Positions 1 through 64,000 of a DNA stretch of 64,000 nucleotides are shown here, one piece after another. The notes under the pieces are model-generated. The model searched no databases and was not told where the DNA came from. It saw only the letters and a program-made list of their open reading frames with translations. The translations under genes and the position numbers were made by a program. Source of the DNA: Alphaproteobacteria bacterium (GTDB lineage: Bacteria; Pseudomonadota; Alphaproteobacteria; G965222575); NCBI GenBank assembly GCA_965222575.1, contig OZ244958.1, positions 64,001 through 128,000 on the forward strand. Reading direction: 5' to 3'. Within the stretch, counting starts at the first letter, position 1. Each line of letters begins with the position of its first letter.

Positions 1-2167
1 CCTGATGTATTGTCATAAGACGCACACCAGAGGTGCTCATGGAAGGGGCAATCTCCTCCCCTTCACAGCGCCTAAACCATTCTAAAAATGCCCATAACCC
101 ACCCCCCTCTTGAACATCGTATGCCAATGCCTTCTCAAGAAACACCTCAATGGGATACACAACCCTCGCCCCCCCTTCCCCGCTATAAGACTCCCAACCC
201 CCCAATACTTCCAAAACATAAGAAAAAAACGAAAAAACTTTCTCCTCCCTATAATCCAAAAGAGCCTGTATCACCTCTACACTCCTATGGAACTTCGAGG
301 CTTGTAACGCTAACCACAGACTCTGATGACCTTCTGCCTTTTTCTTCTTTGTAAGATACAAAAGCTCTTGTTCGCTCAGTGACAAAAGAGGAGATTTCAA
401 AAAACAGGCCAGATTAAAATCATCTTCAGGACACACACTCACACGCGCAACGCGCAATAAATCCTGTATATATAAATAATCACTCAAGACATATCTATCT
501 TCCCCATGAAAAGGAAGGTGTGAATCTTGTAGCTTGTACAATAAGGTTTTATACATTTTCTGTTGGCGCGAGGCACACAAAATCATAATATCCTCCGGAC
601 GACAGCCCCGCCCCTCACAGCTTTTTAACCCCACAAAAGCCTTTTTATCACACAAGCGCTCAATTTCCTCTATCACACAGTCAGCAACCTTTTCAGTATC
701 CCCCCCCCCATCAGTAAGAAAACTCACCCCCCCCCGAAACCCTACTTGGCTGTAATGGGAGACTTGCTCAAAAATTTGCTGCCTTTTATCAGAAATCCCA
801 CCAGAAGAAAAATGAGATACGATAACATCTACCACTTCCAAAATCTCCTGGGCAGACCGAAAAGAATACGATAACTGCTCCTCTCGAAACACAATCCCCC
901 CAAAATACTTCTCCCTCGCTAGTAAAAAATCCTCAACCCTCGCCCCCTGAAACGCATAAATCGACTGCTTAGAATCCCCTACCACAAAAACACTAGGAAA
1001 AAGACCTCCCTCCCCCCGCCCCGAAAATGAGCCAATTTGTTGCTTCTCCTGAAGTATTTGCTGACACAAACAGGACACTATCTTCCACTGCAACAGACTA
1101 TTATCCTGAGCCTCATCTAACAAAATATGCTCAAGCCTCTCTTCCTTATCCCAAACCCACCTCTTAGACGACAGTATCTCTATAGTCTTCAACAGTAAAT
1201 CTTCATAATTCACCACATTACCTCTCTGCTTTTCCTCTTCAACACAAGAAAAGAGATGCTCGTAAAACACGCCTATATGCTTTGTAGCCTCAAAGCACGC
1301 TTTTCTAACCCTATATTCTTTTATTTTTCTCACCCTCTCTGACTCGCTATACAAGACCTCCTCTCCTTCAATGGCTTTTCTCCTTTTATGCGTCTTGGTA
1401 AAAAAGAGACCGTAATAGTCTTCAAACTTGTCCTCAGGCTGTTGAAGAAAAGCCTGCAAAACAAACAAAGACTCCTCCTTTCGTCCCTTCAAAGCACAGC
1501 GGAGGTCTTCTACATTCAGAGGGTGCAGAGCAGGAGAGGACAAGGGAAAAGAAGAAGGAAGTCTCCGTAGCTTCTCTTTGAGTGAAGGATTCCCCAACAA
1601 GGTTTTCCCAAGGTCAACAAAAGTCCGCTCCACCATACAGTGAGCAAGAGCATCAAGAGACTCCTTCAAAGACGGAGAGGGAGAACTCAAAAGCTTCTGA
1701 ACAGCAGTTTCCATAGCACTGCGGCAAGCAGAGAGGTCTAGTTGAAAATGAGGCAGAAGCCCTGCTTCAAAAGGAATTTTACAGAGCAAGGTATAACAAA
1801 AGCTATGAATCGTTTGCACAAAATCCTCAACAGTTAAAATCTCTTCAAACAATTGCCTAGCACGGTGCAACTCCTCACTCCTCGGCACTCTCCCTAACAG
1901 AGCCGTTATGTCCCCCTTCAACACTTCTTGTCCTTGAATTTGCCACTTCGTCACAGACTCATACAGTCTTGTCATCATGGAAAACCGACTAGCATTGCTA
2001 AAGGTCAAGCATAAGACACGACGCGGATGAACGCCGGCAAGAAATAAACGCAAGAGCCTATCCACTAGCGTTTTGGTCTTGCCAGACCCAGCATGGGCAG
2101 AAACCCAACTCGACCACTTAGGGTCTGAGGCATTGAACTGCTCTTTATATTGTCCTACCCCTACCAT
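1..2167 (-). CDS. addA: AddA helicase/nuclease, 3' part outside the window (not in ORF track)
   Basis: Read manually from ATG at 2167: MVGVGQYKEQFNASDPKWSSWVSAHAGSGKTKTLVDRLLRL...VLCLTFSN (UvrD motifs I/Ia). Same frame ends at the window edge in VRLMTIHQ. Directly downstream of addB. Confidence 0.9.
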   Translation of the reverse strand, partial: MVGVGQYKEQFNASDPKWSSWVSAHAGSGKTKTLVDRLLRLFLAGVHPRRVLCLTFSNASRFSMMTRLYESVTKWQIQGQEVLKGDITALLGRVPRSEELHRARQLFEEILTVEDFVQTIHSFCYTLLCKIPFEAGLLPHFQLDLSACRSAMETAVQKLLSSPSPSLKESLDALAHCMVERTFVDLGKTLLGNPSLKEKLRRLPSSFPLSSPALHPLNVEDLRCALKGRKEESLFVLQAFLQQPEDKFEDYYGLFFTKTHKRRKAIEGEEVLYSESERVRKIKEYRVRKACFEATKHIGVFYEHLFSCVEEEKQRGNVVNYEDLLLKTIEILSSKRWVWDKEERLEHILLDEAQDNSLLQWKIVSCLCQQILQEKQQIGSFSGRGEGGLFPSVFVVGDSKQSIYAFQGARVEDFLLAREKYFGGIVFREEQLSYSFRSAQEILEVVDVIVSHFSSGGISDKRQQIFEQVSHYSQVGFRGGVSFLTDGGGDTEKVADCVIEEIERLCDKKAFVGLKSCEGRGCRPEDIMILCASRQQKMYKTLLYKLQDSHLPFHGEDRYVLSDYLYIQDLLRVARVSVCPEDDFNLACFLKSPLLSLSEQELLYLTKKKKAEGHQSLWLALQASKFHRSVEVIQALLDYREEKVFSFFSYVLEVLGGWESYSGEGGARVVYPIEVFLEKALAYDVQEGGGLWAFLEWFRRCEGEEIAPSMSTSGVRLMTIHQ

Positions 2168-4719
2168 TAAGAAGACCCCTTCAATCTCTTATAACGCCAT
2201 GCCTCTCCCCGACAAAGATGCCAATACGCCTTGTGATACGGCTTAAACTCCTTCTCCACAGGTTCAAAAACTTTCCCACCTCGATAAGCCCTTATTGTGT
2301 TCACAATCTTTTCTAACGCAACATCCATCTCTTTCCCCTTCATCTCCCTTCTCTTCCACTCTTCAAAGACTCTCCAGTATTCCAAAGACGGATTCCCAAA
2401 CGCTTCACCCCCCCCAACCCCTCCTCTTTGAGCAATATACCGCTGAAGGGCTAATTGATACAGGTAAGAAGTATTCCATGTGCCTGTCTTATACTCTACA
2501 ATCCGCTGTTGTTTTTCCTCCATTCTGTCCAGCCGCGCCGTCACAGTCACAGCCGTTTCGCGCAAGTGCGCACTGCCTCTACGCTCTCCTATAACCCCTT
2601 CCCGTCTTTCTTCCCAAATAAAAGGCAATACTCTCTTAAATAAAGGCCACCAAGTGATGAACTCCCCTGCTGTCCACAGGCTTTTTAGCCTCTCATGCGC
2701 CCTCAACAACACCTCCTCGTAAGACAGCACTTCTTTGCCCCGCGCAAACAATGTCTTCAAAATCTCATGAATACAACTCCCCAATTTCGCTCTACTATAC
2801 TCCTCTTCCTTTTCTTCCTCCACAGGCCTAAGTCCCATGATATGCGTAATCAAAAACTGATAAGAATTCGTCATCAAATCACAGACAGCACTAGCACTTA
2901 AAGTAGAAGGAAAATCCTCCGGCGGGAGGCGTACCCATGGTTTCTCCATAGACGAAAACGAAAGGGGAGTCCTGAGCGCTTTCCTCCACTCCATCACAGG
3001 GTGAGTCCCACTAGAGAAGTTTCGGAGTGTCAAAAACCACGGAGAGGGAAAATCTGTTTTTTGTCCCTGAGAATAGGTCAAAAAAACCTCCCGTCCATGA
3101 CAATGATACAGTAAGTCATGGGTTTTGAGTTCCAACTGCCAATCATAAGAAGGGAACCCACAAGCAATAGCAAGAGACTCATTAAGCCAAGCCGTATGCT
3201 GTTTTTCTCCGGGCCATCTCTTAGCTGTCATACCGGGAATAATCACCCTATCAGCTGTAAGAAATCGAGCAGAAAGACTGCTACACAGGCGAATGCGTTC
3301 ACAGACCTCTTGTCCTTCTAGCGGCACAGAATCCATAAGAGAAGGCAAAATCTTCACCCATAGAGAAGCAGGAATCTTGAAGCCTTTCTCTTCCTCCATG
3401 AGCCTCTCTAAAATCTCTACCATAGTCTCAGAGGGAGTGATTAACTCCATTAAAGCCTGTTGTGCACTGATAAGCTCTGAGAGACTCACATCTTCAAGTT
3501 GCGTCACTAAACGGTAAAAAGATTCATAAGCGGGGTGAGTGCAATCTATCTGTTGACCCTCCTGCCCCACCACTGCCTCCCCCTTTGCAACAGCCGCTGC
3601 CACAAGACCCCATTTGCGCCCACACTCATTGACTTTTAACGGCACAAGCGCCCAAGGCACAATTCCCCAACGCCGCAAAACACCCTGTACATGAAGACAA
3701 AGATTCCTATCCTCAACAACCACTAAGGCTGTCTTGTCTTTCTCTTCCACAACCTGACGCAATAAAAGAGCAATAGCAGTCGCTTCCGATAAAAGAGAGT
3801 CAAACTCTAAACAATAAAGACCACCAGCATCACCACACAATACCTCCTCCTCCCCCTCCTTCTCTTCGCTCTTCTTCACAAACACCCCTTCCAACAGCTC
3901 CCCACGCACCACAGAACACTTGCTCCTCTTCGTCTCCTCAAAACACACCACCCCCCCCGCCTCCACCTCTAAGGCTTCTAACAATTCTTTCACATAGGAA
4001 AACCCCTTAGGATTCTTATAATCCTTAAGAGACATCATGGTTCTTTCAGACCCCAAAGGCACAATAACCCCCCCCTGACAACTCCCCTCCCGTACCCCTT
4101 TCACAACTTCTACCAGTAACCTCCTCACAGAAGGCCAAGTCCCTAAAATTCCCGCCACATAAATCCTCTCCTCTTCCCCTCGAGAAACAGATTGCGTAAG
4201 GCTTTCTATCCCTGTCACCACACCCCGCTTAGGACTCCTATCCCAGATACCCTCAAGTACATGAAAAAGCTCCCTTAAAAAATCTACTTTGTCACGCCAG
4301 TAAGAAGAACCATCACTGGAAAGATGCCCCCCTATTTCCCCCCAATCCACCTCATTGATAATGCCGTGATCTAAAAAATTCCCAAGAGAAACTGCTAGCT
4401 CCCACAACACCTCTTGTTCCCCTGAAAAATATCCTCTCTCCTTCAAACAGTGATACAGCAAAAGATGCCAGTGCGTTTCTGTTAACGCCCCTTCCCCAGC
4501 CCCTAAGACCTCTATGTTCGGCAACAACATAGCCCCTCCCGGCGCATGCTTCACAAGATAAGAACAAAGAAACTTTCGTGCTAAATCATGAGGTACTACG
4601 ACTTTAAGGGTAGAAAAAAGAAGGGGGTCAGAGCTGTGACGACGCAACAATTCTCGAGACAATACCTCCCAGAAGCACTGCGTATTTCTAATACCAAAGA
4701 CACCACCAGACATGCTCAA
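2167..4719 (-). CDS. addB: AddB-like double-strand break repair protein, divergent
   Basis: 850 aa; C-terminal PD-(D/E)xK-type motifs (LSASAV, LGSCIHEIL, RLDRME, EYKTG, QL); tsaE-addB-addA order typical of alphaproteobacteria. Confidence 0.8.
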   Translation of the reverse strand: MSMSGGVFGIRNTQCFWEVLSRELLRRHSSDPLLFSTLKVVVPHDLARKFLCSYLVKHAPGGAMLLPNIEVLGAGEGALTETHWHLLLYHCLKERGYFSGEQEVLWELAVSLGNFLDHGIINEVDWGEIGGHLSSDGSSYWRDKVDFLRELFHVLEGIWDRSPKRGVVTGIESLTQSVSRGEEERIYVAGILGTWPSVRRLLVEVVKGVREGSCQGGVIVPLGSERTMMSLKDYKNPKGFSYVKELLEALEVEAGGVVCFEETKRSKCSVVRGELLEGVFVKKSEEKEGEEEVLCGDAGGLYCLEFDSLLSEATAIALLLRQVVEEKDKTALVVVEDRNLCLHVQGVLRRWGIVPWALVPLKVNECGRKWGLVAAAVAKGEAVVGQEGQQIDCTHPAYESFYRLVTQLEDVSLSELISAQQALMELITPSETMVEILERLMEEEKGFKIPASLWVKILPSLMDSVPLEGQEVCERIRLCSSLSARFLTADRVIIPGMTAKRWPGEKQHTAWLNESLAIACGFPSYDWQLELKTHDLLYHCHGREVFLTYSQGQKTDFPSPWFLTLRNFSSGTHPVMEWRKALRTPLSFSSMEKPWVRLPPEDFPSTLSASAVCDLMTNSYQFLITHIMGLRPVEEEKEEEYSRAKLGSCIHEILKTLFARGKEVLSYEEVLLRAHERLKSLWTAGEFITWWPLFKRVLPFIWEERREGVIGERRGSAHLRETAVTVTARLDRMEEKQQRIVEYKTGTWNTSYLYQLALQRYIAQRGGVGGGEAFGNPSLEYWRVFEEWKRREMKGKEMDVALEKIVNTIRAYRGGKVFEPVEKEFKPYHKAYWHLCRGEAWRYKRLKGSS

Positions 4720-5174
4720 TCACACAAAGCTATCAGTGCTTCTTTCCACCTTTCCTCACTGCCCTCTAAGGACACTTCACGCCCCTGGGCTCGAAAATTG
4801 AGAGTCAGGTACAAGGTATCAGGCGCTAAAATATGACTCGCCATCTCCGGCCATTCCACCAGCATCAACCCCCCACTCATAAGCTCTTCTAATCCCAAAA
4901 ACGCAACCTCTGCCTTTGTCCGTAGCCGATACAAATCCACATGATAAACTGTGCCCCTTTGCGTCTCATAGGAAAGCACAAGAGGAAACGTAGGACTTTG
5001 AACAGCATCGACTTCAAAAGGCGAAAAAAAAGGCAACATACATCTCACTAACGTGGTTTTCCCAACACCTATAGCACCTGTAAGGGCTATGGTATCCGTA
5101 AAGGATACCTGCTTTGCTAAGCGGTTGGCAAAAAGCTCAAAAGAGGAAAATGTCGGCAAAAAAAGAGAGGGCAT
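4716..5174 (-). CDS. tsaE: tRNA t6A biosynthesis ATPase TsaE
   Basis: LTGAIGVGKTT P-loop, VQSPTF, HVDLYRL, LVEWPE. Confidence 0.95.
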   Translation of the reverse strand: MPSLFLPTFSSFELFANRLAKQVSFTDTIALTGAIGVGKTTLVRCMLPFFSPFEVDAVQSPTFPLVLSYETQRGTVYHVDLYRLRTKAEVAFLGLEELMSGGLMLVEWPEMASHILAPDTLYLTLNFRAQGREVSLEGSEERWKEALIALCD

Positions 5175-5175
5175 C

Positions 5176-6558
5176 TCAGAGCAACTCTCTTAAAACCTCA
5201 TCCACTTGCTCCTTCAAACAGGAATCACTTTCCACCAAATCAGAGATTTTCTTGATACTATAAGAGGTGGCTTGAAGCCCTCGGTTAAACTTGCGGGCTA
5301 TTTCAGCTAAAGACACTGTTGTATGACGACGGCTCAGATACATCGCTATTTGGCGCGCCCGACGAACATGCAGAACCCTCGTTCTAGAAATCATCTCCTC
5401 CACAGAACACTCAAACATAGAACAACAATACTGTTGAATCTTTTTGACAGTGAGCGCACCTTTCTTGTGATACACAGGCTTAAACAAAACTTCCACAGCC
5501 TGTAAGGTAAGAGGCAAGTTACTCAACTGATGATGAACCCATAGACGATGCAACGCACCTTGTAACTCCCTGTGCGTCTTAAAACGAGACACCAAAAACC
5601 CCACAACTTCTTTCGCAAGAGGAAGGGTATTCTGAAACAATTTCTGATTCATACTCTTGAGAACTCCTTCGCGCAAAACAGGACGACTATCAGCAATAGC
5701 ACACACCATACCGCCACACAAACGCTCCTTCAAACGGCTATGAAACGCTTCAAAAGAGCCAGTATTCTGCGCACAGATAATACGTCCTCCTTTTTCTATA
5801 ATCCTATCCATCACATAACACGCTTCCTTTTGACATTGAGGCTTCTTCTCCAGAAACTGAATATCATCCATCAGTAGCATATCAGAATGACACAAAGAGG
5901 CTTTATAAGCTCCTACGGTTTTGTTCCTCAAGGACTCTACAAACTGGTTCACAAACACTTCCGTGGGTAAAAACCTCACCTTCTCAGACGGGCGCACTTT
6001 CTCTATATAGTTACGCACACTCTGCAGCAAATGTGTTTTCCCAACACCAACAGACCCACGAATCAAAAGAGACTGAAAAGGTAATTGACGATTTTCTACA
6101 AAACGCTTTGCCATACTATAGGCAACGTTATTTTCTTCCCCCACAACAAAGGTCTCAAATGTCCCTTGATACTTCTTTTCACAACAATGAACAGTTGGCT
6201 TGTCTTCTTGAACAGGCCGTTTAGTGGTCACTTGAAAATCTACTTGCCTAAGAGAGGGCCAAATAACAGTAGCAACCTTAAAGAGAACAACCCTATAGTT
6301 CGATTTTACCCAATCCCTTCTAAAAGGAGTCAAAAAAGAAAAGATGACCTCTATCTCTCCCGCGCGGTGTACCCCCATAGAAGCAAACCAATGAGAAAAT
6401 TCCCCCTCCTTGACCGCAGATTTTAACGCCCTAAAAAACAGCGCAACTTCCTGTTGAGAAGATGAGAGAACCCCTTGTTGAGAGGAAGTAATAATAGGAG
6501 AGGATTTTTCCTTCACTAAGGAAAGTTCTCCTCTACATAACTTCCCCAACTCTTTCAT
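5176..6558 (-). CDS. dnaA: Chromosomal replication initiator DnaA
   Basis: TFETFVVGEEN, GSVGVGKTHLL, MDDIQFL, RARQIAMYLSR (domain IV). Confidence 0.93.
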   Translation of the reverse strand: MKELGKLCRGELSLVKEKSSPIITSSQQGVLSSSQQEVALFFRALKSAVKEGEFSHWFASMGVHRAGEIEVIFSFLTPFRRDWVKSNYRVVLFKVATVIWPSLRQVDFQVTTKRPVQEDKPTVHCCEKKYQGTFETFVVGEENNVAYSMAKRFVENRQLPFQSLLIRGSVGVGKTHLLQSVRNYIEKVRPSEKVRFLPTEVFVNQFVESLRNKTVGAYKASLCHSDMLLMDDIQFLEKKPQCQKEACYVMDRIIEKGGRIICAQNTGSFEAFHSRLKERLCGGMVCAIADSRPVLREGVLKSMNQKLFQNTLPLAKEVVGFLVSRFKTHRELQGALHRLWVHHQLSNLPLTLQAVEVLFKPVYHKKGALTVKKIQQYCCSMFECSVEEMISRTRVLHVRRARQIAMYLSRRHTTVSLAEIARKFNRGLQATSYSIKKISDLVESDSCLKEQVDEVLRELL

Positions 6559-6865
6559 TAAGCTACCTTCTTACTAGACTCTCTCATAGCAAATTCCTAT
6601 CTTCAACTCTCTAACTACTACTAACTTCCTATAACTTCATGCTCCATCGCTCCTCGAAAGGAGAGAATAATTTACCATACCACTGCCTCAAAAACTTCTC
6701 AAGAGACAAGCTTAAGACGCTTATAATTCCAGTGATTTTGAAATGAGTAAAACCCTTCTTCACCACCCTCCGCTTCTCTTCATTTTCAAAAAACATTGAA
6801 GCTATAAGGACATTTCCTATAGAATCACCACACGCAAAACACCCACCCCCAATGCCCTCTCTTCC

Positions 6866-8437
6866 ATGAGCCGCCACACCCCCTTTCCCACAACATCTTG
6901 GCCCTTCCATATCGCCGAGGAAATCTTCACCCAACGCAAGAAAACAGATAGCGTGCGATTCCAAACAGGCTATGGTCCTTCAGGACTCCCTCATATTGGA
7001 ACATTCTGTGAAGTCGCACGTACAACAATGGTACGAAAAGCTTTGGCGTATCAATTTGGAAAAAAAACAGAACTTATTTGCTTTTCCGATGACATGGACG
7101 GATTGCGCACCTTACCTCAGACCCTTCCAAACCCTGAAAAATACCAAGAATTCCTCCACAAACCCCTCTGTCACATTCCCGACCCTTACGGAAAAGCTCA
7201 GAGCTTCGCTCAAGGCAACAATGACAGACTCAAAGCCTTTTTAGAGGCCTTTGGATTCGACTATACCTTCATAAGCGCTCAAGACGCTTACACCTCCGGG
7301 CGCTTCGATAAAATGCTCCTCAAAATACTGAAGCACCATGACAAAATCGTCAACTTACTACTTCCCACCTTAGGGGAAAAAAGACGCAAGACCTACAGTC
7401 CCTTTTTGCCCATTTCACCAACAACCGGCAGACTCCTTCAGACAAAAATCTTGGAAACCCATCCCAACCACGGAACAGTGGTCTTTCAAGATGAACAGGG
7501 AAAACTCACAGAACTGCCCGTAACAGGAGGACAGTGCAAACTCCAATGGAAAGCCGATTGGGGCATGCGTTGGGCAGCACTTGGGATTGATTTTGAAATG
7601 TATGGCAAAGACTTAATAGAATCTGCCGCACTGGCTGAAAAAATCTGTAAAATCTTAGGAGAAAAACCACCTGTTCTCTCCTTCTATGAACTGTTCTTAG
7701 ATGAAGAGGGAAAGAAAATCTCAAAATCTAAAGGCAATGGATTATCCATGGAGCAATGGCTAAGATACGGCTCAAAAGAAAGTCTTTTGTGGTTTCTATA
7801 CCAGCACCCCAAACGCGCCAAACGATTACACCTCGCCGGCATACCCAAAGCTATGGATGATTACTTCACAGCCCTTAAAACTTCTCCCTCCATTCCCCCT
7901 CAAAACCTCCCTCATCACCCCTTATGGCACATCCATCAGGGAAATATTCCCTCCTACAAAACAGCCCCTACCCTCTCCTTTTCTCTCTTGATAAATCTCG
8001 CTAGCGCCTGCCATGTAGACAATCCCAATATCCTCTGGAAGTTTATCAAAAAATACGACCCCAATACCAGTGAAAACTCGCCTGTTATGCAACAATTGCT
8101 ACAAAACATCCTTCACTATTATCAAGATATCTTCAAGCCCCTTCGTCAACCAAGACCCCCTACAGGAAAGGAAATCAAAGCCCTCAATGCCTTAAAAATC
8201 GCTTTCTCTAACCTCAAAACCCCAAAAGAAGAAGAAATTCAAACAACCATCTTTCAGGTAGGAAAAGCACAAGGATATGAAAAAATAAGCCAGTGGTTTC
8301 AATGCCTCTATGAAATTTTACTAGGCCACAAACAAGGCCCGCGACTTGGCTCTTTCATCTTCCTGTACGGCCTTAACAATACCTGCCTCCTCATCGACCA
8401 AGCCCTCTGCTATCATGCCAACAACCATTCAAGTTAA
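6866..8437 (+). CDS. lysS: Lysine--tRNA ligase, class I
   Basis: TGYGPSGLPHIGT (HIGH-like), KLQWKADW, KISKSKGNG, QGPRLGSF. Confidence 0.95.
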   Translation: MSRHTPFPTTSWPFHIAEEIFTQRKKTDSVRFQTGYGPSGLPHIGTFCEVARTTMVRKALAYQFGKKTELICFSDDMDGLRTLPQTLPNPEKYQEFLHKPLCHIPDPYGKAQSFAQGNNDRLKAFLEAFGFDYTFISAQDAYTSGRFDKMLLKILKHHDKIVNLLLPTLGEKRRKTYSPFLPISPTTGRLLQTKILETHPNHGTVVFQDEQGKLTELPVTGGQCKLQWKADWGMRWAALGIDFEMYGKDLIESAALAEKICKILGEKPPVLSFYELFLDEEGKKISKSKGNGLSMEQWLRYGSKESLLWFLYQHPKRAKRLHLAGIPKAMDDYFTALKTSPSIPPQNLPHHPLWHIHQGNIPSYKTAPTLSFSLLINLASACHVDNPNILWKFIKKYDPNTSENSPVMQQLLQNILHYYQDIFKPLRQPRPPTGKEIKALNALKIAFSNLKTPKEEEIQTTIFQVGKAQGYEKISQWFQCLYEILLGHKQGPRLGSFIFLYGLNNTCLLIDQALCYHANNHSS

Positions 8438-9260
8438 GGCCCCTGCTAAACTGAACCTCTTCTTACAGCTCACGGGACTTCGAGCAGATGGGTATCACCT
8501 GATTCATAGCTATGTCCTCTTTCTTTCTCTGTGTGACACCCTGCACATCACATACCCAGGACACAACCTTCTCACCTCCAAACTCACCATAACAAAAGAG
8601 AACACTGTCCTCAGAGCAGCGCAAGCTTTAGGCTTACACGCTGATTTTCTCCTAGAGAAATCCATCCCCCTAGGCGCCGGACTAGGAGGCGGCGCAGCAG
8701 ACGCCGCCGCTTGCCTCAGAGGCCTGCTCTCCTTCATGCCCCACTCTGAAAAAAAACCCTCTAAAAAGAAAATACTAGACATCTGCCTCTCCATTGGCGC
8801 CGATGTGCCCATTTGCTACTACAAAACCCCATGCCTAGTGCAGGGCATTGGAGAACTCTTAACACCCCTGCCACCCCCAACAACTGAACTAGGCTTTCTC
8901 ATCATCTATCCCAACTTCCCTTTAAGCACACAAGAAGTCTTCCAAAAAAATAACCAACCCTTTCAACCACCTCCACTCCCTATCCCCCAACACTTTACTT
9001 CTCTTAAGCACTTCCTAACCTACCTCAACGCACACACCAACAGCCTAACCCCTACCGCTATTGCCCTTTACCCTCCCATCAAACACATCTTAAAAGCTTT
9101 AGAAATGACATCCTCTTGTCTTTTAGCACAAATGACAGGAAGCGGAAGTGCTTGCTTCGGTCTCTTTCCTACCCTTTCTCACGCTCAACAAGCCTTAAAA
9201 CCCCTCAAAAAAACCTTTTCAGACTGTCAACTCATAGCCTGTAGCGTACTTAAGACCTAA
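8415..9260 (+). CDS. ispE: 4-diphosphocytidyl-2-C-methyl-D-erythritol kinase
   Basis: APAKLNLFL, IPLGAGLGGG, GADVP, MTGSGSACF; start set at ATG 8415. Confidence 0.93.
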   Translation: MPTTIQVKAPAKLNLFLQLTGLRADGYHLIHSYVLFLSLCDTLHITYPGHNLLTSKLTITKENTVLRAAQALGLHADFLLEKSIPLGAGLGGGAADAAACLRGLLSFMPHSEKKPSKKKILDICLSIGADVPICYYKTPCLVQGIGELLTPLPPPTTELGFLIIYPNFPLSTQEVFQKNNQPFQPPPLPIPQHFTSLKHFLTYLNAHTNSLTPTAIALYPPIKHILKALEMTSSCLLAQMTGSGSACFGLFPTLSHAQQALKPLKKTFSDCQLIACSVLKT

Positions 9261-10053
9261 TCTTCCACCCCTTATCCCATGCCACATAACAGAACCCTAA
9301 CACCACCACATCTAACACCCCTAGAAAAACCAAAGACACTGCAACAGGCATATCACTCACGCCAATAGCCCCATACCGAAAAACATCAATCAGATAAAAA
9401 AACGGATTAAAATAGCTTACATACTGCAAGACTAAGGGCAGGTCTGCTATGGAATAAAACGCTCCTGATAACATAGAAAAAGGGGCAATAATAAAGTTCG
9501 ATACAAAGGCCATATTCTGAAAACTTTTCGACCACATACCAGCAAGAAAACCAAATCCCCCCATAATACTCCCTTGCAAAAAACAGGCCACCACCATAAT
9601 AGGAAGAGACACAGGAAACGGGGCGCGAATAAAGAAAAAGACAACTAAAAAGGTCAAAAAGGCAATGAGAAAACTACGCGTCATACTCACGCCAATATGG
9701 GCAACAAGGACTTCAAAAGACCCAAGAGGCGGCCTGATAATATCTAAAATACTGCCCGTAATCTTCGCCATGACAAGAGTAGAACTGCTATTCATGAAAG
9801 CATTTTGTATCACCATCATGGAAATCAGGCCCGGATAAAGAAAAATTAAAAAAGAAGACCCTTGAAAACTCGCCGACTCTACGCGCCCCTTGAAAATAAT
9901 AGCCATAATTAGCAAAAACAAAAGCGCATTAATACACGGCCACACCAAGGTCTGACCAGCAATGCTAAACAGGCGATTGACTTCCTGAATGTACAATACC
10001 TTAAGCCCCTTCCAATTAATCATATGGGGATAACGCTTCATCATGCCTCCCAA
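9250..10053 (-). CDS. ABC-2 type transporter permease (YadH-like)
   Basis: About six hydrophobic segments; FLYPGL, SGAFYSI, NPFFYLIDVFRYG. Confidence 0.85.
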   Translation of the reverse strand: MGGMMKRYPHMINWKGLKVLYIQEVNRLFSIAGQTLVWPCINALLFLLIMAIIFKGRVESASFQGSSFLIFLYPGLISMMVIQNAFMNSSSTLVMAKITGSILDIIRPPLGSFEVLVAHIGVSMTRSFLIAFLTFLVVFFFIRAPFPVSLPIMVVACFLQGSIMGGFGFLAGMWSKSFQNMAFVSNFIIAPFSMLSGAFYSIADLPLVLQYVSYFNPFFYLIDVFRYGAIGVSDMPVAVSLVFLGVLDVVVLGFCYVAWDKGWKIRS

Positions 10054-10065
10054 AAATCCCGTTAC

Positions 10066-10992
10066 TTAATCTTGTATGACAATATGGTGTTGAAGCTTTT
10101 TCAAAGCCTCTTGTTCAATCTGTCTCACTCGTTCGCGACTAATGCCAAAACGAGTGCTGAGAACTTGCAACGTCTCAACAGGCTCTTTTAACTTTCTTGC
10201 ACGCACAATTTCCTGCTCGCGTGGTGATAAAGCCTTCAAAGCCTTTTTCAGTTGGCGACACAAACCCTGCTTCTCTTCAGAATCCTCTAGCACACTCTGT
10301 TGAGATAACGCCGCTTGATCCACCATAGTGCCTATCCATTCTTCTCCTGTGTCTCCCCTAAGAGGCGCATTTAAGGATTGATCATGATAAGTCAACGCTC
10401 TATCCATCACCACCACATCATTTTTATCAATGCCCATCCGCCTAGCAAGAACACTCGCTTCCAAAGAAGACAATGTCCCATCAAAACGTTGAATATCCTC
10501 TTTAAGGCGCCGGAGATTAAAGAAAAGCTTTTTCTGGCTAGAGGTCTTGCCAATTCTTACCAAAGACCAAGATTTCAGGATATATTCTTGAATCGTAGCT
10601 CTAATCCACCAAATCGCGTAAGTAGAAAGGCGAAATCCCTTATCAGGATTAAACCGTTTGACCGCCTGCATAAGACCAATATTGCCTTCCGATATCATAT
10701 CAGGCATAGCAAGACCATACCCCTTATATTGTACTGCCATTTTTGCTACTAGTCGCAAGTGAGAGGTCACAAGCCGATGTGCCGCCTCCAGATCATTGCG
10801 TTCACGCCAAGCTTGGGCGAGTTTTACTTCCTCTTCTTTTCCTAAGATAGGCACTGCGTGAATCCCACGAAGATACGCCTTTAAGCCTCCTTTTTCAGAG
10901 GGATCCAAAAAAGGCATCGCCTGTACTTCAGGACGCGGCGGGAGAGTCACCTCTTTGCTCTTTTCAGAGGGAGTTTTACCTAAATCATTCAT
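10066..10992 (-). CDS. rpoH: RNA polymerase sigma-32 factor
   Basis: SHLRLV, EGNIGLMQAVKRF, TYAIWWIRA, RpoH box QKKLFFNLRR, SRERVRQIE. Confidence 0.93.
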   Translation of the reverse strand: MNDLGKTPSEKSKEVTLPPRPEVQAMPFLDPSEKGGLKAYLRGIHAVPILGKEEEVKLAQAWRERNDLEAAHRLVTSHLRLVAKMAVQYKGYGLAMPDMISEGNIGLMQAVKRFNPDKGFRLSTYAIWWIRATIQEYILKSWSLVRIGKTSSQKKLFFNLRRLKEDIQRFDGTLSSLEASVLARRMGIDKNDVVVMDRALTYHDQSLNAPLRGDTGEEWIGTMVDQAALSQQSVLEDSEEKQGLCRQLKKALKALSPREQEIVRARKLKEPVETLQVLSTRFGISRERVRQIEQEALKKLQHHIVIQD

Positions 10993-12254
10993 GCTTTTAG
11001 AAGGGACCTGCTCCCAATATCTTTTCTATACTGCATCCCCCGAAAGGTAATCCCCTCTATGGTTTTATAAACCGTTTTCAGAGCCTCTGCCATTGTTTGT
11101 GCTTGCGCCGTCACCGTCAACACGCGACCGCCACTCACCACCATATCACCCCCAACTTTCTTGGTAGCCCCATGAAAAATCTTCACCTGCTCCGATAATG
11201 GAACGCAAAGACCCCCAATCACAGCCCCCTCCTCCACAGGGGCAACAGGATAACCCCCAGCCGCTAAAACAACACCAGCCATCACCCCCTCACGCCAAAC
11301 AATCTCAATATCTCCCAACCCCTCACCCCTAGCCACAGCTTCAAAAATCTCCAGTAAAGATGTCTCCAATCTAGGAAGTATCACCTGACACTCAGGGTCT
11401 CCAAAACGACAATTATACTCTATCAAGACATACCCCCGCGAGGTCTTCATCAATCCTAAATACAAAACCCCCCTATAAGGACACCCCAACTCTTCCATAG
11501 CCCTCAAAGTCGGTACCACAAAACACACACGAAGTGCCTCTACCTGCTCAACACTCAACGGCCACATAATAGCACCCATTCCCCCCGTATTCGGACCCTC
11601 GTCTCCCTCCTTAAGACGCTTATAATCTCGCGCAGACCCAAGATACAAAACCTCCTTACCATCAGTAAGAAAAAATACACTCAACTCCTCTCCTTCAAGA
11701 CACTCTTCCAACACAATACCGCACTGCCGATGCTTCTGTTGCTGCAAAAGTCCATCAATATGCGCAAAAACACTTTTCTCTTCCTCTATAATACACACCC
11801 CTTTCCCACCAGCGTAACCATCCTGCTTCACCACAAGAGGCAACCCTAAAACCCTCAACGCCTCCAATACTTCCCGCTTTTCGCGCACAACACGAAAACG
11901 AGCCTTGGGAATCCCATACCGCGCACAAAGAATATTCGCAAAAGACTTAGAAGACTCCAACCGCACAGCCCGTTCACTAGGACCAAAAGCTAAAATACCA
12001 GCCTCCTCCAACCTATCTACAACCCCAGCCGCTAAAGGAAGCTCACTACCCGATATCACCAACTCTATCCCCTCTTCCACACACCACGACACCACTTGCC
12101 TAACATCACAATACTCTAAAGGGACACACCGTGCCATAGACTCTATCCCCCCATTGCCAGGGGCACAATATACTCCCTCACACTCACGCACTAACGCCTC
12201 ACATAAGGCATGCTCGCGTCCTCCTCCCCCCAATACCAAAACCTTTCTTACCAT
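10989..12254 (-). CDS. purD: Phosphoribosylamine--glycine ligase
   Basis: GGGGREHAL, APGNGG, GDEGPNTGGMGA, EYNCRFGDPE, GGRVL. Confidence 0.96.
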   Translation of the reverse strand: MVRKVLVLGGGGREHALCEALVRECEGVYCAPGNGGIESMARCVPLEYCDVRQVVSWCVEEGIELVISGSELPLAAGVVDRLEEAGILAFGPSERAVRLESSKSFANILCARYGIPKARFRVVREKREVLEALRVLGLPLVVKQDGYAGGKGVCIIEEEKSVFAHIDGLLQQQKHRQCGIVLEECLEGEELSVFFLTDGKEVLYLGSARDYKRLKEGDEGPNTGGMGAIMWPLSVEQVEALRVCFVVPTLRAMEELGCPYRGVLYLGLMKTSRGYVLIEYNCRFGDPECQVILPRLETSLLEIFEAVARGEGLGDIEIVWREGVMAGVVLAAGGYPVAPVEEGAVIGGLCVPLSEQVKIFHGATKKVGGDMVVSGGRVLTVTAQAQTMAEALKTVYKTIEGITFRGMQYRKDIGSRSLLKA

Positions 12255-12448
12255 TCTTCACTTCTCTTCATGATTCCCCCCCCTCACAATGACACTATAA
12301 CACATCTTAACAAATTCAAGACCTAAGGCTTCCTCCAGATGACTACCAACGGAAAAAACCCCACAGTATAACGCAAGCTCAATAAATAAAACCCTAGAGA
12401 TTTCTCTAAACAATAATACGAAAAACCTCACAATCAGTATAACACATC

Positions 12449-12751
12449 TTGACAAATAAAAACTATGAAAAATCTTGTTCCCTACTGAAGAATGCCCCTA
12501 TAATGAACACTATGATATTGCGGAGATTTTCCTTAAGAATTTTGACTCTACCCCTTACCTTCGCCCTGTTGCTAGTGGTGATTATTGTCGGGGCAATTTT
12601 CATGCTGTTTGCTACAATTGTTGTCACCCTAATAGGCCTTGTAGCACACCCACTAGGGCTTCTAAAAAAGCGCCCCTCACACAAAAAATCCCCACAGCAA
12701 CACCTGTTATTAGTCTACGATAAAATCACCAAAACTTGGAGAAAAGAATAA
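12449..12751 (+). CDS. Small hypothetical membrane protein (true start probably downstream)
   Basis: Long hydrophobic stretch with basic tail; its last codons overlap the start of the 42-bp array. Confidence 0.5.
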   Translation: MTNKNYEKSCSLLKNAPIMNTMILRRFSLRILTLPLTFALLLVVIIVGAIFMLFATIVVTLIGLVAHPLGLLKKRPSHKKSPQQHLLLVYDKITKTWRKE

Positions 12752-13563
12752 TCCTTTCTCTCTCCCAACAGAGAGAACGCAGAGGGAGAAAAGAATCCTT
12801 CAGAGAATTCCCCCAACAGGGAGAACGCAGAGGGAAAAAAGAGGCATCCTTCCCCCAACAGGGAGAACGCAGAGGGAGAGAATGCGTAGGGAGAGAACGC
12901 TGAGGAGAAAAGAGGCATCCTTCCCCCAACAGGGAGAATGCAGAGGGAGAAAAGAGGCATCCTTCCCCCAACAGGGAGAACGCAGAGGGAGGAGAAAAGA
13001 GGCATCCTTCCCCCAACAGGGAGAACGCAGAGGGAGAAAAGAGGCATCCTTCCCCCAACAGGGAGAATGCAGAGGGAGAGAATGCGTAGGGAGAGAACGC
13101 TAGAAGGAGAAAAGAGGCATTTTCCCCCAACAGGGAGAACACAGAGGGAGAGAATGCGTAGGGAGAGAACGCTAGAAGGAGAAAAGAATCCTTCCCCCAA
13201 CAGGGAGAATGCAGAGGGAGAAAAGAGGCATCCTTCCCCAACAGGGAGAAGCAGAGGGAGAAAAGAGGCATCCTTCCCCCAAGAACGCAGAGGGAAAAAA
13301 GAGGCATCCTTCCCCCAACAGAGAGAACGCAGAGGGAGAAAAGAGGCATCCTTCCCCCAACAGAGGGAGAGAATGCAGAGGGAAGGAGAAAAGAGGCATC
13401 CTTCCCCCAACAGGGAGAACGCAGAGGGGAGTCCTTCCCCAAAAGAATGCAGAGGGAGAAAAGAGGCATCCTTCCCCCAACAGGGAGAACGCAGAGGGAG
13501 AAAAGAGGCATCCTTCATCCTTCCCTTCCCCAACAGAGAGAACGCAGAGGGAGAGAACTCAGA
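12738..13563. repeat. Degenerate tandem array, 42-bp core unit, about 17 units
   Basis: Core AGGGAGAACGCAGAGGGAGAAAAGAGGCATCCTTCCCCCAAC with truncated units and a recurring GAGAATGCGTAGGGAGAGAACGCT insert; no unique spacers. Confidence 0.9.
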
Positions 13564-13633
13564 AATTAGTAATTTTAGCCCTCAATCCTGAAAAAAGCAA
13601 AGACTCCAACCAGTGTTTTTTCTTTTGTGAAGA

Positions 13634-13662
13634 TTGACAAAAATCCCCTCTTCTCCTATACT
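13634..13662 (+). promoter_or_regulatory. Sigma70-type promoter
   Basis: TTGACA-N17-TATACT, 42 nt upstream of the ORF at 13705. Confidence 0.7.
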
Positions 13663-13704
13663 TGAGGACGTAAAACTGCAAGCCTTCAACCCGCCGCCTC
13701 CCCC

Positions 13705-14130
13705 ATGCATCGTCTACTCAAAATAGGAAGTGTTGTCTTTATACTGATAGCGTTGATTCTCGGATTCCTAGCCTTCAACCACTATGATAAAAAAGGAGAG
13801 TGGACAGTTGAACTATTAGAAGAGAAAGACCAGAATGAACACTCTTTTTCTCCTGACCAAAAGGAAGGCTCTTCTTTCATTATGTCGTCTCCCTTAGGAG
13901 TCGCTACACTCGCCCTCATTTTCATCATCGCAGCTTTAGTAATATTAGGCCTTCTTATCTTAGGGGGTGTAGTGATTATTGTGGGGTTTCCTTTTTTCTT
14001 ACTCAAGGGTCTCTATGAGAGCATAGGAGGAGAAGGATATCTTATTTATTTAAGTGTTGGGTTATTAGGGTTGGGGATTTGTTCTTGGCTTATTTCAAAA
14101 AGGCTCAAAAAAAGAAAAAAAGCTTCATAA
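13705..14130 (+). CDS. Hypothetical membrane protein
   Basis: 141 aa with 3-4 hydrophobic segments; good promoter upstream. Confidence 0.65.
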   Translation: MHRLLKIGSVVFILIALILGFLAFNHYDKKGEWTVELLEEKDQNEHSFSPDQKEGSSFIMSSPLGVATLALIFIIAALVILGLLILGGVVIIVGFPFFLLKGLYESIGGEGYLIYLSVGLLGLGICSWLISKRLKKRKKAS

Positions 14131-14214
14131 AGTCTTCTTTACTTGGTAAAAAGAAGGGGGGGTAGGCGTGAAAAATAGCCGCATACGCATAAAAAACTCC
14201 ACTGAAGTGCACTC

Positions 14215-14376
14215 ATGAAGTCATTGGAACATTTAGAAGCCGCTGTAGAGAAGCTGATAGAAGCCTTCAAAGAGGAGAAGGCTAAAGGAGACATTTTAAG
14301 AGAGAGGCAACAGCGTGTTTCTGCTGAGGTTTCTCGTCTGATTACCTTATTAAAGTCTGCCCTTCCTAAGGAATAG
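14215..14376 (+). CDS. Small coiled-coil protein upstream of zapA (ZauP/DUF4164-like; not in ORF track)
   Basis: MKSLEHLEAAVEKLIEAFKEEKAKGDILRERQQRVSAEVSRLITLLKSALPKE, 53 aa with heptad pattern; same position as zauP in Caulobacter. Confidence 0.6.
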   Translation: MKSLEHLEAAVEKLIEAFKEEKAKGDILRERQQRVSAEVSRLITLLKSALPKE

Positions 14377-14378
14377 CG

Positions 14379-14645
14379 TTGATGGTTTCCTTATCTATTG
14401 ACAATCGTTTTTTTGAGATTCCTTGCCGTGATGAGGGAGAAGAACAAAAATTGCGGCGTTTAGGGGAGCATTTGGACAGACTCGTCAAAAAAGCCAAGCA
14501 GGCTACCCCCTCTTTGAGTACTGAAGCAGCAATTATTTGCGTGTTGTTTCGGGTGCTTGAGCAAAATGAGGGGCGGGTGTCTTCTGAAGAAATAAGCCAT
14601 GCATTAGAGACTCTGACAACGCGCCTTCTTAATGCCTTGGAATAA
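14379..14645 (+). CDS. zapA: Cell division protein ZapA
   Basis: VSLSIDNRFFEIPCRDEGEEQKLRRLGEHLD fits the ZapA N-terminus; followed by the 5-formyl-THF cyclo-ligase gene as usual. Confidence 0.75.
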   Translation: MMVSLSIDNRFFEIPCRDEGEEQKLRRLGEHLDRLVKKAKQATPSLSTEAAIICVLFRVLEQNEGRVSSEEISHALETLTTRLLNALE

Positions 14646-15207
14646 GGAAAAACAACAATACCGGCAGGCGTTATTACAGGATAGAAAACCCTCCCCCTGT
14701 GAAAACGCTATTTGTCAATTTATTAAAAGACAAGTGAACAGAGGACATTTTCGCACCAAGCATGTTGCGTTGTTTTTCCCTCTACCTTACGAAGTGGATT
14801 TACGGGCGCTCATTCCGTTTTTCCTCTCTCAGTCCTGTTGCATTAGCTTCCCTTGTTGTTCCCGCTACACAAAACAACTCTCCTTTCATCCCTATCAAAG
14901 ACAAACATTATGGCGCTTGGATACCATGGGGATTCCCTTCCCACTTACCCCCCCTGCCCCCTCCCCTCCATCTGTCCTCTTCGTCCCCGCCCTAGGCATG
15001 GATAAAAAAGGACACCGTATAGGATATGGAAAAGGATACTATGACGCAACTTTGCGGGCATTAAGACGCAAAGGAAACAACCCCCTAACAGTGGGTGTCA
15101 CAACTAAAATTCTCAAAAATATCCCTTCCTATTTTCAGGATATTCCTCTAAACTGGGGAGTCACCAAAACAGGAGGATTCAAAACACATACATCTCAACG
15201 CTTATAA
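14632..15207 (+). CDS. ygfA: 5-formyltetrahydrofolate cyclo-ligase
   Basis: FVPALGMDKKGHRIGYGKGYYD, YEVDL. Confidence 0.9.
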   Translation: MPWNKEKQQYRQALLQDRKPSPCENAICQFIKRQVNRGHFRTKHVALFFPLPYEVDLRALIPFFLSQSCCISFPCCSRYTKQLSFHPYQRQTLWRLDTMGIPFPLTPPAPSPPSVLFVPALGMDKKGHRIGYGKGYYDATLRALRRKGNNPLTVGVTTKILKNIPSYFQDIPLNWGVTKTGGFKTHTSQRL

Positions 15208-15240
15208 TCTCAACGTATCTTAACCGCTCACTCCCCTATC

Positions 15241-16032
15241 ATGCTTCATATAGAAACACTCTGGGCAAACACCGCTCTTGGCAACTACAACTATCTTATC
15301 TGGTGTAATGAAACAAAAGAGTCCCTAGCCCTAGACCCTTGTAATCCCAAACTTTGTCTCAAGAAAGCACAAAAGCTTAACCTGAACATCATCGGCATTC
15401 TCAACACCCACAACCACCACGACCATATAGAGGGAAATAAGGCTATGGTGGAGGCTACGGGGGCACCTATCATAGGCCCTAAAGGCGCTTTAATTGACGG
15501 TATCAAGCAGGAAGTCCAACACAAAGACATGATTCCTATCGGCACATCCTCACTGGAAGTGCTTTGGACACCGGGACATTGTGAACAGCATGTCTCATTT
15601 TATGGGCAAGAAGAAAAGGCACCCTTTCTCTTTTCAGGAGACTTTTTCTTTGCCGGGGGACTTTGTCGCTGTTTTATGCCAAAAGGGCTAGAACTTCTCT
15701 ACCAGACCTTCCAAACCGTCCTTTTGTCTTTGCCAACTTCTACAAAACTCTATTGCGGTCACGACTACCTGAAAAGAAATCTGAACTTTACCCTCTCCCA
15801 CCTAGAACCAGATAATGAAGATATCAAATCCTTATTGTCCACCCTCACAGACCACCCCCTGATTCCCTATACGACAACCTTGGAAGAAGAATCAAGAATC
15901 AATCCTTATCTTAGGCTTTCATCCCCTTCCATCCGCGCAGCTGTTAGTCAAAAAATTTCTCTCAAGACGCCTTCACCACAAGAGATTTTCATTGGCTTGC
16001 GTACTTGGCAGGATGAAATTTTTAACCTGTAA
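15241..16032 (+). CDS. gloB: Hydroxyacylglutathione hydrolase (glyoxalase II-like MBL fold)
   Basis: NYNYLI, THNHHDH, TPGH, FSGD, YCGHDY, EEESRINPYLR. Confidence 0.85.
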   Translation: MLHIETLWANTALGNYNYLIWCNETKESLALDPCNPKLCLKKAQKLNLNIIGILNTHNHHDHIEGNKAMVEATGAPIIGPKGALIDGIKQEVQHKDMIPIGTSSLEVLWTPGHCEQHVSFYGQEEKAPFLFSGDFFFAGGLCRCFMPKGLELLYQTFQTVLLSLPTSTKLYCGHDYLKRNLNFTLSHLEPDNEDIKSLLSTLTDHPLIPYTTTLEEESRINPYLRLSSPSIRAAVSQKISLKTPSPQEIFIGLRTWQDEIFNL

Positions 16033-16090
16033 AAGGCCTCAAACCCCCATGTTGCACAATTCTTGTCCCATCAAGTGCGCACTTGCGACA

Positions 16091-16894
16091 CTATAAGTGC
16101 TTTTTCATGAGCCTACGAACAATTTTCTCTGCTACTAACAAGACCAAACCACGCGGTGCTAAGCGCAGACTAAAAACCCGCAAGTAGTTCCTCTTCCCCA
16201 CAATAACAGAGGCTTTTTTCCCCAAGGCGCAAAAAGCCTTATCCACAACCTGCTGTGGCGTCAACATGGACAGACCACGGGACTTAGACCTATCTCCTCC
16301 GCCACCATGTCTCTTCCAAAAAGGCGTATCCACTGCCCCAGGACAAAGAGCTAGAATATCAACGCCCTTTGAACGAAATTCACAATGTAATGCCTCCGCA
16401 AAAGAAAGCATAAAAGCTTTCCCCGCCCCATAAGTAGAAAAATAAGGCAACGGCTGAAAGCCTGCTGTGCTCGCAACAAAAATCATACCCCCCCTCTTCC
16501 CCGTCTGTTGTGCCCTATCCTTCATCCCCCTAACAAGACCATAAGTAAGCCCCATAGGAGCCATCACATGAGTCATAATCGTCGCCTCATGAACCGCCGC
16601 TTCTAAGTCAGAAAACCCTCCTATTACACCTATACCAGCACTATGAATCACCAAATCAATAGGCTCCTGTCTTGCCGCCTGTAATAAGTCTTCAATCCCC
16701 TGCCTTGTAGCCAAATCCGCCACAACACTCTTCCCCCCTAACTCCTTCTGCAAGTGTTCTAACTTCTCTCTATTACGTCCCGTCAACAGAAGAGAAACCC
16801 CCTCAGAAGACAGCTTGTGCGCAAAAACCTCTCCTATTCCACTCGTAGCCCCAGTAATCAGCGCATAACCATAAGACACTTTCCTTTGCCGCAT
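16091..16894 (-). CDS. Short-chain dehydrogenase/reductase
   Basis: ITGATSGIG, YGAGK (YxxxK), LCPG. Confidence 0.9.
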   Translation of the reverse strand: MRQRKVSYGYALITGATSGIGEVFAHKLSSEGVSLLLTGRNREKLEHLQKELGGKSVVADLATRQGIEDLLQAARQEPIDLVIHSAGIGVIGGFSDLEAAVHEATIMTHVMAPMGLTYGLVRGMKDRAQQTGKRGGMIFVASTAGFQPLPYFSTYGAGKAFMLSFAEALHCEFRSKGVDILALCPGAVDTPFWKRHGGGGDRSKSRGLSMLTPQQVVDKAFCALGKKASVIVGKRNYLRVFSLRLAPRGLVLLVAEKIVRRLMKKHL

Positions 16895-17084
16895 GCTTCT
16901 ATCCTCCCTTACTTACCCTCTTAAAGTAGCCACCAAAGAAAGATGTTGTCAAGACAATCCATTCTTCTTCCATCCTGTTAAATGCCCCCCCCTCCGTCAC
17001 AAGAATGATTAAAAAGTAAATAAGGAGAACATTAACAGATTTTCAATCCTCTTGCGATGGTAATAAAAGAAACGAGGTCTCACA

Positions 17085-17594
17085 ATGAACACAGTTGAAA
17101 GTGCACCGATTATGTTTGAAAACTCAACCCTTATCATGGCAGCCCTTGTGGTTGTCGGCGTGTTATTAGTCATTAGGTATCTTTTACACTATCGCCAAAC
17201 CAAATCATCGCCTCTTAACCAAAAGGTAAACGTCAAGTTTCTCAGAGCCTTAGATAGGCGGCGTCACTTAGTACTCATCAATTGGGAGGACAAACAATAC
17301 CGCTGTATCTTAGGTCCTACAGATACCGTTTTAGAGAGTGTGTCTCTAAAAACTAAAAAGGGGAGTGCCCTCCCTCTTTCAGAGTCTCGAGAGAGTGTGT
17401 CTCTAAAAACTAAAAAGGGGAGTGCCCCCCCTCTTTCAGAGTCTCGAGAGAGTGTGCCTCTAAAAACTAAAAAGGGGAGTACCCCCCCTCTTTCAGAGTC
17501 TCGAGAGAGTGTGCCTCTAAAAACTAAAAAGGGGAGTACCCCCCCTCTTTCAGAGTCTCGGAGTAAGAAAAAAAGCGCGAAAATACCGTCTTAA
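17085..17594 (+). CDS. fliO: FliO-like flagellar export protein with repeat-extended C-terminus
   Basis: N-terminal TM followed by LDRRRHLVLINWEDKQYRCILG, resembling the FliO cytoplasmic domain. Confidence 0.6.
   Translation: MNTVESAPIMFENSTLIMAALVVVGVLLVIRYLLHYRQTKSSPLNQKVNVKFLRALDRRRHLVLINWEDKQYRCILGPTDTVLESVSLKTKKGSALPLSESRESVSLKTKKGSAPPLSESRESVPLKTKKGSTPPLSESRESVPLKTKKGSTPPLSESRSKKKSAKIPS
17334..17561 (+). repeat. 4 x 57-bp in-frame tandem repeat (ESVSLKTKKGSALPLSESR)
   Basis: Units start at 17334, 17391, 17448, 17505. Confidence 0.95.
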
Positions 17595-17611
17595 CCAACG
17601 GGCTCCTTTTT

Positions 17612-18613
17612 TCAGTCCTCTCCGCCAAGAATCTCTAACACTGCCTGATATCCTCTCTCTTTCGCAATATCAAAAGGCCTCCGCCCGCTTTTATCTTGAG
17701 CCTCTTTATCCGCTCCAGCCGTTAAAAGAGTCTCTATTTTTTCCTTGTCATACCCCCAATAAGCAGCCTTATGAAGAGGCGTCTCTCCCTCATGGTTAGG
17801 CACATGCACATTCGCCCCCGCCGCTAGTAGCATCTCCACAATTTCCTTCCCCCGCGCACCATGAAGGGGCGTATTGCCTAACTCGTCTTTCATCCCAACA
17901 TTAGCTCCTGCTACTAAGAGGGCTTTGAGTATCTTCTTATGACCATGTAAAGAAGCACGGTGAAGCGCCGTATCCCCATTCTTGAAGGATATACTCACAT
18001 CCGCCCCCGCTTCCAACAACACCTCTATCACTTCAAAATATTCGTTCCAAAACGTCCTCGTGGCAATATAAAGAGGAGTCGCTCCATTATTATCTAAGAC
18101 ATTACTCTCCGCACCTGCCTCTATGAGGGCTTGGGCTATCTCCGCCTGCCCTAGATAAGACGCTAAGTGAAGAGGCGTCACCCCTGCATCATTTGCAAGC
18201 ATCACAACGGCGGAAGCCTCTAAAAGCCTCTGCACAGTCCCTAAGTGCTGCGATGAAACTGCAAAAGAAAGAGGCGTTGCTCCCTCCTCATTTTGTACAT
18301 TAACCGCCGCCCCCTTTTTCAGAAGAAATACCACCACCTCCTCATGCCCATTCCTAGCCGCACTATAAAGTGGCGTTCTGCCCTCTTCATCCCGTATCCC
18401 AACTGAAACACCCCCTTCCACCAATCCCTTCACCTCCCTAAGGTCACCCCTCTTAGCAGCCATAAAAAGACGAGCCTGACTCTCCGTCAAAAGCACCCCA
18501 CCGCCCTCTTCCTCTACATCCTCCTTATAAGCTTTGAAAAGCGTAACACTCACGCCAACAAAAAGAACAATACCAATAACGGCTATCAAAATCAGAAGAT
18601 GACGCCTTTTCAT
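17612..18613 (-). CDS. Ankyrin-repeat protein with N-terminal membrane anchor
   Basis: About 8 GxTPLH repeats; hydrophobic N-terminus. Confidence 0.92.
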   Translation of the reverse strand: MKRRHLLILIAVIGIVLFVGVSVTLFKAYKEDVEEEGGGVLLTESQARLFMAAKRGDLREVKGLVEGGVSVGIRDEEGRTPLYSAARNGHEEVVVFLLKKGAAVNVQNEEGATPLSFAVSSQHLGTVQRLLEASAVVMLANDAGVTPLHLASYLGQAEIAQALIEAGAESNVLDNNGATPLYIATRTFWNEYFEVIEVLLEAGADVSISFKNGDTALHRASLHGHKKILKALLVAGANVGMKDELGNTPLHGARGKEIVEMLLAAGANVHVPNHEGETPLHKAAYWGYDKEKIETLLTAGADKEAQDKSGRRPFDIAKERGYQAVLEILGGED

Positions 18614-18717
18614 AGCCTTTCCTCAAACAATACTCTCATCCCCTTGATGGTAAAGAGTCCCACAGGATTTTGTCAATGAAATTGATAAGGACTCCTCAAA
18701 AAAAGCCATCTCACCTG

Positions 18718-19567
18718 CTATGTATTTTTCTTACTGTTAGAAAGAGAGATATCCATTGTTCGAGATTGCTTCACCGCCGCTTTTATGGCGTCTTGGCACA
18801 AGGTTTTCAATGTCTCTCCAAAGACCTGCAACCCTGCTTCTGTTGTCCCACCACGACTTGCTATGCGTTGTTGGAGGTCATAAAAAGAGAGGGTTTTGTC
18901 TTCTTTGCACCAAGTGTGCTCCATCCAAGCAGCCGTACCTTTGAGAAGATGTTGGGTCAAGAATAAAGAGCGCCATGGAGAAAGCCCTTCCTGTTTGGCC
19001 GCTTCCACCAATGCTTGTAGAAAAGCTGCCACAAAGCCCGCCCCACTCCCTGTAAGAGCTGTTAACACATGCATCTCCTCCTCTTTGTCAAGCCACCAAA
19101 GAGTCCCGCAAAACTTCAAGAGAGTCTCCACCATAGTCTTAACACCAACAGGCTCTTTTGTCACGGCGCCAATGACCCCTTTCCCTTGCCCAACAGCCAT
19201 ATTAGGCATCAACCGCACCACCGCCATAGTCCCTAAAAGCTGTTTTTAAGGACGCCAACGAAACGCCTGCCATGACAGACAGCCCTATACTGCCTATCAT
19301 ATCTTTATAGAGGGGCAACACATCAAGTGCATCTTGCGGCTTCACAGCAAAAAGCACAATGCTTTGTCCTCTTGCCTGCTCAAGGCGCAAGCGTGCCTCT
19401 TGTGAATCTTGTAGGTGACAGACCCCCTTCACTCCTAAAGACCTGTTGTTATTAGTCGTAACAACGGTGATGGATTCTGGAGATAAGACCTTCACAAGCC
19501 CCCTGAGTAAAGCCCCTCCCATATGACCACATCCTACCATCAACAGGGAAAAGGACGACGACATCAT
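18718..19567 (-). pseudogene. proC: Pyrroline-5-carboxylate reductase split by a 1-nt frameshift near 19235
   Basis: GCGHMG and AVKPQ in 19202-19567; VVRLMPN, TALTGSG, SRGGTT in 18718-19227. Removing one T from a T-run joins them (LKTALGTMAVVRLMPN). Confidence 0.8.
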
Positions 19568-21387
19568 TTTCTGTCAAAGATTTGATGAATATCGCTAAGT
19601 TTTAGCTCAACGAAGGTAGGACGACCATGATTACATTGTCCCGCTAAGACGGTCTTCTCCATTTTTCGTAGCAAAGCATTCATTTCCTCCAAAGACAATT
19701 TTCGCCCCGCCCGCACACTATGGTGACAAGCAATAGAAGACAAGAGCTGCTGAATCTCTGCCGCTAGCCCTGTCTTACTCCCCCACAAGACAAGTTCAGA
19801 GGCTAGTCTTTTCACGAGAGCCTCCATATCACAAGACTCTAAAACCGCAGGAAAAGCTCTCACAACCACAGCCTCTTCCCCAAACGCTTCAAGGAGAAGT
19901 CCCTGTTCTTTCAACGACAGCACCTGATTCACTAAAGCTTCTTTATCTTCCAAAGATAACTGTACAACAAGAGGAACCGCCAAGACTTGTTGTTGAATGC
20001 CCCCTTTCTCCAGTTGTTGCTTCAGTGTTTCCAACACAATGCGTTCATGAGCAGCATGTTGGTCTATGAAAACAATCCCATCAGGTTTTTGTGCAATGAT
20101 ATAGGTGGTATGAATCTGCGCAAGTGCAGTCCCCAAGGGAAGAGACGGCCCCAAAATCTCCTTTGTAACAGGGGGCAAGGGCGCAAGAGTCTTAAGGGCA
20201 CGGGTGACAACAGAAGTAGAAAGATGACGACTTTTCGAAGGGAGAGACCCTAGTGCGGAGGGCCGCAAGCTAGCAGGGAGTGCTTTTGCTACTGCTTGAG
20301 GCATTGTTGTTGTTGGAGAACGTAGTCGGGTCACCGCCTCTTGTGAGAGGTTAGTAGGAGAAATAAGAGGCGCTGATTTGAGAACAGATATCAGAGACTG
20401 TACGATAAAATGAAAAACCCCTTGGGGGTTACGAAACCGTAATTCCTGTTTGGCGGGGTGGACATTCACATCCACCTCCTCAAGCGGCAGGAACAAAGCC
20501 AATAAAACAGGACAGACTTTCCCTTGCCCTACGATACCTTGATAAGCTGTCCGCAGGATTTGTGCGAGGAGTCTATCTCTGATGGGACGTTTATTGACTA
20601 AGACATGCTGGCAACGCGTATCACTCCCATGGAAAGTAGGCACCCCAACAGCACCATAAAGAGAAAACGGCTCTCTTTTAACAGCTACAGGGACAGCATT
20701 GGGAAGAAATTGCCCGTTCATTAAGGTATCGTAGCGCTTAACAGAAGCCTTTGCGAAGGCGAAGTTATCACCTTGCGTATAGGGAACTGTTGGAAGTGTT
20801 AAGACCTCCCTTTTTCCTGACTGTACGCGAAAAGCGATGGAAGGGGCTGATAGTCCTAAAGACTTCACAACATTTAACACTTTATGGCTTTCCGTTGCAT
20901 CAGAACGGAGAAAGCGCCGCCGCGCCGGCAGATTATAAAATAAGTCCTCCACACTCACTGTACACCCTCTATCTCGGGCTACTGGCGCAAGAGGGCTTAC
21001 CCGCCCGCCCCTTACCTCAAGAGACCACCCTCCCTCATTGTCCATAGCAGAAGAAATTTTCATCTTAGAGACCGCTCCAATGGAAGGCAAAGCTTCTCCA
21101 CGAAAACCCCGATACTTGATAGCATGGAACTGATTCTTCTCAAGCTTAGAGGTTGTGTTCGGTAAGGCACACAAAGCCACTTCCTCCTTATTCATGCCCT
21201 TCCCATTGTCTTTTATCACAAGCTTGCTCTTACCCCCCTGTTGCATGGTGATACTCACAGAGGACGCTTGTGCGTCAATAGCGTTATCTACACATTCTCG
21301 TACAATGGAAAACGGCCCTTCAATGACCTCTCCAGCAGCAACCTGAGAAATTTCCAACAGGGAAAGTTTTCGAATACGAGAAGCCAT
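19564..21387 (-). CDS. mutL: DNA mismatch repair protein MutL
   Basis: AAGEVIE, GFRGEALPSI, VDVNVHPAK, DQHAAHER, CNHGRPT. Confidence 0.97.
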   Translation of the reverse strand: MASRIRKLSLLEISQVAAGEVIEGPFSIVRECVDNAIDAQASSVSITMQQGGKSKLVIKDNGKGMNKEEVALCALPNTTSKLEKNQFHAIKYRGFRGEALPSIGAVSKMKISSAMDNEGGWSLEVRGGRVSPLAPVARDRGCTVSVEDLFYNLPARRRFLRSDATESHKVLNVVKSLGLSAPSIAFRVQSGKREVLTLPTVPYTQGDNFAFAKASVKRYDTLMNGQFLPNAVPVAVKREPFSLYGAVGVPTFHGSDTRCQHVLVNKRPIRDRLLAQILRTAYQGIVGQGKVCPVLLALFLPLEEVDVNVHPAKQELRFRNPQGVFHFIVQSLISVLKSAPLISPTNLSQEAVTRLRSPTTTMPQAVAKALPASLRPSALGSLPSKSRHLSTSVVTRALKTLAPLPPVTKEILGPSLPLGTALAQIHTTYIIAQKPDGIVFIDQHAAHERIVLETLKQQLEKGGIQQQVLAVPLVVQLSLEDKEALVNQVLSLKEQGLLLEAFGEEAVVVRAFPAVLESCDMEALVKRLASELVLWGSKTGLAAEIQQLLSSIACHHSVRAGRKLSLEEMNALLRKMEKTVLAGQCNHGRPTFVELKLSDIHQIFDRK

Positions 21388-21396
21388 CCTTCCTCC

Positions 21397-21801
21397 TCAA
21401 GAGTCTTCTTCAAGAGACGTGAGTATCAAAGCAGCAGAATTGATACAATACCTAAGTCCCGTAGGATTAGGGCCATCACGAAAAACATGTCCTAGATGAG
21501 CCTCACACCGACGACAAAGGACTTCTTCGCGGCGCCTCCCAGTTGAAAAGTCCGCTTTCGTCATCACCGCTTTTTGCAACGATTGAAAAAAACTTGGCCA
21601 TCCCGTTCCAGAATCATACTTCGCCTTTGAGGAAAACAACGCAAGAGCGCAGCATTTACAGATATAGACTCCCGGCGCGGTTTCCTGATAATATAAGTTC
21701 TGAAAGGGGGGTTCCGTTTGACCACCCCTTGTGACGTCAAATGTCTCCTTATCCAGTATTTTTTTCCAATCCTTTCTCTTATACACTTCAGACATAGACA
21801 A
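21397..21801 (-). CDS. msrB: Peptide-methionine (R)-S-oxide reductase
   Basis: SGTGWPSF, HLGHVF, RYCINS. Confidence 0.96.
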   Translation of the reverse strand: MSMSEVYKRKDWKKILDKETFDVTRGGQTEPPFQNLYYQETAPGVYICKCCALALFSSKAKYDSGTGWPSFFQSLQKAVMTKADFSTGRRREEVLCRRCEAHLGHVFRDGPNPTGLRYCINSAALILTSLEEDS

Positions 21802-21883
21802 AAACTCCCAAGTACCCTGTCACATCCCCCTCCTACTACATCTTAGACTATGACATGCTTTCTGTAAATCTCTCTCTCTAAAC

Positions 21884-22621
21884 ATGTCTTCTTTTTTCAT
21901 AGCAGGGAACTGGAAAATGAACGGCTCAAAGGCTCTTGCCCGCGAGATTCTACAGGGACTGCCAGAAGAGCTAGAAGGCATAGAAGTGATTGTATTCCCC
22001 CCTTTCCCCTTATTAGGGGCATGCCGGGAAGGTGCGGTTTCTCTAGGCGGACAAAACTGTGGCCCCAAAGAATCCGGGCCTTATACAGGAGAGGTCAGTC
22101 CTGCTCTACTGAAGGAAGAGGGATGCGATTATGTCTTATTAGGTCACAGTGAACGCCGCCTGCTAGGAGAACCCGTACCACTCATCACACAGAAAATTCA
22201 AGCCGCCTTATCAGCCGGACTAACGCCTATTTTATGCTGTGGAGAAGAGGAAAAAGATATCCAAAACGGCACAATTGAAACCACACTCTCTCACCAGCTA
22301 TCTTCCTTAAAAGAGAGTGTGAAGATGCTCCAAGACAACAAGCCGCTCCTAGTGGCTTACGAACCTGTATGGGCAATCGGAACAGGACAAGTCGCACAGG
22401 TAAAAGACATTATCAACCGAAAACAGTTCATCCAACAGTATCTCCAACACCTGAACATTTCTTCTTTCCATTTTCTCTACGGTGGGTCTGTCACAGGAAA
22501 GACAGTCCCAACACTCATGCAAGCAAGACTCAATGGCTTTTTAATAGGAGGAGCTAGCCTGAAACAAAAGGATTTTTCAGCAATTCTCCTCTCAACAGCT
22601 AAAGTCTTATCTACCCTCTGA
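21884..22621 (+). CDS. tpiA: Triosephosphate isomerase
   Basis: AGNWKMNG, GHSERR, AYEPVWAIGTG, YGGSV, IGGASL. Confidence 0.97.
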   Translation: MSSFFIAGNWKMNGSKALAREILQGLPEELEGIEVIVFPPFPLLGACREGAVSLGGQNCGPKESGPYTGEVSPALLKEEGCDYVLLGHSERRLLGEPVPLITQKIQAALSAGLTPILCCGEEEKDIQNGTIETTLSHQLSSLKESVKMLQDNKPLLVAYEPVWAIGTGQVAQVKDIINRKQFIQQYLQHLNISSFHFLYGGSVTGKTVPTLMQARLNGFLIGGASLKQKDFSAILLSTAKVLSTL

Positions 22622-22680
22622 TAATAGACCCCCTAACCCTATGAATTTTCTTCCCTTTATATATTTAACGCTAAGCCCTC

Positions 22681-22709
22681 TTGCCAATAAAAGAAAATCA
22701 TTGTATAAA
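22681..22709 (+). promoter_or_regulatory. Probable promoter of tRNA-Gly/tuf
   Basis: TTGCCA-N17-TATAAA, 37 nt before tRNA-Gly. Confidence 0.5.
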
Positions 22710-22746
22710 TTATTGTACAACCTGTTAACAGTATCGCATGGGCGAT

Positions 22747-22817
22747 GCGGGTGTAGCTCAATGGTAGAGCCCCAGCCTTCCAAGCTGGTCATGTGGGTTC
22801 GATTCCCATCACCCGCT
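22747..22817 (+). tRNA. tRNA-Gly (TCC), CCA not encoded
   Basis: GCGGGTG/CACCCGC acceptor stem, CCAGC-CT-TCC-AA-GCTGG anticodon arm, GGTTCGATTCC. Confidence 0.95.
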
Positions 22818-22854
22818 CTTTTGAGAACTAAAATAAGACGTAAGGAGAAGTAGT

Positions 22855-24045
22855 ATGGCCAAGAAGAAGTTTGAAAGGAACAAGCCGCACTGCAACATAG
22901 GGACTATAGGTCATGTTGACCATGGGAAGACCACATTGACAGCAGCTATCACGAAAGTGTTAGGGGAAAAGGGGCAAGCGGATTTCAAGGGGTATGACCA
23001 GATTGACAATGCCCCAGAGGAGAAGGCGCGTGGTATTACTATTTCTACGGCTCATGTGGAGTATGAGACGGACAAGAGGCACTATGCTCATGTTGACTGT
23101 CCTGGACATGCGGACTATGTGAAGAATATGATTACTGGTGCAGCACAGATGGACGGGGCTATATTGGTAGTGAGTGCTGCTGATGGTCCTATGCCGCAGA
23201 CGCGGGAGCATATTTTGCTAGCCCGTCAAGTAGGGGTACCCGCTATTGTGGTGTATCTGAACAAGAGTGACCAGGTAGAGGATCAAGAGCTTGTGGACTT
23301 AGTGGAGTTAGAGATACGGGAGTTATTGAGTAAGTATGAATTTCCTGGGGATGACATTCCTATTGTGAAGGGGTCTGCTTTATTAGCGTTAGAAGGGAAG
23401 TCCCCGGAGAGTGGGGAAAAGTCTATTGAAGAGTTGATGAAACAGATTGATGAGACGATACCTCAACCTTTAAGGCCTAAGGACAAAGATTTTCTGATGC
23501 CTATAGAAGATGTATTTTCTATTTCAGGACGAGGGACTGTTGTGACGGGGCGTATAGAGAGGGGGATTGTACGTGTTGGGGACAATGTTGAGATAGTGGG
23601 GTTAAAAGAGACGCAGAAGACGACCTGTACGGGTGTAGAGATGTTTAGGAAGCTTCTTGATGAAGGCATGGCGGGAGACAATGTTGGGGTATTGTTAAGA
23701 GGTATTGACAGAGAGGCTGTACAGAGGGGACAAGTTTTGTCTAAGCCGGGGAGTATTACGCCACACACGCAATTTACAGCGGAGGCGTATATTTTGACGA
23801 AAGAAGAAGGGGGACGTCATACGGCATTTTTTGGAAATTATCGCCCACAATTTTATTTTCGGACAACAGATGTGACTGGGACTATTAAGCTAGAGAAGGG
23901 GGTTGAGATGGTGATGCCGGGAGACAATGTGAACATTGAAGTAGAGCTTTATGTCCCTATAGCCATGGATGAAGGGTTAAGGTTTGCTATTCGTGAAGGG
24001 GGCAGAACTGTTGGGGCAGGCGTCGTTACAAAAATCCTAAAATAG
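22855..24045 (+). CDS. tuf: Elongation factor Tu
   Basis: [29 protein letters not shown]; canonical over the full length. Confidence 0.99.
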
Positions 24046-24079
24046 AGGCTCCTAAAATTCAATATCAAGGGATTTTGGA

Positions 24080-24152
24080 AGGAGTGTAGCTCAACTGGCA
24101 GAGCACCGGTCTCCAAAACCGGAGGTTGTGGGTTCGACCCCCTCCACTCCTG
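24080..24152 (+). tRNA. tRNA-Trp (CCA anticodon)
   Basis: AGGAGTG/CACTCCT stem, CCGGT-CT-CCA-AA-ACCGG. Confidence 0.92.
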
Positions 24153-24232
24153 CTTAACCTTCAGTGTGTGTAAAAGACAGTGTAGTTGCTTTTGTGAAGT
24201 GATGTTGTTAGACTAAATGGTCTTTGGTTGTA

Positions 24233-24309
24233 GGGGGTGTAGCTCAGTTGGTTAGAGCGCTGGCCTGTCACGCCAGAGGCCGCGGGTTCGAGTCCCGTCA
24301 CTCCCGCCA
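24233..24309 (+). tRNA. tRNA-Asp (GTC)
   Basis: GGGGGTG/CACTCCC stem, CTGGC-CT-GTC-AC-GCCAG, encoded CCA. Confidence 0.95.
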
Positions 24310-24360
24310 GCTTTAGGTGCTGAGGAAGGTGAAAGAATGTAAAGTGATAAAAAGTGGTAA

Positions 24361-24437
24361 GCGTCCTTAGCTCAGTTGGATAGAGCGGCGGACTTCTAAT
24401 CCGCAGGTCGGAGGTTCGAGTCCTCCAGGACGCGCCA
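24361..24437 (+). tRNA. tRNA-Arg (TCT)
   Basis: GCGTCCT/AGGACGC stem, GCGGA-CT-TCT-AA-TCCGC, encoded CCA. Confidence 0.95.
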
Positions 24438-24454
24438 GTTAAGGAGAGGTAGAG

Positions 24455-25045
24455 ATGAAAAAGAGTCGAGATGATACCAAAGCCCTTTCTGCCATTCGGG
24501 TGTTGTTGGAATGGATGGGGGAGGATCCAGACAGGGAAGGTCTGCAGGATACGCCTAAGCGGGTTTTAGGGGCTTATGAGGAATTTTTTCAAGGGTATGG
24601 GGTTAATCCCTGTGAAGTTTTATCCAAGACTTTTGTGAATGAGGAAGGGTATAAGGGTTTAGTTGTGGTTAAGAACATAGAGTTTTGTTCTCATTGTGAG
24701 CATCATATGCTTCCTATTATGGGTCGAGCACATATAGGGTATTTGCCTAGGGAAAAGATTGTTGGGATTAGCAAGTTAGGTCGTTTAGTGGATATATTTG
24801 CGCGTCGTCTTCAGACGCAAGAGAGGTTAACGGAGCAGATTGCGCAAATCTTGGAGGAGGTACTTTTGCCTGCTGGAGTAGCAGTATTAGTGGATGCGGT
24901 TCATCATTGTATGAGCATACGCGGGGTTTACAAGAGGAAGAGTTCAACTGTTACGACGAGTATGAAAGGGTTATTTTTGGAAGAAGCGGGTTTGAGGGAG
25001 GAATTTTTTTCCTCTTTGGGCGAGTCGCGTTCAAACGGAGTGTAG
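24455..25045 (+). CDS. folE: GTP cyclohydrolase I
   Basis: REGLQDTPKRV, SHCEHH, GISKL, RLQTQE, HHCMSIRG. Confidence 0.96.
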   Translation: MKKSRDDTKALSAIRVLLEWMGEDPDREGLQDTPKRVLGAYEEFFQGYGVNPCEVLSKTFVNEEGYKGLVVVKNIEFCSHCEHHMLPIMGRAHIGYLPREKIVGISKLGRLVDIFARRLQTQERLTEQIAQILEEVLLPAGVAVLVDAVHHCMSIRGVYKRKSSTVTTSMKGLFLEEAGLREEFFSSLGESRSNGV

Positions 25046-25109
25046 CGCAGTCAGGTAGCGCACTTGTCTGGGGGACAAGGGGTCGTGGGTTCAAATCCCG
25101 CCACTCCGA
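25036..25109 (+). tRNA. tRNA-Pro (GGG), overlapping the folE stop codon
   Basis: CGGAGTG/CACTCCG stem, CTTGT-CT-GGG-GG-ACAAG, GGTTCAAATCC. Confidence 0.93.
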
Positions 25110-25180
25110 CATTTTTTTCGTTTAGGCAGCACTTGGGGTTGCGAGAGGTGAAAATTGGCAATCCAACCATGAGGGGTTGC

Positions 25181-25226
25181 AAGTTACTTGTATCTACTAG
25201 TATACCACATTGAACAAAATTATTGC
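25181..25226. repeat. 46-bp imperfect direct repeat, second copy at 31521-31566
   Basis: AAGTTACTTGTATCTACTAGTATACCACATTGAACAAAATTATTGC vs GAGTTACTAGTACATACTAGTATGCCCCATGGAACAGAATTATTGC; 38/46 identical; both end in an ankyrin-type stop region. Confidence 0.75.
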
Positions 25227-25570
25227 TTGCTTGTCAGATACTCTATCACCTCAGAGAGGCGCTTCTTTTTTTCTTCGTCTGTTGTTTTTGTTAATGCTAA
25301 TGCCTGCTCTGCCACATGGAGCGGTGTCTCGCCGCCCTTGTTCTTTGCATTCACATCCGCCGCCCACGCCACCACCACAAGGAATACCACAACCTCCTTG
25401 TGCCCAAAATAGTTGTGCCAAAAATAGTATGCACTATGGAGGAGCGTGCCCCCTTGTTTTTCAGATACGCTATCACCTCAGAGAGGTGCTTCTTTTTTTC
25501 TTCGTCTGTTGTTTCTCTTTCTAATGCCCACTCTGCCCAATAGAGCGGTGTCAAGCTGTATTTGTTGTTG
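25220..25570 (-). pseudogene. Two tandem orphan ankyrin 3'-end fragments
   Basis: GETPLHVAEQALALTKTTDEEKKKRLSEVIEYLTSKQ* and LTPLYWAEWALERETTDEEKKKHLSEVIAYLKNKGA; both match the C-terminus of ORF 27634-29181. Confidence 0.85.
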
Positions 25571-25724
25571 ATGTTTAAGAACACAAGGGCGATATTCGGT
25601 AGAGAAGTTAAGCCCTTTCAATGGATAAGGGGAGATTATGTTCATCTTCCTCCATAAAAGGCATATAGGTGCACACAGAAATGGGCATATCACTCAGGAG
25701 AAAACAAGTCCTAGTAGCATGATG

Positions 25725-27461
25725 TTATTTAGATGACTGTGAAGTATTAAAGAAGCCCTTTATATCATTAATCCATTTTTGTACTTCTGCTTCATTACTA
25801 AACATATTATTGATTTCACATTTTTCTACAACATACTTTGCTAATCTCACCTTGTATTTTGTCAAGCATTTTAGAGCAAAAAGAGGAGGCTTCTTCTTCA
25901 ATTTCTTATAGTATGCCTTAATCTTACTAGGTAAGGAAGAATCCAGTTTACGATCCTTTAACCATTCTTGTTTTTCAGCATGCTCCCAAACCTCTTCAGA
26001 ATAAAGCATTTCAAGATGCGTAGGAAACTCCTTTTTTTCTACTCCTTGGATTCCTGTGAATTCTTTGTACTGTTTCGTTTCAGGCACAGTAAAATAGCAA
26101 ACACAGTTCTTCGTATCTGGTTTTTTCTTCACATCTCCATCTACAATAACAGCAATTTGCCTATTTTGAATCTGCTGCTTTCGAAGGGTTCTTACACATT
26201 GGTTAATATTGCTCTCACCTCCACACTCCAAAATACTTACTTTATTTTGCTTGAAAAGCTCCTCAAAAAATATCTTGTCACTTTCACCCTCTACAAGAAT
26301 AATCGACCCCTTTATCTCTTGTAGCTTCTCTTCCATTTCATTACGCTCCCTTATCACTTCTGCTAGTCGAGGTAATATCCCCATTTCCTTTTCGTACTCT
26401 TCTCTGTCTTTCTCATCTACAAATTTTGTCTCATTTTCTTCATCTTTTGAAACATAATACAGAACTCTTCTTGTTTTCTTTGAAGAATCATAGAAAACAG
26501 GCGAATGCGTTGTAATTAAGGCTTGTTGAATATTCTTTCCAACACATTCTTTATAAATTACGTTTTGAAGATTCATACAACTAGAAATCTCCAAGCTGTT
26601 CTCTGGTTCTTCATATCCCCAAATAAATGTATAAGGGGGAGAACCACGAGATTTAGTTCTTTGGCTCTGTTCCACTATAAAGGAAAGAATATGAGGAATG
26701 TGTTGGGCTTGAATTCCATCTCCTCTTTGGAGTAACTCAACTCCTGTTTCAGGGTCAAGAAACTCTAGATGCTTAAAAATTTCTCTTAGATTCTTAGGTA
26801 AAACAAGCTGGCTTTTGAAGTCTAGTGCTTTTTTAAGACTCTCTTCTAAAATCTTAGAGTGGTCTTGAATAGATTTCTCAAAGCTTTCTCCTGCTTCCTG
26901 AAAGGATTTCGCCGCAAACTCTGCTAAGGCATCATACAGCTCACCTCGCAAATGAGCAAAATATGTTCTATCTTTAATTGCTGGAATATACTTAAAGCGA
27001 ATACGCTTGAGTGCCGCACCTACTCTAGTATGTTTCCCAAGAGTAGTCTTACGCTCTCTGTCTTTTGCCTCTCTCTTTTTCAGTTCAAGGCCATATTGAT
27101 CGAATACAGGTTCGTTTTGATTTTTCCTCCATGCCTTTCCCCACTTTAGATTCTTGCTTCCTATTCTCTTGTGATAACTCTTTGGAATACTGATCTCTAA
27201 TTCCACGTAAATTTCTCTTGCCTTTTTTGATGAGTTTCCTTCTTTGTTAAAATCTATTTTGTTAAAATCTATATCAAAATTTAAGGCCTTACCTAAATCC
27301 GTTTCATCATTAAAAAATAGATTAAGAGCACGCAAAACATTGGATTTTCCTGTATCGTTCTTCCCAAAAAACAAAGAGATATCTTCAAGGTTTATTTTCG
27401 CTGTTTTGATAGACCTAAAGTTCTTGATGGTGATCTTTTGGATTTGAAAACCTTTACTCAT
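25725..27461 (-). CDS. OLD-family-like ATP-dependent nuclease (ABC ATPase + TOPRIM)
   Basis: IKNFRSI, GKNDTGKS (Walker A), YEEPENSL (Walker B/D-loop), ITTHSP, TOPRIM ILVEGESD and IVDGD; AT-rich. Confidence 0.8.
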   Translation of the reverse strand: MSKGFQIQKITIKNFRSIKTAKINLEDISLFFGKNDTGKSNVLRALNLFFNDETDLGKALNFDIDFNKIDFNKEGNSSKKAREIYVELEISIPKSYHKRIGSKNLKWGKAWRKNQNEPVFDQYGLELKKREAKDRERKTTLGKHTRVGAALKRIRFKYIPAIKDRTYFAHLRGELYDALAEFAAKSFQEAGESFEKSIQDHSKILEESLKKALDFKSQLVLPKNLREIFKHLEFLDPETGVELLQRGDGIQAQHIPHILSFIVEQSQRTKSRGSPPYTFIWGYEEPENSLEISSCMNLQNVIYKECVGKNIQQALITTHSPVFYDSSKKTRRVLYYVSKDEENETKFVDEKDREEYEKEMGILPRLAEVIRERNEMEEKLQEIKGSIILVEGESDKIFFEELFKQNKVSILECGGESNINQCVRTLRKQQIQNRQIAVIVDGDVKKKPDTKNCVCYFTVPETKQYKEFTGIQGVEKKEFPTHLEMLYSEEVWEHAEKQEWLKDRKLDSSLPSKIKAYYKKLKKKPPLFALKCLTKYKVRLAKYVVEKCEINNMFSNEAEVQKWINDIKGFFNTSQSSK

Positions 27462-27633
27462 TTATCACCCTTATAGGCACAAAAACTACTCATTAGGTCT
27501 GAGAAGGTAGGCATTTTGTGGTTCTTAAAGCCCTTCTCATCTACAAATAATAATCATACTTACTCTCTTTCTGCAAGCTATTCCTATCCGCACACCACTG
27601 ATTTAAGTGCTACTCTACACACAAAGGCAAGAT

Positions 27634-29181
27634 TTATTGCCCCCCCTTGCTTTTCAGATACTCTATCACCTCAGAGAGGCGCTTCTTTTTTTCTTCGTCT
27701 GTTGTTTCTTTTAATGCCTCCTCTGCCCTATGGAGCGGTGTCTCGCCGTACTTGTCCTGTGCATTCACATCTGCCCCCTTCTCCACTAGGAATGCCACTA
27801 CCTCCTTGTGTCCCTGATAGGCTGCCCTATGGAGCGGTGTCTCGCCGTACTTGTCCTTTGCATTCACATTAGACCCTGCTTTCACAAGAGCCTCCACCAC
27901 TTTTTTGTGTCCATGGTTAGCTGCCTTATGGAGCAGTGTCATGCCGTCCTCGTCCTTTGCATTCACATCCGCCCCCTTCTCTACAAAGAACTCCACAATC
28001 TCCTTGTGTCCATATCTGGCTGCCCTATTGAGCGGTGTCTCGCCGTACTTGTTCTGTGCATTCACCTCCGCTCCCTTCTCCACTAGGAACTCCACCACTG
28101 CCTTGTGCCCATTAAAGGCTGCCTTATGGAGCGGTGTGTTGCCGTGCTCGTCCTGTGCCTTCACATCCGCCCCCTTCTCCACTAGGAACTCCACCATCTT
28201 CAACTGCCCCTCATCGGCTGCCGTATGGAGCGGTGTCCAGCCGTCCTTGGCCTGTGCGTGGATATCAGCCCCCTTCTCCACTAGGAATGCCATTACCTCC
28301 TTGTGCCCATTAGAGGCTGCCCTATGGAGCGGTGTCATGCCAATAATGTTTTTTGCCTTCACCTCCGCCCCCTTCTCCACAAGAACCTCCGCTACTGCCT
28401 TATGTCCATGTCCAGCTGCCACATGGAGCGGTGTATCGCCGTACTTGTCCTTTGTATTCACATCCATCCCCGCTTCCAGTAGAGGTACCACCATCTCCTT
28501 GTCCTCCTCTGAGGCTACATAATGGAGCCATGTTCTGCCTTTCTCGTCCTGTGCCTTATCTGCCCCCTTCGTTATAAGAAACTCCACTACCTCCTTGTGT
28601 TCCCCATAGACTGCAAAATGGAGCGGTGTATCGCCGCCGTCCTTGGTCTTTGCCTTCACATCCGCCCTCGCTTCCACAAGAACTTCCACTATCTCCTTGT
28701 GTCCCCTATCGGCTGCCCAATGGAGCGGTGTCCAGCCGTCCGCTATGCCGTCCTTGATCTCTGCATTCACATCTGCCCCCTTCTCCACTAGAAACTCCAC
28801 TACCTCTTTATGTCCCTTATAGGCTGGCATATGGAGCGGTGTAAAGCCGAAGCCGCTCTTTGCATTCACATCTGCCCCCTTCGCCACTAGGAACTCCACC
28901 ACTTCTTTGTGTCCATTACTGGCTGCCCAATAGAGCGGTGTTAAGCCGCCCCAGCCTGCATTCACATATGCCCCCGCTTCCACAAGAACTTCCACTACCT
29001 CCTTGTGTCCCTTCTCGGCTGCCCAATAGAGAGGTGTTCTGCCTTTCTCGTCCTGTGCATTCACATCTGCCCCCTTCGCCACTAGGAATACCACTTCCTC
29101 CTTGTGTCCCTTCTCGGCTGCCCTATGGAGCGGTGTTCTGCCTTTCTCGTCCTGTGCCTTCACATCTTCCCCTTTCTTCAT
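27634..29181 (-). CDS. Ankyrin-repeat protein, about 14-15 repeats, no signal peptide
   Basis: Regular GxTPLHxAAxxGHKEVVEFLVEKGADVNA units. Confidence 0.95.
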   Translation of the reverse strand: MKKGEDVKAQDEKGRTPLHRAAEKGHKEEVVFLVAKGADVNAQDEKGRTPLYWAAEKGHKEVVEVLVEAGAYVNAGWGGLTPLYWAASNGHKEVVEFLVAKGADVNAKSGFGFTPLHMPAYKGHKEVVEFLVEKGADVNAEIKDGIADGWTPLHWAADRGHKEIVEVLVEARADVKAKTKDGGDTPLHFAVYGEHKEVVEFLITKGADKAQDEKGRTWLHYVASEEDKEMVVPLLEAGMDVNTKDKYGDTPLHVAAGHGHKAVAEVLVEKGAEVKAKNIIGMTPLHRAASNGHKEVMAFLVEKGADIHAQAKDGWTPLHTAADEGQLKMVEFLVEKGADVKAQDEHGNTPLHKAAFNGHKAVVEFLVEKGAEVNAQNKYGETPLNRAARYGHKEIVEFFVEKGADVNAKDEDGMTLLHKAANHGHKKVVEALVKAGSNVNAKDKYGETPLHRAAYQGHKEVVAFLVEKGADVNAQDKYGETPLHRAEEALKETTDEEKKKRLSEVIEYLKSKGGQ

Positions 29182-29224
29182 AAGACCTCCGCTACTGCCT
29201 TGTCCTATATTGTCATTCTGTTAG

Positions 29225-29252
29225 AGTATGACTCTCTCGGGTCTCCTGTCAA
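29225..29252 (-). promoter_or_regulatory. Putative promoter of ankyrin gene 29181
   Basis: TTGACA-N16-CATACT on the minus strand; GGAGG RBS before the ATG. Confidence 0.5.
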
Positions 29253-29275
29253 GTCAAGCCTTAAGACACAAAGGC
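29242..29275. repeat. 34-bp perfect direct repeat, second copy at 30378-30411
   Basis: TCTCCTGTCAAGTCAAGCCTTAAGACACAAAGGC at both sites, each adjacent to an ankyrin 3' end. Confidence 0.9.
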
Positions 29276-30264
29276 TATTGCGCCCCCTTGCTTCTCAGAT
29301 ACGCCACTACCTCCTTGTGCTTCCCTAAGACTGCCAAATGCAGCGGTGTTGCGCCGTTGTTAGCCTGTGCATTCACCTCTGCCCTCTTCTCCACTAGGAA
29401 TATCACCACTTCTTTCTGCCCATTAAAGGCTGCCATATGGAGCGGTGTGATGCCGTCCTTGTTCTTTGCCTTCACAGAAGCCCCCTTCTCCACTAGAAAC
29501 GCCACAACCTCCTTGTGTCCCTCTATGGCTGCAAAATGGAGCGGTGTATCGCCGTCCTTGTTCTTTGCCTTCACAGAAGCCCCCGCTTCCACAAGAACTT
29601 CCACTACCTCTTTGTGCCCCTTAGAGGCTGCAAAATGGAGCGGTGTTAAGCCGTCCTTGCTTTCCTTGATATTGATATCTGCCCCTGCCTTCACAAGAAC
29701 TTCCACAATCTCCTTGTGCCCATCAGAGGCTGCCATATGAAGCGGTGTCAAGCCGTCCTCGTTCTTTGCATGAACATCTGCCCCCTGCGCTACAAGAACT
29801 TCCACTATCTCCTTGTGCCCAAAATAGGCTGCAAAATGGAGCGGTGTCATGCCTTCATCGTCCTGTGCGTGGAGTGAAGCCTCCTCCTTCAAAAGAACTT
29901 CCACCACCTCCTTGTGTCCATGTCTAGCTGCCACATGGAGTGGTATTATGCCGCCCATGCCCTTTGCCTTCACAGAAGCCCCCGCTTCCACAAGAACTTC
30001 CACTACCTCCTTGTGCCCTCCTAAGGCTGCCCAATGGAGTGGTGTTAAGCCGTCCTTGTCCTGTGCATTCACATCTGCCCCCTTCGCCACTAGGAATACC
30101 ACTTCCTCCATGTCCCCCTTAAAGACTGCCATATGGAGGAGGGTTGTGCTGTCATACTCCTGTGCATTCACCTCTGCCCCCTGCGCCACTTCATGAATTG
30201 GTGCGCAAAAGCCTTCACTCATAGCAAATAATAAAAAGAAAAAACAAATAAGTAAACGGCTCAT
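29275..30264 (-). CDS. Ankyrin-repeat protein, about 9 repeats, with signal peptide
   Basis: MSRLLICFFFLLFAMSEGFCAP followed by regular ankyrin units. Confidence 0.93.
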   Translation of the reverse strand: MSRLLICFFFLLFAMSEGFCAPIHEVAQGAEVNAQEYDSTTLLHMAVFKGDMEEVVFLVAKGADVNAQDKDGLTPLHWAALGGHKEVVEVLVEAGASVKAKGMGGIIPLHVAARHGHKEVVEVLLKEEASLHAQDDEGMTPLHFAAYFGHKEIVEVLVAQGADVHAKNEDGLTPLHMAASDGHKEIVEVLVKAGADINIKESKDGLTPLHFAASKGHKEVVEVLVEAGASVKAKNKDGDTPLHFAAIEGHKEVVAFLVEKGASVKAKNKDGITPLHMAAFNGQKEVVIFLVEKRAEVNAQANNGATPLHLAVLGKHKEVVAYLRSKGAQ

Positions 30265-30415
30265 CCTCTCCTCGCAAAATTTCTATACATCTAGTCTATC
30301 CTTTCTTTGTAGTGTTTGCAATTAAGATAACGCCGCCACTTTGTCCAACTTGACCGCTCTGTGGAGTAAGGTTCTGCTCTCCTGTCAAGTCAAGCCTTAA
30401 GACACAAAGGCAAGA

Positions 30416-30465
30416 TTACTTGCCCACCCTTGCTTCTGAGATACGCTATCACCTCAGAGAGGCGC
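30416..30465 (-). pseudogene. Orphan ankyrin tail fragment
   Basis: Translates RLSEVIAYLRSKGGQ, followed by the 34-bp repeat. Confidence 0.75.
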
Positions 30466-30528
30466 TAATACATATTGCAAAAACTATGAGTTTCTGATAG
30501 AGTTAACAGAACTAATAAAGGTACTCCC

Positions 30529-30774
30529 ATGTCTCATACCAGAAGCATATCTGCTCAGATTCCTTCAAAGCTTGCTGAGATGCTTAATAAGGTAGCAAAG
30601 AAAGAGGAACGCTCTAAAAGCTACTATATCAAAAAAGGGTTAGAAGAATTGCTCGCAAAGAGATTAGAGGACTTGGAAGATTATGCAGAGGCTCATCAAG
30701 CCTATGAGGACTTTCTAGCCTCAGGAGAGAAGAGCGTTTCTCTTAAAGAGATAAAGAAGAGGCATGCTCTTTAA
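30529..30774 (+). CDS. Type II antitoxin (ribbon-helix-helix, RelB-like)
   Basis: ISAQIP..L..L..VA....RSKSYYIKKGL RHH pattern, acidic C-terminus; upstream TTGCAA-N17-TAGAGT containing an AAACT-ATG-AGTTT palindrome. Confidence 0.85.
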   Translation: MSHTRSISAQIPSKLAEMLNKVAKKEERSKSYYIKKGLEELLAKRLEDLEDYAEAHQAYEDFLASGEKSVSLKEIKKRHAL

Positions 30775-31042
30775 GAGAATGTGGAGTGTCCGATTTTCAG
30801 AGAAAGCGGAGCATCAGTTTTCCAAACTCCCAAAGTCTCTACAACAGAAACTATCACAAGCCATAGAAGAGAAGCTGTGTGTCAATCCTAAATATCACCT
30901 AAAGCCCCTCCACGGACAGTGGAAGACGTATTATAGATTCCGTCTAGGAGATTACAGACTCTTATGTGTGAAGGAAGAGAAGTCTCTTTGTATTTTGGTT
31001 GTGACAATTAAGCATAGAAAAGAGGCTTATAAGAAACCATAG
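30764..31042 (+). CDS. RelE/ParE-family toxin
   Basis: WSVRFSEKAE, KPLHG, YRFRLGDYRLL, HRKEAY; start may be ATG 30779. Confidence 0.9.
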   Translation: MLFKRMWSVRFSEKAEHQFSKLPKSLQQKLSQAIEEKLCVNPKYHLKPLHGQWKTYYRFRLGDYRLLCVKEEKSLCILVVTIKHRKEAYKKP

Positions 31043-31082
31043 TCCCTTGCGCCCACACTTGCGCGATATCAGAAGGTAATCT

Positions 31083-31319
31083 CTAGTGATTAGGCTGTAA
31101 CTTATGCGCTTCCTTATAGGCTTTCTCAAAATGCCCATCAAGGTATTGAAGATTCTCTAATAAAATCATCATTATCATATTAACCTCATGTACCCCATCT
31201 TTCTTCTCATCACTAGACTTCTCCTTAAGTGACAACAACAAAGCATATAACTTATCAACAACCTCTTGGGTATGAGCGCATGTTGATAATAACTCTTCTT
31301 CTATATCGTAAATATTCAT
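31083..31319 (-). CDS. Small hypothetical helical protein
   Basis: 78-aa ORF with ATG and a plausible RBS; no recognisable motif. Confidence 0.45.
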   Translation of the reverse strand: MNIYDIEEELLSTCAHTQEVVDKLYALLLSLKEKSSDEKKDGVHEVNMIMMILLENLQYLDGHFEKAYKEAHKLQPNH

Positions 31320-31589
31320 CTTCTCACTAACCTGTTTTCTTAAAAGAGTACAAGATTGATACCTACATAATAAATCCTTATGCAGAGAGACACAATCAAT
31401 AATTTTCCCTAGAACTGTAACGCCAATGAACAGGGACTTTTTACGACTAAACTCTATGGCTTAGACTCAATACCCTATCATCTACAGATATCTAAAAGTC
31501 CCCACTTGAGGTTTGTCAACGAGTTACTAGTACATACTAGTATGCCCCATGGAACAGAATTATTGCGCCCCCGCTATTTTACATTGCGC

Positions 31590-34500
31590 TTAAAAGCGGT
31601 AAGAAAAGGAAAAGGAGAAAAATCTTTCCGGTAAAACTTCTTTTCTATGACCCCGCTCCAACCGTAACCCTCCAAGAAGCTTAAGACTCTGAATTGTCCC
31701 GCTTTTCTCATAACTCAAAAAGAACAAACGCTCAGACCCAGAAGGTGCCGTATTCCTAGGTTTCAAATCCCATAAATAATGCCCTTCCTCATCGATACCC
31801 ATATCCCAAACCCCCATGTCTAAAGTAGACCTAAGCGGTCTGCTAAAGCCAAAAGTCACTCTGTCCCCCTCTTCACTAACCCTCCATTGCCCCTCTAAAC
31901 CAAAACTCCTGCTCAACACCTCTAGTTTCTTAAACCAACCACTGTCTGCTTCCGCACTCACAGCCCGCGATACATAATAACTCCCCAAGAAAGTGACACT
32001 ACGAAAATGTAGAGACGTCTGCAAGTTCAGATACAAAGTCTTCCCATGTCCCACATCTAATAACTCCCGCCCCGTAATGCCTGCGACACTCCTGAAATCC
32101 TGAATATATCCCGTCTCCAGTTGAATAGGATAATGAGAGTACGCTACATAAAGACGATACCCTCCCGGTGAATAGGATTGGTCAAAATGCTCAACATACT
32201 GCCTGTTAGCCATGGTGAGACCAAGAGTCACATTCCCCACATTCTTCACTGACCGTTGAACAGATAAGGAATAATTAGGCGTTATTTGCGTTTCTTGTGG
32301 CATAGAATGATAAAGCCCCAACACAGTTTCTCCTGCTATATAAGGCTTTCCTTTTGCCTTTGTGCCAAGACCGAAACGATAAAGAGTCCCAGAAGCCCTC
32401 CAAGAGAAACTAAGCCCCAAAGAGCGCTTCGCTTCTTCAGAAGATTTCTGCTCCATTATCTGTTGTAGTTCATCCGGAAGCGGGACATCTAAGCCGGGGG
32501 TTTGCCAATATTGTAGATGCAAGTTCAGCCGTCCCCCAAAGAGTGTATGCCGTGTCGCTACCTGTTTCCCAGCAGGAACAAAAAATTGTAGGGATTTTAC
32601 CTGAGCAAAGCCTAAAAAGCCCTTGTAAAGAGAATAAGAAAAATCCCTATTGAAGTCATCCAGTACAGTAATACTTAAGGGTTGATTGTGTAAAGCATCT
32701 CCTAAACTCGGTGGGACAATGAAAGAAAGCTTTGGCGTAATAGGCACAGCACTAGCACTTCTAGCACTAACACCTCCAACAGCCGGTACTTTCTGAACAC
32801 CAATAGAACTCAGAGCCTGCCTGATATTCAGTAAGCCATGCCCAAAAACTTCATCAACGCCCGGTGCGCCTATATCATCGGCAGTTTGAAGCAAGACTTG
32901 GGCAATATCCTCTGCCTTAAGAGACGGCCAACGTTCCTTCAGCAAGGCAGCAGCGCCAGACACAATTGGTACCGCTATAGACGTATCAAAGGCGGGATTA
33001 TGAGTATTAAGTTTGCCACCAGAGTCACCCTCATGAGTATAATAATACTCGCCGTCGCTATTTTGTTGTTTTTCAATCCCGTTTTCTCCGTCACTGTGTG
33101 GATGCCAAACAAATCCTGACTTGGATAAAAGCCCGTAAGAGCTTCGTGGGGTTACATAGTACGATGGAGTACCCGCATCCGGCCCGCTCCACCTGCTCCT
33201 CTCCACTTGCGCAATATTCACCAGCCTTTCAGAATTGACGACAACAGGCGCAAATAAGCAAAAGTCTTTGGCTTCGCCACACCACCGCGAAAAGTCTGCT
33301 GATCTCGTTAGATGGACTCGCTCCACAGAGCGGTCATCGTCCCATGCAAAGACCTCTTTTATATCCGCTGCACCAACAGCAAGAACTCGTCCATAAAATT
33401 TTGGCAAATAAGCTCCTGCTGCAGGAGTACTCGGTGTTCGAGGTTCATTTCTGTTCCTATTGCCAAGAGCACTCACCACAAGGATTCCTTCATGGGTGAA
33501 ATACTCAATGAGCTGTTCCACCGTGTTATCCTGCTGGTTATCAGCATCCGACAAACTGATATTCACAATATCAATAGAGTTATCAATAGAGTCTAAATGC
33601 TGGCGAAACAAACCGAACTCATTATTGAAGTTAGTTCGAATCTCATTTACGGGAACAGGGTCCTCACGCGTCTTGAGCTCATGTGTTACTATTCTTGTCA
33701 GATATTTTCTGATGTCTAGAGGAAAAATTTCGGCGTTATAAGCAACGCCATGGGGCCATATACCAGCCATATTTTCCACCAATTCTTCATCCGTCTTACC
33801 GCTATAATGGGTCTTTCCCGAAGCAATAATGCGTGAGACTATGGTGCCATGAAAGTCCCTGTCACCTTTTGGTGGCAGAATCACTTCATTCCAATTCTCA
33901 TCGGTAACTCCCATCCCTTGCATTAACTTTTTCACAAAATGGCTATCTAAAACGCCAACCAGGACTCCCTTGCCTGTAATGCCGCGCGCATAGGCATGGG
34001 CTACGCCAATCATATCAAAAATTTGGGCGTTATAGCGATAGCCTATATGTTGGAAAGCATTTTCATAGCGCGCATCATATATGTCTTGCGCCTGTTGTTC
34101 AGTTAGGGAAGACCAGTCTGTGTCCCAATGAGAATCACGTTTCGGGTGATAAGGATTACTCCAGCCTAAGTAAATCATTTTAGACGTTTTCACCTTAACA
34201 GTGTGTTCTCCTCTTTTTCTAATGAACTTCCAAAGGTGATCGTTGTGACTAATGTTTGGCAAGGCTTCGTCCGAGAATATCTGACCCGAGTCCCAAACGT
34301 AAAAGAAACTCTCATCATTCCCCGTTTTCCTTGTATATTTTGGTTCCACATAAGAGAAGACAGTGAATTTATCATTAGTGACTCCCTGCGTAAATGTTTT
34401 CTCTGCATTTTCCGCGTAAATGGCAATGGTTTCTATCTCACTAGCAAGCATATGAGCTTGGTTTGCTTTCAAGGTTGCTCCATTCACTGCATCAATGATA

Positions 34501-35210
34501 TCCTCGGCGAGATTTACGTTTTCATCTTTGTCATCTTTCGGCTCTCCATTAGGGACAAGCATTCTGATTTCATTGTCTCTTATAGCTTCTGCTTCCCTGG
34601 CAAAACGCGTTGCAGTAACACTTATAAGGCGAGCTGTACCAGCCTTTTCTCTTGCGAACTGAGCCTTAGAATGTATCTCGGCAACTGTTATGGTGTCTTG
34701 AGTAGTTTGTATGTCATACAGAATTTGTCTGATTTCTTCCAAGGCATTTTCAGCTTTTAGCTCTTCAGTATTTGCTAAGATGAGTAATTTGTCCAGCTGT
34801 TCAGTGTTTGCCGCCCGCACGGGAACTTCTAGAGCAGCTGCAATTGTCTCCGCTGCTACCGCCGCCGTATTGGCTTCCTTGCGCGCTGTTACTGCCTCCG
34901 AAGCCGCATCATCCGCCTCGTCGGCCTTGTCAGCATTATGGTCTCTGAGTGCTTCTGCTTTATTCGCCGCAACGCGTGCCACTCGAGCAGCTCTTTGAGC
35001 AACAATAGCTGCATCCCTCGCAATCTTTGCCTGTTCCCGGGCTTCAAAGGCAGTAACATCATCCTTTGCTGCCGCCTTTTGCGCCGCTTCCGCCGCCTCT
35101 TTCGCCGCTATTGCTTTGTTTGCCTGTATTCTCGCAACAGCAGCCCAACCACTTGCTTTTACCTTTTCTTCGTCAGCTTTTTGAACGCCAGCCTTCAGTT
35201 CTTGATACAA
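31590..35210 (-). CDS. C-terminal part of giant autotransporter: Ala-rich stalk end, S8 subtilase, beta-barrel-like C-terminus
   Basis: GKGVLVGVLDS (Asp), FHGTIV (His), DTSIAVPIVSGAAALL (Ser), GVDEVFGHGLLN; ends FSFSFSYRF. Confidence 0.85.
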   Translation of the reverse strand: MYQELKAGVQKADEEKVKASGWAAVARIQANKAIAAKEAAEAAQKAAAKDDVTAFEAREQAKIARDAAIVAQRAARVARVAANKAEALRDHNADKADEADDAASEAVTARKEANTAAVAAETIAAALEVPVRAANTEQLDKLLILANTEELKAENALEEIRQILYDIQTTQDTITVAEIHSKAQFAREKAGTARLISVTATRFAREAEAIRDNEIRMLVPNGEPKDDKDENVNLAEDIIDAVNGATLKANQAHMLASEIETIAIYAENAEKTFTQGVTNDKFTVFSYVEPKYTRKTGNDESFFYVWDSGQIFSDEALPNISHNDHLWKFIRKRGEHTVKVKTSKMIYLGWSNPYHPKRDSHWDTDWSSLTEQQAQDIYDARYENAFQHIGYRYNAQIFDMIGVAHAYARGITGKGVLVGVLDSHFVKKLMQGMGVTDENWNEVILPPKGDRDFHGTIVSRIIASGKTHYSGKTDEELVENMAGIWPHGVAYNAEIFPLDIRKYLTRIVTHELKTREDPVPVNEIRTNFNNEFGLFRQHLDSIDNSIDIVNISLSDADNQQDNTVEQLIEYFTHEGILVVSALGNRNRNEPRTPSTPAAGAYLPKFYGRVLAVGAADIKEVFAWDDDRSVERVHLTRSADFSRWCGEAKDFCLFAPVVVNSERLVNIAQVERSRWSGPDAGTPSYYVTPRSSYGLLSKSGFVWHPHSDGENGIEKQQNSDGEYYYTHEGDSGGKLNTHNPAFDTSIAVPIVSGAAALLKERWPSLKAEDIAQVLLQTADDIGAPGVDEVFGHGLLNIRQALSSIGVQKVPAVGGVSARSASAVPITPKLSFIVPPSLGDALHNQPLSITVLDDFNRDFSYSLYKGFLGFAQVKSLQFFVPAGKQVATRHTLFGGRLNLHLQYWQTPGLDVPLPDELQQIMEQKSSEEAKRSLGLSFSWRASGTLYRFGLGTKAKGKPYIAGETVLGLYHSMPQETQITPNYSLSVQRSVKNVGNVTLGLTMANRQYVEHFDQSYSPGGYRLYVAYSHYPIQLETGYIQDFRSVAGITGRELLDVGHGKTLYLNLQTSLHFRSVTFLGSYYVSRAVSAEADSGWFKKLEVLSRSFGLEGQWRVSEEGDRVTFGFSRPLRSTLDMGVWDMGIDEEGHYLWDLKPRNTAPSGSERLFFLSYEKSGTIQSLKLLGGLRLERGHRKEVLPERFFSFSFSYRF

Positions 35211-35305
35211 ATCGTGTGCTATATCGGCTTATCGATTCTCGCTTGATGCAACACCGCTATCTGCGGCTTTTGCGGCTGCAAGCACAGAGGCGGCCTTTTG
35301 CAGCA

Positions 35306-35617
35306 TCAGATGGATGCGAGTTTATCCGCTTCATTAGATGCCGCGTGCGCCGCTCCTGCAGCAACTGCAGCATCACTGTATGCGTGTACGGCTTTTATGT
35401 AAGCTTTGTATGCCTTTCTATAATCCAAAGTTGCTTGAGCGGCTTCCGCCTCTAAACGTGCCGCTATGACTTCATCCCGCGCGTCTTCCGCTTCCTTCTG
35501 TTTTGTAAGCGCTGTCCTTAAATATCCATCTAGCAGTCGTTGGTCAGCACTTTGGAAGGACAAAGCTCTTCCCCTATCACGAATGAGAAGGGCTACCTTT
35601 ATTGTCTCATCCCGCAC
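35306..35617 (-). pseudogene. Middle fragment of the same giant gene (several indels in 35210-35775)
   Basis: Same LDGYLRTA/Ala-rich repeat style as the flanking ORFs; alternate frames continue the Ala-rich text across both junctions. Confidence 0.7.
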
Positions 35618-35681
35618 ATTTGCTGCCTCTTGAGCTTTAAGTCTTTGCCGTCTACCGCCTGTGGGGCTTGTTCGTTGAGTG

Positions 35682-38600
35682 TTAGGGCTTCCTGAGCCGC
35701 CGTATCTGCGGCATCTGCGGCAGTTCTTGCCGCCACAACACTAACATTTTGAGCGGTAGCCAGTAGTGCTTATTGGCTTCGTTTAAATCGGATGTTGCTT
35801 GTGCCGCAACCAATAAGTTATCAACAGCACTTTTAGCCTGTCTTGCCTTCCCTAGTTGTTTCTCTACCTCCGCCAAAAGTTCCTCTAATTTAGTGTTTTT
35901 TGCATTGCTTACTATCATTTCGGCAGCAAAAGCAACATTATCAGCAACTTTGGCTGCGTTTTCTGCCGCAAGCACATGCCTTTTAATGTCGGCAAGCGTT
36001 GCCGTATCACTTGGCCCTAGGAGCTTTGCTTCCTCATAGGCAGAGTTCACCAACCCAGCCAAGTAATTAGCCTGAGTGGCAGCACTCCTCGCTACCTCGG
36101 CTTGATTATTTGCTTTAAGGAGATTCCCTGCAGTAGCAGCTGCTTCTGCCTCATCCCGCGCGGCTCTTGCTTTCTGTACCTCTCCCGGCACTTTTCCTGC
36201 TTCATCTCGTGCTGTTTTTAAAAATCCAGTGATATCCGCAACTATAGGAGCTTGTTCTTGTGTCTCCGTTACTGTTTCGGCTTCAGTAGCAGCAGCTTCT
36301 GCGGCAACCGCAGCACTATCAGCATTAGTAGCAGCCAAAACAATAGCCTCAATTGTCAAAGCCTCATCTTGCGTATTGTTCAATTTTGGGTATGTTAGCG
36401 CTTGACGAGAAGCCGCAAGAGCGGAATCAGCAGCCTTTCGTGCTAATGTGGCTTTACTCCTCGCGACCAAGACGTTCGGGTTCGCATCAGCGGGTGTGGC
36501 GGCATTGAGCGCCAAATCCCGTGCGCCTTCTGCCTCCCCTTGAAAGCCTTTTGCGTCACTTTCTCCTTGCTCTGCCGTTTTTAACAATTGACCGAGCTCG
36601 TCATTCTTCGCTGATACAGTAGCAACAACAGCTTCTTCTGCGGCAGTAGCAGCAGCTTGTGCTTGCTCTTTATATTGAGTGGCAAGAGCCGCCACCGCCA
36701 AAACTTCTTGAGTCTGTTGACTGGTAGAGTTCATTTTTTGGGCTTCATCAGAGGCCTCTACCGCCGCACCTGCGGCTTCTTCAGCCTTAGTGGCGAAACC
36801 ACGCGCGTTACCTGCTTGCCGCCGCACTTGGGCAACAGTAACACCCTCTTTTTCCGCCGCCCTTTGAGCAGCTATCGCTTGATTCCGCGCAGTTTTTGCC
36901 TTCGCCTGTTCCGCCTTTGCCGTTGCTAAATGTTCACCTAGCGTTTCTTCCAGTTTCATATTGTCTGCGATTCTTTGAACAGAATCGGCAGCGGCTTGAG
37001 CTTCATCGGCCCAGCCTTGAATTTGAGAGATGATTCCTTGAACTTTATTGCCTATGATATCGGCCATTCGAACGAGGTCGCTACGTTTCGTCCATTCCTT
37101 TGCGTCATCAGCGGCCCTTTGAACTTGATTGGCCACGTCTTGAGCGCCAGAGGCAATTTTTTGAGCAGCAGTGTAATTGGTAGCATCTGTCACAGAATTT
37201 TTCGCCCGATCCGCATAATGTTGTCCCCACCACCCTCGACTGTAAGGACTTCCATCTGCATCACATTCGGCGTTAAAGTGCCACCCTAGGAGATACTTTG
37301 CGTTAATTTCGGCAATTCGAGCGGCTTCGGTAGCGGCTTGAGCTTCATCGGCCTCTGTCTTCACAGCTGCGGCCTTTTGAGGATTAAAGGACTTGAGTGT
37401 TTGCGCTTCTCGAGACGCCGCTGCTGCCGCCGCTGACGCAGTCTGCGCGCTCTTATACGCTGCAATCGCCCTCCTAGTGGGTCTCTCTGCTAGGACGAGA
37501 GAGGCCGCATCTTTCGTCGCCCACCGTGCCGTCTCCGCCTCCCTTTTCGCGGCTTCTGCGGCCTCTTTTCCTAGCCGTGCCGTTTCTAACAATTCATCTA
37601 GCCTTTTTTCCGCAACTGCGGCACCAGCAGCAGTACTAGCGGCAGAAGCAACTTCTCCTGCTTCCCTTGCATATCTCTCTGCCGCCTCTGCCGCTATATT
37701 CGCATTAATGGCCTGCGTAGTGGTAGAGTCGATATTGTTGGCTGCAGTAGCCGCATCTCCCGCCTCACGGGCGGCGTCTTCCGCTTTACCCTGCTCGTCT
37801 TCCGCATCACCAACAGCAGTTGTATCAGTAGTATCTCCCGCCCTACCCCGCGCCGCTTTAGCGGCGTTCAGTGCAATTAAGGCGTCACTTTCTCCTTTCT
37901 CTGCCGTTTTTAGAAGGGTCTCTAGCTCGGAAGTCTTTTGAGTCGACAAATTTCCTTCGGCTTCATCAACAACACTTTCTGCTTCACCAGCAAAACCCTC
38001 AGCATTAGTAGCAGCCGAAGCAATAGCAACAATTGTCAAAGCCTCAGCCTGCGTATTGCTCGAGTCTGGGTATTTTAGAGCAACTTCATCAGAAGCATCA
38101 CCAGCAGAATTAGCAGCACTTAGTGCTTTTCCGGCAGCATCACTCACGAGAGCAACTTTCAGTTTCTTAGCAGCGTATGTGGTGATATTGAGCACCACTT
38201 GCAGTGCGGCTCTGGTTTTACGAAGCGCTTCTTTTGCATCACTTTCTCCTGTCTGTGCCGTTGTTAAATATCCATTGAGCTCTTTACTCTTCACTGATAC
38301 AGCAGCAGCAGCAGCGTCTTTAGCGTCTTTAGCAACTACTTGTGCGAGCTTTTTATGTTGAAGGGCTCTTAAAGCAGCCGCAGAAGCTTCTCGAGCTTGC
38401 CTACTGTTAGAGTCGATGCCATCGGCTTCATCAGATGCCGAATCTGCCGCAGATACGGCGTCTTCCGCTTTACCAGCTTGTTGAGAAGCAATACCTGCTT
38501 GTATCAGTGCTTCAACGGTAGTAACACCAACTTTTCCCGCCTCCTTTTTCGCCGCTTTAGCGGCATTCAGTGCCGCTTCTGCGTCACTTTCCCCTTTCCG

Positions 38601-39593
38601 TGCCGTTTTTAACAATTTATTTAGCTGCAGGGTTTTAGCATTGTCTTCTAGCGTCAACGCCGCTGTTTCTGCTTCACCAGCAAAATCATCGGCAGTCTGA
38701 GCGGCTTGTTCCGCGTCATTGGCCACTTCCTTCACAGCTTTGACAATTCCGGCAGTTGTATCGTTAAAGAATTTGAATGGGAGCGCTTCATAATACGCCT
38801 CTTTCGCCAATCCAGCAGCAGTTTGAGCGTCATCGGCGAAACCACGCGCGTACCCTGCTTCATCCCGCGCTGTAGCGGCAGTAACATCAGCCGCTTGCGC
38901 CAAATTCCGTGCGTCTTCCGCATCATCCCGTGCATCTTCCGCATCACCTTTTTTTCTCTTTGCCGTTGCTAACAATGCATTGAGATTTTCTTCCGCAGAG
39001 TCAGCAGCGGCCTCAGATTTGGAATCATAATCCTTTATTATTTTAGTTGCTCTTTCTACCAATGTTGCGTCTTTTTTAGCTTCCTCAGCAACAACAAAAG
39101 CAGCTGTAATAGCTTCGATCATGGCTACTTGGGCTTTCGTTGCTAAGCCTATTGCCTTTCTCATCGCTTCCATTATCTTCTCAACTTGCGTCGGGTCTTT
39201 ATCATATAAGTCCTGAACTTTCTTCGCCGCATCTGCAGCGGCTTTAGCCGCCTTGATAGCGTCTTCAGCAGCTTTGGTGGCCTCGGCAGCCTTGGTGGTT
39301 ACAGTCTCTACTGTAGATTCAGTGAACGGCTTTACTGCTTCCTTAAGAGTGTCAGCATCTTCCACTGCAGTTGCAGCAGTTGACGTTACACTTGTGACCC
39401 TATCCTCGCTCACTGATTGAGAAGAAGATGAAGGTATCGAACCCCCACTTGCGCCTCCGCCTACACTTGCGCCTCCGCCCCCGCCCCCACTTGCACTTCC
39501 GCCCCCGCCCCCGCAACCCTGTAGCATTAAACCAACCCCTGCCACACAAAGTGAGACAAAAAATCCTCTCTTCAGGCTTTTCCCTTTACTCAT
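35682..39593 (-). CDS. N-terminal part of giant surface lipoprotein, Ala-rich helical repeats
   Basis: Signal peptide with lipobox LQGC, poly-Gly/Ser linker, recurring L..LL.TA..GE.DA helical units. Confidence 0.8.
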   Translation of the reverse strand: MSKGKSLKRGFFVSLCVAGVGLMLQGCGGGGGSASGGGGGGASVGGGASGGSIPSSSSQSVSEDRVTSVTSTAATAVEDADTLKEAVKPFTESTVETVTTKAAEATKAAEDAIKAAKAAADAAKKVQDLYDKDPTQVEKIMEAMRKAIGLATKAQVAMIEAITAAFVVAEEAKKDATLVERATKIIKDYDSKSEAAADSAEENLNALLATAKRKKGDAEDARDDAEDARNLAQAADVTAATARDEAGYARGFADDAQTAAGLAKEAYYEALPFKFFNDTTAGIVKAVKEVANDAEQAAQTADDFAGEAETAALTLEDNAKTLQLNKLLKTARKGESDAEAALNAAKAAKKEAGKVGVTTVEALIQAGIASQQAGKAEDAVSAADSASDEADGIDSNSRQAREASAAALRALQHKKLAQVVAKDAKDAAAAAVSVKSKELNGYLTTAQTGESDAKEALRKTRAALQVVLNITTYAAKKLKVALVSDAAGKALSAANSAGDASDEVALKYPDSSNTQAEALTIVAIASAATNAEGFAGEAESVVDEAEGNLSTQKTSELETLLKTAEKGESDALIALNAAKAARGRAGDTTDTTAVGDAEDEQGKAEDAAREAGDAATAANNIDSTTTQAINANIAAEAAERYAREAGEVASAASTAAGAAVAEKRLDELLETARLGKEAAEAAKREAETARWATKDAASLVLAERPTRRAIAAYKSAQTASAAAAAASREAQTLKSFNPQKAAAVKTEADEAQAATEAARIAEINAKYLLGWHFNAECDADGSPYSRGWWGQHYADRAKNSVTDATNYTAAQKIASGAQDVANQVQRAADDAKEWTKRSDLVRMADIIGNKVQGIISQIQGWADEAQAAADSVQRIADNMKLEETLGEHLATAKAEQAKAKTARNQAIAAQRAAEKEGVTVAQVRRQAGNARGFATKAEEAAGAAVEASDEAQKMNSTSQQTQEVLAVAALATQYKEQAQAAATAAEEAVVATVSAKNDELGQLLKTAEQGESDAKGFQGEAEGARDLALNAATPADANPNVLVARSKATLARKAADSALAASRQALTYPKLNNTQDEALTIEAIVLAATNADSAAVAAEAAATEAETVTETQEQAPIVADITGFLKTARDEAGKVPGEVQKARAARDEAEAAATAGNLLKANNQAEVARSAATQANYLAGLVNSAYEEAKLLGPSDTATLADIKRHVLAAENAAKVADNVAFAAEMIVSNAKNTKLEELLAEVEKQLGKARQAKSAVDNLLVAAQATSDLNEANKHYWLPLKMLVLWRQELPQMPQIRRLRKP

Positions 39594-39735
39594 TATATTA
39601 TCTCCACCTAATAAACACTAACCTATGCCCTAATTTAACAACATCTTGATGATTTTTCAAGTCAATTTTCCTATTAATTTCATTCTACAGAATTTTTCGT
39701 CCATCCTTGCGCCTGTTTTCCAACAAAGAGAGAGG

Positions 39736-39775
39736 GCTTGTGAAGCACAGCTTGTGAAGCACAGCTTGTGAAGCA
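39736..39775. repeat. 14-bp tandem repeat, about 3 copies (GCTTGTGAAGCACA)
   Basis: In the divergent intergenic region; each unit contains a GCTT-GTG-AAGC inverted repeat. Confidence 0.85.
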
Positions 39776-39902
39776 GGAGATACTCTAGGATACTCCATAC
39801 AACCTCTAAAAACTGCCAATACTCAAAGGCAGTGGATTTAAAAGAAAATTCACTCTCTTTATTATATGATTCCCTATCAATCTTACTTATTCCCCTCCAA
39901 CC

Positions 39903-41546
39903 GTGCCGTCCAAAATCTCCTCTCTTTCTATCTCAGACCTGGTGTCTGATAACAACAAAACCAGTCGTGCGTCTTTTATGAAATCCCATGATGGAGATTA
40001 CCGCTTTAGTACAGCCATCAAGGTTAAAGTTCGAAAAGATACTGAGGGCGGAGAAAAGGTTTTCCTCTCTCGAGGAAGTCCTGTTAAGCGCTTAGTGTTT
40101 TGGGCCCGTGAGACCTTTATGGGAAAATCTGGCCAAGAACGTAACAATCGTGCTATTCGTGATGTCGTTCTTGAGGCCTTGCGGGCAAGATATCAGGACG
40201 CAAATTTTGGAGAGGCAGCCTACGATACTATCAATTGGGTCAAAGCTTACAACCTGAGCAAGTCTCACAAAGACACTCATCTTCTCCATGGACACGATGC
40301 AGAAAGAAAAGAAAGAGATGCAATTATAGAGGCATTTGATACTAAACCCTTATACTTAAGAGAGATAAAAGATCTTATGAGGGTAGCAACCCACAATCGA
40401 GAACAAATAGTAAAACTTGCTAGCGAGCACTTTGACTCCGTCGTAGAGAATATAACAACACTACAGAAGATACTCCTTAGCCCCGAAACACCAGAAATAC
40501 AAAAAAAATTCCAAGACGGATACACTGCTCTTTTTAACGCTCTTCGTATGACCCCTGCACAACAAAAGGAGGGTCACCGCCTAGGATATAAGCAAAAAGA
40601 TATGTTCCTTGAGCATTTACGACAAGGATTCTCTTACTTCAGTCTGCAACCCGGAGTTCAGCAGGGAACTGTTTCATTTCAAAAAGCCTTCACAGAAGAG
40701 GTTATACAAGGCATCATCTCACGTGTTCTTAATAATACTCCTTCCGATGCGAAATGGCTTGAGCAATTTTACACCCCCGGCGTAGATGTTGAGGATATGA
40801 GAAAAGAAATCTCTAGCAACTCTCGCCGTTTTCATGCCCCTGCTGTTGACAATGTCAAGGAAGTTTCCATTGGTGATAGGCTTGCAGAGCCTCTTCAAAC
40901 TTCCCAGAGTATCAGGGACTACTTAAAAGTCCTATTGTCTAAAGACAATATTAAAGAGTTTTTGGAGGAAAACCTTGATTTTGAAGGTAATAGTGAACTT
41001 CTCAACTCCTATATGAAAAGAAAGCGTGTAAAATTCGCTCTAGGACACGCGAAAAGAGAGCTTAAAAAACAGGGATTAGAAATGCACCGGACTCTTGGTA
41101 AAGAGGATACAGAGGGGAGGAAAGAAGAGGTAAGAAAAGCCTTAGTAGACGGGTTTCTTGCGGCGGCGGTGAAAAGCGGTACAGAGATCAAAGTTCTGAA
41201 CGTCCTCGATAGAACCAAAAAAGCCACGGGAAGACTTTACCATACTGCTCAAGTCTCAAAGCCCTTAAGCTCAATACAACAAGAGCGGAGACAGCAAAAT
41301 CTGGAAACATTCAAAAATCTCTTGCAGCAGGAGATCTCTGCGGGGACAAAGTGCTCTGACCACCTGAATGTTTTTGAGGCAAGACTGCGTGAGGCAATCC
41401 TTACAGAGACCAAAGAGAGCGTACAGAACCAGATTATGGAAGACAAAGAGGCTCGGCTTTTGTCAAAAGAGGAAATTGAGACCCTCTTTTTTTCTACTCT
41501 GTTTCAGACCGGAGATTCTAAAGAAAAAAGCCTAGGCAAAAGATAA
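39903..41546 (+). CDS. Hypothetical helical protein, secreted-effector-like
   Basis: 547 aa, Ser-rich N-terminus, motif shared with ORF 51689. Confidence 0.65.
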   Translation: MPSKISSLSISDLVSDNNKTSRASFMKSHDGDYRFSTAIKVKVRKDTEGGEKVFLSRGSPVKRLVFWARETFMGKSGQERNNRAIRDVVLEALRARYQDANFGEAAYDTINWVKAYNLSKSHKDTHLLHGHDAERKERDAIIEAFDTKPLYLREIKDLMRVATHNREQIVKLASEHFDSVVENITTLQKILLSPETPEIQKKFQDGYTALFNALRMTPAQQKEGHRLGYKQKDMFLEHLRQGFSYFSLQPGVQQGTVSFQKAFTEEVIQGIISRVLNNTPSDAKWLEQFYTPGVDVEDMRKEISSNSRRFHAPAVDNVKEVSIGDRLAEPLQTSQSIRDYLKVLLSKDNIKEFLEENLDFEGNSELLNSYMKRKRVKFALGHAKRELKKQGLEMHRTLGKEDTEGRKEEVRKALVDGFLAAAVKSGTEIKVLNVLDRTKKATGRLYHTAQVSKPLSSIQQERRQQNLETFKNLLQQEISAGTKCSDHLNVFEARLREAILTETKESVQNQIMEDKEARLLSKEEIETLFFSTLFQTGDSKEKSLGKR

Positions 41547-41820
41547 AAGAATCTTCCGTATGTGCGATACACAAAAGGGCTGTAGCGGGAATCGGCTTAG
41601 GTTGATAGGACTGCTTGTATACTTTTCTTTGAACGCTTGTCTCCAAAGAGACGGCACTCTATGAACAAGGACAAGCCATATCCATTAGTGTATTGTGTGG
41701 AGGGGTGGCAGGAGATGACAGGACAAAACTCTATCTTAAAGAAGACAGGAAAGACCTATTGTCAAATTAAGTAAAAATTCCTAAGCTAGCAACTAGCATG
41801 AATTCATCTGGAAGAAAGTT

Positions 41821-42360
41821 ATGCCTTTAGTTGATACCATTTTCAACGTTATGACTGCTATTAGTACAATAATACTCTCTGGAATTGCTTTATGGACTAT
41901 ACGTCATAAAGACACCAAAAGATTACATGCTATCATCGAGCTACGTGTTATCATCGATTCACGAAACGTACAGGTACAGATAGTACAGATTAGTTTAAGT
42001 AATCGAGGGAGTGATAGACTTTGTTTGAAAAGCATTGTCCCATTTGGGATCAAACGTAAGGGAGGAAGAATAATTCTACTTAGGAAAAGCGATGGTAGTA
42101 ATATAGACCCTATAAAAATAGAGCCCTTCCGACATTATGACTGCATACTTGCAGAAGGGGAAGAAGACGTTAACAAACAAGTAGAAGCAATAAAAGAGTA
42201 CTGGAAAAAAGAAATTAACAATTGTTCTTGGTGGAAGCGATGGTTATCAAAATTTAAATGGACAAAGCAATTTGATGTGGTTTTTGAAGATGGTACTCTC
42301 GTGAAAGGAAAGATAGGAAAAGAATTCTATAAAAAAGTTTGGGGATCAATGAATACCTAG
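41821..42360 (+). CDS. Hypothetical protein with N-terminal TM, AT-rich cargo
   Basis: 179-aa ORF, low GC, next to the integrase relic. Confidence 0.65.
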   Translation: MPLVDTIFNVMTAISTIILSGIALWTIRHKDTKRLHAIIELRVIIDSRNVQVQIVQISLSNRGSDRLCLKSIVPFGIKRKGGRIILLRKSDGSNIDPIKIEPFRHYDCILAEGEEDVNKQVEAIKEYWKKEINNCSWWKRWLSKFKWTKQFDVVFEDGTLVKGKIGKEFYKKVWGSMNT

Positions 42361-42389
42361 CACTAAATACAGAACATGACAGGCAAGGA

Positions 42390-42495
42390 TGCAATTTTGG
42401 ACATGCGCATATTGTGCTGTTGTTTGCGGCGGGGGGGGTCCTAGCAACTCCCCTAGCATCGGCAAAGACATCCCCTTACTCACTGCAGGCAAAAC
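42390..42495 (-). pseudogene. Tyrosine recombinase (phage integrase) C-terminal relic
   Basis: AVSKGMSLPMLGELLGPPPPQTTAQYAH matches box II (LLGH...TT.RYAH); His lost in a poly-G/C run. Confidence 0.65.
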
Positions 42496-42556
42496 TATAA
42501 TGGTTGCTACACTCAAGCCTCGGCTATGCCCCCCGACATTTTCATCTATTAGATAT

Positions 42557-42588
42557 AAAAAAAGAAGGGGCTCCTCAGCCCCTTCTTT
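42557..42588 (-). terminator. Intrinsic terminator after ORF 42609-45527
   Basis: Perfect 12-bp stem AAAGAAGGGGCT-CCTC-AGCCCCTTCTTT with a T-tract on the minus strand. Confidence 0.8.
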
Positions 42589-42608
42589 CATTGCTTGTCT
42601 AAGGAAAT

Positions 42609-45527
42609 TTAGAATGCCTTACTGAAACGTAGCATCATCAGATGATCTGTACGCCCCTTAATATGACCTGCATCGAACCGAAGCGCTCCTAAAAACTCCA
42701 ACTCGCCTCCCCTTGAAAGCCTACGCGTATACCCTAGATACCCAACACGCTCTACCCCACTCGGTGCTAACGTCACAGCTCTCTTGTACAGATTCAACGT
42801 ACTATCACTCGTCTCAAAGTCCCACACCCGAGCACCCATAGAGGAACGCAAGGGCATATAAACTCCTCCCATCAACGCACTCCTCTTCCCCAATGCCCGC
42901 TTCAAGCCAACCGCAAAAGACCGACTCCAAGCAACACTGAACTCACTCAAATAACTCCCTAGGGCTTCCTGTACACGCGTACTAGAAATATACCCATAAG
43001 CATAAGCCTCTAAAGACCGACTGCGCACTACAATATGCAATGACCCATAAGTGCTAGAACTTCCAGCCATGGCTAAGATACCCCTGCCAAAAGACCCCAT
43101 CACCCCTGTCTCCTCTTTGATGTATCCTACTTCCGCATAGGCTATGGCAGAACCAAAGGCTTTCATGTACGAGGTATAAGCACGGGTGCCGCCGCCGACT
43201 TTATCTTGCGCAGAGAACCCTAAGGTCTTCCCCTTTCCTCTCACAACACCAAAGCGCACAGACCCACCTGCCACAACAAGTGGACGCACAGATAGAGACA
43301 ACACTTCATTGAGATACTGCCCTTGAGCATGTGTACGCACAAAGGAAGGCGCATGCCTGCTATGCGGTAAGCGAGAAGCCCCTAAGCCAAGCCCTAAACG
43401 ATACTCCATGTTCCCTAGCGTATAGGCTAGTTGCATCCCCATATCAGAGAGCTTTGTACGCTCTTGCGTACGGGTAGCAGTAGTAGCAAATGCTCTTTTT
43501 GGTTTGAAGAGACTGAAGGCAAGACCGCCTACATAGCTTTTTCCTCCTTCTATGGTATCTAAAGAGCCCATCAGATTGAGCAGAGCCGAGGGTCCTGCTT
43601 GCCGGATGGTGAACCCTGCTGAGAGGTCTTGAGTGAAGTACCTATAGATGGAAGGGAAGTCATCAAAGACTTTGATGGTCAACACACCCGGCCCTATGGC
43701 ATCTCCAAAGGAGGGAGACAGCAACAAAAGGTCTGGGAACACCTTGAGAACACGGAGTCGTGCAATCTCACGCAGTCCCTGTAATTTTGTATCAAGGGAC
43801 TCTAACTTCAACACTTTCCTTGCTCCTACAGGCTTAAAGGCTGCCGGCAAATCAAGAAGCTTGTGCGATTTCCCAATATCTCTTGCTGTCTGCATGAGAA
43901 GCTGTACAACTTGGGAAGCTTTTAAGTCGGGATACGCTTCTCGTACTAGTGCAGCAGCACCCGCTAGTATCCCTATGGCTGCCTCTCCTGCCTGCGCTTC
44001 CGAAGAAAGGCCTGAAACTTGAGCTGAATATCCCTCTACTGTCCCGTCCTTTTTCCACTGAAATGTCCGATAGTCCCCGCCTAGCTTTTCTCCAACGACC
44101 ACATAAAGATAGGGAGTTCTTCTATCGCCGAATCCTACGCTTTCAAAACTACTGCCTGCCTTATAAATAGGCGTCCCTAGCAGAAACTTTCCTTTCCCTA
44201 TTCTTTCGAGCATAAACCCCTCTATCCTAGAGACCTCATAAGCATTAGTTGTGACACTACTAACAACAACGACATCTTTTGCTGCTAAGGCAGAGGCGAT
44301 ACTCGATAGCTTATAGACATTAGGAGCAAGAGCTACAACATCAACAGGGTGTTGGGAAAACATTGTCTTTGACATCGTATAAACAAGGTCATCAAAGACC
44401 GCTGTCTTTTTAGCATAGACTTCCTTAGAAATATAAGGCAGGGCATATGTATGAAGTGAAGCTTTTGGGGCAATACCGTGGATATCGCCTTTCTTACTTT
44501 CTTTTCCTGCCCCAATGATTGAAGAGAGCACAATGGTACTATAGTCTTGTTGAGAATGGACATAGAAAATGCCGGGCGGAGAAAAGTTCACCATCCGATC
44601 GCGATTGCCGAACTCTGATCCTATGAGGTCTTGAGTTGTCCCAAATCCGATAACACCAACACGCACTTTTGAGCCCCGCACACCACGGGCAAAGATGGCA
44701 TTGAGTCCTAAGGCTTCATAGACTGCAATATTGCCTTCATCATATTTCTTTGTTTTGAGAATATCTTTTATTTCTCGTTCCATGAGCAAGGCGAGGGTTT
44801 TTTTACGTCCCTTTTGACTGATTCTCCGAGACTGCGCCTTTTCCTTATTGATTATTTTAAGTTGCTCTTCTAAGGTTAAAGGCCGTTCTTGTTTCGCTTT
44901 CTGCGCTGCCTCTTGAGCTTTCTTCAAGGCCGCCTCTTCGGCTTCTTCGGCTTTGATAAGGTCAATGAGAGAGAGGTCTTTTCTGGCATTTTTATAGGAA
45001 TCATAGCCTTCCTTACCACCGCTTTTTGTATACTTATCAAAGTTTTTGACTGATTGTCCATGAAAGTCCTTTACTAGTCGTATCCTATACTTAATGAACT
45101 CTTGCTTAGAGGCCCACGCCCCACCCTTCATGCGCTTCTTAATCTTCTCAAGAGTCCCATAATCACTATAGGCAGGATAGTAGCGTCTTAGGTCTGATAA
45201 TTTCTTTTGTAGAGAGGGTAAGTTGCGCATGTCCGCGTCTAAAACCCGTGCGGGATGGAGGTATTTGAGTAAGCCTGAGTTGTATCTTTTCTCTGCAGTA
45301 GCCCTATCTATGTAGACCATTTCTAGCCGTGTGAGGTCCATGATGTCATGAATTTCCATCTTAATGAGCGACTTAGCAAGCTCTCTTGGTGTTAGAGCAT
45401 ACAATTCATCCGGCGTGAGGGTATTTAAAGAGTGAAATTTCTGCTCAGCAGAATATACGGGTGTGTTGAAGAGGGCAACAGCTAGAACTGCCCCTGCTAT
45501 TATCTGTTTCATGATGTCTTCTCTCAT
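42609..45527 (-). CDS. Secreted subtilase-like autotransporter, catalytically degenerate
   Basis: Signal peptide; GSKVRVGVI, HGIAPKA, LAGAAALVREAYPDL..SQVVQLLMQTARDIG; C-terminal beta region paralogous to ORF 31590 (APSGVER / APSGSER); ends in F. Confidence 0.75.
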   Translation of the reverse strand: MREDIMKQIIAGAVLAVALFNTPVYSAEQKFHSLNTLTPDELYALTPRELAKSLIKMEIHDIMDLTRLEMVYIDRATAEKRYNSGLLKYLHPARVLDADMRNLPSLQKKLSDLRRYYPAYSDYGTLEKIKKRMKGGAWASKQEFIKYRIRLVKDFHGQSVKNFDKYTKSGGKEGYDSYKNARKDLSLIDLIKAEEAEEAALKKAQEAAQKAKQERPLTLEEQLKIINKEKAQSRRISQKGRKKTLALLMEREIKDILKTKKYDEGNIAVYEALGLNAIFARGVRGSKVRVGVIGFGTTQDLIGSEFGNRDRMVNFSPPGIFYVHSQQDYSTIVLSSIIGAGKESKKGDIHGIAPKASLHTYALPYISKEVYAKKTAVFDDLVYTMSKTMFSQHPVDVVALAPNVYKLSSIASALAAKDVVVVSSVTTNAYEVSRIEGFMLERIGKGKFLLGTPIYKAGSSFESVGFGDRRTPYLYVVVGEKLGGDYRTFQWKKDGTVEGYSAQVSGLSSEAQAGEAAIGILAGAAALVREAYPDLKASQVVQLLMQTARDIGKSHKLLDLPAAFKPVGARKVLKLESLDTKLQGLREIARLRVLKVFPDLLLLSPSFGDAIGPGVLTIKVFDDFPSIYRYFTQDLSAGFTIRQAGPSALLNLMGSLDTIEGGKSYVGGLAFSLFKPKRAFATTATRTQERTKLSDMGMQLAYTLGNMEYRLGLGLGASRLPHSRHAPSFVRTHAQGQYLNEVLSLSVRPLVVAGGSVRFGVVRGKGKTLGFSAQDKVGGGTRAYTSYMKAFGSAIAYAEVGYIKEETGVMGSFGRGILAMAGSSSTYGSLHIVVRSRSLEAYAYGYISSTRVQEALGSYLSEFSVAWSRSFAVGLKRALGKRSALMGGVYMPLRSSMGARVWDFETSDSTLNLYKRAVTLAPSGVERVGYLGYTRRLSRGGELEFLGALRFDAGHIKGRTDHLMMLRFSKAF

Positions 45528-45911
45528 TTTGTTTATTTATTGGTTGATAGAGGTTTTGAAGTCCGCTTAAGTTCCTATTGGAAGGGATATAAGTTTTTTC
45601 AAAACGCAATTTCTTTTTTTAACCTGTCAAGTTATGGTTAATGTTTATGTTTCAACACTTTACTCGTTATGTGAAAATTTTTTGTTAACATGTCAAAAAA
45701 ATATGTTGAAGGTCTTCTCTTTTTCTCAAGTAGGATAAAGCGCTTTTAGAGAAATGTTCAGGCAGTTTTAGGGAGTGTCTCCATCATGGACTCCCCGTCC
45801 ATTACAGGCAAGAAACCCCCGCCATTTCCGCACCCTCTTAGGGGCAGTCTCCATAATTGCTCTGTGCCATATTGCTTTGTGCGGGAAAAAACAATTCTCA
45901 ATAGAGTTAGA

Positions 45912-45993
45912 TTATTGTCCACCTTTGTTTTTCAGATACACTACAACCTCCTTGTGTCCCCATGAGGGGACCAAATAGCGTGTCCTGCCGTCC
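45912..45993 (-). pseudogene. Orphan ankyrin tail fragment
   Basis: Translates DGRT...WGHKEVVVYLKNKGGQ*. Confidence 0.75.
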
Positions 45994-45994
45994 G

Positions 45995-46084
45995 TATATA
46001 ACATATATAATAATTATATTATATATATTAATATATATATTATAATATAACATAACAGTATTATATTCTGTTATAATTATTTTA
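45995..46084. other. Extreme AT-rich, TA-dinucleotide tract
   Basis: Only 6 G/C in 90 nt; includes an ATAACAG-N9-CTGTTAT inverted repeat. Confidence 0.9.
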
Positions 46085-46097
46085 GGCTCTACCCCCT

Positions 46098-48881
46098 CTA
46101 TTGTGTGCGATGAGTGTGGAGAATATCCTCTAAAGCACTGATATTTTTCAATACATCACATGCCCAAACACCAAAGCCTCTATCGTTATTAACAGCCTTT
46201 ACCCATTGTTCTAGGAACTTTTGCTTTGCTTTATCACTCTCTTTTTCTTTTCCTTTCACCTCTAGTATTAAGTGCATGCCCCCCTTCAGACGAATGAGAA
46301 AATCTGGAACATACTTCCTTACTATCCCCTGATAGAAATACGGAATCTCAAAACCAATATGGTCATTCTTCACCCAAGCCTCAACCAAGTCACTCCTATC
46401 CAGTGCATATCCAACGCTTCCTTCCCATGTGCTGTCATAGACACAAAAATTGATGTGGCTTTTTTTTGTTTTGCCACAAGGTTTTCCTGTATACCATAAT
46501 CCCATATCTGCTGTACTGCTTCTAGGCCTTTCATTATCTAAAATCACCTCCCTTGATTTGACATTTTCAAAGCGGATAGCAGACCAGATATGATTGACAA
46601 TACGATTCATATTCAATATCATCACCAAGCGGCGTTTAAGTTCATCTTTGTTCCACTGCTTTGGGATAATAGAAAGTGTCTCTGAGGCCATAAAATCCTC
46701 CACCAGTCCTACGAGCTGGGCAAGAAGAAAAGATTTAGCCCCTTTCCAGTTTTCCTGCATTTGCTCATAGACCTCTTGGGCTGTTTGAAAGAGAACCTGC
46801 TCTGTGCGGCGCTCTTGTGCTAGGAATTCAAGGGTAATATCTTTACTTTTTGAGACATCTTCTTTTCCTTCAATAGAAGGCGCTAGCTCTGCGATTTGAG
46901 GCGTATCAGCAGCGGATAGCTCTAAGGAATCAATTTTACTCCAGTCCAATGATAGGATTGGGCAGTAGATCTGTTCTATGCGGTCAATGTTTGGCCATTG
47001 GAGAGTGAGATGCCCTCGGTCTTTGAGAGGTTCTATAGCAACCTTTGGCTTTTGAGGAGGAGGCGCTGCGCCTTCCTGAGATTCATGAGGCAGGAAGGTA
47101 AACGGAATACCAAAGACATTGACATACTCCTGCTCAAATAAGCCTGTCTCAGGGTTAACCTCATAAGATATGCGCCGCAAGCCTCGCCCAACGACTTGCT
47201 CACAGAGCAATTGTGATGAGAACGCACGCAATCCCATGATATGAGTGACTGTTTTCGCATCCCACCCCTCCGATAGCATGCCAACAGCAATAACATTCTG
47301 TATCTTCCCCCCGGGCTGGCCTTTTTTTCCCACCGTATCCACTTGCTTGCGTAAGGCTTCTGCCCGCTCTTGCTTGTTTTTCGGCGGCGCTGTAAGAGAA
47401 AAAGAGGATACCTCCGCTTCCTCCGCTTCCGCTAAGACCTTTGAGTCAATATGGAGTATGCCATCTTCCTGACACAGCACAGGAGTAGGGATTTTGTTTT
47501 TGACAAAGGCATGTTTAATCCGTGCCGCCACCTCTGTCCGATGAGCCACTGTAATCATTACAGGTGGAGTCGGGGGGCACTCAGGATTTTCTGCCCACTT
47601 TTCCCTCGTTTTATCCCAGTCACCGCCAAGGAAAGCATAACCCACCATCAATAAATGAGGTAAAGGACTTGTATTATCTTTTCTGTTGAGGTCATCTTTG
47701 ATGTTTGGGTACAGATGATAGAGTTTGGATTTATAGGTCTTAGGGTCAATACCTACATCATCCCGCACAACCACACGAGGTGTTTTCACCAACCCCGATT
47801 CAATAGCATCAGACAAACCGAAATCACTGACAATCCAATGAAATAAGGTCTCCTGTGTGCTCTTTTTCCCTAAAGGAATAAAAGGGGTAGCCGAAAAATC
47901 ATAAGCCCTCAATATGCGCCGTGCCTTGTGGATTTTATCCAACCCACCCACCCATTTTGTGGCTTGCTCTTTTTCCTCTTTTTTGACACCCTTGATTGTG
48001 ACTCCCTCTTGAATCCGCCACGCATGGTGCGCCTCATCATTGATGACCAGAATATTACGGGCAGTGCTGCCTATCTTTGAGCCTAATACCCCACGGGCAT
48101 AAGCCTCATGACTTTTCACCCCCCTCTTGTCAACACTTTTTCGCTTTTCAAGCTGTTCCTCCGTCTCCCAATCCAATTTATGCCAATTATGAATCACCAC
48201 CTTCCCCCGCCGTAATTTCGGCATAAGATAAAGAGGTACTATAGGAAAATCCCTATAATAATAGGTCTCCCATAGCTTCATTCCTTCAAAAGGATACGGG
48301 TCTAAAACAGACAAACGCTTTTTCACCGTCAAGCCCGGCGCAATAACCAAAATATGCTTGGAAAACCGCTTATCCTTTGAATATGTCACCTTATTCAATA
48401 CCTGCCACGCAATCAGCATTGCCATCACAATAGTCTTGCCCGTGCCGGTCGCCATCTTAGAACACACCCGCTCAAAATCCCCCCCATCAGAAGGAATATC
48501 AATGCCCACTCGCTTCGACTCCGGCGCCTCCACTAGCCAAATCAAAGTCTCTATAGCCTCTATCTGACAAAAGAAAAAGCGCGCAGGAGAGGCATGTTTG
48601 TCTGCCCAATGCTGTAAGAGCGTGCGTGTTATTGTCGTCACACCCGGATAATCCTGCTCACGCCACACTTTCACCCGCTTTCGTATCTCGTTGGCTAAAG
48701 GAATTTCTATGAACTGCCCGGGGTCATTAAAAGACTCTGCTCCCTCAGTTGCTACCGTATACCCAGCAGGACGCCGCCCTTTTTCAAGAGTAAATTCCTG
48801 CTTTTCATGCCAATACCCCCAATGCTCCGAAGGCTCCTCATAAGGCGAGTTTATAACAAGCTTCTCTATCTTTTTTGTCAT
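46098..48881 (-). CDS. Type III restriction endonuclease (Res)
   Basis: KMATGTGKT, DEAHH, SATP, EGWD, C-terminal PDF...EVKG nuclease motif; coupled to mod. Confidence 0.88.
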   Translation of the reverse strand: MTKKIEKLVINSPYEEPSEHWGYWHEKQEFTLEKGRRPAGYTVATEGAESFNDPGQFIEIPLANEIRKRVKVWREQDYPGVTTITRTLLQHWADKHASPARFFFCQIEAIETLIWLVEAPESKRVGIDIPSDGGDFERVCSKMATGTGKTIVMAMLIAWQVLNKVTYSKDKRFSKHILVIAPGLTVKKRLSVLDPYPFEGMKLWETYYYRDFPIVPLYLMPKLRRGKVVIHNWHKLDWETEEQLEKRKSVDKRGVKSHEAYARGVLGSKIGSTARNILVINDEAHHAWRIQEGVTIKGVKKEEKEQATKWVGGLDKIHKARRILRAYDFSATPFIPLGKKSTQETLFHWIVSDFGLSDAIESGLVKTPRVVVRDDVGIDPKTYKSKLYHLYPNIKDDLNRKDNTSPLPHLLMVGYAFLGGDWDKTREKWAENPECPPTPPVMITVAHRTEVAARIKHAFVKNKIPTPVLCQEDGILHIDSKVLAEAEEAEVSSFSLTAPPKNKQERAEALRKQVDTVGKKGQPGGKIQNVIAVGMLSEGWDAKTVTHIMGLRAFSSQLLCEQVVGRGLRRISYEVNPETGLFEQEYVNVFGIPFTFLPHESQEGAAPPPQKPKVAIEPLKDRGHLTLQWPNIDRIEQIYCPILSLDWSKIDSLELSAADTPQIAELAPSIEGKEDVSKSKDITLEFLAQERRTEQVLFQTAQEVYEQMQENWKGAKSFLLAQLVGLVEDFMASETLSIIPKQWNKDELKRRLVMILNMNRIVNHIWSAIRFENVKSREVILDNERPRSSTADMGLWYTGKPCGKTKKSHINFCVYDSTWEGSVGYALDRSDLVEAWVKNDHIGFEIPYFYQGIVRKYVPDFLIRLKGGMHLILEVKGKEKESDKAKQKFLEQWVKAVNNDRGFGVWACDVLKNISALEDILHTHRTQ

Positions 48882-51448
48882 TGTTTCAGGTCTAAAAGCC
48901 GTAAGGACTCAATGCCGCGATTATCCACAATCTTGACCGCTATACGCCTATACTCCCCAGCCTCAAAGGGCAAGGATATCGTCCCCCTATACGCCTCTAT
49001 ACACTCCTCCTCTATCTCCGCTTTCAAGGTTTTTCCCAAACGCTTCCAGTTGTGCTTATCACTAGCTAAAGGAAAAAAGACCTGAGACGGAAAAAGGCTA
49101 CGCCCATCATAATCCGTATCCAACATCCACATGGCAATGTCTTCTTTGTCACCAGATATCAATCTCACTTCCCCACCAGCCCTCGTCTCATAATAATCAA
49201 ACCCCCGCACCTCAACCCTATACTTGCCATCCCCCTCCCGCACTATCCCAACGTCAGGCTGCCCCATTAACCAAAAACTACTCACCCCCCTCGGTTTCTT
49301 TTTCAAATCCTCCACCAACAAATCCGAATCCATATACACCTTAAACAAAGACACTCCCGTCCACTTGGCCTCTTCTATGTCCCGCGCCGCCTCCGGGTCA
49401 AACTGAAACGCCGCAAACACCACACTCTCAGGTTTAGGTTTCAAAGACTGCGCCTCTTCTAAGGCACGCTCTACCTGTAATGTCCCTAAAGGACTATAAG
49501 TCGGCGCAAAAGATAAAACAACGCGCTTGTTCTCATGGGTGTAGGCATCCGCATGGAGATAGGTGTGACAGCTCAATGGCTCCATGCGCGAGAACTCCAG
49601 TACCTTTTTTCCTCCCTTAGAACGAATGCCAGAGGAAAGTAATTTCTCCCGCCATTCTGCCTGTCTTGTGGTCTCTTTTTTCCGACTGATAGAGGAGGGA
49701 GGTGAAGTGAGTACGCCATCCTGTTGCTTCCCTCTTTTCAGAACATCTTGAGGGCTTTCCACAAAAGGCGCCGGCACAGCCTCCACTGTAAAAGGGCCTG
49801 TAACGCGGACTTTGCTACTATCTTTTTTAGGCTTATCATACAATGTTTCCTCTGTTTCCTGCGACGCATAGCAGTCAATAGCCTCCTTAATAGCCTCACG
49901 GCTCATCCCCTCCACAATCTCAGGATTGTTGGCAATAGAACCTAAGGTCACATGGGGAACCGTTTTGTAGTCAAACCCACTGCTAACGCCATTTTCAGGG
50001 TATTGTAAGTGATAATAATCAAAAGTAGCGGTCATGAGTCTTTGCTTGGCTAAAGTGATGGCAACCCGAGAAGTATCACAAGTAATCCAACGCCGTCCCC
50101 ATTGTTCTGCTACAAAAGCTGTTGTGCCACTGCCGCAGGTCGGGTCAAAAACCAAATCCCCCGGGTCTGTACACATCAACAAACATCGTTGAATGACTTT
50201 TTCTGAAGTCTGAACAACATAACGCGGATTCGTTGCCCCCTGTGTATCAGTCCAAGAATTATGAAGAGTGTGTACAGGAAAGTCATCAAAGAATAAAACA
50301 TAACTAGGTACTTTTGCTTTACCAGACATACTTAGTCTGTTTGCCCAAATAAGGCGTTGCATTCCTTCCTTTGTGGTTTTCCAGCTCTTATGAGATTGTT
50401 TTATTGTCTTTCCTTCAAATTCAAAATCATAAAAGCAAGTGGCTGTTTGGCCTGTAGATAATAAGTCGATAGTGCGAAAATGGCGGGCATTTTTTGGGAT
50501 GTTGCCGTCCTGTTCTTCACGGGTCATTTTGCGTCTTGTGCCATCTGGCTCCTCCAGATAGGAGTACATAGTGCCTTCTCCAAAGGCTCTTTCTTTATAA
50601 AGTTTTCTGAATTTCATCTTCTCCTTATCTTTGGCATACCACACAAGATAATCACAAATTCCGGGCAGGCCTGAAGTCCCAAGAGGAGGAGTCTTTCTGA
50701 AGGTAATCAAAGAAAAGAAATTATCTTTACCAAAGACTTCATCCATAAGGTTACGGATGAGGTGGAGGTTTTCATCGCCAATTTGGACAATACAGCTACC
50801 GCTTTGTGTGAGAAGGTCGTGGGCAAGGAGGAGTCTATCGCGCAAGTAGGTGAGATAGGAGTGTATACCTAGCTTCCATGTATCGCGGAAGGCGCGGATG
50901 GTTTCCGGTTCTTGGGAGAGGTCTTTATCGTCTCCATCTTTGACATCGCGTTTGTTGGTAAAGGGTTGGAAGTTAGAGCCATATTTTATGCCGTACGGGG
51001 GGTCTATGAAGACCAGTTGGACTTTGTTGCCTAAGCCTTCACGCTCGTACAGGCTATTCATTACCAGCAGACTATCGCCGGCGATGAGCCGATTACTCCA
51101 GTTGTGTTGGTGTTGATAGAACTCTATGGCTTCCCGCAAGGGAAGGGGGTTTTGTTTAAAGAGGGATAGGGTTTGTTTAGGGGGTTCGCCATTGTGTTTA
51201 CGGATAGCTTTGATAATGGTATAGGGGTCTATGCACTCGTGGGTGTGTAACGATACGGTATCGATGGAGAAGGCTTTACTTCGCTCTATTTTTTCAGCCC
51301 AGTCTAGTTTAGGGTCTAGGTGAGGGTCGTATGTGTATTTTGTCTTGTAGCTTTTTAGTTCTGTGTCTTTGTTGACAAGCCCTATGGGGGGATTATTGAA
51401 TCGCTTTTTTCCTTCGTGGATATAGTTCTTAATTTCTTTCCTTGCCAT
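48878..51448 (-). CDS. Type III adenine methyltransferase (Mod)
   Basis: FIDPPYG precedes FDPTCGSGTT (beta-class order). Confidence 0.9.
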   Translation of the reverse strand: MARKEIKNYIHEGKKRFNNPPIGLVNKDTELKSYKTKYTYDPHLDPKLDWAEKIERSKAFSIDTVSLHTHECIDPYTIIKAIRKHNGEPPKQTLSLFKQNPLPLREAIEFYQHQHNWSNRLIAGDSLLVMNSLYEREGLGNKVQLVFIDPPYGIKYGSNFQPFTNKRDVKDGDDKDLSQEPETIRAFRDTWKLGIHSYLTYLRDRLLLAHDLLTQSGSCIVQIGDENLHLIRNLMDEVFGKDNFFSLITFRKTPPLGTSGLPGICDYLVWYAKDKEKMKFRKLYKERAFGEGTMYSYLEEPDGTRRKMTREEQDGNIPKNARHFRTIDLLSTGQTATCFYDFEFEGKTIKQSHKSWKTTKEGMQRLIWANRLSMSGKAKVPSYVLFFDDFPVHTLHNSWTDTQGATNPRYVVQTSEKVIQRCLLMCTDPGDLVFDPTCGSGTTAFVAEQWGRRWITCDTSRVAITLAKQRLMTATFDYYHLQYPENGVSSGFDYKTVPHVTLGSIANNPEIVEGMSREAIKEAIDCYASQETEETLYDKPKKDSSKVRVTGPFTVEAVPAPFVESPQDVLKRGKQQDGVLTSPPSSISRKKETTRQAEWREKLLSSGIRSKGGKKVLEFSRMEPLSCHTYLHADAYTHENKRVVLSFAPTYSPLGTLQVERALEEAQSLKPKPESVVFAAFQFDPEAARDIEEAKWTGVSLFKVYMDSDLLVEDLKKKPRGVSSFWLMGQPDVGIVREGDGKYRVEVRGFDYYETRAGGEVRLISGDKEDIAMWMLDTDYDGRSLFPSQVFFPLASDKHNWKRLGKTLKAEIEEECIEAYRGTISLPFEAGEYRRIAVKIVDNRGIESLRLLDLKQ

Positions 51449-51615
51449 TAGTAAGTCTCCTCCGTTCTTCCTCTCTTATGAAGACTAGCAAAATATTCTC
51501 TTGTTTTCCACCTTATTTTACACTCTAAGCGCGCGCATAAAGAGCTATGAAGCCATTTGAAGATTCTCTCATAACATTAGCTTCTGTTAAGCTTTCACTC
51601 CTATTCTGTAGAACA

Positions 51616-51651
51616 AGTTCTAGAGCCGGTTCTAGAACCGGTTCTAGAACC
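51616..51651. repeat. 3 x 12-bp palindromic tandem repeat GGTTCTAGAACC
   Basis: Two perfect copies and one variant, 37 nt upstream of ORF 51689. Confidence 0.9.
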
Positions 51652-51688
51652 AAGCGCTTCACCCGAAAATGTCTTAAATAACAAAATT

Positions 51689-53588
51689 ATGAAATCTACC
51701 TCTCTTTCTTCTATGGCCAAGGGAGAACAAACCCTCCTGAAAGTCAATAGCAAAGGGGAAATTACACAACCCTTCCGTGTGGACACCTCACAGGAAAAGG
51801 TCAGAATTGTCAAAGCCCAATTCTTCAAAAAGGTACAATTTTTCTTTCGCGGGTTGACAGAAAAAGGCAAGTGTAAAAATAATCAGGCACTCCGCCAACA
51901 ACTGCAAAAAGCCTTACAGCATAAATACGGAACAAACGCAGGGGAAAAAGCCGCTCACCACATAGACAAAATAGGCACGCACCCCTTAGAAAAAACACCC
52001 CTCACTTGTAGAGAAGTCAGTTGTATGATGGCCTTCGGAAAAACTTTGAAACACTTGGAAAAGGGCGCTCGCACCCTTAGAAATCACTCAGACACTCAAC
52101 CTTACAGAGAAGGCCTAAAACGCGCACTCGCCTTTATAAACCAAAAACTCAATCCCCAAGCAACCATTCCTAGCACAACAGACAAACAAGAAGCCGCCCA
52201 TATGCTAGCGGAAATCTGCCCCCAGCAATACAAAACACACCTCAAAGACGGCAACTTGACACTCCTTCAAACACTCACACACTATCTCCAAGAGGGCGTC
52301 TCTCACCTAGAAGCCAACGGCAATCCTTTACCCACTTGGAAAACCTTCCCTTCAGACGCATTCCTATACCAAGCACTCAAACAAGCACAACACTATGAAA
52401 ACAACCTCCTACAGACTTTCCCGCATTCACAAACAAAACCGCCTCTCAACACAGAATGGATACAAGAAGAACTCTCTCCTAATAAAAAAACTTTAGAGGA
52501 TTTTCAGAATGCCCCCGCACCAGTCCAAGAGCAAAAAACAGATATCAATGCCAATTTGTCTCCTGCTACTACTCCTGAAACAGAACCCGCATCCTTCCAC
52601 TATCGGATAGCCTCCTAAACCTATCTCTTGAAGATACCCAACAGCAAGAAACAGATATCAATGCCAATTTGTCTCCTGCTACTACTCCTGAAACAGAACA
52701 TCCTCACACAACCCCTAGACCTATCTCCTTGAAGATATCCAACAGCAAGAAACAGATATTGATGCCAATTTGTCTCCTGCTACTACTCCTGAAACAGAAT
52801 ATCCTACACTATCGGATAGCCTCCTAAACCTATCTCTTGAAGATACCCAACAGCAAGAAACAGATATCAATGCCAATTTGTCTCCTGCTACTACTCCTGA
52901 AACAGAACATCCTTCACTATCGGATAGCCTCCTAGACCTATCTCTTGAAGATATCCAACAGCAAGAAACAGATATTGATGCCAATTTGTCTCTTGCTACT
53001 ACTCCTGAAACAGAACATCCTTCACTATCGGATAGCCTCCTAGACCTACCTTTTGAAGATATCCAACAGCAAGAAACAGATATTGATGCCAATTTGTCTC
53101 CTGCTACTACTCCTGAAACAGAACATCCGCACAGAATCTTCCACTATCAGATAGCCTCCTAGACCTATCTCTTGAAGATACCCAACAGCAAGAAACAGAT
53201 ATTGATGCCAATTTGTCTCCTGCTACTACTCCTGAAACAGAACATCCTCCACACAACCTCCTAGACCTATATCCAACAGCAAGAAACTATTGATGAAGAT
53301 ATCCAAGAAAAAGAAACAGATATTGATGCCGATTTGTCTCTTGACGATACCCAAGAAACAGATATTGATGCCAATTTGTCTCCAAACCTATCTCCTGAAG
53401 ACGATATCCAACAGCAAAGACTCCACGCTCAACGTCTCAATCCCGACTTGCCAGTTCAAGAACAAGAAACAGATATTGATGACGATTTGTCTCTTGACGA
53501 TACCCAAGAAACAGATATTGATGCCGATTTGCCTCCTATTACTCCTAAAGAAGAGTTAGCCGCAAGAACAAGAGTAACAGATGTATAA
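51689..53588 (+). CDS. Effector-like protein with acidic repeat tail, frameshifted inside the repeats
   Basis: ORF 51689-52618 runs into the ETDIDANLSPATTPETE repeat, which continues in other frames (52770-53162, 53334-53588). Confidence 0.6.
52530..53560 (+). repeat. 108-bp (36-aa) tandem repeat, about 7 copies plus degenerate tail
   Basis: GCCAATTTGTCTCCTGCTACTACTCCTGAAACAGAA core; exact 108-bp spacing in the central copies, indels in the outer ones. Confidence 0.9.
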
Positions 53589-53604
53589 AAACCTGATAGC
53601 AGCA

Positions 53605-54183
53605 CTAGTCATAAGTCTTAAATTGAGAGACGAAAAAATCAACAATCTTCTGATAGCCCTTTTGCTTTGCAATATCAAGAGGGGTACGTCCGTGATTATC
53701 TTCGGCAAAAAGGCTAGCTTTCTTCTTAACAAGAAGACGAACAACCTCCAAATGACCACGCTCAACAGCAATATGTAAAGGAGTTTCACGCTTTTTCGTC
53801 TTAAAATTCACAGTGGCTCCCGCCTCAATTAAAATCTTCACCGTTTCTTTCTTGCCGCCTAAAGCCGCATAGTGTAAAGGCACATGTCCTACATTATTTT
53901 TCACATCCAGTGTCATCCTTTCTTCCTGAAACATCTCTACAAACAGTAAAGTCGCCTCCTTAGAACGAAAAGCCGCTAAATGTAAAGGGGTATTGCCATT
54001 TATATCCTCTTCAAAGATATCTTCTCCCTCCTCAAGGAGGAGTTCAATCTTTTCCATATCCCCCCGTGCAGATGCTCGATGAAGAGGGCCAGCCTCTCCT
54101 TCTAAAGCGAAACACAATAGTGCCGCCATCACTACACTACTAGGAAACCACCTCTTCTTGCTACTGCTCATCAATAGTGCCAT
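53605..54183 (-). CDS. Secreted ankyrin-repeat protein (4-5 repeats)
   Basis: Signal-like N-terminus; GNTPLH, PLHYAA, ETPLH, GRTPLD. Confidence 0.9.
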   Translation of the reverse strand: MALLMSSSKKRWFPSSVVMAALLCFALEGEAGPLHRASARGDMEKIELLLEEGEDIFEEDINGNTPLHLAAFRSKEATLLFVEMFQEERMTLDVKNNVGHVPLHYAALGGKKETVKILIEAGATVNFKTKKRETPLHIAVERGHLEVVRLLVKKKASLFAEDNHGRTPLDIAKQKGYQKIVDFFVSQFKTYD

Positions 54184-54279
54184 TCTTTCCTTTCAATACC
54201 CACGCGCTCATTGTAGTGGAATCCTTTCTATAAGGGTAGCCCTCTTTCAATTTTTAGTCAAAAAATCTCATAAAAGCTT

Positions 54280-55566
54280 TCAGCCCTTATCTTTCAAGGT
54301 GAGAAATTCGTATGGTAAGGGAGGGTTTCTAAATCCCCACAGTGCTAGCATGAGTGCAATTGTTCTATCCGCATGATGATGACCTGAGTCTGCGATAATT
54401 GTCACCTGTCCTGTTGCACTCACGGTCTCTTTGAGACTCATGATATCTTCAAAAAGGTCGTTATCATCAGGCAAGCGGATTCTGTCTTCCTCAAAAAGCC
54501 TGCGCCCCCATGAAAAAAGCTGTTGCTTACTTTTGTGCGTAAACAGAAACCCTTGACATGACTCTCCCATTTTCCTCTGTATTTCTTCTACAAACATTTC
54601 TCCCATCCCCCCTTGGTCAATGAACACCTGAATAGGGCTATACCGCTTGATGGTGTCAATGAGAAGACCTTGCTGCTGTTGAAAGGACAAGTTACGCTTA
54701 GCGAGAATTTTTCTTACCCAGAAAATGTCTTGTGCCTGTTCAACCACAGCAATGCAAAAGAGATGATTGCGGCGCCCCACATCAACGCCTATAGTAATAC
54801 GCCCCCCTGACAAGGGAGGAAACTTCAGCCTTTGGGCTCCCTTGACTTTTTGCCCCTCAAAGACCGTTTCGTTTTGAGAGAGAAACGAGACCTCAAATTC
54901 CTGCTTCCAGATACCCTGATGGTCACAGCCGCTCCTTAAGTGTTCAATATCAAGGTCAAGTCCCATCTCAACAGCTTGGTAAATGTTGACTTTGGACCGA
55001 AACCACGCTTTATTAGAGGTGTGAAAAAGGCTAGAGAAGCGTCCCGTCAAGCCAGCAGGCGTAGAACTTATCCAGCATTTTTTCCCATGAGACGTCACAG
55101 GATAAACAGCTTTCCAGACATCATGACTTTTGTGGTGGTGTGCGAATTCGTCCAGATAGACATTGCGCGTATACCCTCTAGCAGCTTCCGCATTGGCAGG
55201 AAGAGCCGTAATCGAAGCCCCATTACAAAAGACAACAGAGTACGCTTTAAGAGAAGAAATTTCCTCTTCTTTCCAATGAGTCTTATCAGAAAGCACATCA
55301 TGATAAGCCCGATTAAGCGCAAACAAAATAGGCTTGATGCAATCATTCAATATCATACGCGCTGAGCGTTCATTCACAGAAATAATCAACCAGCTGTTTT
55401 TATCTCCCTTAAGAATCCCATCAAGAATATCAGACACAATGCCCACAGCATGGGTATAGGTCTTGCCGGTTTGTCTTGCCCAGCAAGCAATCTTCAACCT
55501 GTGCGGCGCTTTCAGGTAGGCTTTCTGATAAGGCAGAAGACGAAGCGTGTAGGCACTGGTTTTCAC
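54280..55566 (-). CDS. Phage large terminase, Mu gp28-like
   Basis: LLPYQ, WARQTGKT (Walker A), ARGY..NVYLDEFAH (Walker B), ISSTP; nuclease acidic motifs GVDVGR, IDQGGMG, HADR. Confidence 0.88.
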   Translation of the reverse strand: MKTSAYTLRLLPYQKAYLKAPHRLKIACWARQTGKTYTHAVGIVSDILDGILKGDKNSWLIISVNERSARMILNDCIKPILFALNRAYHDVLSDKTHWKEEEISSLKAYSVVFCNGASITALPANAEAARGYTRNVYLDEFAHHHKSHDVWKAVYPVTSHGKKCWISSTPAGLTGRFSSLFHTSNKAWFRSKVNIYQAVEMGLDLDIEHLRSGCDHQGIWKQEFEVSFLSQNETVFEGQKVKGAQRLKFPPLSGGRITIGVDVGRRNHLFCIAVVEQAQDIFWVRKILAKRNLSFQQQQGLLIDTIKRYSPIQVFIDQGGMGEMFVEEIQRKMGESCQGFLFTHKSKQQLFSWGRRLFEEDRIRLPDDNDLFEDIMSLKETVSATGQVTIIADSGHHHADRTIALMLALWGFRNPPLPYEFLTLKDKG

Positions 55567-55574
55567 CTCTGTGG

Positions 55575-55856
55575 TTACCGCTTTTTCAGGGATTCAATAT
55601 TTTGATTTAGAGACTTAAGAGTGTTTGCTAAATTGCTCACTTCCGTTTGCAAAACAGCAAGTTTCACTTTCACCTCCTCTACAAATGCCTGAGAGACCGT
55701 ATGTTCTTCCATGCGTATCAGGCGTTCTTGTAAGGAGGAAAAATGCTTTTTTGAGGCATATAAGGACTGTAAGCGCCACATGAGAGAAGAGACCAAAAAG
55801 CCTAAGACCATAAAGGCAGGTATCCATAATAACCGCAGGATTTCAAACCATTTCAT
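55575..55856 (-). CDS. Small TM + coiled-coil protein, resembling small Mu-type phage late proteins (DUF2730-like)
   Basis: N-terminal TM, YASKK, ERLIRMEE, heptad tail; lies between portal and terminase. Confidence 0.5.
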   Translation of the reverse strand: MKWFEILRLLWIPAFMVLGFLVSSLMWRLQSLYASKKHFSSLQERLIRMEEHTVSQAFVEEVKVKLAVLQTEVSNLANTLKSLNQNIESLKKR

Positions 55857-57055
55857 GAAGGAGAAGACGCCGGATGAGGAAGTCCTAAGATATTGCGCAC
55901 CACATAGTGGTCAATGGCAATCCCTCTATCCATAGCATTGAAAACATCCTGAATTTTGACACGAGTGGGTTCTGTGAGGCTCAGTCTTGGGAGGTGTGTT
56001 TGCACACCAAAATTGACCTGTATCATAAGAGGAATTAAAGAGGTATTAAAGGTCTCTTCTATAGCCGTGGCATCTGATTGGAGGAGTGAAGCTCTAATAC
56101 GGTCATGGACTTCGGCTTGAGCCCTTGAAGACCCATGGTCTGTGGTCATGGTTTGCCCTAAGATGAGTTTAGAAATCTGTAGATTACAATAGTCTAAGAG
56201 CTGCAGATGATTAGAGGAAGTGGCTTTGGTGTCTCTGATAAGATTGATATCCATAGATTTTGGAACAGCAGCCACCATAGAAGCATTGATTTCGCGCAAG
56301 GCACGCAAAAGGGTCTGTTTATCCTCTTCAGAGGCATCCGGCCCGAACTTGCCTAACCGAATAGGTTTTCCGAAAAGCTCAAGATATTCCATCCAGTCCT
56401 TCAGACAAAATTGCTGAAAAAACCACAGCATAAGAGCAGGGCGCGCCAAGCCATTACGCAACAAATTGCTATCAGATTTCCCGTTATGAACATGCAGAAG
56501 GGCTTGATACGGTTTCAACGGGAGACTCTCCCCCTCCTCAGAGAGAAGAGACAGCCTTCCATTAGAAACCTGAAAGAAACTCTGGTCAGCCCACTCAAGA
56601 TGAGGCAGCCAGTACTCTTGATACCGCCACGAAATGGAAAAAACGGCAAACCCTTTCGCAAGGGCATCAAGCATCTGAAACAGTAATTGTTGAAACTTAG
56701 TTTGATGAATCCACCGGGAGACAAAATCAGCATGCACAAGAGCAGCTTTAGTCGTGTCAGCAGGCGAAATCAAAGGGGTAAGCTGCGCCGTTTGTTGCTT
56801 CCTAGTAGTAAGAACCGCTACATAATGCGGCCACCTTTCTTCCATACTTTGCGCTAAGCGAAAAAAAGCTTGACCATCTCCCATATCCGCAAGATGAAGA
56901 GCCCTGTTGATAACAGCAGGCGTTTGAGGCAGATGACCCTCCCAAAAATAACACTGAGGCGGGTATCTCTTCTTAATGTTAGAACAAAGTGCAGAGGATG
57001 TACCCCCACCTTTCTTGAACAAAGACAAATCCGCTCTTTTCAGAAAATTGAACAT
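55853..57055 (-). CDS. Phage portal protein, DUF935 / Mu gp29-like
   Basis: MLDALAKGF, GLAR, DWMEYLELFGKPIRLGK, QISKLILGQTMTT, SRAQAEVH, SDA..IEETFN..LIP. Confidence 0.88.
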   Translation of the reverse strand: MFNFLKRADLSLFKKGGGTSSALCSNIKKRYPPQCYFWEGHLPQTPAVINRALHLADMGDGQAFFRLAQSMEERWPHYVAVLTTRKQQTAQLTPLISPADTTKAALVHADFVSRWIHQTKFQQLLFQMLDALAKGFAVFSISWRYQEYWLPHLEWADQSFFQVSNGRLSLLSEEGESLPLKPYQALLHVHNGKSDSNLLRNGLARPALMLWFFQQFCLKDWMEYLELFGKPIRLGKFGPDASEEDKQTLLRALREINASMVAAVPKSMDINLIRDTKATSSNHLQLLDYCNLQISKLILGQTMTTDHGSSRAQAEVHDRIRASLLQSDATAIEETFNTSLIPLMIQVNFGVQTHLPRLSLTEPTRVKIQDVFNAMDRGIAIDHYVVRNILGLPHPASSPS

Positions 57056-57140
57056 AAAACACCAAGGATAAAGGAACCTCTATAGTGCCACAGGTAAAAA
57101 CGAAAAGTTCAGAGGTACTTAACTACTCCCCTCCGTTAGC

Positions 57141-57893
57141 CCCTTCAATAAGGGAAAGGGGGGGGGGATGAGCCCTCCTTTGTGGAGAATAAAGTGAATC
57201 CCGTGTGTGACTTGACAGGACGCCTCCCTTCAATAAGGGAAAGGGGGGGGGATGAGCCCTCCTTTGTGGAGAATAAAGTGAATCCCGTGTGTGACTTGAC
57301 AGGACGCCTCCCTTCAATAAGGGAAAGGCAGGGGGATGAGCCCTCCTTTGTGGAGAATAAAGTGAATCCCGTGTGTGACTTGACAGGACGCCTCCCTTCA
57401 ATAAGGGAAAGGCAGGGGGATGAGCCCTCCTTTGTGGAGAATAAAGTGAATCCCGTGTGTGACTTGACAGGACGCCTCCCTTCAATAAGGGAAAGGCAGG
57501 GGGATGAGCCCTCCTTTGTGGAGAATAAAGTGAATCCCGTGTGTGACTTGACAGGACGCCTCCCTTCAATAAGGGAAAGGCAGGGGGATGAGCCCTCCTT
57601 TGTGGAGAGAAAAGTGAATCCCGTGTGTGACTTGACAGGACGCCTCCCTTCAATAAGGGAAAGGCGGGGGGATGAGCCCTCCTTTGTGGAGAGAAAAGTG
57701 AATCCCGTGTGTGACTTGACAGGACGCCTCCCTTCAATAAGGGAAAGGCGGGGGGATGAGCCCTCCTTTGTGGAGAGAAAAGTGAATCCCGTGTGTGACT
57801 TGACAGGACGCCTCCCTTCAATAAGGGAAAGGCGGGGGGATGAGCCCTCCTTTGTGGAGAGAAAAGTGAATCTCATGCGTGACTTGACAGGAC
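57141..57893. repeat. 9 x 84-bp near-perfect tandem array
   Basis: Units start at 57141, 57226, 57310, 57394, 57478, 57562, 57646, 57730, 57814; variants change in blocks along the array. Confidence 0.97.
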
Positions 57894-57999
57894 TAGGTTG
57901 TGGCATTTTTCCCATAAATCTTTGGCACAAAAATAAAGTAGCTCTAAAAAGGCTTACGCTCTTTATGAAAGAGTGTCTTGATAAGAAAAATCAAAATCC

Positions 58000-60900
58000 A
58001 TGATATATCCTGTCGTTGAACTGGTCTTAAACAACATTCCCTATGATTTATCAGGGGCCTTGTTATCCTTTGAAAGGCACGCAAGAGGGGTCACCTTTAA
58101 GTTTAAGGCAGAAGGTCTTCCTTTAGAAATACACCCTCTTGACCAAGAATGGATAGGGGGACTGTTATGGCTGAGGGAAGAGGGAGAGCGGAGAAAAAGC
58201 AAGATAGTAGAGCAGCCTACCTTATCAGAGCATATTGTGACGGTACAGGGGTTGCAAGGGACGCAGACCGTGTTATTAGGCAACAGGCTAGAGGATGCGA
58301 CCTTACTGTTACAGGCTACGCAGGAAGATGTCTTATTATTGAACCTTATCAAAAAGAATGACCGTCTATTATTAGAAGAAGTGGAGCGCTATCAAGAGGT
58401 TATCTTTGGGTCTTTACCTTGTGTATTGAAGCCTTTATTTCGCTCTCCATATGGCACCTTATCAGAGGCTGTGGGGAAAGGAGAACTGGTGATTTTCTTA
58501 GAAAATCTTTCTCAATTGTTTCCCACAACAGGATATCTCTTAATAGGAGAGGAAGAATACACCATACAAGAGCGCAGGATTTTTCAGGAGGAGAGGCCTT
58601 TCATCAGTATAACACTAGCCTCAAAGACCCTCAAAAGCTATAAAGCGGGAGAGGCGGTGTTTCTTAGTCGTCAACCGTCATGGTGGATTGCCCCAACAGG
58701 CACCACAGCCCTTGAGATAGGAGAGCAACGTTTAGAAAAACAGAATGCACAAGAGAGCATACCAATAAGTGGGGATGTGTTCTTGCCTTGTGGCGTGGTG
58801 CGGTTATGGGGAAAAGAAAGAGCTTTGGAAGATTGCGGCTCACTCCAGACTTTGCTGGAGTTTGACGATGCAAGCCAGTCCACCTCACTTAATCCCTCTC
58901 ACGCCATAGGAGCTGTACATCGTACCATAACACAAGCAATCGGCGATGCTACAGTTGAAATGAGTGAAGACGCAGCGTTGACTTTCCCCGCTCTTCCGGA
59001 AAGCTCTTTGGAAGTACGTTACGCCTTTTCCTATGAAGTAGGCAATATTCCCTCACTTGGAGTGACAACAATCTGGGTTGGAGACCATGTCATTTATAAC
59101 CAGCTAAACGACTCCGTGCTGTATAATCCTCAAAAAGTACAATTCACAGATAGTCACTTCAAAGGCATACTCATGCCTGTAAAATTCAAAACCACAGGCC
59201 TCATCACAGGGGATACCCCCTTTGTGACTTTTCGCAATGTGCACCGCTTCGTCAAAGAGGGGCACAACAATGATAATCTCTTTTCCAGTATTGGCAAAGG
59301 ACAAGCCTTAAAAGCAACTCTTAAGAGTCCTGTGGATAAGCTTGGTCGACTAGAAAAGGCAGAGGCCGTGGTACAGTATTTTTTCAATAAGCGCCTTAGC
59401 ACATCGGAACGCATCCTTATACAAGGATACAACGGCCAAAAGCGCTACACCTTATTGACAGCGCAAACAGCTGGAGGCCTAGCAGGAGAAGACAGAACGC
59501 AAGAACTTGCGTTTCCATTCAACACAGGCCATGCCTTCTTAAGTAATCAAAACATCTCAGCATTGATATCAGGCGGTATTGCTACGTTAACAAACCTCAT
59601 GGGTAAGCAAAAAGAAACCTTTTTCATACCGCCCTATCAAGTCGAAAAAAACAATGGGAGTTACACCCGTTTCAGCAACATGGAATTTTTACCGCCGGTG
59701 AATCTCAACACATCAGAGACTCATAAACTCTGGATATACTTCCAGCCAGTACCAGTAAAAGACCTTCTTTACATGAATGCCAATGGCATCAGACTAGTAA
59801 GTCATGGGAAGTTCAAAAGCGACGCCACACTTCGAAATCTCCTCAACTACTCTACTCACACTCACCAACGCACGCGATCTTGGGATTCCACAAGAAAAGA
59901 GTCAATTTTAGATGTTTCCTCTGGAAACGTTAATAGAAACGGAGGATTAAGAGGGCCGTTTGTCTTTAACCATAAAAACGCGGCATTACCCCTTCGCTTT
60001 GCCTGTCCACCGGAGAAAGACCCTTTCCAGACCACAAAAACACCAGGAACAAGTATCTACATGATTCAACCTCTGTACCCGCAACCAAATCCAGCCTACA
60101 TCATCATAGAGTGGTCTATTATCCCTCCTTCTTTCTCCAGTACAAAAGCCTCCGGAAAATTGCAAATCCTTAAGCCAAATTTACCATTGAAAGGAGAGTC
60201 AAAAACAGAAATAGACCTCTCAACACACTCACAACCCACAAGAACAACGACAAAATATCTTCCGCTGGACTGGATACAGGAGTTATCACAACTCAACAGC
60301 CTCCTCTTAGAAGTGTCCCTTCAGTCCACTACCACCCCTAGTAATATCAGACTCAATGTTGTACGTTGTCTCCTGCGGATAACGTATCAGGAGCAATGCT
60401 ACAAGCCGGTACACTCACACTGGCTGCTATGTCACAGTAGTGGGCGCTTAGACGAGATACTCACCACTCTAAGCCACCGATTAGGTCTCTCTTTTCGAAA
60501 AGAACACAGTGTCGTCAGTATAGGCTTTGACACTGTCCTAAAAGGTCTTTTGCCCGGGAATCAAAACTGCTGGAAAGTCCTATCGGAACTCTGTGAGATG
60601 CTGGATGGGGGATGGAGTGCAGAGGACGGATTACGCCTGTACGATAGAAGAGACGGACAGGTTGTCAAAAGTTTTACCCCTGGAGATTATAAGAGCTTTT
60701 CCGTACACTTCAGCGATAGCAATGAGCGTTGTCACAACGTGCTCATCACCTTCGGTAAGGAAACAGAGAAACAATACACATATGTCTATCCCTCTCCCTC
60801 AGAAATTCTCAAGCGCCACAGTGCACGTGACCTCTCCTTTTCCATAGCAACTCTTGATAAAAATCCCACACCCGCCAACACCAAAAGCTTCAAGTTTCCT

Positions 60901-61155
60901 TGGCAAGTAGAGAAACAAACAGGAGAAAATATTGCCAAAAGACTATACCAACGATACGCAACATTGCGCCGCACCATCACCCTCCTCTTACCCACTCCTT
61001 CCCCTCTGAAAACAGGAGATAAAGTCCTAATATCCCTCCCCTCCATGAAAGGAGAATTCCTCAAAGCCGTCATCACTTCCACAAACAACCAAGGCCTTCA
61101 GTGTGAAGAAATCCCACACCACACCACTCCCTTCACTGGCACAGCACTAAAGTGA
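58000..61155 (+). CDS. Large phage tail-tip/baseplate-hub-like protein
   Basis: 1051 aa, beta-rich; C-terminal VLSELCEML...FPWQVE...IAKRL...TITLLLP...LKTGDKVLI resembles tail hub domains; faces away from the portal gene. Confidence 0.5.
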   Translation: MIYPVVELVLNNIPYDLSGALLSFERHARGVTFKFKAEGLPLEIHPLDQEWIGGLLWLREEGERRKSKIVEQPTLSEHIVTVQGLQGTQTVLLGNRLEDATLLLQATQEDVLLLNLIKKNDRLLLEEVERYQEVIFGSLPCVLKPLFRSPYGTLSEAVGKGELVIFLENLSQLFPTTGYLLIGEEEYTIQERRIFQEERPFISITLASKTLKSYKAGEAVFLSRQPSWWIAPTGTTALEIGEQRLEKQNAQESIPISGDVFLPCGVVRLWGKERALEDCGSLQTLLEFDDASQSTSLNPSHAIGAVHRTITQAIGDATVEMSEDAALTFPALPESSLEVRYAFSYEVGNIPSLGVTTIWVGDHVIYNQLNDSVLYNPQKVQFTDSHFKGILMPVKFKTTGLITGDTPFVTFRNVHRFVKEGHNNDNLFSSIGKGQALKATLKSPVDKLGRLEKAEAVVQYFFNKRLSTSERILIQGYNGQKRYTLLTAQTAGGLAGEDRTQELAFPFNTGHAFLSNQNISALISGGIATLTNLMGKQKETFFIPPYQVEKNNGSYTRFSNMEFLPPVNLNTSETHKLWIYFQPVPVKDLLYMNANGIRLVSHGKFKSDATLRNLLNYSTHTHQRTRSWDSTRKESILDVSSGNVNRNGGLRGPFVFNHKNAALPLRFACPPEKDPFQTTKTPGTSIYMIQPLYPQPNPAYIIIEWSIIPPSFSSTKASGKLQILKPNLPLKGESKTEIDLSTHSQPTRTTTKYLPLDWIQELSQLNSLLLEVSLQSTTTPSNIRLNVVRCLLRITYQEQCYKPVHSHWLLCHSSGRLDEILTTLSHRLGLSFRKEHSVVSIGFDTVLKGLLPGNQNCWKVLSELCEMLDGGWSAEDGLRLYDRRDGQVVKSFTPGDYKSFSVHFSDSNERCHNVLITFGKETEKQYTYVYPSPSEILKRHSARDLSFSIATLDKNPTPANTKSFKFPWQVEKQTGENIAKRLYQRYATLRRTITLLLPTPSPLKTGDKVLISLPSMKGEFLKAVITSTNNQGLQCEEIPHHTTPFTGTALK

Positions 61156-61927
61156 GAGGAAAACCTCCCCCACACAGCGTTACCCGTGCGAAGAAAACCT
61201 CCAGTATAGGGGGGGCTGAGGTGACATTGGGGGGGTTCACCCGCACAGCATTAAAGTGAGAGAAAAACCTCCCCCGCACAACGTTACTCGTGAGAGAAAA
61301 AATCCAGTATAGGGGGGGCTGAGGGGGATATTAGGGGGGGCTTCCCCCACACAACGTTATTCGTGAGAGAAAAACCTCCCACACACAGCGTTACCCGTGA
61401 GAGAAAAACCTCCCCCGCACAACGTTACCCGTGCGAAGAAAACCTCCAGTATTAAGGGGGGCTGAGGGGGATATTGGTAAGGCTTCCCCCGCACAGCGTT
61501 ACCCGTGAGAGGAAAACCTCCCCCCCCACACAGCGTTACTCGTGAGAGAAAAACCTCCCCCGCACAACGTTACCCGTGAGAGGAAAACTTCCCCCGCACA
61601 ACGTTACCCGTGAGAGGAAAATTCCAATATAGGGGGGGGCTGAGGGGGATATTAGGGGGGCTTCCCCCGCACAGCACTAAATTGAGAGAAAAACCTCCCC
61701 CGCACAACGTTACCCGTGCGAAGAAAACCTCCAGTATAGGGGGGGGCTGAGGTGACATTGGGGGGGTTCACCCGCACAGCACTAAAGTGAGAGGGAAACC
61801 TCCCCCGCACAACGTTACCCGTGCGAAGAAAACCTCCAGTATAGGGGGGGGCTGAGGTGACATTGGGGGGGTTCACCCGCACAGCACTAAAGTGAGAGGG
61901 AAACCTCCAGTATTAGGGGGGCTGAGG
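61138..61927. repeat. Mosaic tandem array of a ~34-bp unit and a ~40-bp G-run unit
   Basis: CCCGCACAACGTTACCCGTGAGAGGAAAACCTCC variants interleaved with AGTATAGGGGGGGCTGAGG(TGACA/GGGATA)TTGGGGGGG; first unit supplies the stop codon of ORF 58000. Confidence 0.92.
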
Positions 61928-61961
61928 AATGAAAAGACCCGCCCTTTGTACAACAGAAGAC

Positions 61962-62240
61962 TTATGAGTGTTCAAGATGGTGTTGATAAATTTTTCCATT
62001 GAGTTTTGAGAGATGACGGGAGACAGTTTTCTTTTTCAGCACGCCACAACGGACACCTTTATCCATTTCAGATTGTGCCTGTTTTAATAAGGCTCTTAAG
62101 TCTTCTTGGGGAAGATTGTTCTCTAATCCGCTGCGGACTTTTTTCATAAAAGTACTAATGCGGCTTTTTCTAGACTTATTTCTCAGTGTCCTTGTCAAGG
62201 TTTGACGATAGTGTTTTTTTGTCGCTTGGGTGTTTGCCAT
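61962..62240 (-). CDS. rpsT: 30S ribosomal protein S20
   Basis: MAN...KK..RQ....LRNKSRKSRIST, GVLKKKTVSRHLSKL. Confidence 0.9.
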   Translation of the reverse strand: MANTQATKKHYRQTLTRTLRNKSRKSRISTFMKKVRSGLENNLPQEDLRALLKQAQSEMDKGVRCGVLKKKTVSRHLSKLNGKIYQHHLEHS

Positions 62241-62255
62241 TGTGAGTTGTGGGGG

Positions 62256-62669
62256 TTAGTATGTGGTGCCAAAGAAGAATGCAATTTCTCTGTTAGCACT
62301 TTGTGTACTATCAGAGCCATGTACGGCGTTTGCGTTGAGAGATTGTCCATAGATTTTTCGTAAGGTATTCTCTTTCGCCTCTTGTGGATTCGTAGCCCCC
62401 ATCAGTGTGCGGTAAATGGCAATAGCTCCAACACCTTCTAAAACTGCAATCACAACCTCACCAGAGGACATATAGGAAACCAGCTCTGGAAAAAACGGCT
62501 GGTCTTGATGCTCTTCATAAAAAGCACGGGCCTCTGATTCCTTAAGCTTTAACCGCTTTTTCGTCACTACCTTCAGCCCGTTTTGCTCAATCCTCTCTAA
62601 TATGCCTCCAACATCTCCCCGCACAGTAGCGTCCGGTTTAATGATACACAACGTTCTTTCAATGGTCAT
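62256..62669 (-). CDS. ndk: Nucleoside diphosphate kinase
   Basis: ERTLCIIKPDA, MGATNP, NAVHGSDS. Confidence 0.97.
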   Translation of the reverse strand: MTIERTLCIIKPDATVRGDVGGILERIEQNGLKVVTKKRLKLKESEARAFYEEHQDQPFFPELVSYMSSGEVVIAVLEGVGAIAIYRTLMGATNPQEAKENTLRKIYGQSLNANAVHGSDSTQSANREIAFFFGTTY

Positions 62670-62683
62670 ACTGCTCTTAAACT

Positions 62684-64000
62684 TTATAAAGGATGCGTTT
62701 GCGTCTTAAGCCATGTCAGAACAGAAGAAGGAACCTTCCCCCCAAGAACTTGTAAAACCTGTCCATGATATGCATTTATCCATTCTTTCTCTTCCTTTGT
62801 CAACAGCTCTTTTATTATCAACTCCCTTTCATAAGGCACTAATGTAAGAGGGCGAAACCCAAAATAATCCGCTCCTTTCTCTTCTACACACATCATGTTC
62901 TCTATTCTTATACCAAAACTTCCCTCCTTATAAAAGCCCGGTTCATTGGTCAATACCATGCCCCCACGCAAGCCCTTCTTCCCCCCTCCATACGGAACAT
63001 CCGTCCCCAACGCTTCATGAACACTTAACCCCGCTCCCACCCCATGACCCGTCCCATGCCGATAATTTAACCCCTCTTGCCATAACTTCGAACGCGCTAA
63101 AACCTCTAAATCACGAAAACTCGTATCAGGAGGAAAACGACACCTCGATAACTCTATATGTCCCCTTAACACAGCTGTATAACACCTCTTCATCTCCTCC
63201 GTCGCCTCCCCAATCACAACAGTGCGAGTGATATCTGTGGTGCCTCCACAATATTGACCCCCCGAATCAATTAAATACAGACCTTGACGCCCCAAAATTA
63301 ACGCCGTCTCCTCACACGCCCGATAATGCACAATCGCCCCATTAGACCCAAAAGCCGATATCGCCGGAAAACTCTCCCCCAAAAAAACCCCTCCCCCATA
63401 CCTCTTGCGCAAAGATAATAAATACCGAGATGCCATCACCTCCGTTACCTTACGCAATACCGCCTCGCACTTCACCCAGTACAAAAAATGCGTAACAGCC
63501 AACCCATCCAAAACCTGTACCCCCTCAAGGGCTCTTAACTCCTCCTCTGTCTTCACCGCCCGATACCCTAAACAAAAATCCGGTAAAACACAAAACCCTA
63601 CCCCCTCCTCCTTCAAAACCCCACGTACCCAAAGAGATACCCCCCCATCACCCCCTAACTTATCCCCCGAATACCTCCTAATCCTCTCCTCAAACTTCTC
63701 CAAACCAAACACCCTAGCCACCCCCTCAAGAACTTCCCTACCCCCCCACTCATCTGTAAATACCTCTAACCCACCCTCCATGCTCAACAATACACGACCC
63801 TCAAAAACCGGATAATAGGTCGTCTTATAACTCCTCAGATTCAACAACCATGACACATTCTCCGCATCCCACAACAATATTCCCCCAACTTCCACACCCT
63901 CCTCCTTGCAATAAGACCTCACCGCCTCTAACAAAAGCACCACTTTCTCCGCCGTCGTCCTCCCGCACAAACAAACCCTCTCAACCATGGCGACAGGACG
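62684..64000 (-). CDS. Xaa-Pro aminopeptidase (M24B), N-terminus probably outside the window
   Basis: LIDSGGQY.GGTTDITRT, HGTGHGVG, VHE, NEPGFY, GIRIEN; frame is open to the window edge. Confidence 0.92.
   Translation of the reverse strand, partial: RPVAMVERVCLCGRTTAEKVVLLLEAVRSYCKEEGVEVGGILLWDAENVSWLLNLRSYKTTYYPVFEGRVLLSMEGGLEVFTDEWGGREVLEGVARVFGLEKFEERIRRYSGDKLGGDGGVSLWVRGVLKEEGVGFCVLPDFCLGYRAVKTEEELRALEGVQVLDGLAVTHFLYWVKCEAVLRKVTEVMASRYLLSLRKRYGGGVFLGESFPAISAFGSNGAIVHYRACEETALILGRQGLYLIDSGGQYCGGTTDITRTVVIGEATEEMKRCYTAVLRGHIELSRCRFPPDTSFRDLEVLARSKLWQEGLNYRHGTGHGVGAGLSVHEALGTDVPYGGGKKGLRGGMVLTNEPGFYKEGSFGIRIENMMCVEEKGADYFGFRPLTLVPYERELIIKELLTKEEKEWINAYHGQVLQVLGGKVPSSVLTWLKTQTHPL

Follow-up and report, generated by a model that had tools for sequence, protein, structure and literature searches.

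The window, by which we mean the whole 64,000-nucleotide stretch analysed here, contains a compact block of Mu-type packaging genes: a portal gene, a gene for a small protein with an N-terminal transmembrane segment and a coiled coil, and a gene for a large terminase (TerL) follow one another on the same strand (Table 1). The original prediction named these three genes and described them as tightly coupled, and coordinates and sequence agree with it on both counts. The portal stop codon overlaps the start of the 93-aa gene by 4 nt (ATGA) and 8 nt separate the latter from TerL. Together the three genes make up ~2.8 kb of unbroken coding sequence, and their junctions are clean. The predicted neighbours, an ankyrin-repeat gene and rpsT, are also present. 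Three tandem repeat arrays flank the genes. Each array is unique in the genome, which rules them out as regulatory or recombination repeats common to several loci. A 273-aa ORF at 57182-58003, within the predicted interval but not named as a gene in the original prediction, was rejected as a gene because it is the translated 84-bp tandem repeat, and a scan for promoters and terminators returned nothing exceeding shuffled sequence.

Table 1. Genes and repeat arrays of the packaging locus and its surroundings (positions in the window)
Feature	Position	Strand	Domain families
Tandem repeat array, 108/216 bp, on the ankyrin side of the module	52524-53252		
Ankyrin-repeat gene, 192 aa	53605-54183	-	Ank families, E down to 6e-32
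Large terminase (TerL), FluMu gp28 type, 428 aa, full length	54280-55566	-	Terminase_6N + Terminase_6C
93-aa gene, transmembrane segment and coiled coil, DUF2730-like (Mu gp25 'releasin' family)	55575-55856	-	
Portal, Mu-type, 400 aa	55853-57055	-	Portal_Mu
Tandem repeat, 84 bp x 9, 98% matches, separating the portal start from the 1051-aa gene	57141-57893		
Gene for orphan-like protein, 1051 aa, pointing away from the portal	58000-61155	+	
Tandem repeat array, 105 bp, between the 1051-aa gene and rpsT	61140-61908		
rpsT	61962-62240		

The portal-releasin-TerL arrangement is real. It is spanned without joints by single contigs assembled independently from two runs, one (X1, 53502-57135) colinear over the ankyrin, TerL, releasin and portal genes and the other (X2, 54074-57135) over TerL, releasin and portal, neither with any indel. 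Coverage by X3 and X4 is of low depth and limited to parts of the stretch; X3 has loose ends at 53799, 53840 and 57076. The genome itself is a single 1.216-Mb contig, 97.6% complete, and is reduced, symbiont-type and rich in ankyrin genes.

The order of the genes is not that of Mu-like phages. In 74 of the 80 loci carrying a relative of this TerL the portal lies downstream of TerL and in none of the 80 upstream, while the remaining 6 have no portal match (3 of these lie at contig ends). Among sampled relatives gp27, the small terminase (TerS), is upstream of TerL in 15/16, and DUF2730 is upstream of gp27 and TerL in 12/16. The canonical order, for which Rhodovulum phage vB_RhkS_P1 served as the annotated reference, is releasin(DUF2730)-gp26-TerS(gp27)-TerL-portal-MuF-protease-capsid-adaptor-neck-terminator-tube-TAC-TMP-J. 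The TerL-portal-MuF-protease-capsid succession of a Mu-like late region is thus absent here, with the portal preceding TerL, and no gp27 lies directly upstream of TerL, from which the DUF2730-like gene is just 8 nt away. The window order, portal-releasin-TerL, corresponds to the releasin-to-portal segment after circular permutation, with gp26 and gp27 removed and the portal cut just after its mature core. The rearrangement relative to Mu-like phages that had been predicted is therefore confirmed. The predicted absence of TerS, protease, capsid and transposase from the window locus also held: when 2512 ORFs from the loci of the 80 relatives were compared with the genome by tblastn, only TerL and the portal were matched at genome 117-122 kb.

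The portal belongs to the gp29 family (PF06074, Portal_Mu; E=5.8e-79, 266 bits against a cut-off of 23.9 bits), and its sequence matches the JBD30 and Mu portals in the PDB (8rka_A, 5.5e-35; 9khx_X, 4.1e-31). Its AF2 model (pLDDT 74.6) has as its closest folds the JBD30 portal (405 resolved residues), which is the best structural match, and the Mu portal (369-383 resolved), with TM 0.60-0.65. The portals of 66 relatives are 472-994 aa long (median 514) and each extends at least 102 residues past the end of the window portal, which therefore lacks a C-terminal segment of ~100-150 aa carried by 66/66 relatives examined. The window portal nevertheless spans the whole of the part resolved in the mature Mu and JBD30 virion portals. 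In the Mu virion gp29 is found without its last 124 residues, a loss that PMC11915804 attributes to cleavage by protease I. The portal thus retains everything that a mature Mu-type portal retains, and the cut falls just after the mature core. The missing C-terminal domain may be needed for assembly.

The 93-aa protein matches phrog_736 (1.3e-7) and reaches 19 bits against DUF2730, under the 24.9-bit cut-off. The role of this family, that of the Mu gp25 'releasin', as a helper in lysis follows PMC9239132. We also considered whether the ORF could be a frameshifted portal C-terminus and rejected this, as there is no similarity to the portal of a second phage locus in the genome (locus B, below; best E 1.5).

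TerL is the sole terminase found in the genome. Its homologues carry the source name 'FluMu gp28-like', yet it is no more than 42% identical to anything among 5.8 billion proteins, and as a single-protein query it found no close relative in genome contigs or viral contigs, its relatives being reached through the alignment. The original prediction of intact ATPase and nuclease motifs was borne out: Terminase_6N and Terminase_6C are both present, so that by sequence the protein qualifies as a gp28-type TerL with both domains intact. All 78 invariant columns of a 27-sequence alignment are kept, which is so by definition since that alignment includes the window TerL. They include RQTGKT at 31-36 and LDEF at 138-141, which we take to be Walker A and Walker B, residues 168-170, presumably the STP coupling motif, and D262, D317 and D400, in our assignment the acidic residues of the nuclease. 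Against 78 relatives, TerL is altered at 28/82 invariant columns and at 87/187 columns that are at least 90% conserved, of which the relatives keep at least 88%; against a set of 26 relatives it is altered at 37/115 invariant and 77/172 conserved columns. This divergence fits relaxed constraint and acceleration in the lineage equally well. The codon usage of TerL and the portal is fully host-like, their fit to the codon choice of the genome standing at the 87th and 68th percentile, respectively, of 722 long ORFs.

Another gene lies on either side of the packaging genes. The ankyrin gene is on the same strand as TerL and begins 96 nt downstream of it, and it may be a co-transcribed cargo. The 1051-aa protein had been described as tail-hub-like, which was not confirmed. 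It has no match in Pfam, in PHROG or in 50,697 phage records, its family profile has none among PDB sequences, and its AF2 model (pLDDT 37) is unusable. Among 1.84 billion representatives only 3 homologues were found (989-995 aa, E 2e-8 to 1e-3), and their genomic context on viral and metagenome contigs confirmed nothing. Two weak leads remain, namely language-model features whose nearest clusters are viral tail proteins (0.92) and a match to Phage-tail_3 by 2/5 members of the family (best E 0.0016), and the product may be a gpJ-like protein of a phage tail tip or central fibre.

The search of the genome for Mu-like protease, capsid and tail genes proposed in the original prediction found them at other loci. 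The genome has at least six phage-derived loci: the window locus (locus A), loci B and C, and at least three further remnants. Locus C, at genome 141.5-148.4 kb, is 20 kb from the window locus with housekeeping genes between, and holds tube, TAC-like, protease, decoration, capsid, adaptor, neck and terminator genes together with a fragment of the tape measure (TMP), their order also permuted. These genes match the window locus in phage type, a transposable Mu-like siphophage type that we refer to as phage 1, in line with the predicted spread of head genes over loci. The TMP fragment of phage 1 is 225 aa. A second late region, locus B (genome 283-302.2 kb), lies 180 kb away; it has a Mu-type head and a P2-type tail and differs from phage 1 in parallel across genes (identity 45% in the portal, 48% in the capsid, 42% in the protease). 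Its portal is 5'-truncated with no start codon and its V and J genes are frameshifted. It also carries the only contractile-tail module of the genome, near complete from sheath to gpD, and the only MuF; a MuF of the phage-1 type was not found in the genome. Two capsid/protease sets have intact reading frames. Gene fragments of 43-44 aa found elsewhere in the genome show ongoing decay. The picture of a minimal, independent locus free of phage debris that had been put forward is therefore not upheld, given these six or more loci with their truncated and frameshifted genes and tiny fragments.

Several phage functions did not turn up. The best score for the small terminase (PF11985) in a genome-wide six-frame search was 16 bits, within a 1539-aa frame, the cut-off being 28 bits. 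No Mu-type transposase was found, in line with the prediction: the rve family, whose control was detected in 7/14 genomes, is absent from the genome; DDE_2 and Mu-transpos_C also had no match in the genome, with control genomes likewise silent. The queries used found no repressor and no Mor/GemA genes, and the HK97 capsid family had no match in the genome. Elsewhere in the genome there are a primase-helicase that carries a Mu DNA-binding domain and a gene resembling an S24 repressor.

Contigs from three runs in two studies allowed the strains to be compared, with 10 SNPs and no indels over the stretch. In TerL all 7 SNPs, of which 6 are transitions and 1 is a transversion, are synonymous (P=2.1e-4 given this composition), which accords with the prediction that the terminase is selectively kept. 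The portal has a single SNP, nonsynonymous (Y384H), and so does the ankyrin gene (P66S). Of the 7 TerL SNPs, a single contig (X2) contributes six, all within 535 bp, and X2 has none in the portal; the cluster may be one tract imported from a functional phage and not the outcome of selection in place. A second TerL copy was found neither in the genome nor among the strain contigs at 80% likeness or above. TerL does not look like a dead gene, since it is the sole copy, retains its catalytic residues, shows the codon usage of the host and varies among strains by synonymous changes alone, and we consider it probable that it is under selection for some function. A search of 40 other genomes, none closer than the same class, found a distant portal homologue in 3.

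The nearest known systems are the Mu-like siphophages Rhodovulum phage vB_RhkS_P1, Rhodobacter phage RC1, Ochrobactrum phage POA1180 and Pseudomonas phage JBD30, which have the same late-region families. Their portals are 32-36% identical to that of the window, which shares with them the Portal_Mu portal, the gp28-type TerL and DUF2730, and locus C shares protease I, the decoration protein, the gpT capsid, adaptor, neck and terminator and a tube of ~310 aa. Unlike in these phages, the portal here stands ahead of the releasin and TerL, gp26, gp27 (TerS) and MuF are absent from the window locus, and the genes of phage 1 occupy two loci separated by 20 kb. As in gene transfer agents (GTAs) of the RcGTA type, phage-derived head and packaging genes are found at several loci with no replication or integration module found alongside, and at least one gene, TerL, appears to be under purifying selection. 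RcGTA is of HK97 type, in contrast to the Mu-type portal and capsid seen here, where the gene set is also incomplete and partly broken. A full set of head, packaging and tail genes is not present in this genome, which has no full-length portal, no TerS, frameshifted V and J genes and only a fragment of the TMP. Prophage WO has head and packaging genes of lambda-like type, and here too the Mu-type genes of this genome differ. A P2-like tail module, that of locus B, and a GH108 lysozyme are shared with the WO-like islands and degraded prophage WO of Wolbachia described in PMC9203015. With its non-canonical and incomplete arrangement, its truncated genes and no means found for autonomous replication, the system qualifies as what is left of a defective or cryptic prophage.

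As to its structure, we are highly confident that the window locus derives from the late region of a Mu-like prophage, phage 1, of which it is one piece, rearranged and with internal deletions. The fuller statement, that this is a scrambled fragment of a transposable-phage prophage whose sole terminase is still under selection, we favour at a probability of roughly 0.55. Scattering of this kind would be expected if, in a shrinking genome, phage copies had transposed replicatively and recombined with one another and deletions had followed. Our best guess, held at somewhat under even odds, is that the portal core and TerL still cooperate with the head genes of locus C in the assembly and filling of heads, the whole being a defective-phage-like apparatus that no longer replicates. 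Working tails are doubtful.

The alternative that fares best is that the three genes are pure relics, non-functional leftovers that have not yet gathered disabling mutations, the synonymous-only SNPs of TerL being historical or imported from a functional phage allele. The scrambled order, the missing TerS and the shortened portal all suit this, as do the strong divergence of TerL at conserved columns and the litter of broken phage genes in the genome; moreover, the TerL SNPs cluster within 535 bp of a single contig, and the only portal SNP is nonsynonymous. Two points argue against simple decay, however: the absence of nonsynonymous changes among the seven TerL SNPs, with P ~2e-4 under neutrality, and a portal that lacks only what mature virion portals also lack, its truncation coming exactly after the mature core. 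The host-like codon usage, the unbroken coding sequence of the three genes with its clean junctions and the lack of any second TerL copy in the genome or among the strain contigs likewise weigh against relics, and we judge this explanation unlikely, if not greatly so.

The original prediction went further and proposed a possibly independent GTA or cargo-delivery particle. In one such reading, a replication-dead, Mu-derived apparatus domesticated by a bacterium of intracellular type, with a pared-down operon of mature-core portal, gp25-like releasin and TerS-independent TerL, heads from locus C and possibly a tail from locus B, would make DNA-filled particles, which seems to us improbable. Slightly less probable still is a dispersed, domesticated, GTA-like system in which loci A, C and B together yield complete, DNA-carrying, transfer-competent particles. 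Structural genes spread over several loci, no transposase or replication module found, a single, selected TerL, two capsid/protease sets in intact frames and a contractile-tail module that is near complete from sheath to gpD would all be at home in such a system. It would have to manage with neither a full-length portal nor TerS, with frameshifted V and J genes and a fragmentary phage-1 TMP, and its head sets are duplicated and not streamlined, among scattered 43-44-aa fragments; none of the 40 other genomes is closer than class to show conservation. A complete GTA-like particle is thus possible but unlikely because the tape measure, V and J are broken, and the reading as a GTA or cargo particle is a minority one on account of the phage debris, the lack of TerS, the broken tail genes and the lack of relatives closer than class.

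TerL, and with it perhaps the portal core and membrane protein, could instead have been exapted for a role other than filling heads, for example as a membrane-side DNA nuclease/ATPase, or the operon could be kept for expression of the ankyrin gene. The confinement of the selection signal to TerL, its unusual divergence from canonical terminases, the loss of TerS and the position of the ankyrin gene 96 nt downstream on the same strand are in keeping with this. However, both TerL domains retain the catalytic motifs of packaging enzymes, and ankyrin expression would put no constraint on the TerL protein sequence, so we give exaptation very little weight. That a complete Mu-like prophage was split or permuted by misassembly is very improbable, since, for all that flanking tandem repeats could mislead assemblers, X1 and X2 are colinear across the genes with no joints or indels, and the genome is one contig with 20 kb of housekeeping genes between loci A and C.

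As a mere relic, the locus would represent ordinary prophage decay and would be useful chiefly in documenting the way in which Mu-type phages scramble small genomes. Should the domesticated apparatus exist, a GTA-like system would have arisen from a transposable phage, separately from the HK97-type GTAs, and ankyrin genes would be its linked cargo. If TerL and the trimmed portal are truly selected, this would be a rare retention of the packaging machine of a transposable phage after the phage itself was dismantled, in a reduced, ankyrin-rich genome. It would provide a 'minimal' Mu-type portal of natural origin, along with a terminase that apparently does without its small subunit, and it would bear on the recycling of phage parts in symbionts, both as a GTA-like origin and as phage-linked, eukaryote-targeting cargo of the kind known from phage WO.

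We consider it very probable (about 0.85) that locus A, the module of portal, small DUF2730-like gene and large terminase (TerL) in the window, is a genuine piece of a Mu-like siphophage prophage, rearranged and lying in a genome crowded with phage debris. The original prediction of a minimal, possibly domesticated GTA-like packaging system is not borne out in its claim of isolation, head genes of the matching type being present at locus C. Its gene content and layout stand: four ORFs lie in the same direction on the minus strand (window 53605-57055), the portal stop and the start of the small gene share an ATGA overlap, TerL starts with GTG 8 bases past the small gene, and rpsT, ndk and pepP lie beyond 61.9 kb. 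Corrections were needed for the flanking arrays, for the 1051-aa gene that points away from the portal, and for a '273-aa ORF' (57182-58003), rejected as a gene, which results from translating a tandem repeat (84 bp x 9). The genome has one copy each of TerL, the DUF2730 gene and the 1051-aa gene.

Features of the window and of other phage-related regions of the genome
Feature	Position	Strand	Matches and remarks
Lysyl-tRNA synthetase, class I type	window 6866-8437		tRNA-synt_1f
OLD-family nuclease (578 aa), two ankyrin genes (515, 329 aa), tRNA-Pro	window 25725-30264 and 17612-18613		AAA_15 + TOPRIM (nuclease)
Large subtilase (S8) or related family	window 31590-35210, 42609-45527; genome 41-60, 356-360, 737-739 kb		common C-terminal region of ~450 aa
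ResIII helicase-like gene (927 aa), N6_N4 methylase gene (856 aa)	window 46098-51448	-	4-nt overlap
Tandem repeat array	window 52524-53252		flanks module; resembles but unrelated to other arrays; unique in genome
Ankyrin protein, 192 aa	window 53605-54183	-	ORF
TerL, 428 aa	window 54280-55566	-	Terminase_6N + Terminase_6C; PHROG 2
Small protein, 93 aa	window 55575-55856	-	N-terminal hydrophobic segment and coiled coil; DUF2730 weak, 19 bits (cut-off 24.9); phrog_736 1.3e-7
Portal, 400 aa	window 55853-57055	-	Pfam Portal_Mu E=5.8e-79; PHROG 113 'portal'
1051-aa gene	window 58000-61155	+	
Tandem repeat array	window 61140-61908		flanks module; resembles but unrelated to other arrays; unique in genome
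Locus C	genome 141501-148419 (141.5-148.4 kb)	-	in order, the next four rows
~310-aa tube-like protein			language-model features match Phage_tube_2 clusters, 0.97; lead only
128-aa TAC-like protein			weak match to PHROG annotated tape measure; TAC-like solely from position, as in vB_RhkS_P1
Two small ORFs, protease I, decoration protein, capsid gpT (312 aa)			
gp36-like adaptor, neck protein, tail terminator, 225-aa tape-measure fragment			
249-aa ORF family, 7 copies	genome 150096-150845; others at 272, 273, 389, 392, 396, 520 kb		first copy beside locus C
Locus B	genome about 283-302.2 kb	-	portal, MuF-PBECR2, methylase fragment, protease, two cement genes, capsid, S, terminator, V, W, J, I, SocA-like gene, fibre, chaperone, sheath, tube, TAC, TMP, gpU
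Remnant	genome 593729-596044 (594 kb)		S24 repressor-like gene, ankyrin neighbours
Remnants	genome 596 and 992 kb		43-aa TMP fragment; 44-aa protease fragment
Large ankyrin arrays	genome 870-877, 942-954, 1139-1143 kb		
Remnant	genome 939-941 kb		duplicated GH108 lysozyme
Remnant	genome 954051-972332 (954-972 kb)		gpJ-like/DUF1833 tail tip, three collagen/S74 fibre genes, lysozyme cassette
Remnant	genome 987760-993352 (988-993 kb)		primase-helicase with Mu-type DNA-binding domain (792 aa), DUF6996/6997, Dam methylase, SocA-like gene

The rearrangement is seen by comparison with the 80 loci fetched around TerL relatives. A portal match lies directly downstream of TerL in 74 of these, usually ahead of MuF, protease and capsid (the other six have no portal match, three of them at contig ends), and in none of the 80 is portal, MuF or capsid upstream of TerL. 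The small terminase, TerS (Phage_Mu_Gp27), was found upstream of TerL in 15 of 16 sampled loci and a DUF2730 member upstream of both in 12 of the 16, the typical order being DUF2730, a gene of ~100 aa, gp27 and TerL, as annotated in the Rhodovulum phage vB_RhkS_P1. Set against this order, portal-DUF2730-TerL in the window is the canonical DUF2730...TerL-portal block circularly permuted, with loss of gp26 and gp27. A gp27 family member was undetectable anywhere in the genome (best score 16 bits). The small gene belongs to DUF2730 weakly by score and clearly by position; the prototype, Mu gp25, is a membrane-tethered 'releasin' required for SAR endolysin release, according to PMC9239132. The 1051-aa protein had no Pfam or PHROG match, and only three homologues (989-995 aa, E 2e-8 to 1e-3, aligned over their full length) were found among 1.84 billion representatives. 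Two of five family members match Phage-tail_3 weakly (best E 0.0016), and the language-model features of the 1051-aa protein lie nearest to viral tail-protein clusters (0.92). Because Mu-like siphophages such as vB_RhkS_P1 end the tail module with a gpJ-like protein, it is a plausible candidate for the gpJ-like tail-tip protein of 'phage 1', the putative source of loci A and C.

The portal ends 5 residues past the last block common to other portals, and all 66 relatives with a delimitable portal ORF are at least 472 aa long (median 514), with at least 102 residues beyond this end; the extra part includes, after a variable linker, a segment of ~75 residues found in about 90% of 38 aligned relatives. 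The initial appearance of a plain 3' truncation was set aside after comparison with mature virion portals. The protein aligns to residues 41-410 of the 526 of the JBD30 portal; with the Mu portal the alignment begins at residue 43. An AlphaFold model (32 sequences; pLDDT 74.6, pTM 0.70) has its best matches, at TM 0.60-0.65, in the chains resolved in virions of JBD30 (405 residues) and Mu (369-383 residues). On this evidence the gene encodes essentially the mature form of the portal, missing only the part also missing from mature virions, which may be needed during assembly. TerL is of full length: the 119 homologues listed have 425-496 aa and align to 91-100% of its length, the closest among the matches listed being only 42% identical, with source names 'FluMu gp28-like'. 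By construction it keeps every column invariant across the 27-sequence alignment of TerL and 26 homologues, including stretches that we take to be Walker A (RQTGKT), Walker B (LDEF), the STP coupling motif and three acidic nuclease residues. Even so, TerL stands clearly apart, departing at 37 of the 115 columns invariant in the 26 relatives. Against 78 relatives from genome loci, it retains 54/82 of the invariant columns and 100 of the 187 with conservation of 90% or more; the relatives keep 88-100% of the latter. The genome's other phage proteins also deviate, but less: capsids C and B keep 41/52 and 37/52, portals A and B 39/54 and 34/54, and MuF 20/22.

The Mu-like protease, capsid and tail genes for which the original prediction looked to other parts of the genome (a single contig of 1,215,846 bp, 45.7% G+C, with the window at bases 64001-128000) are present at loci C and B, the genome-wide search revealing another Mu portal along with two capsids of Mu type. 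Locus C is 20 kb from the window portal and 13.5 kb beyond the window end, separated from locus A by rpsT, ndk, pepP, rmuC, mreB, gpmI, two ctpA-like genes, phoX, holC, pepA, secG and pyrG. Its content is that of a Mu-like siphophage such as vB_RhkS_P1, except that tube and TAC are permuted ahead of the protease. Six other copies of a 249-aa ORF next to it are 56-73% identical to the neighbouring copy. Locus B (~19 kb) is a late region of Mu-head/P2-tail type in which MuF carries a fused PBECR2 nuclease domain and the tail module includes a SocA/Panacea gene; downstream of gpU are ORFs whose lengths would fit X and D. Some 76 N-terminal residues are missing from its portal frame, in which no ATG, GTG or TTG occurs for 113 codons, J is split into two overlapping ORFs and V appears frameshifted. 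The portal of A shows 45% identity to that of B, and the capsid and protease of C show 48% and 42% to their counterparts in B, which is consistent with a common origin of A and C in one phage (phage 1) and of B in a different one. For the dispersal, the simplest explanation would be replicative transposition of the Mu type together with recombination between the copies, and subsequent deletion. An rve-family transposase was not found in the genome, with a positive search control; DDE_2 and Mu-transpos_C gave no match, the controls for both being silent too.

The remnant at 954-972 kb is of a third phage type, with all frames open; it has a gpJ-like protein of 599 aa (FNIII-A_GpJ + Phage-tail_3), DUF1833, fibre genes of 1517, 2110 and 832 aa with collagen repeats and S74 chaperone ends, a cassette of lysozyme, 151-aa gene and DUF6127, and a Fic/DOC-MerR gene. 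Ankyrin-repeat genes are very numerous (dozens of tblastn matches) and adjoin phage remnants at locus A, the portal end of locus B and 593 kb, an adjacency that recalls phage-linked eukaryote-interaction modules. In the window, at a distance of 2.2 kb from the phage module, the ResIII and N6_N4 genes resemble a type III-like restriction-modification pair, and the OLD-family nuclease adjoins two ankyrin genes with tRNA-Pro directly before; the region of 25-61 kb looks like one accessory island. One subtilase paralogue is 76% identical to a window copy. The class I type of the lysyl-tRNA synthetase fits an alphaproteobacterial or Rickettsiales-like background.

An artefact, a prophage split by misassembly, is excluded because single contigs from the public runs X1 (ank-TerL-releasin-portal) and X2 (TerL-releasin-portal) span the genes colinearly, without joints or indels. 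X1 and X2, from one study, and X3, from another, carry locus A nearly identically. The low-depth X3 contigs, of a different organism label, match TerL and portal at ~100% and turn to unlike sequence within the ankyrin gene (window 53799-53840) and at 57076, 21 nt upstream of the portal start, so that hosts or strains may have different flanks. Simple decay is suggested by the scrambled order, the loss of TerS, the shortened portal, the broken genes of loci B and C and the divergence of TerL. The strain polymorphism in TerL counts against it. Among the 10 SNPs listed, one is intergenic, one is in ankyrin (P66S), one in portal (Y384H) and seven are in TerL, all synonymous, which has a neutral chance of 2.1e-4 given six transitions and one transversion. 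Six of the seven come from one X2 contig, within 535 bp, with no SNPs in its portal, and may represent one recombination tract, in which case the constraint acted where the donor allele resided; in the X2 run, no other contig resembling TerL at 80% likeness or more was seen. Among 40 other genomes searched, none is closer than 'same class', and only three have a distant portal homologue (22-35% identity).

The synonymous codon choice of TerL fits the genome better than that of 87% of 722 long ORFs, the portal being at the 68th percentile, locus C genes at the 42nd-69th and locus B genes at the 9th-29th. This codon fit suggests that phage 1 has been long resident, or is a phage long adapted to this host. 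Complete GTA-like particles are improbable, and we only tentatively propose that TerL or its operon fills heads together with locus C. We lean towards the broader view that TerL, and probably the operon too, is still under selection for some function.
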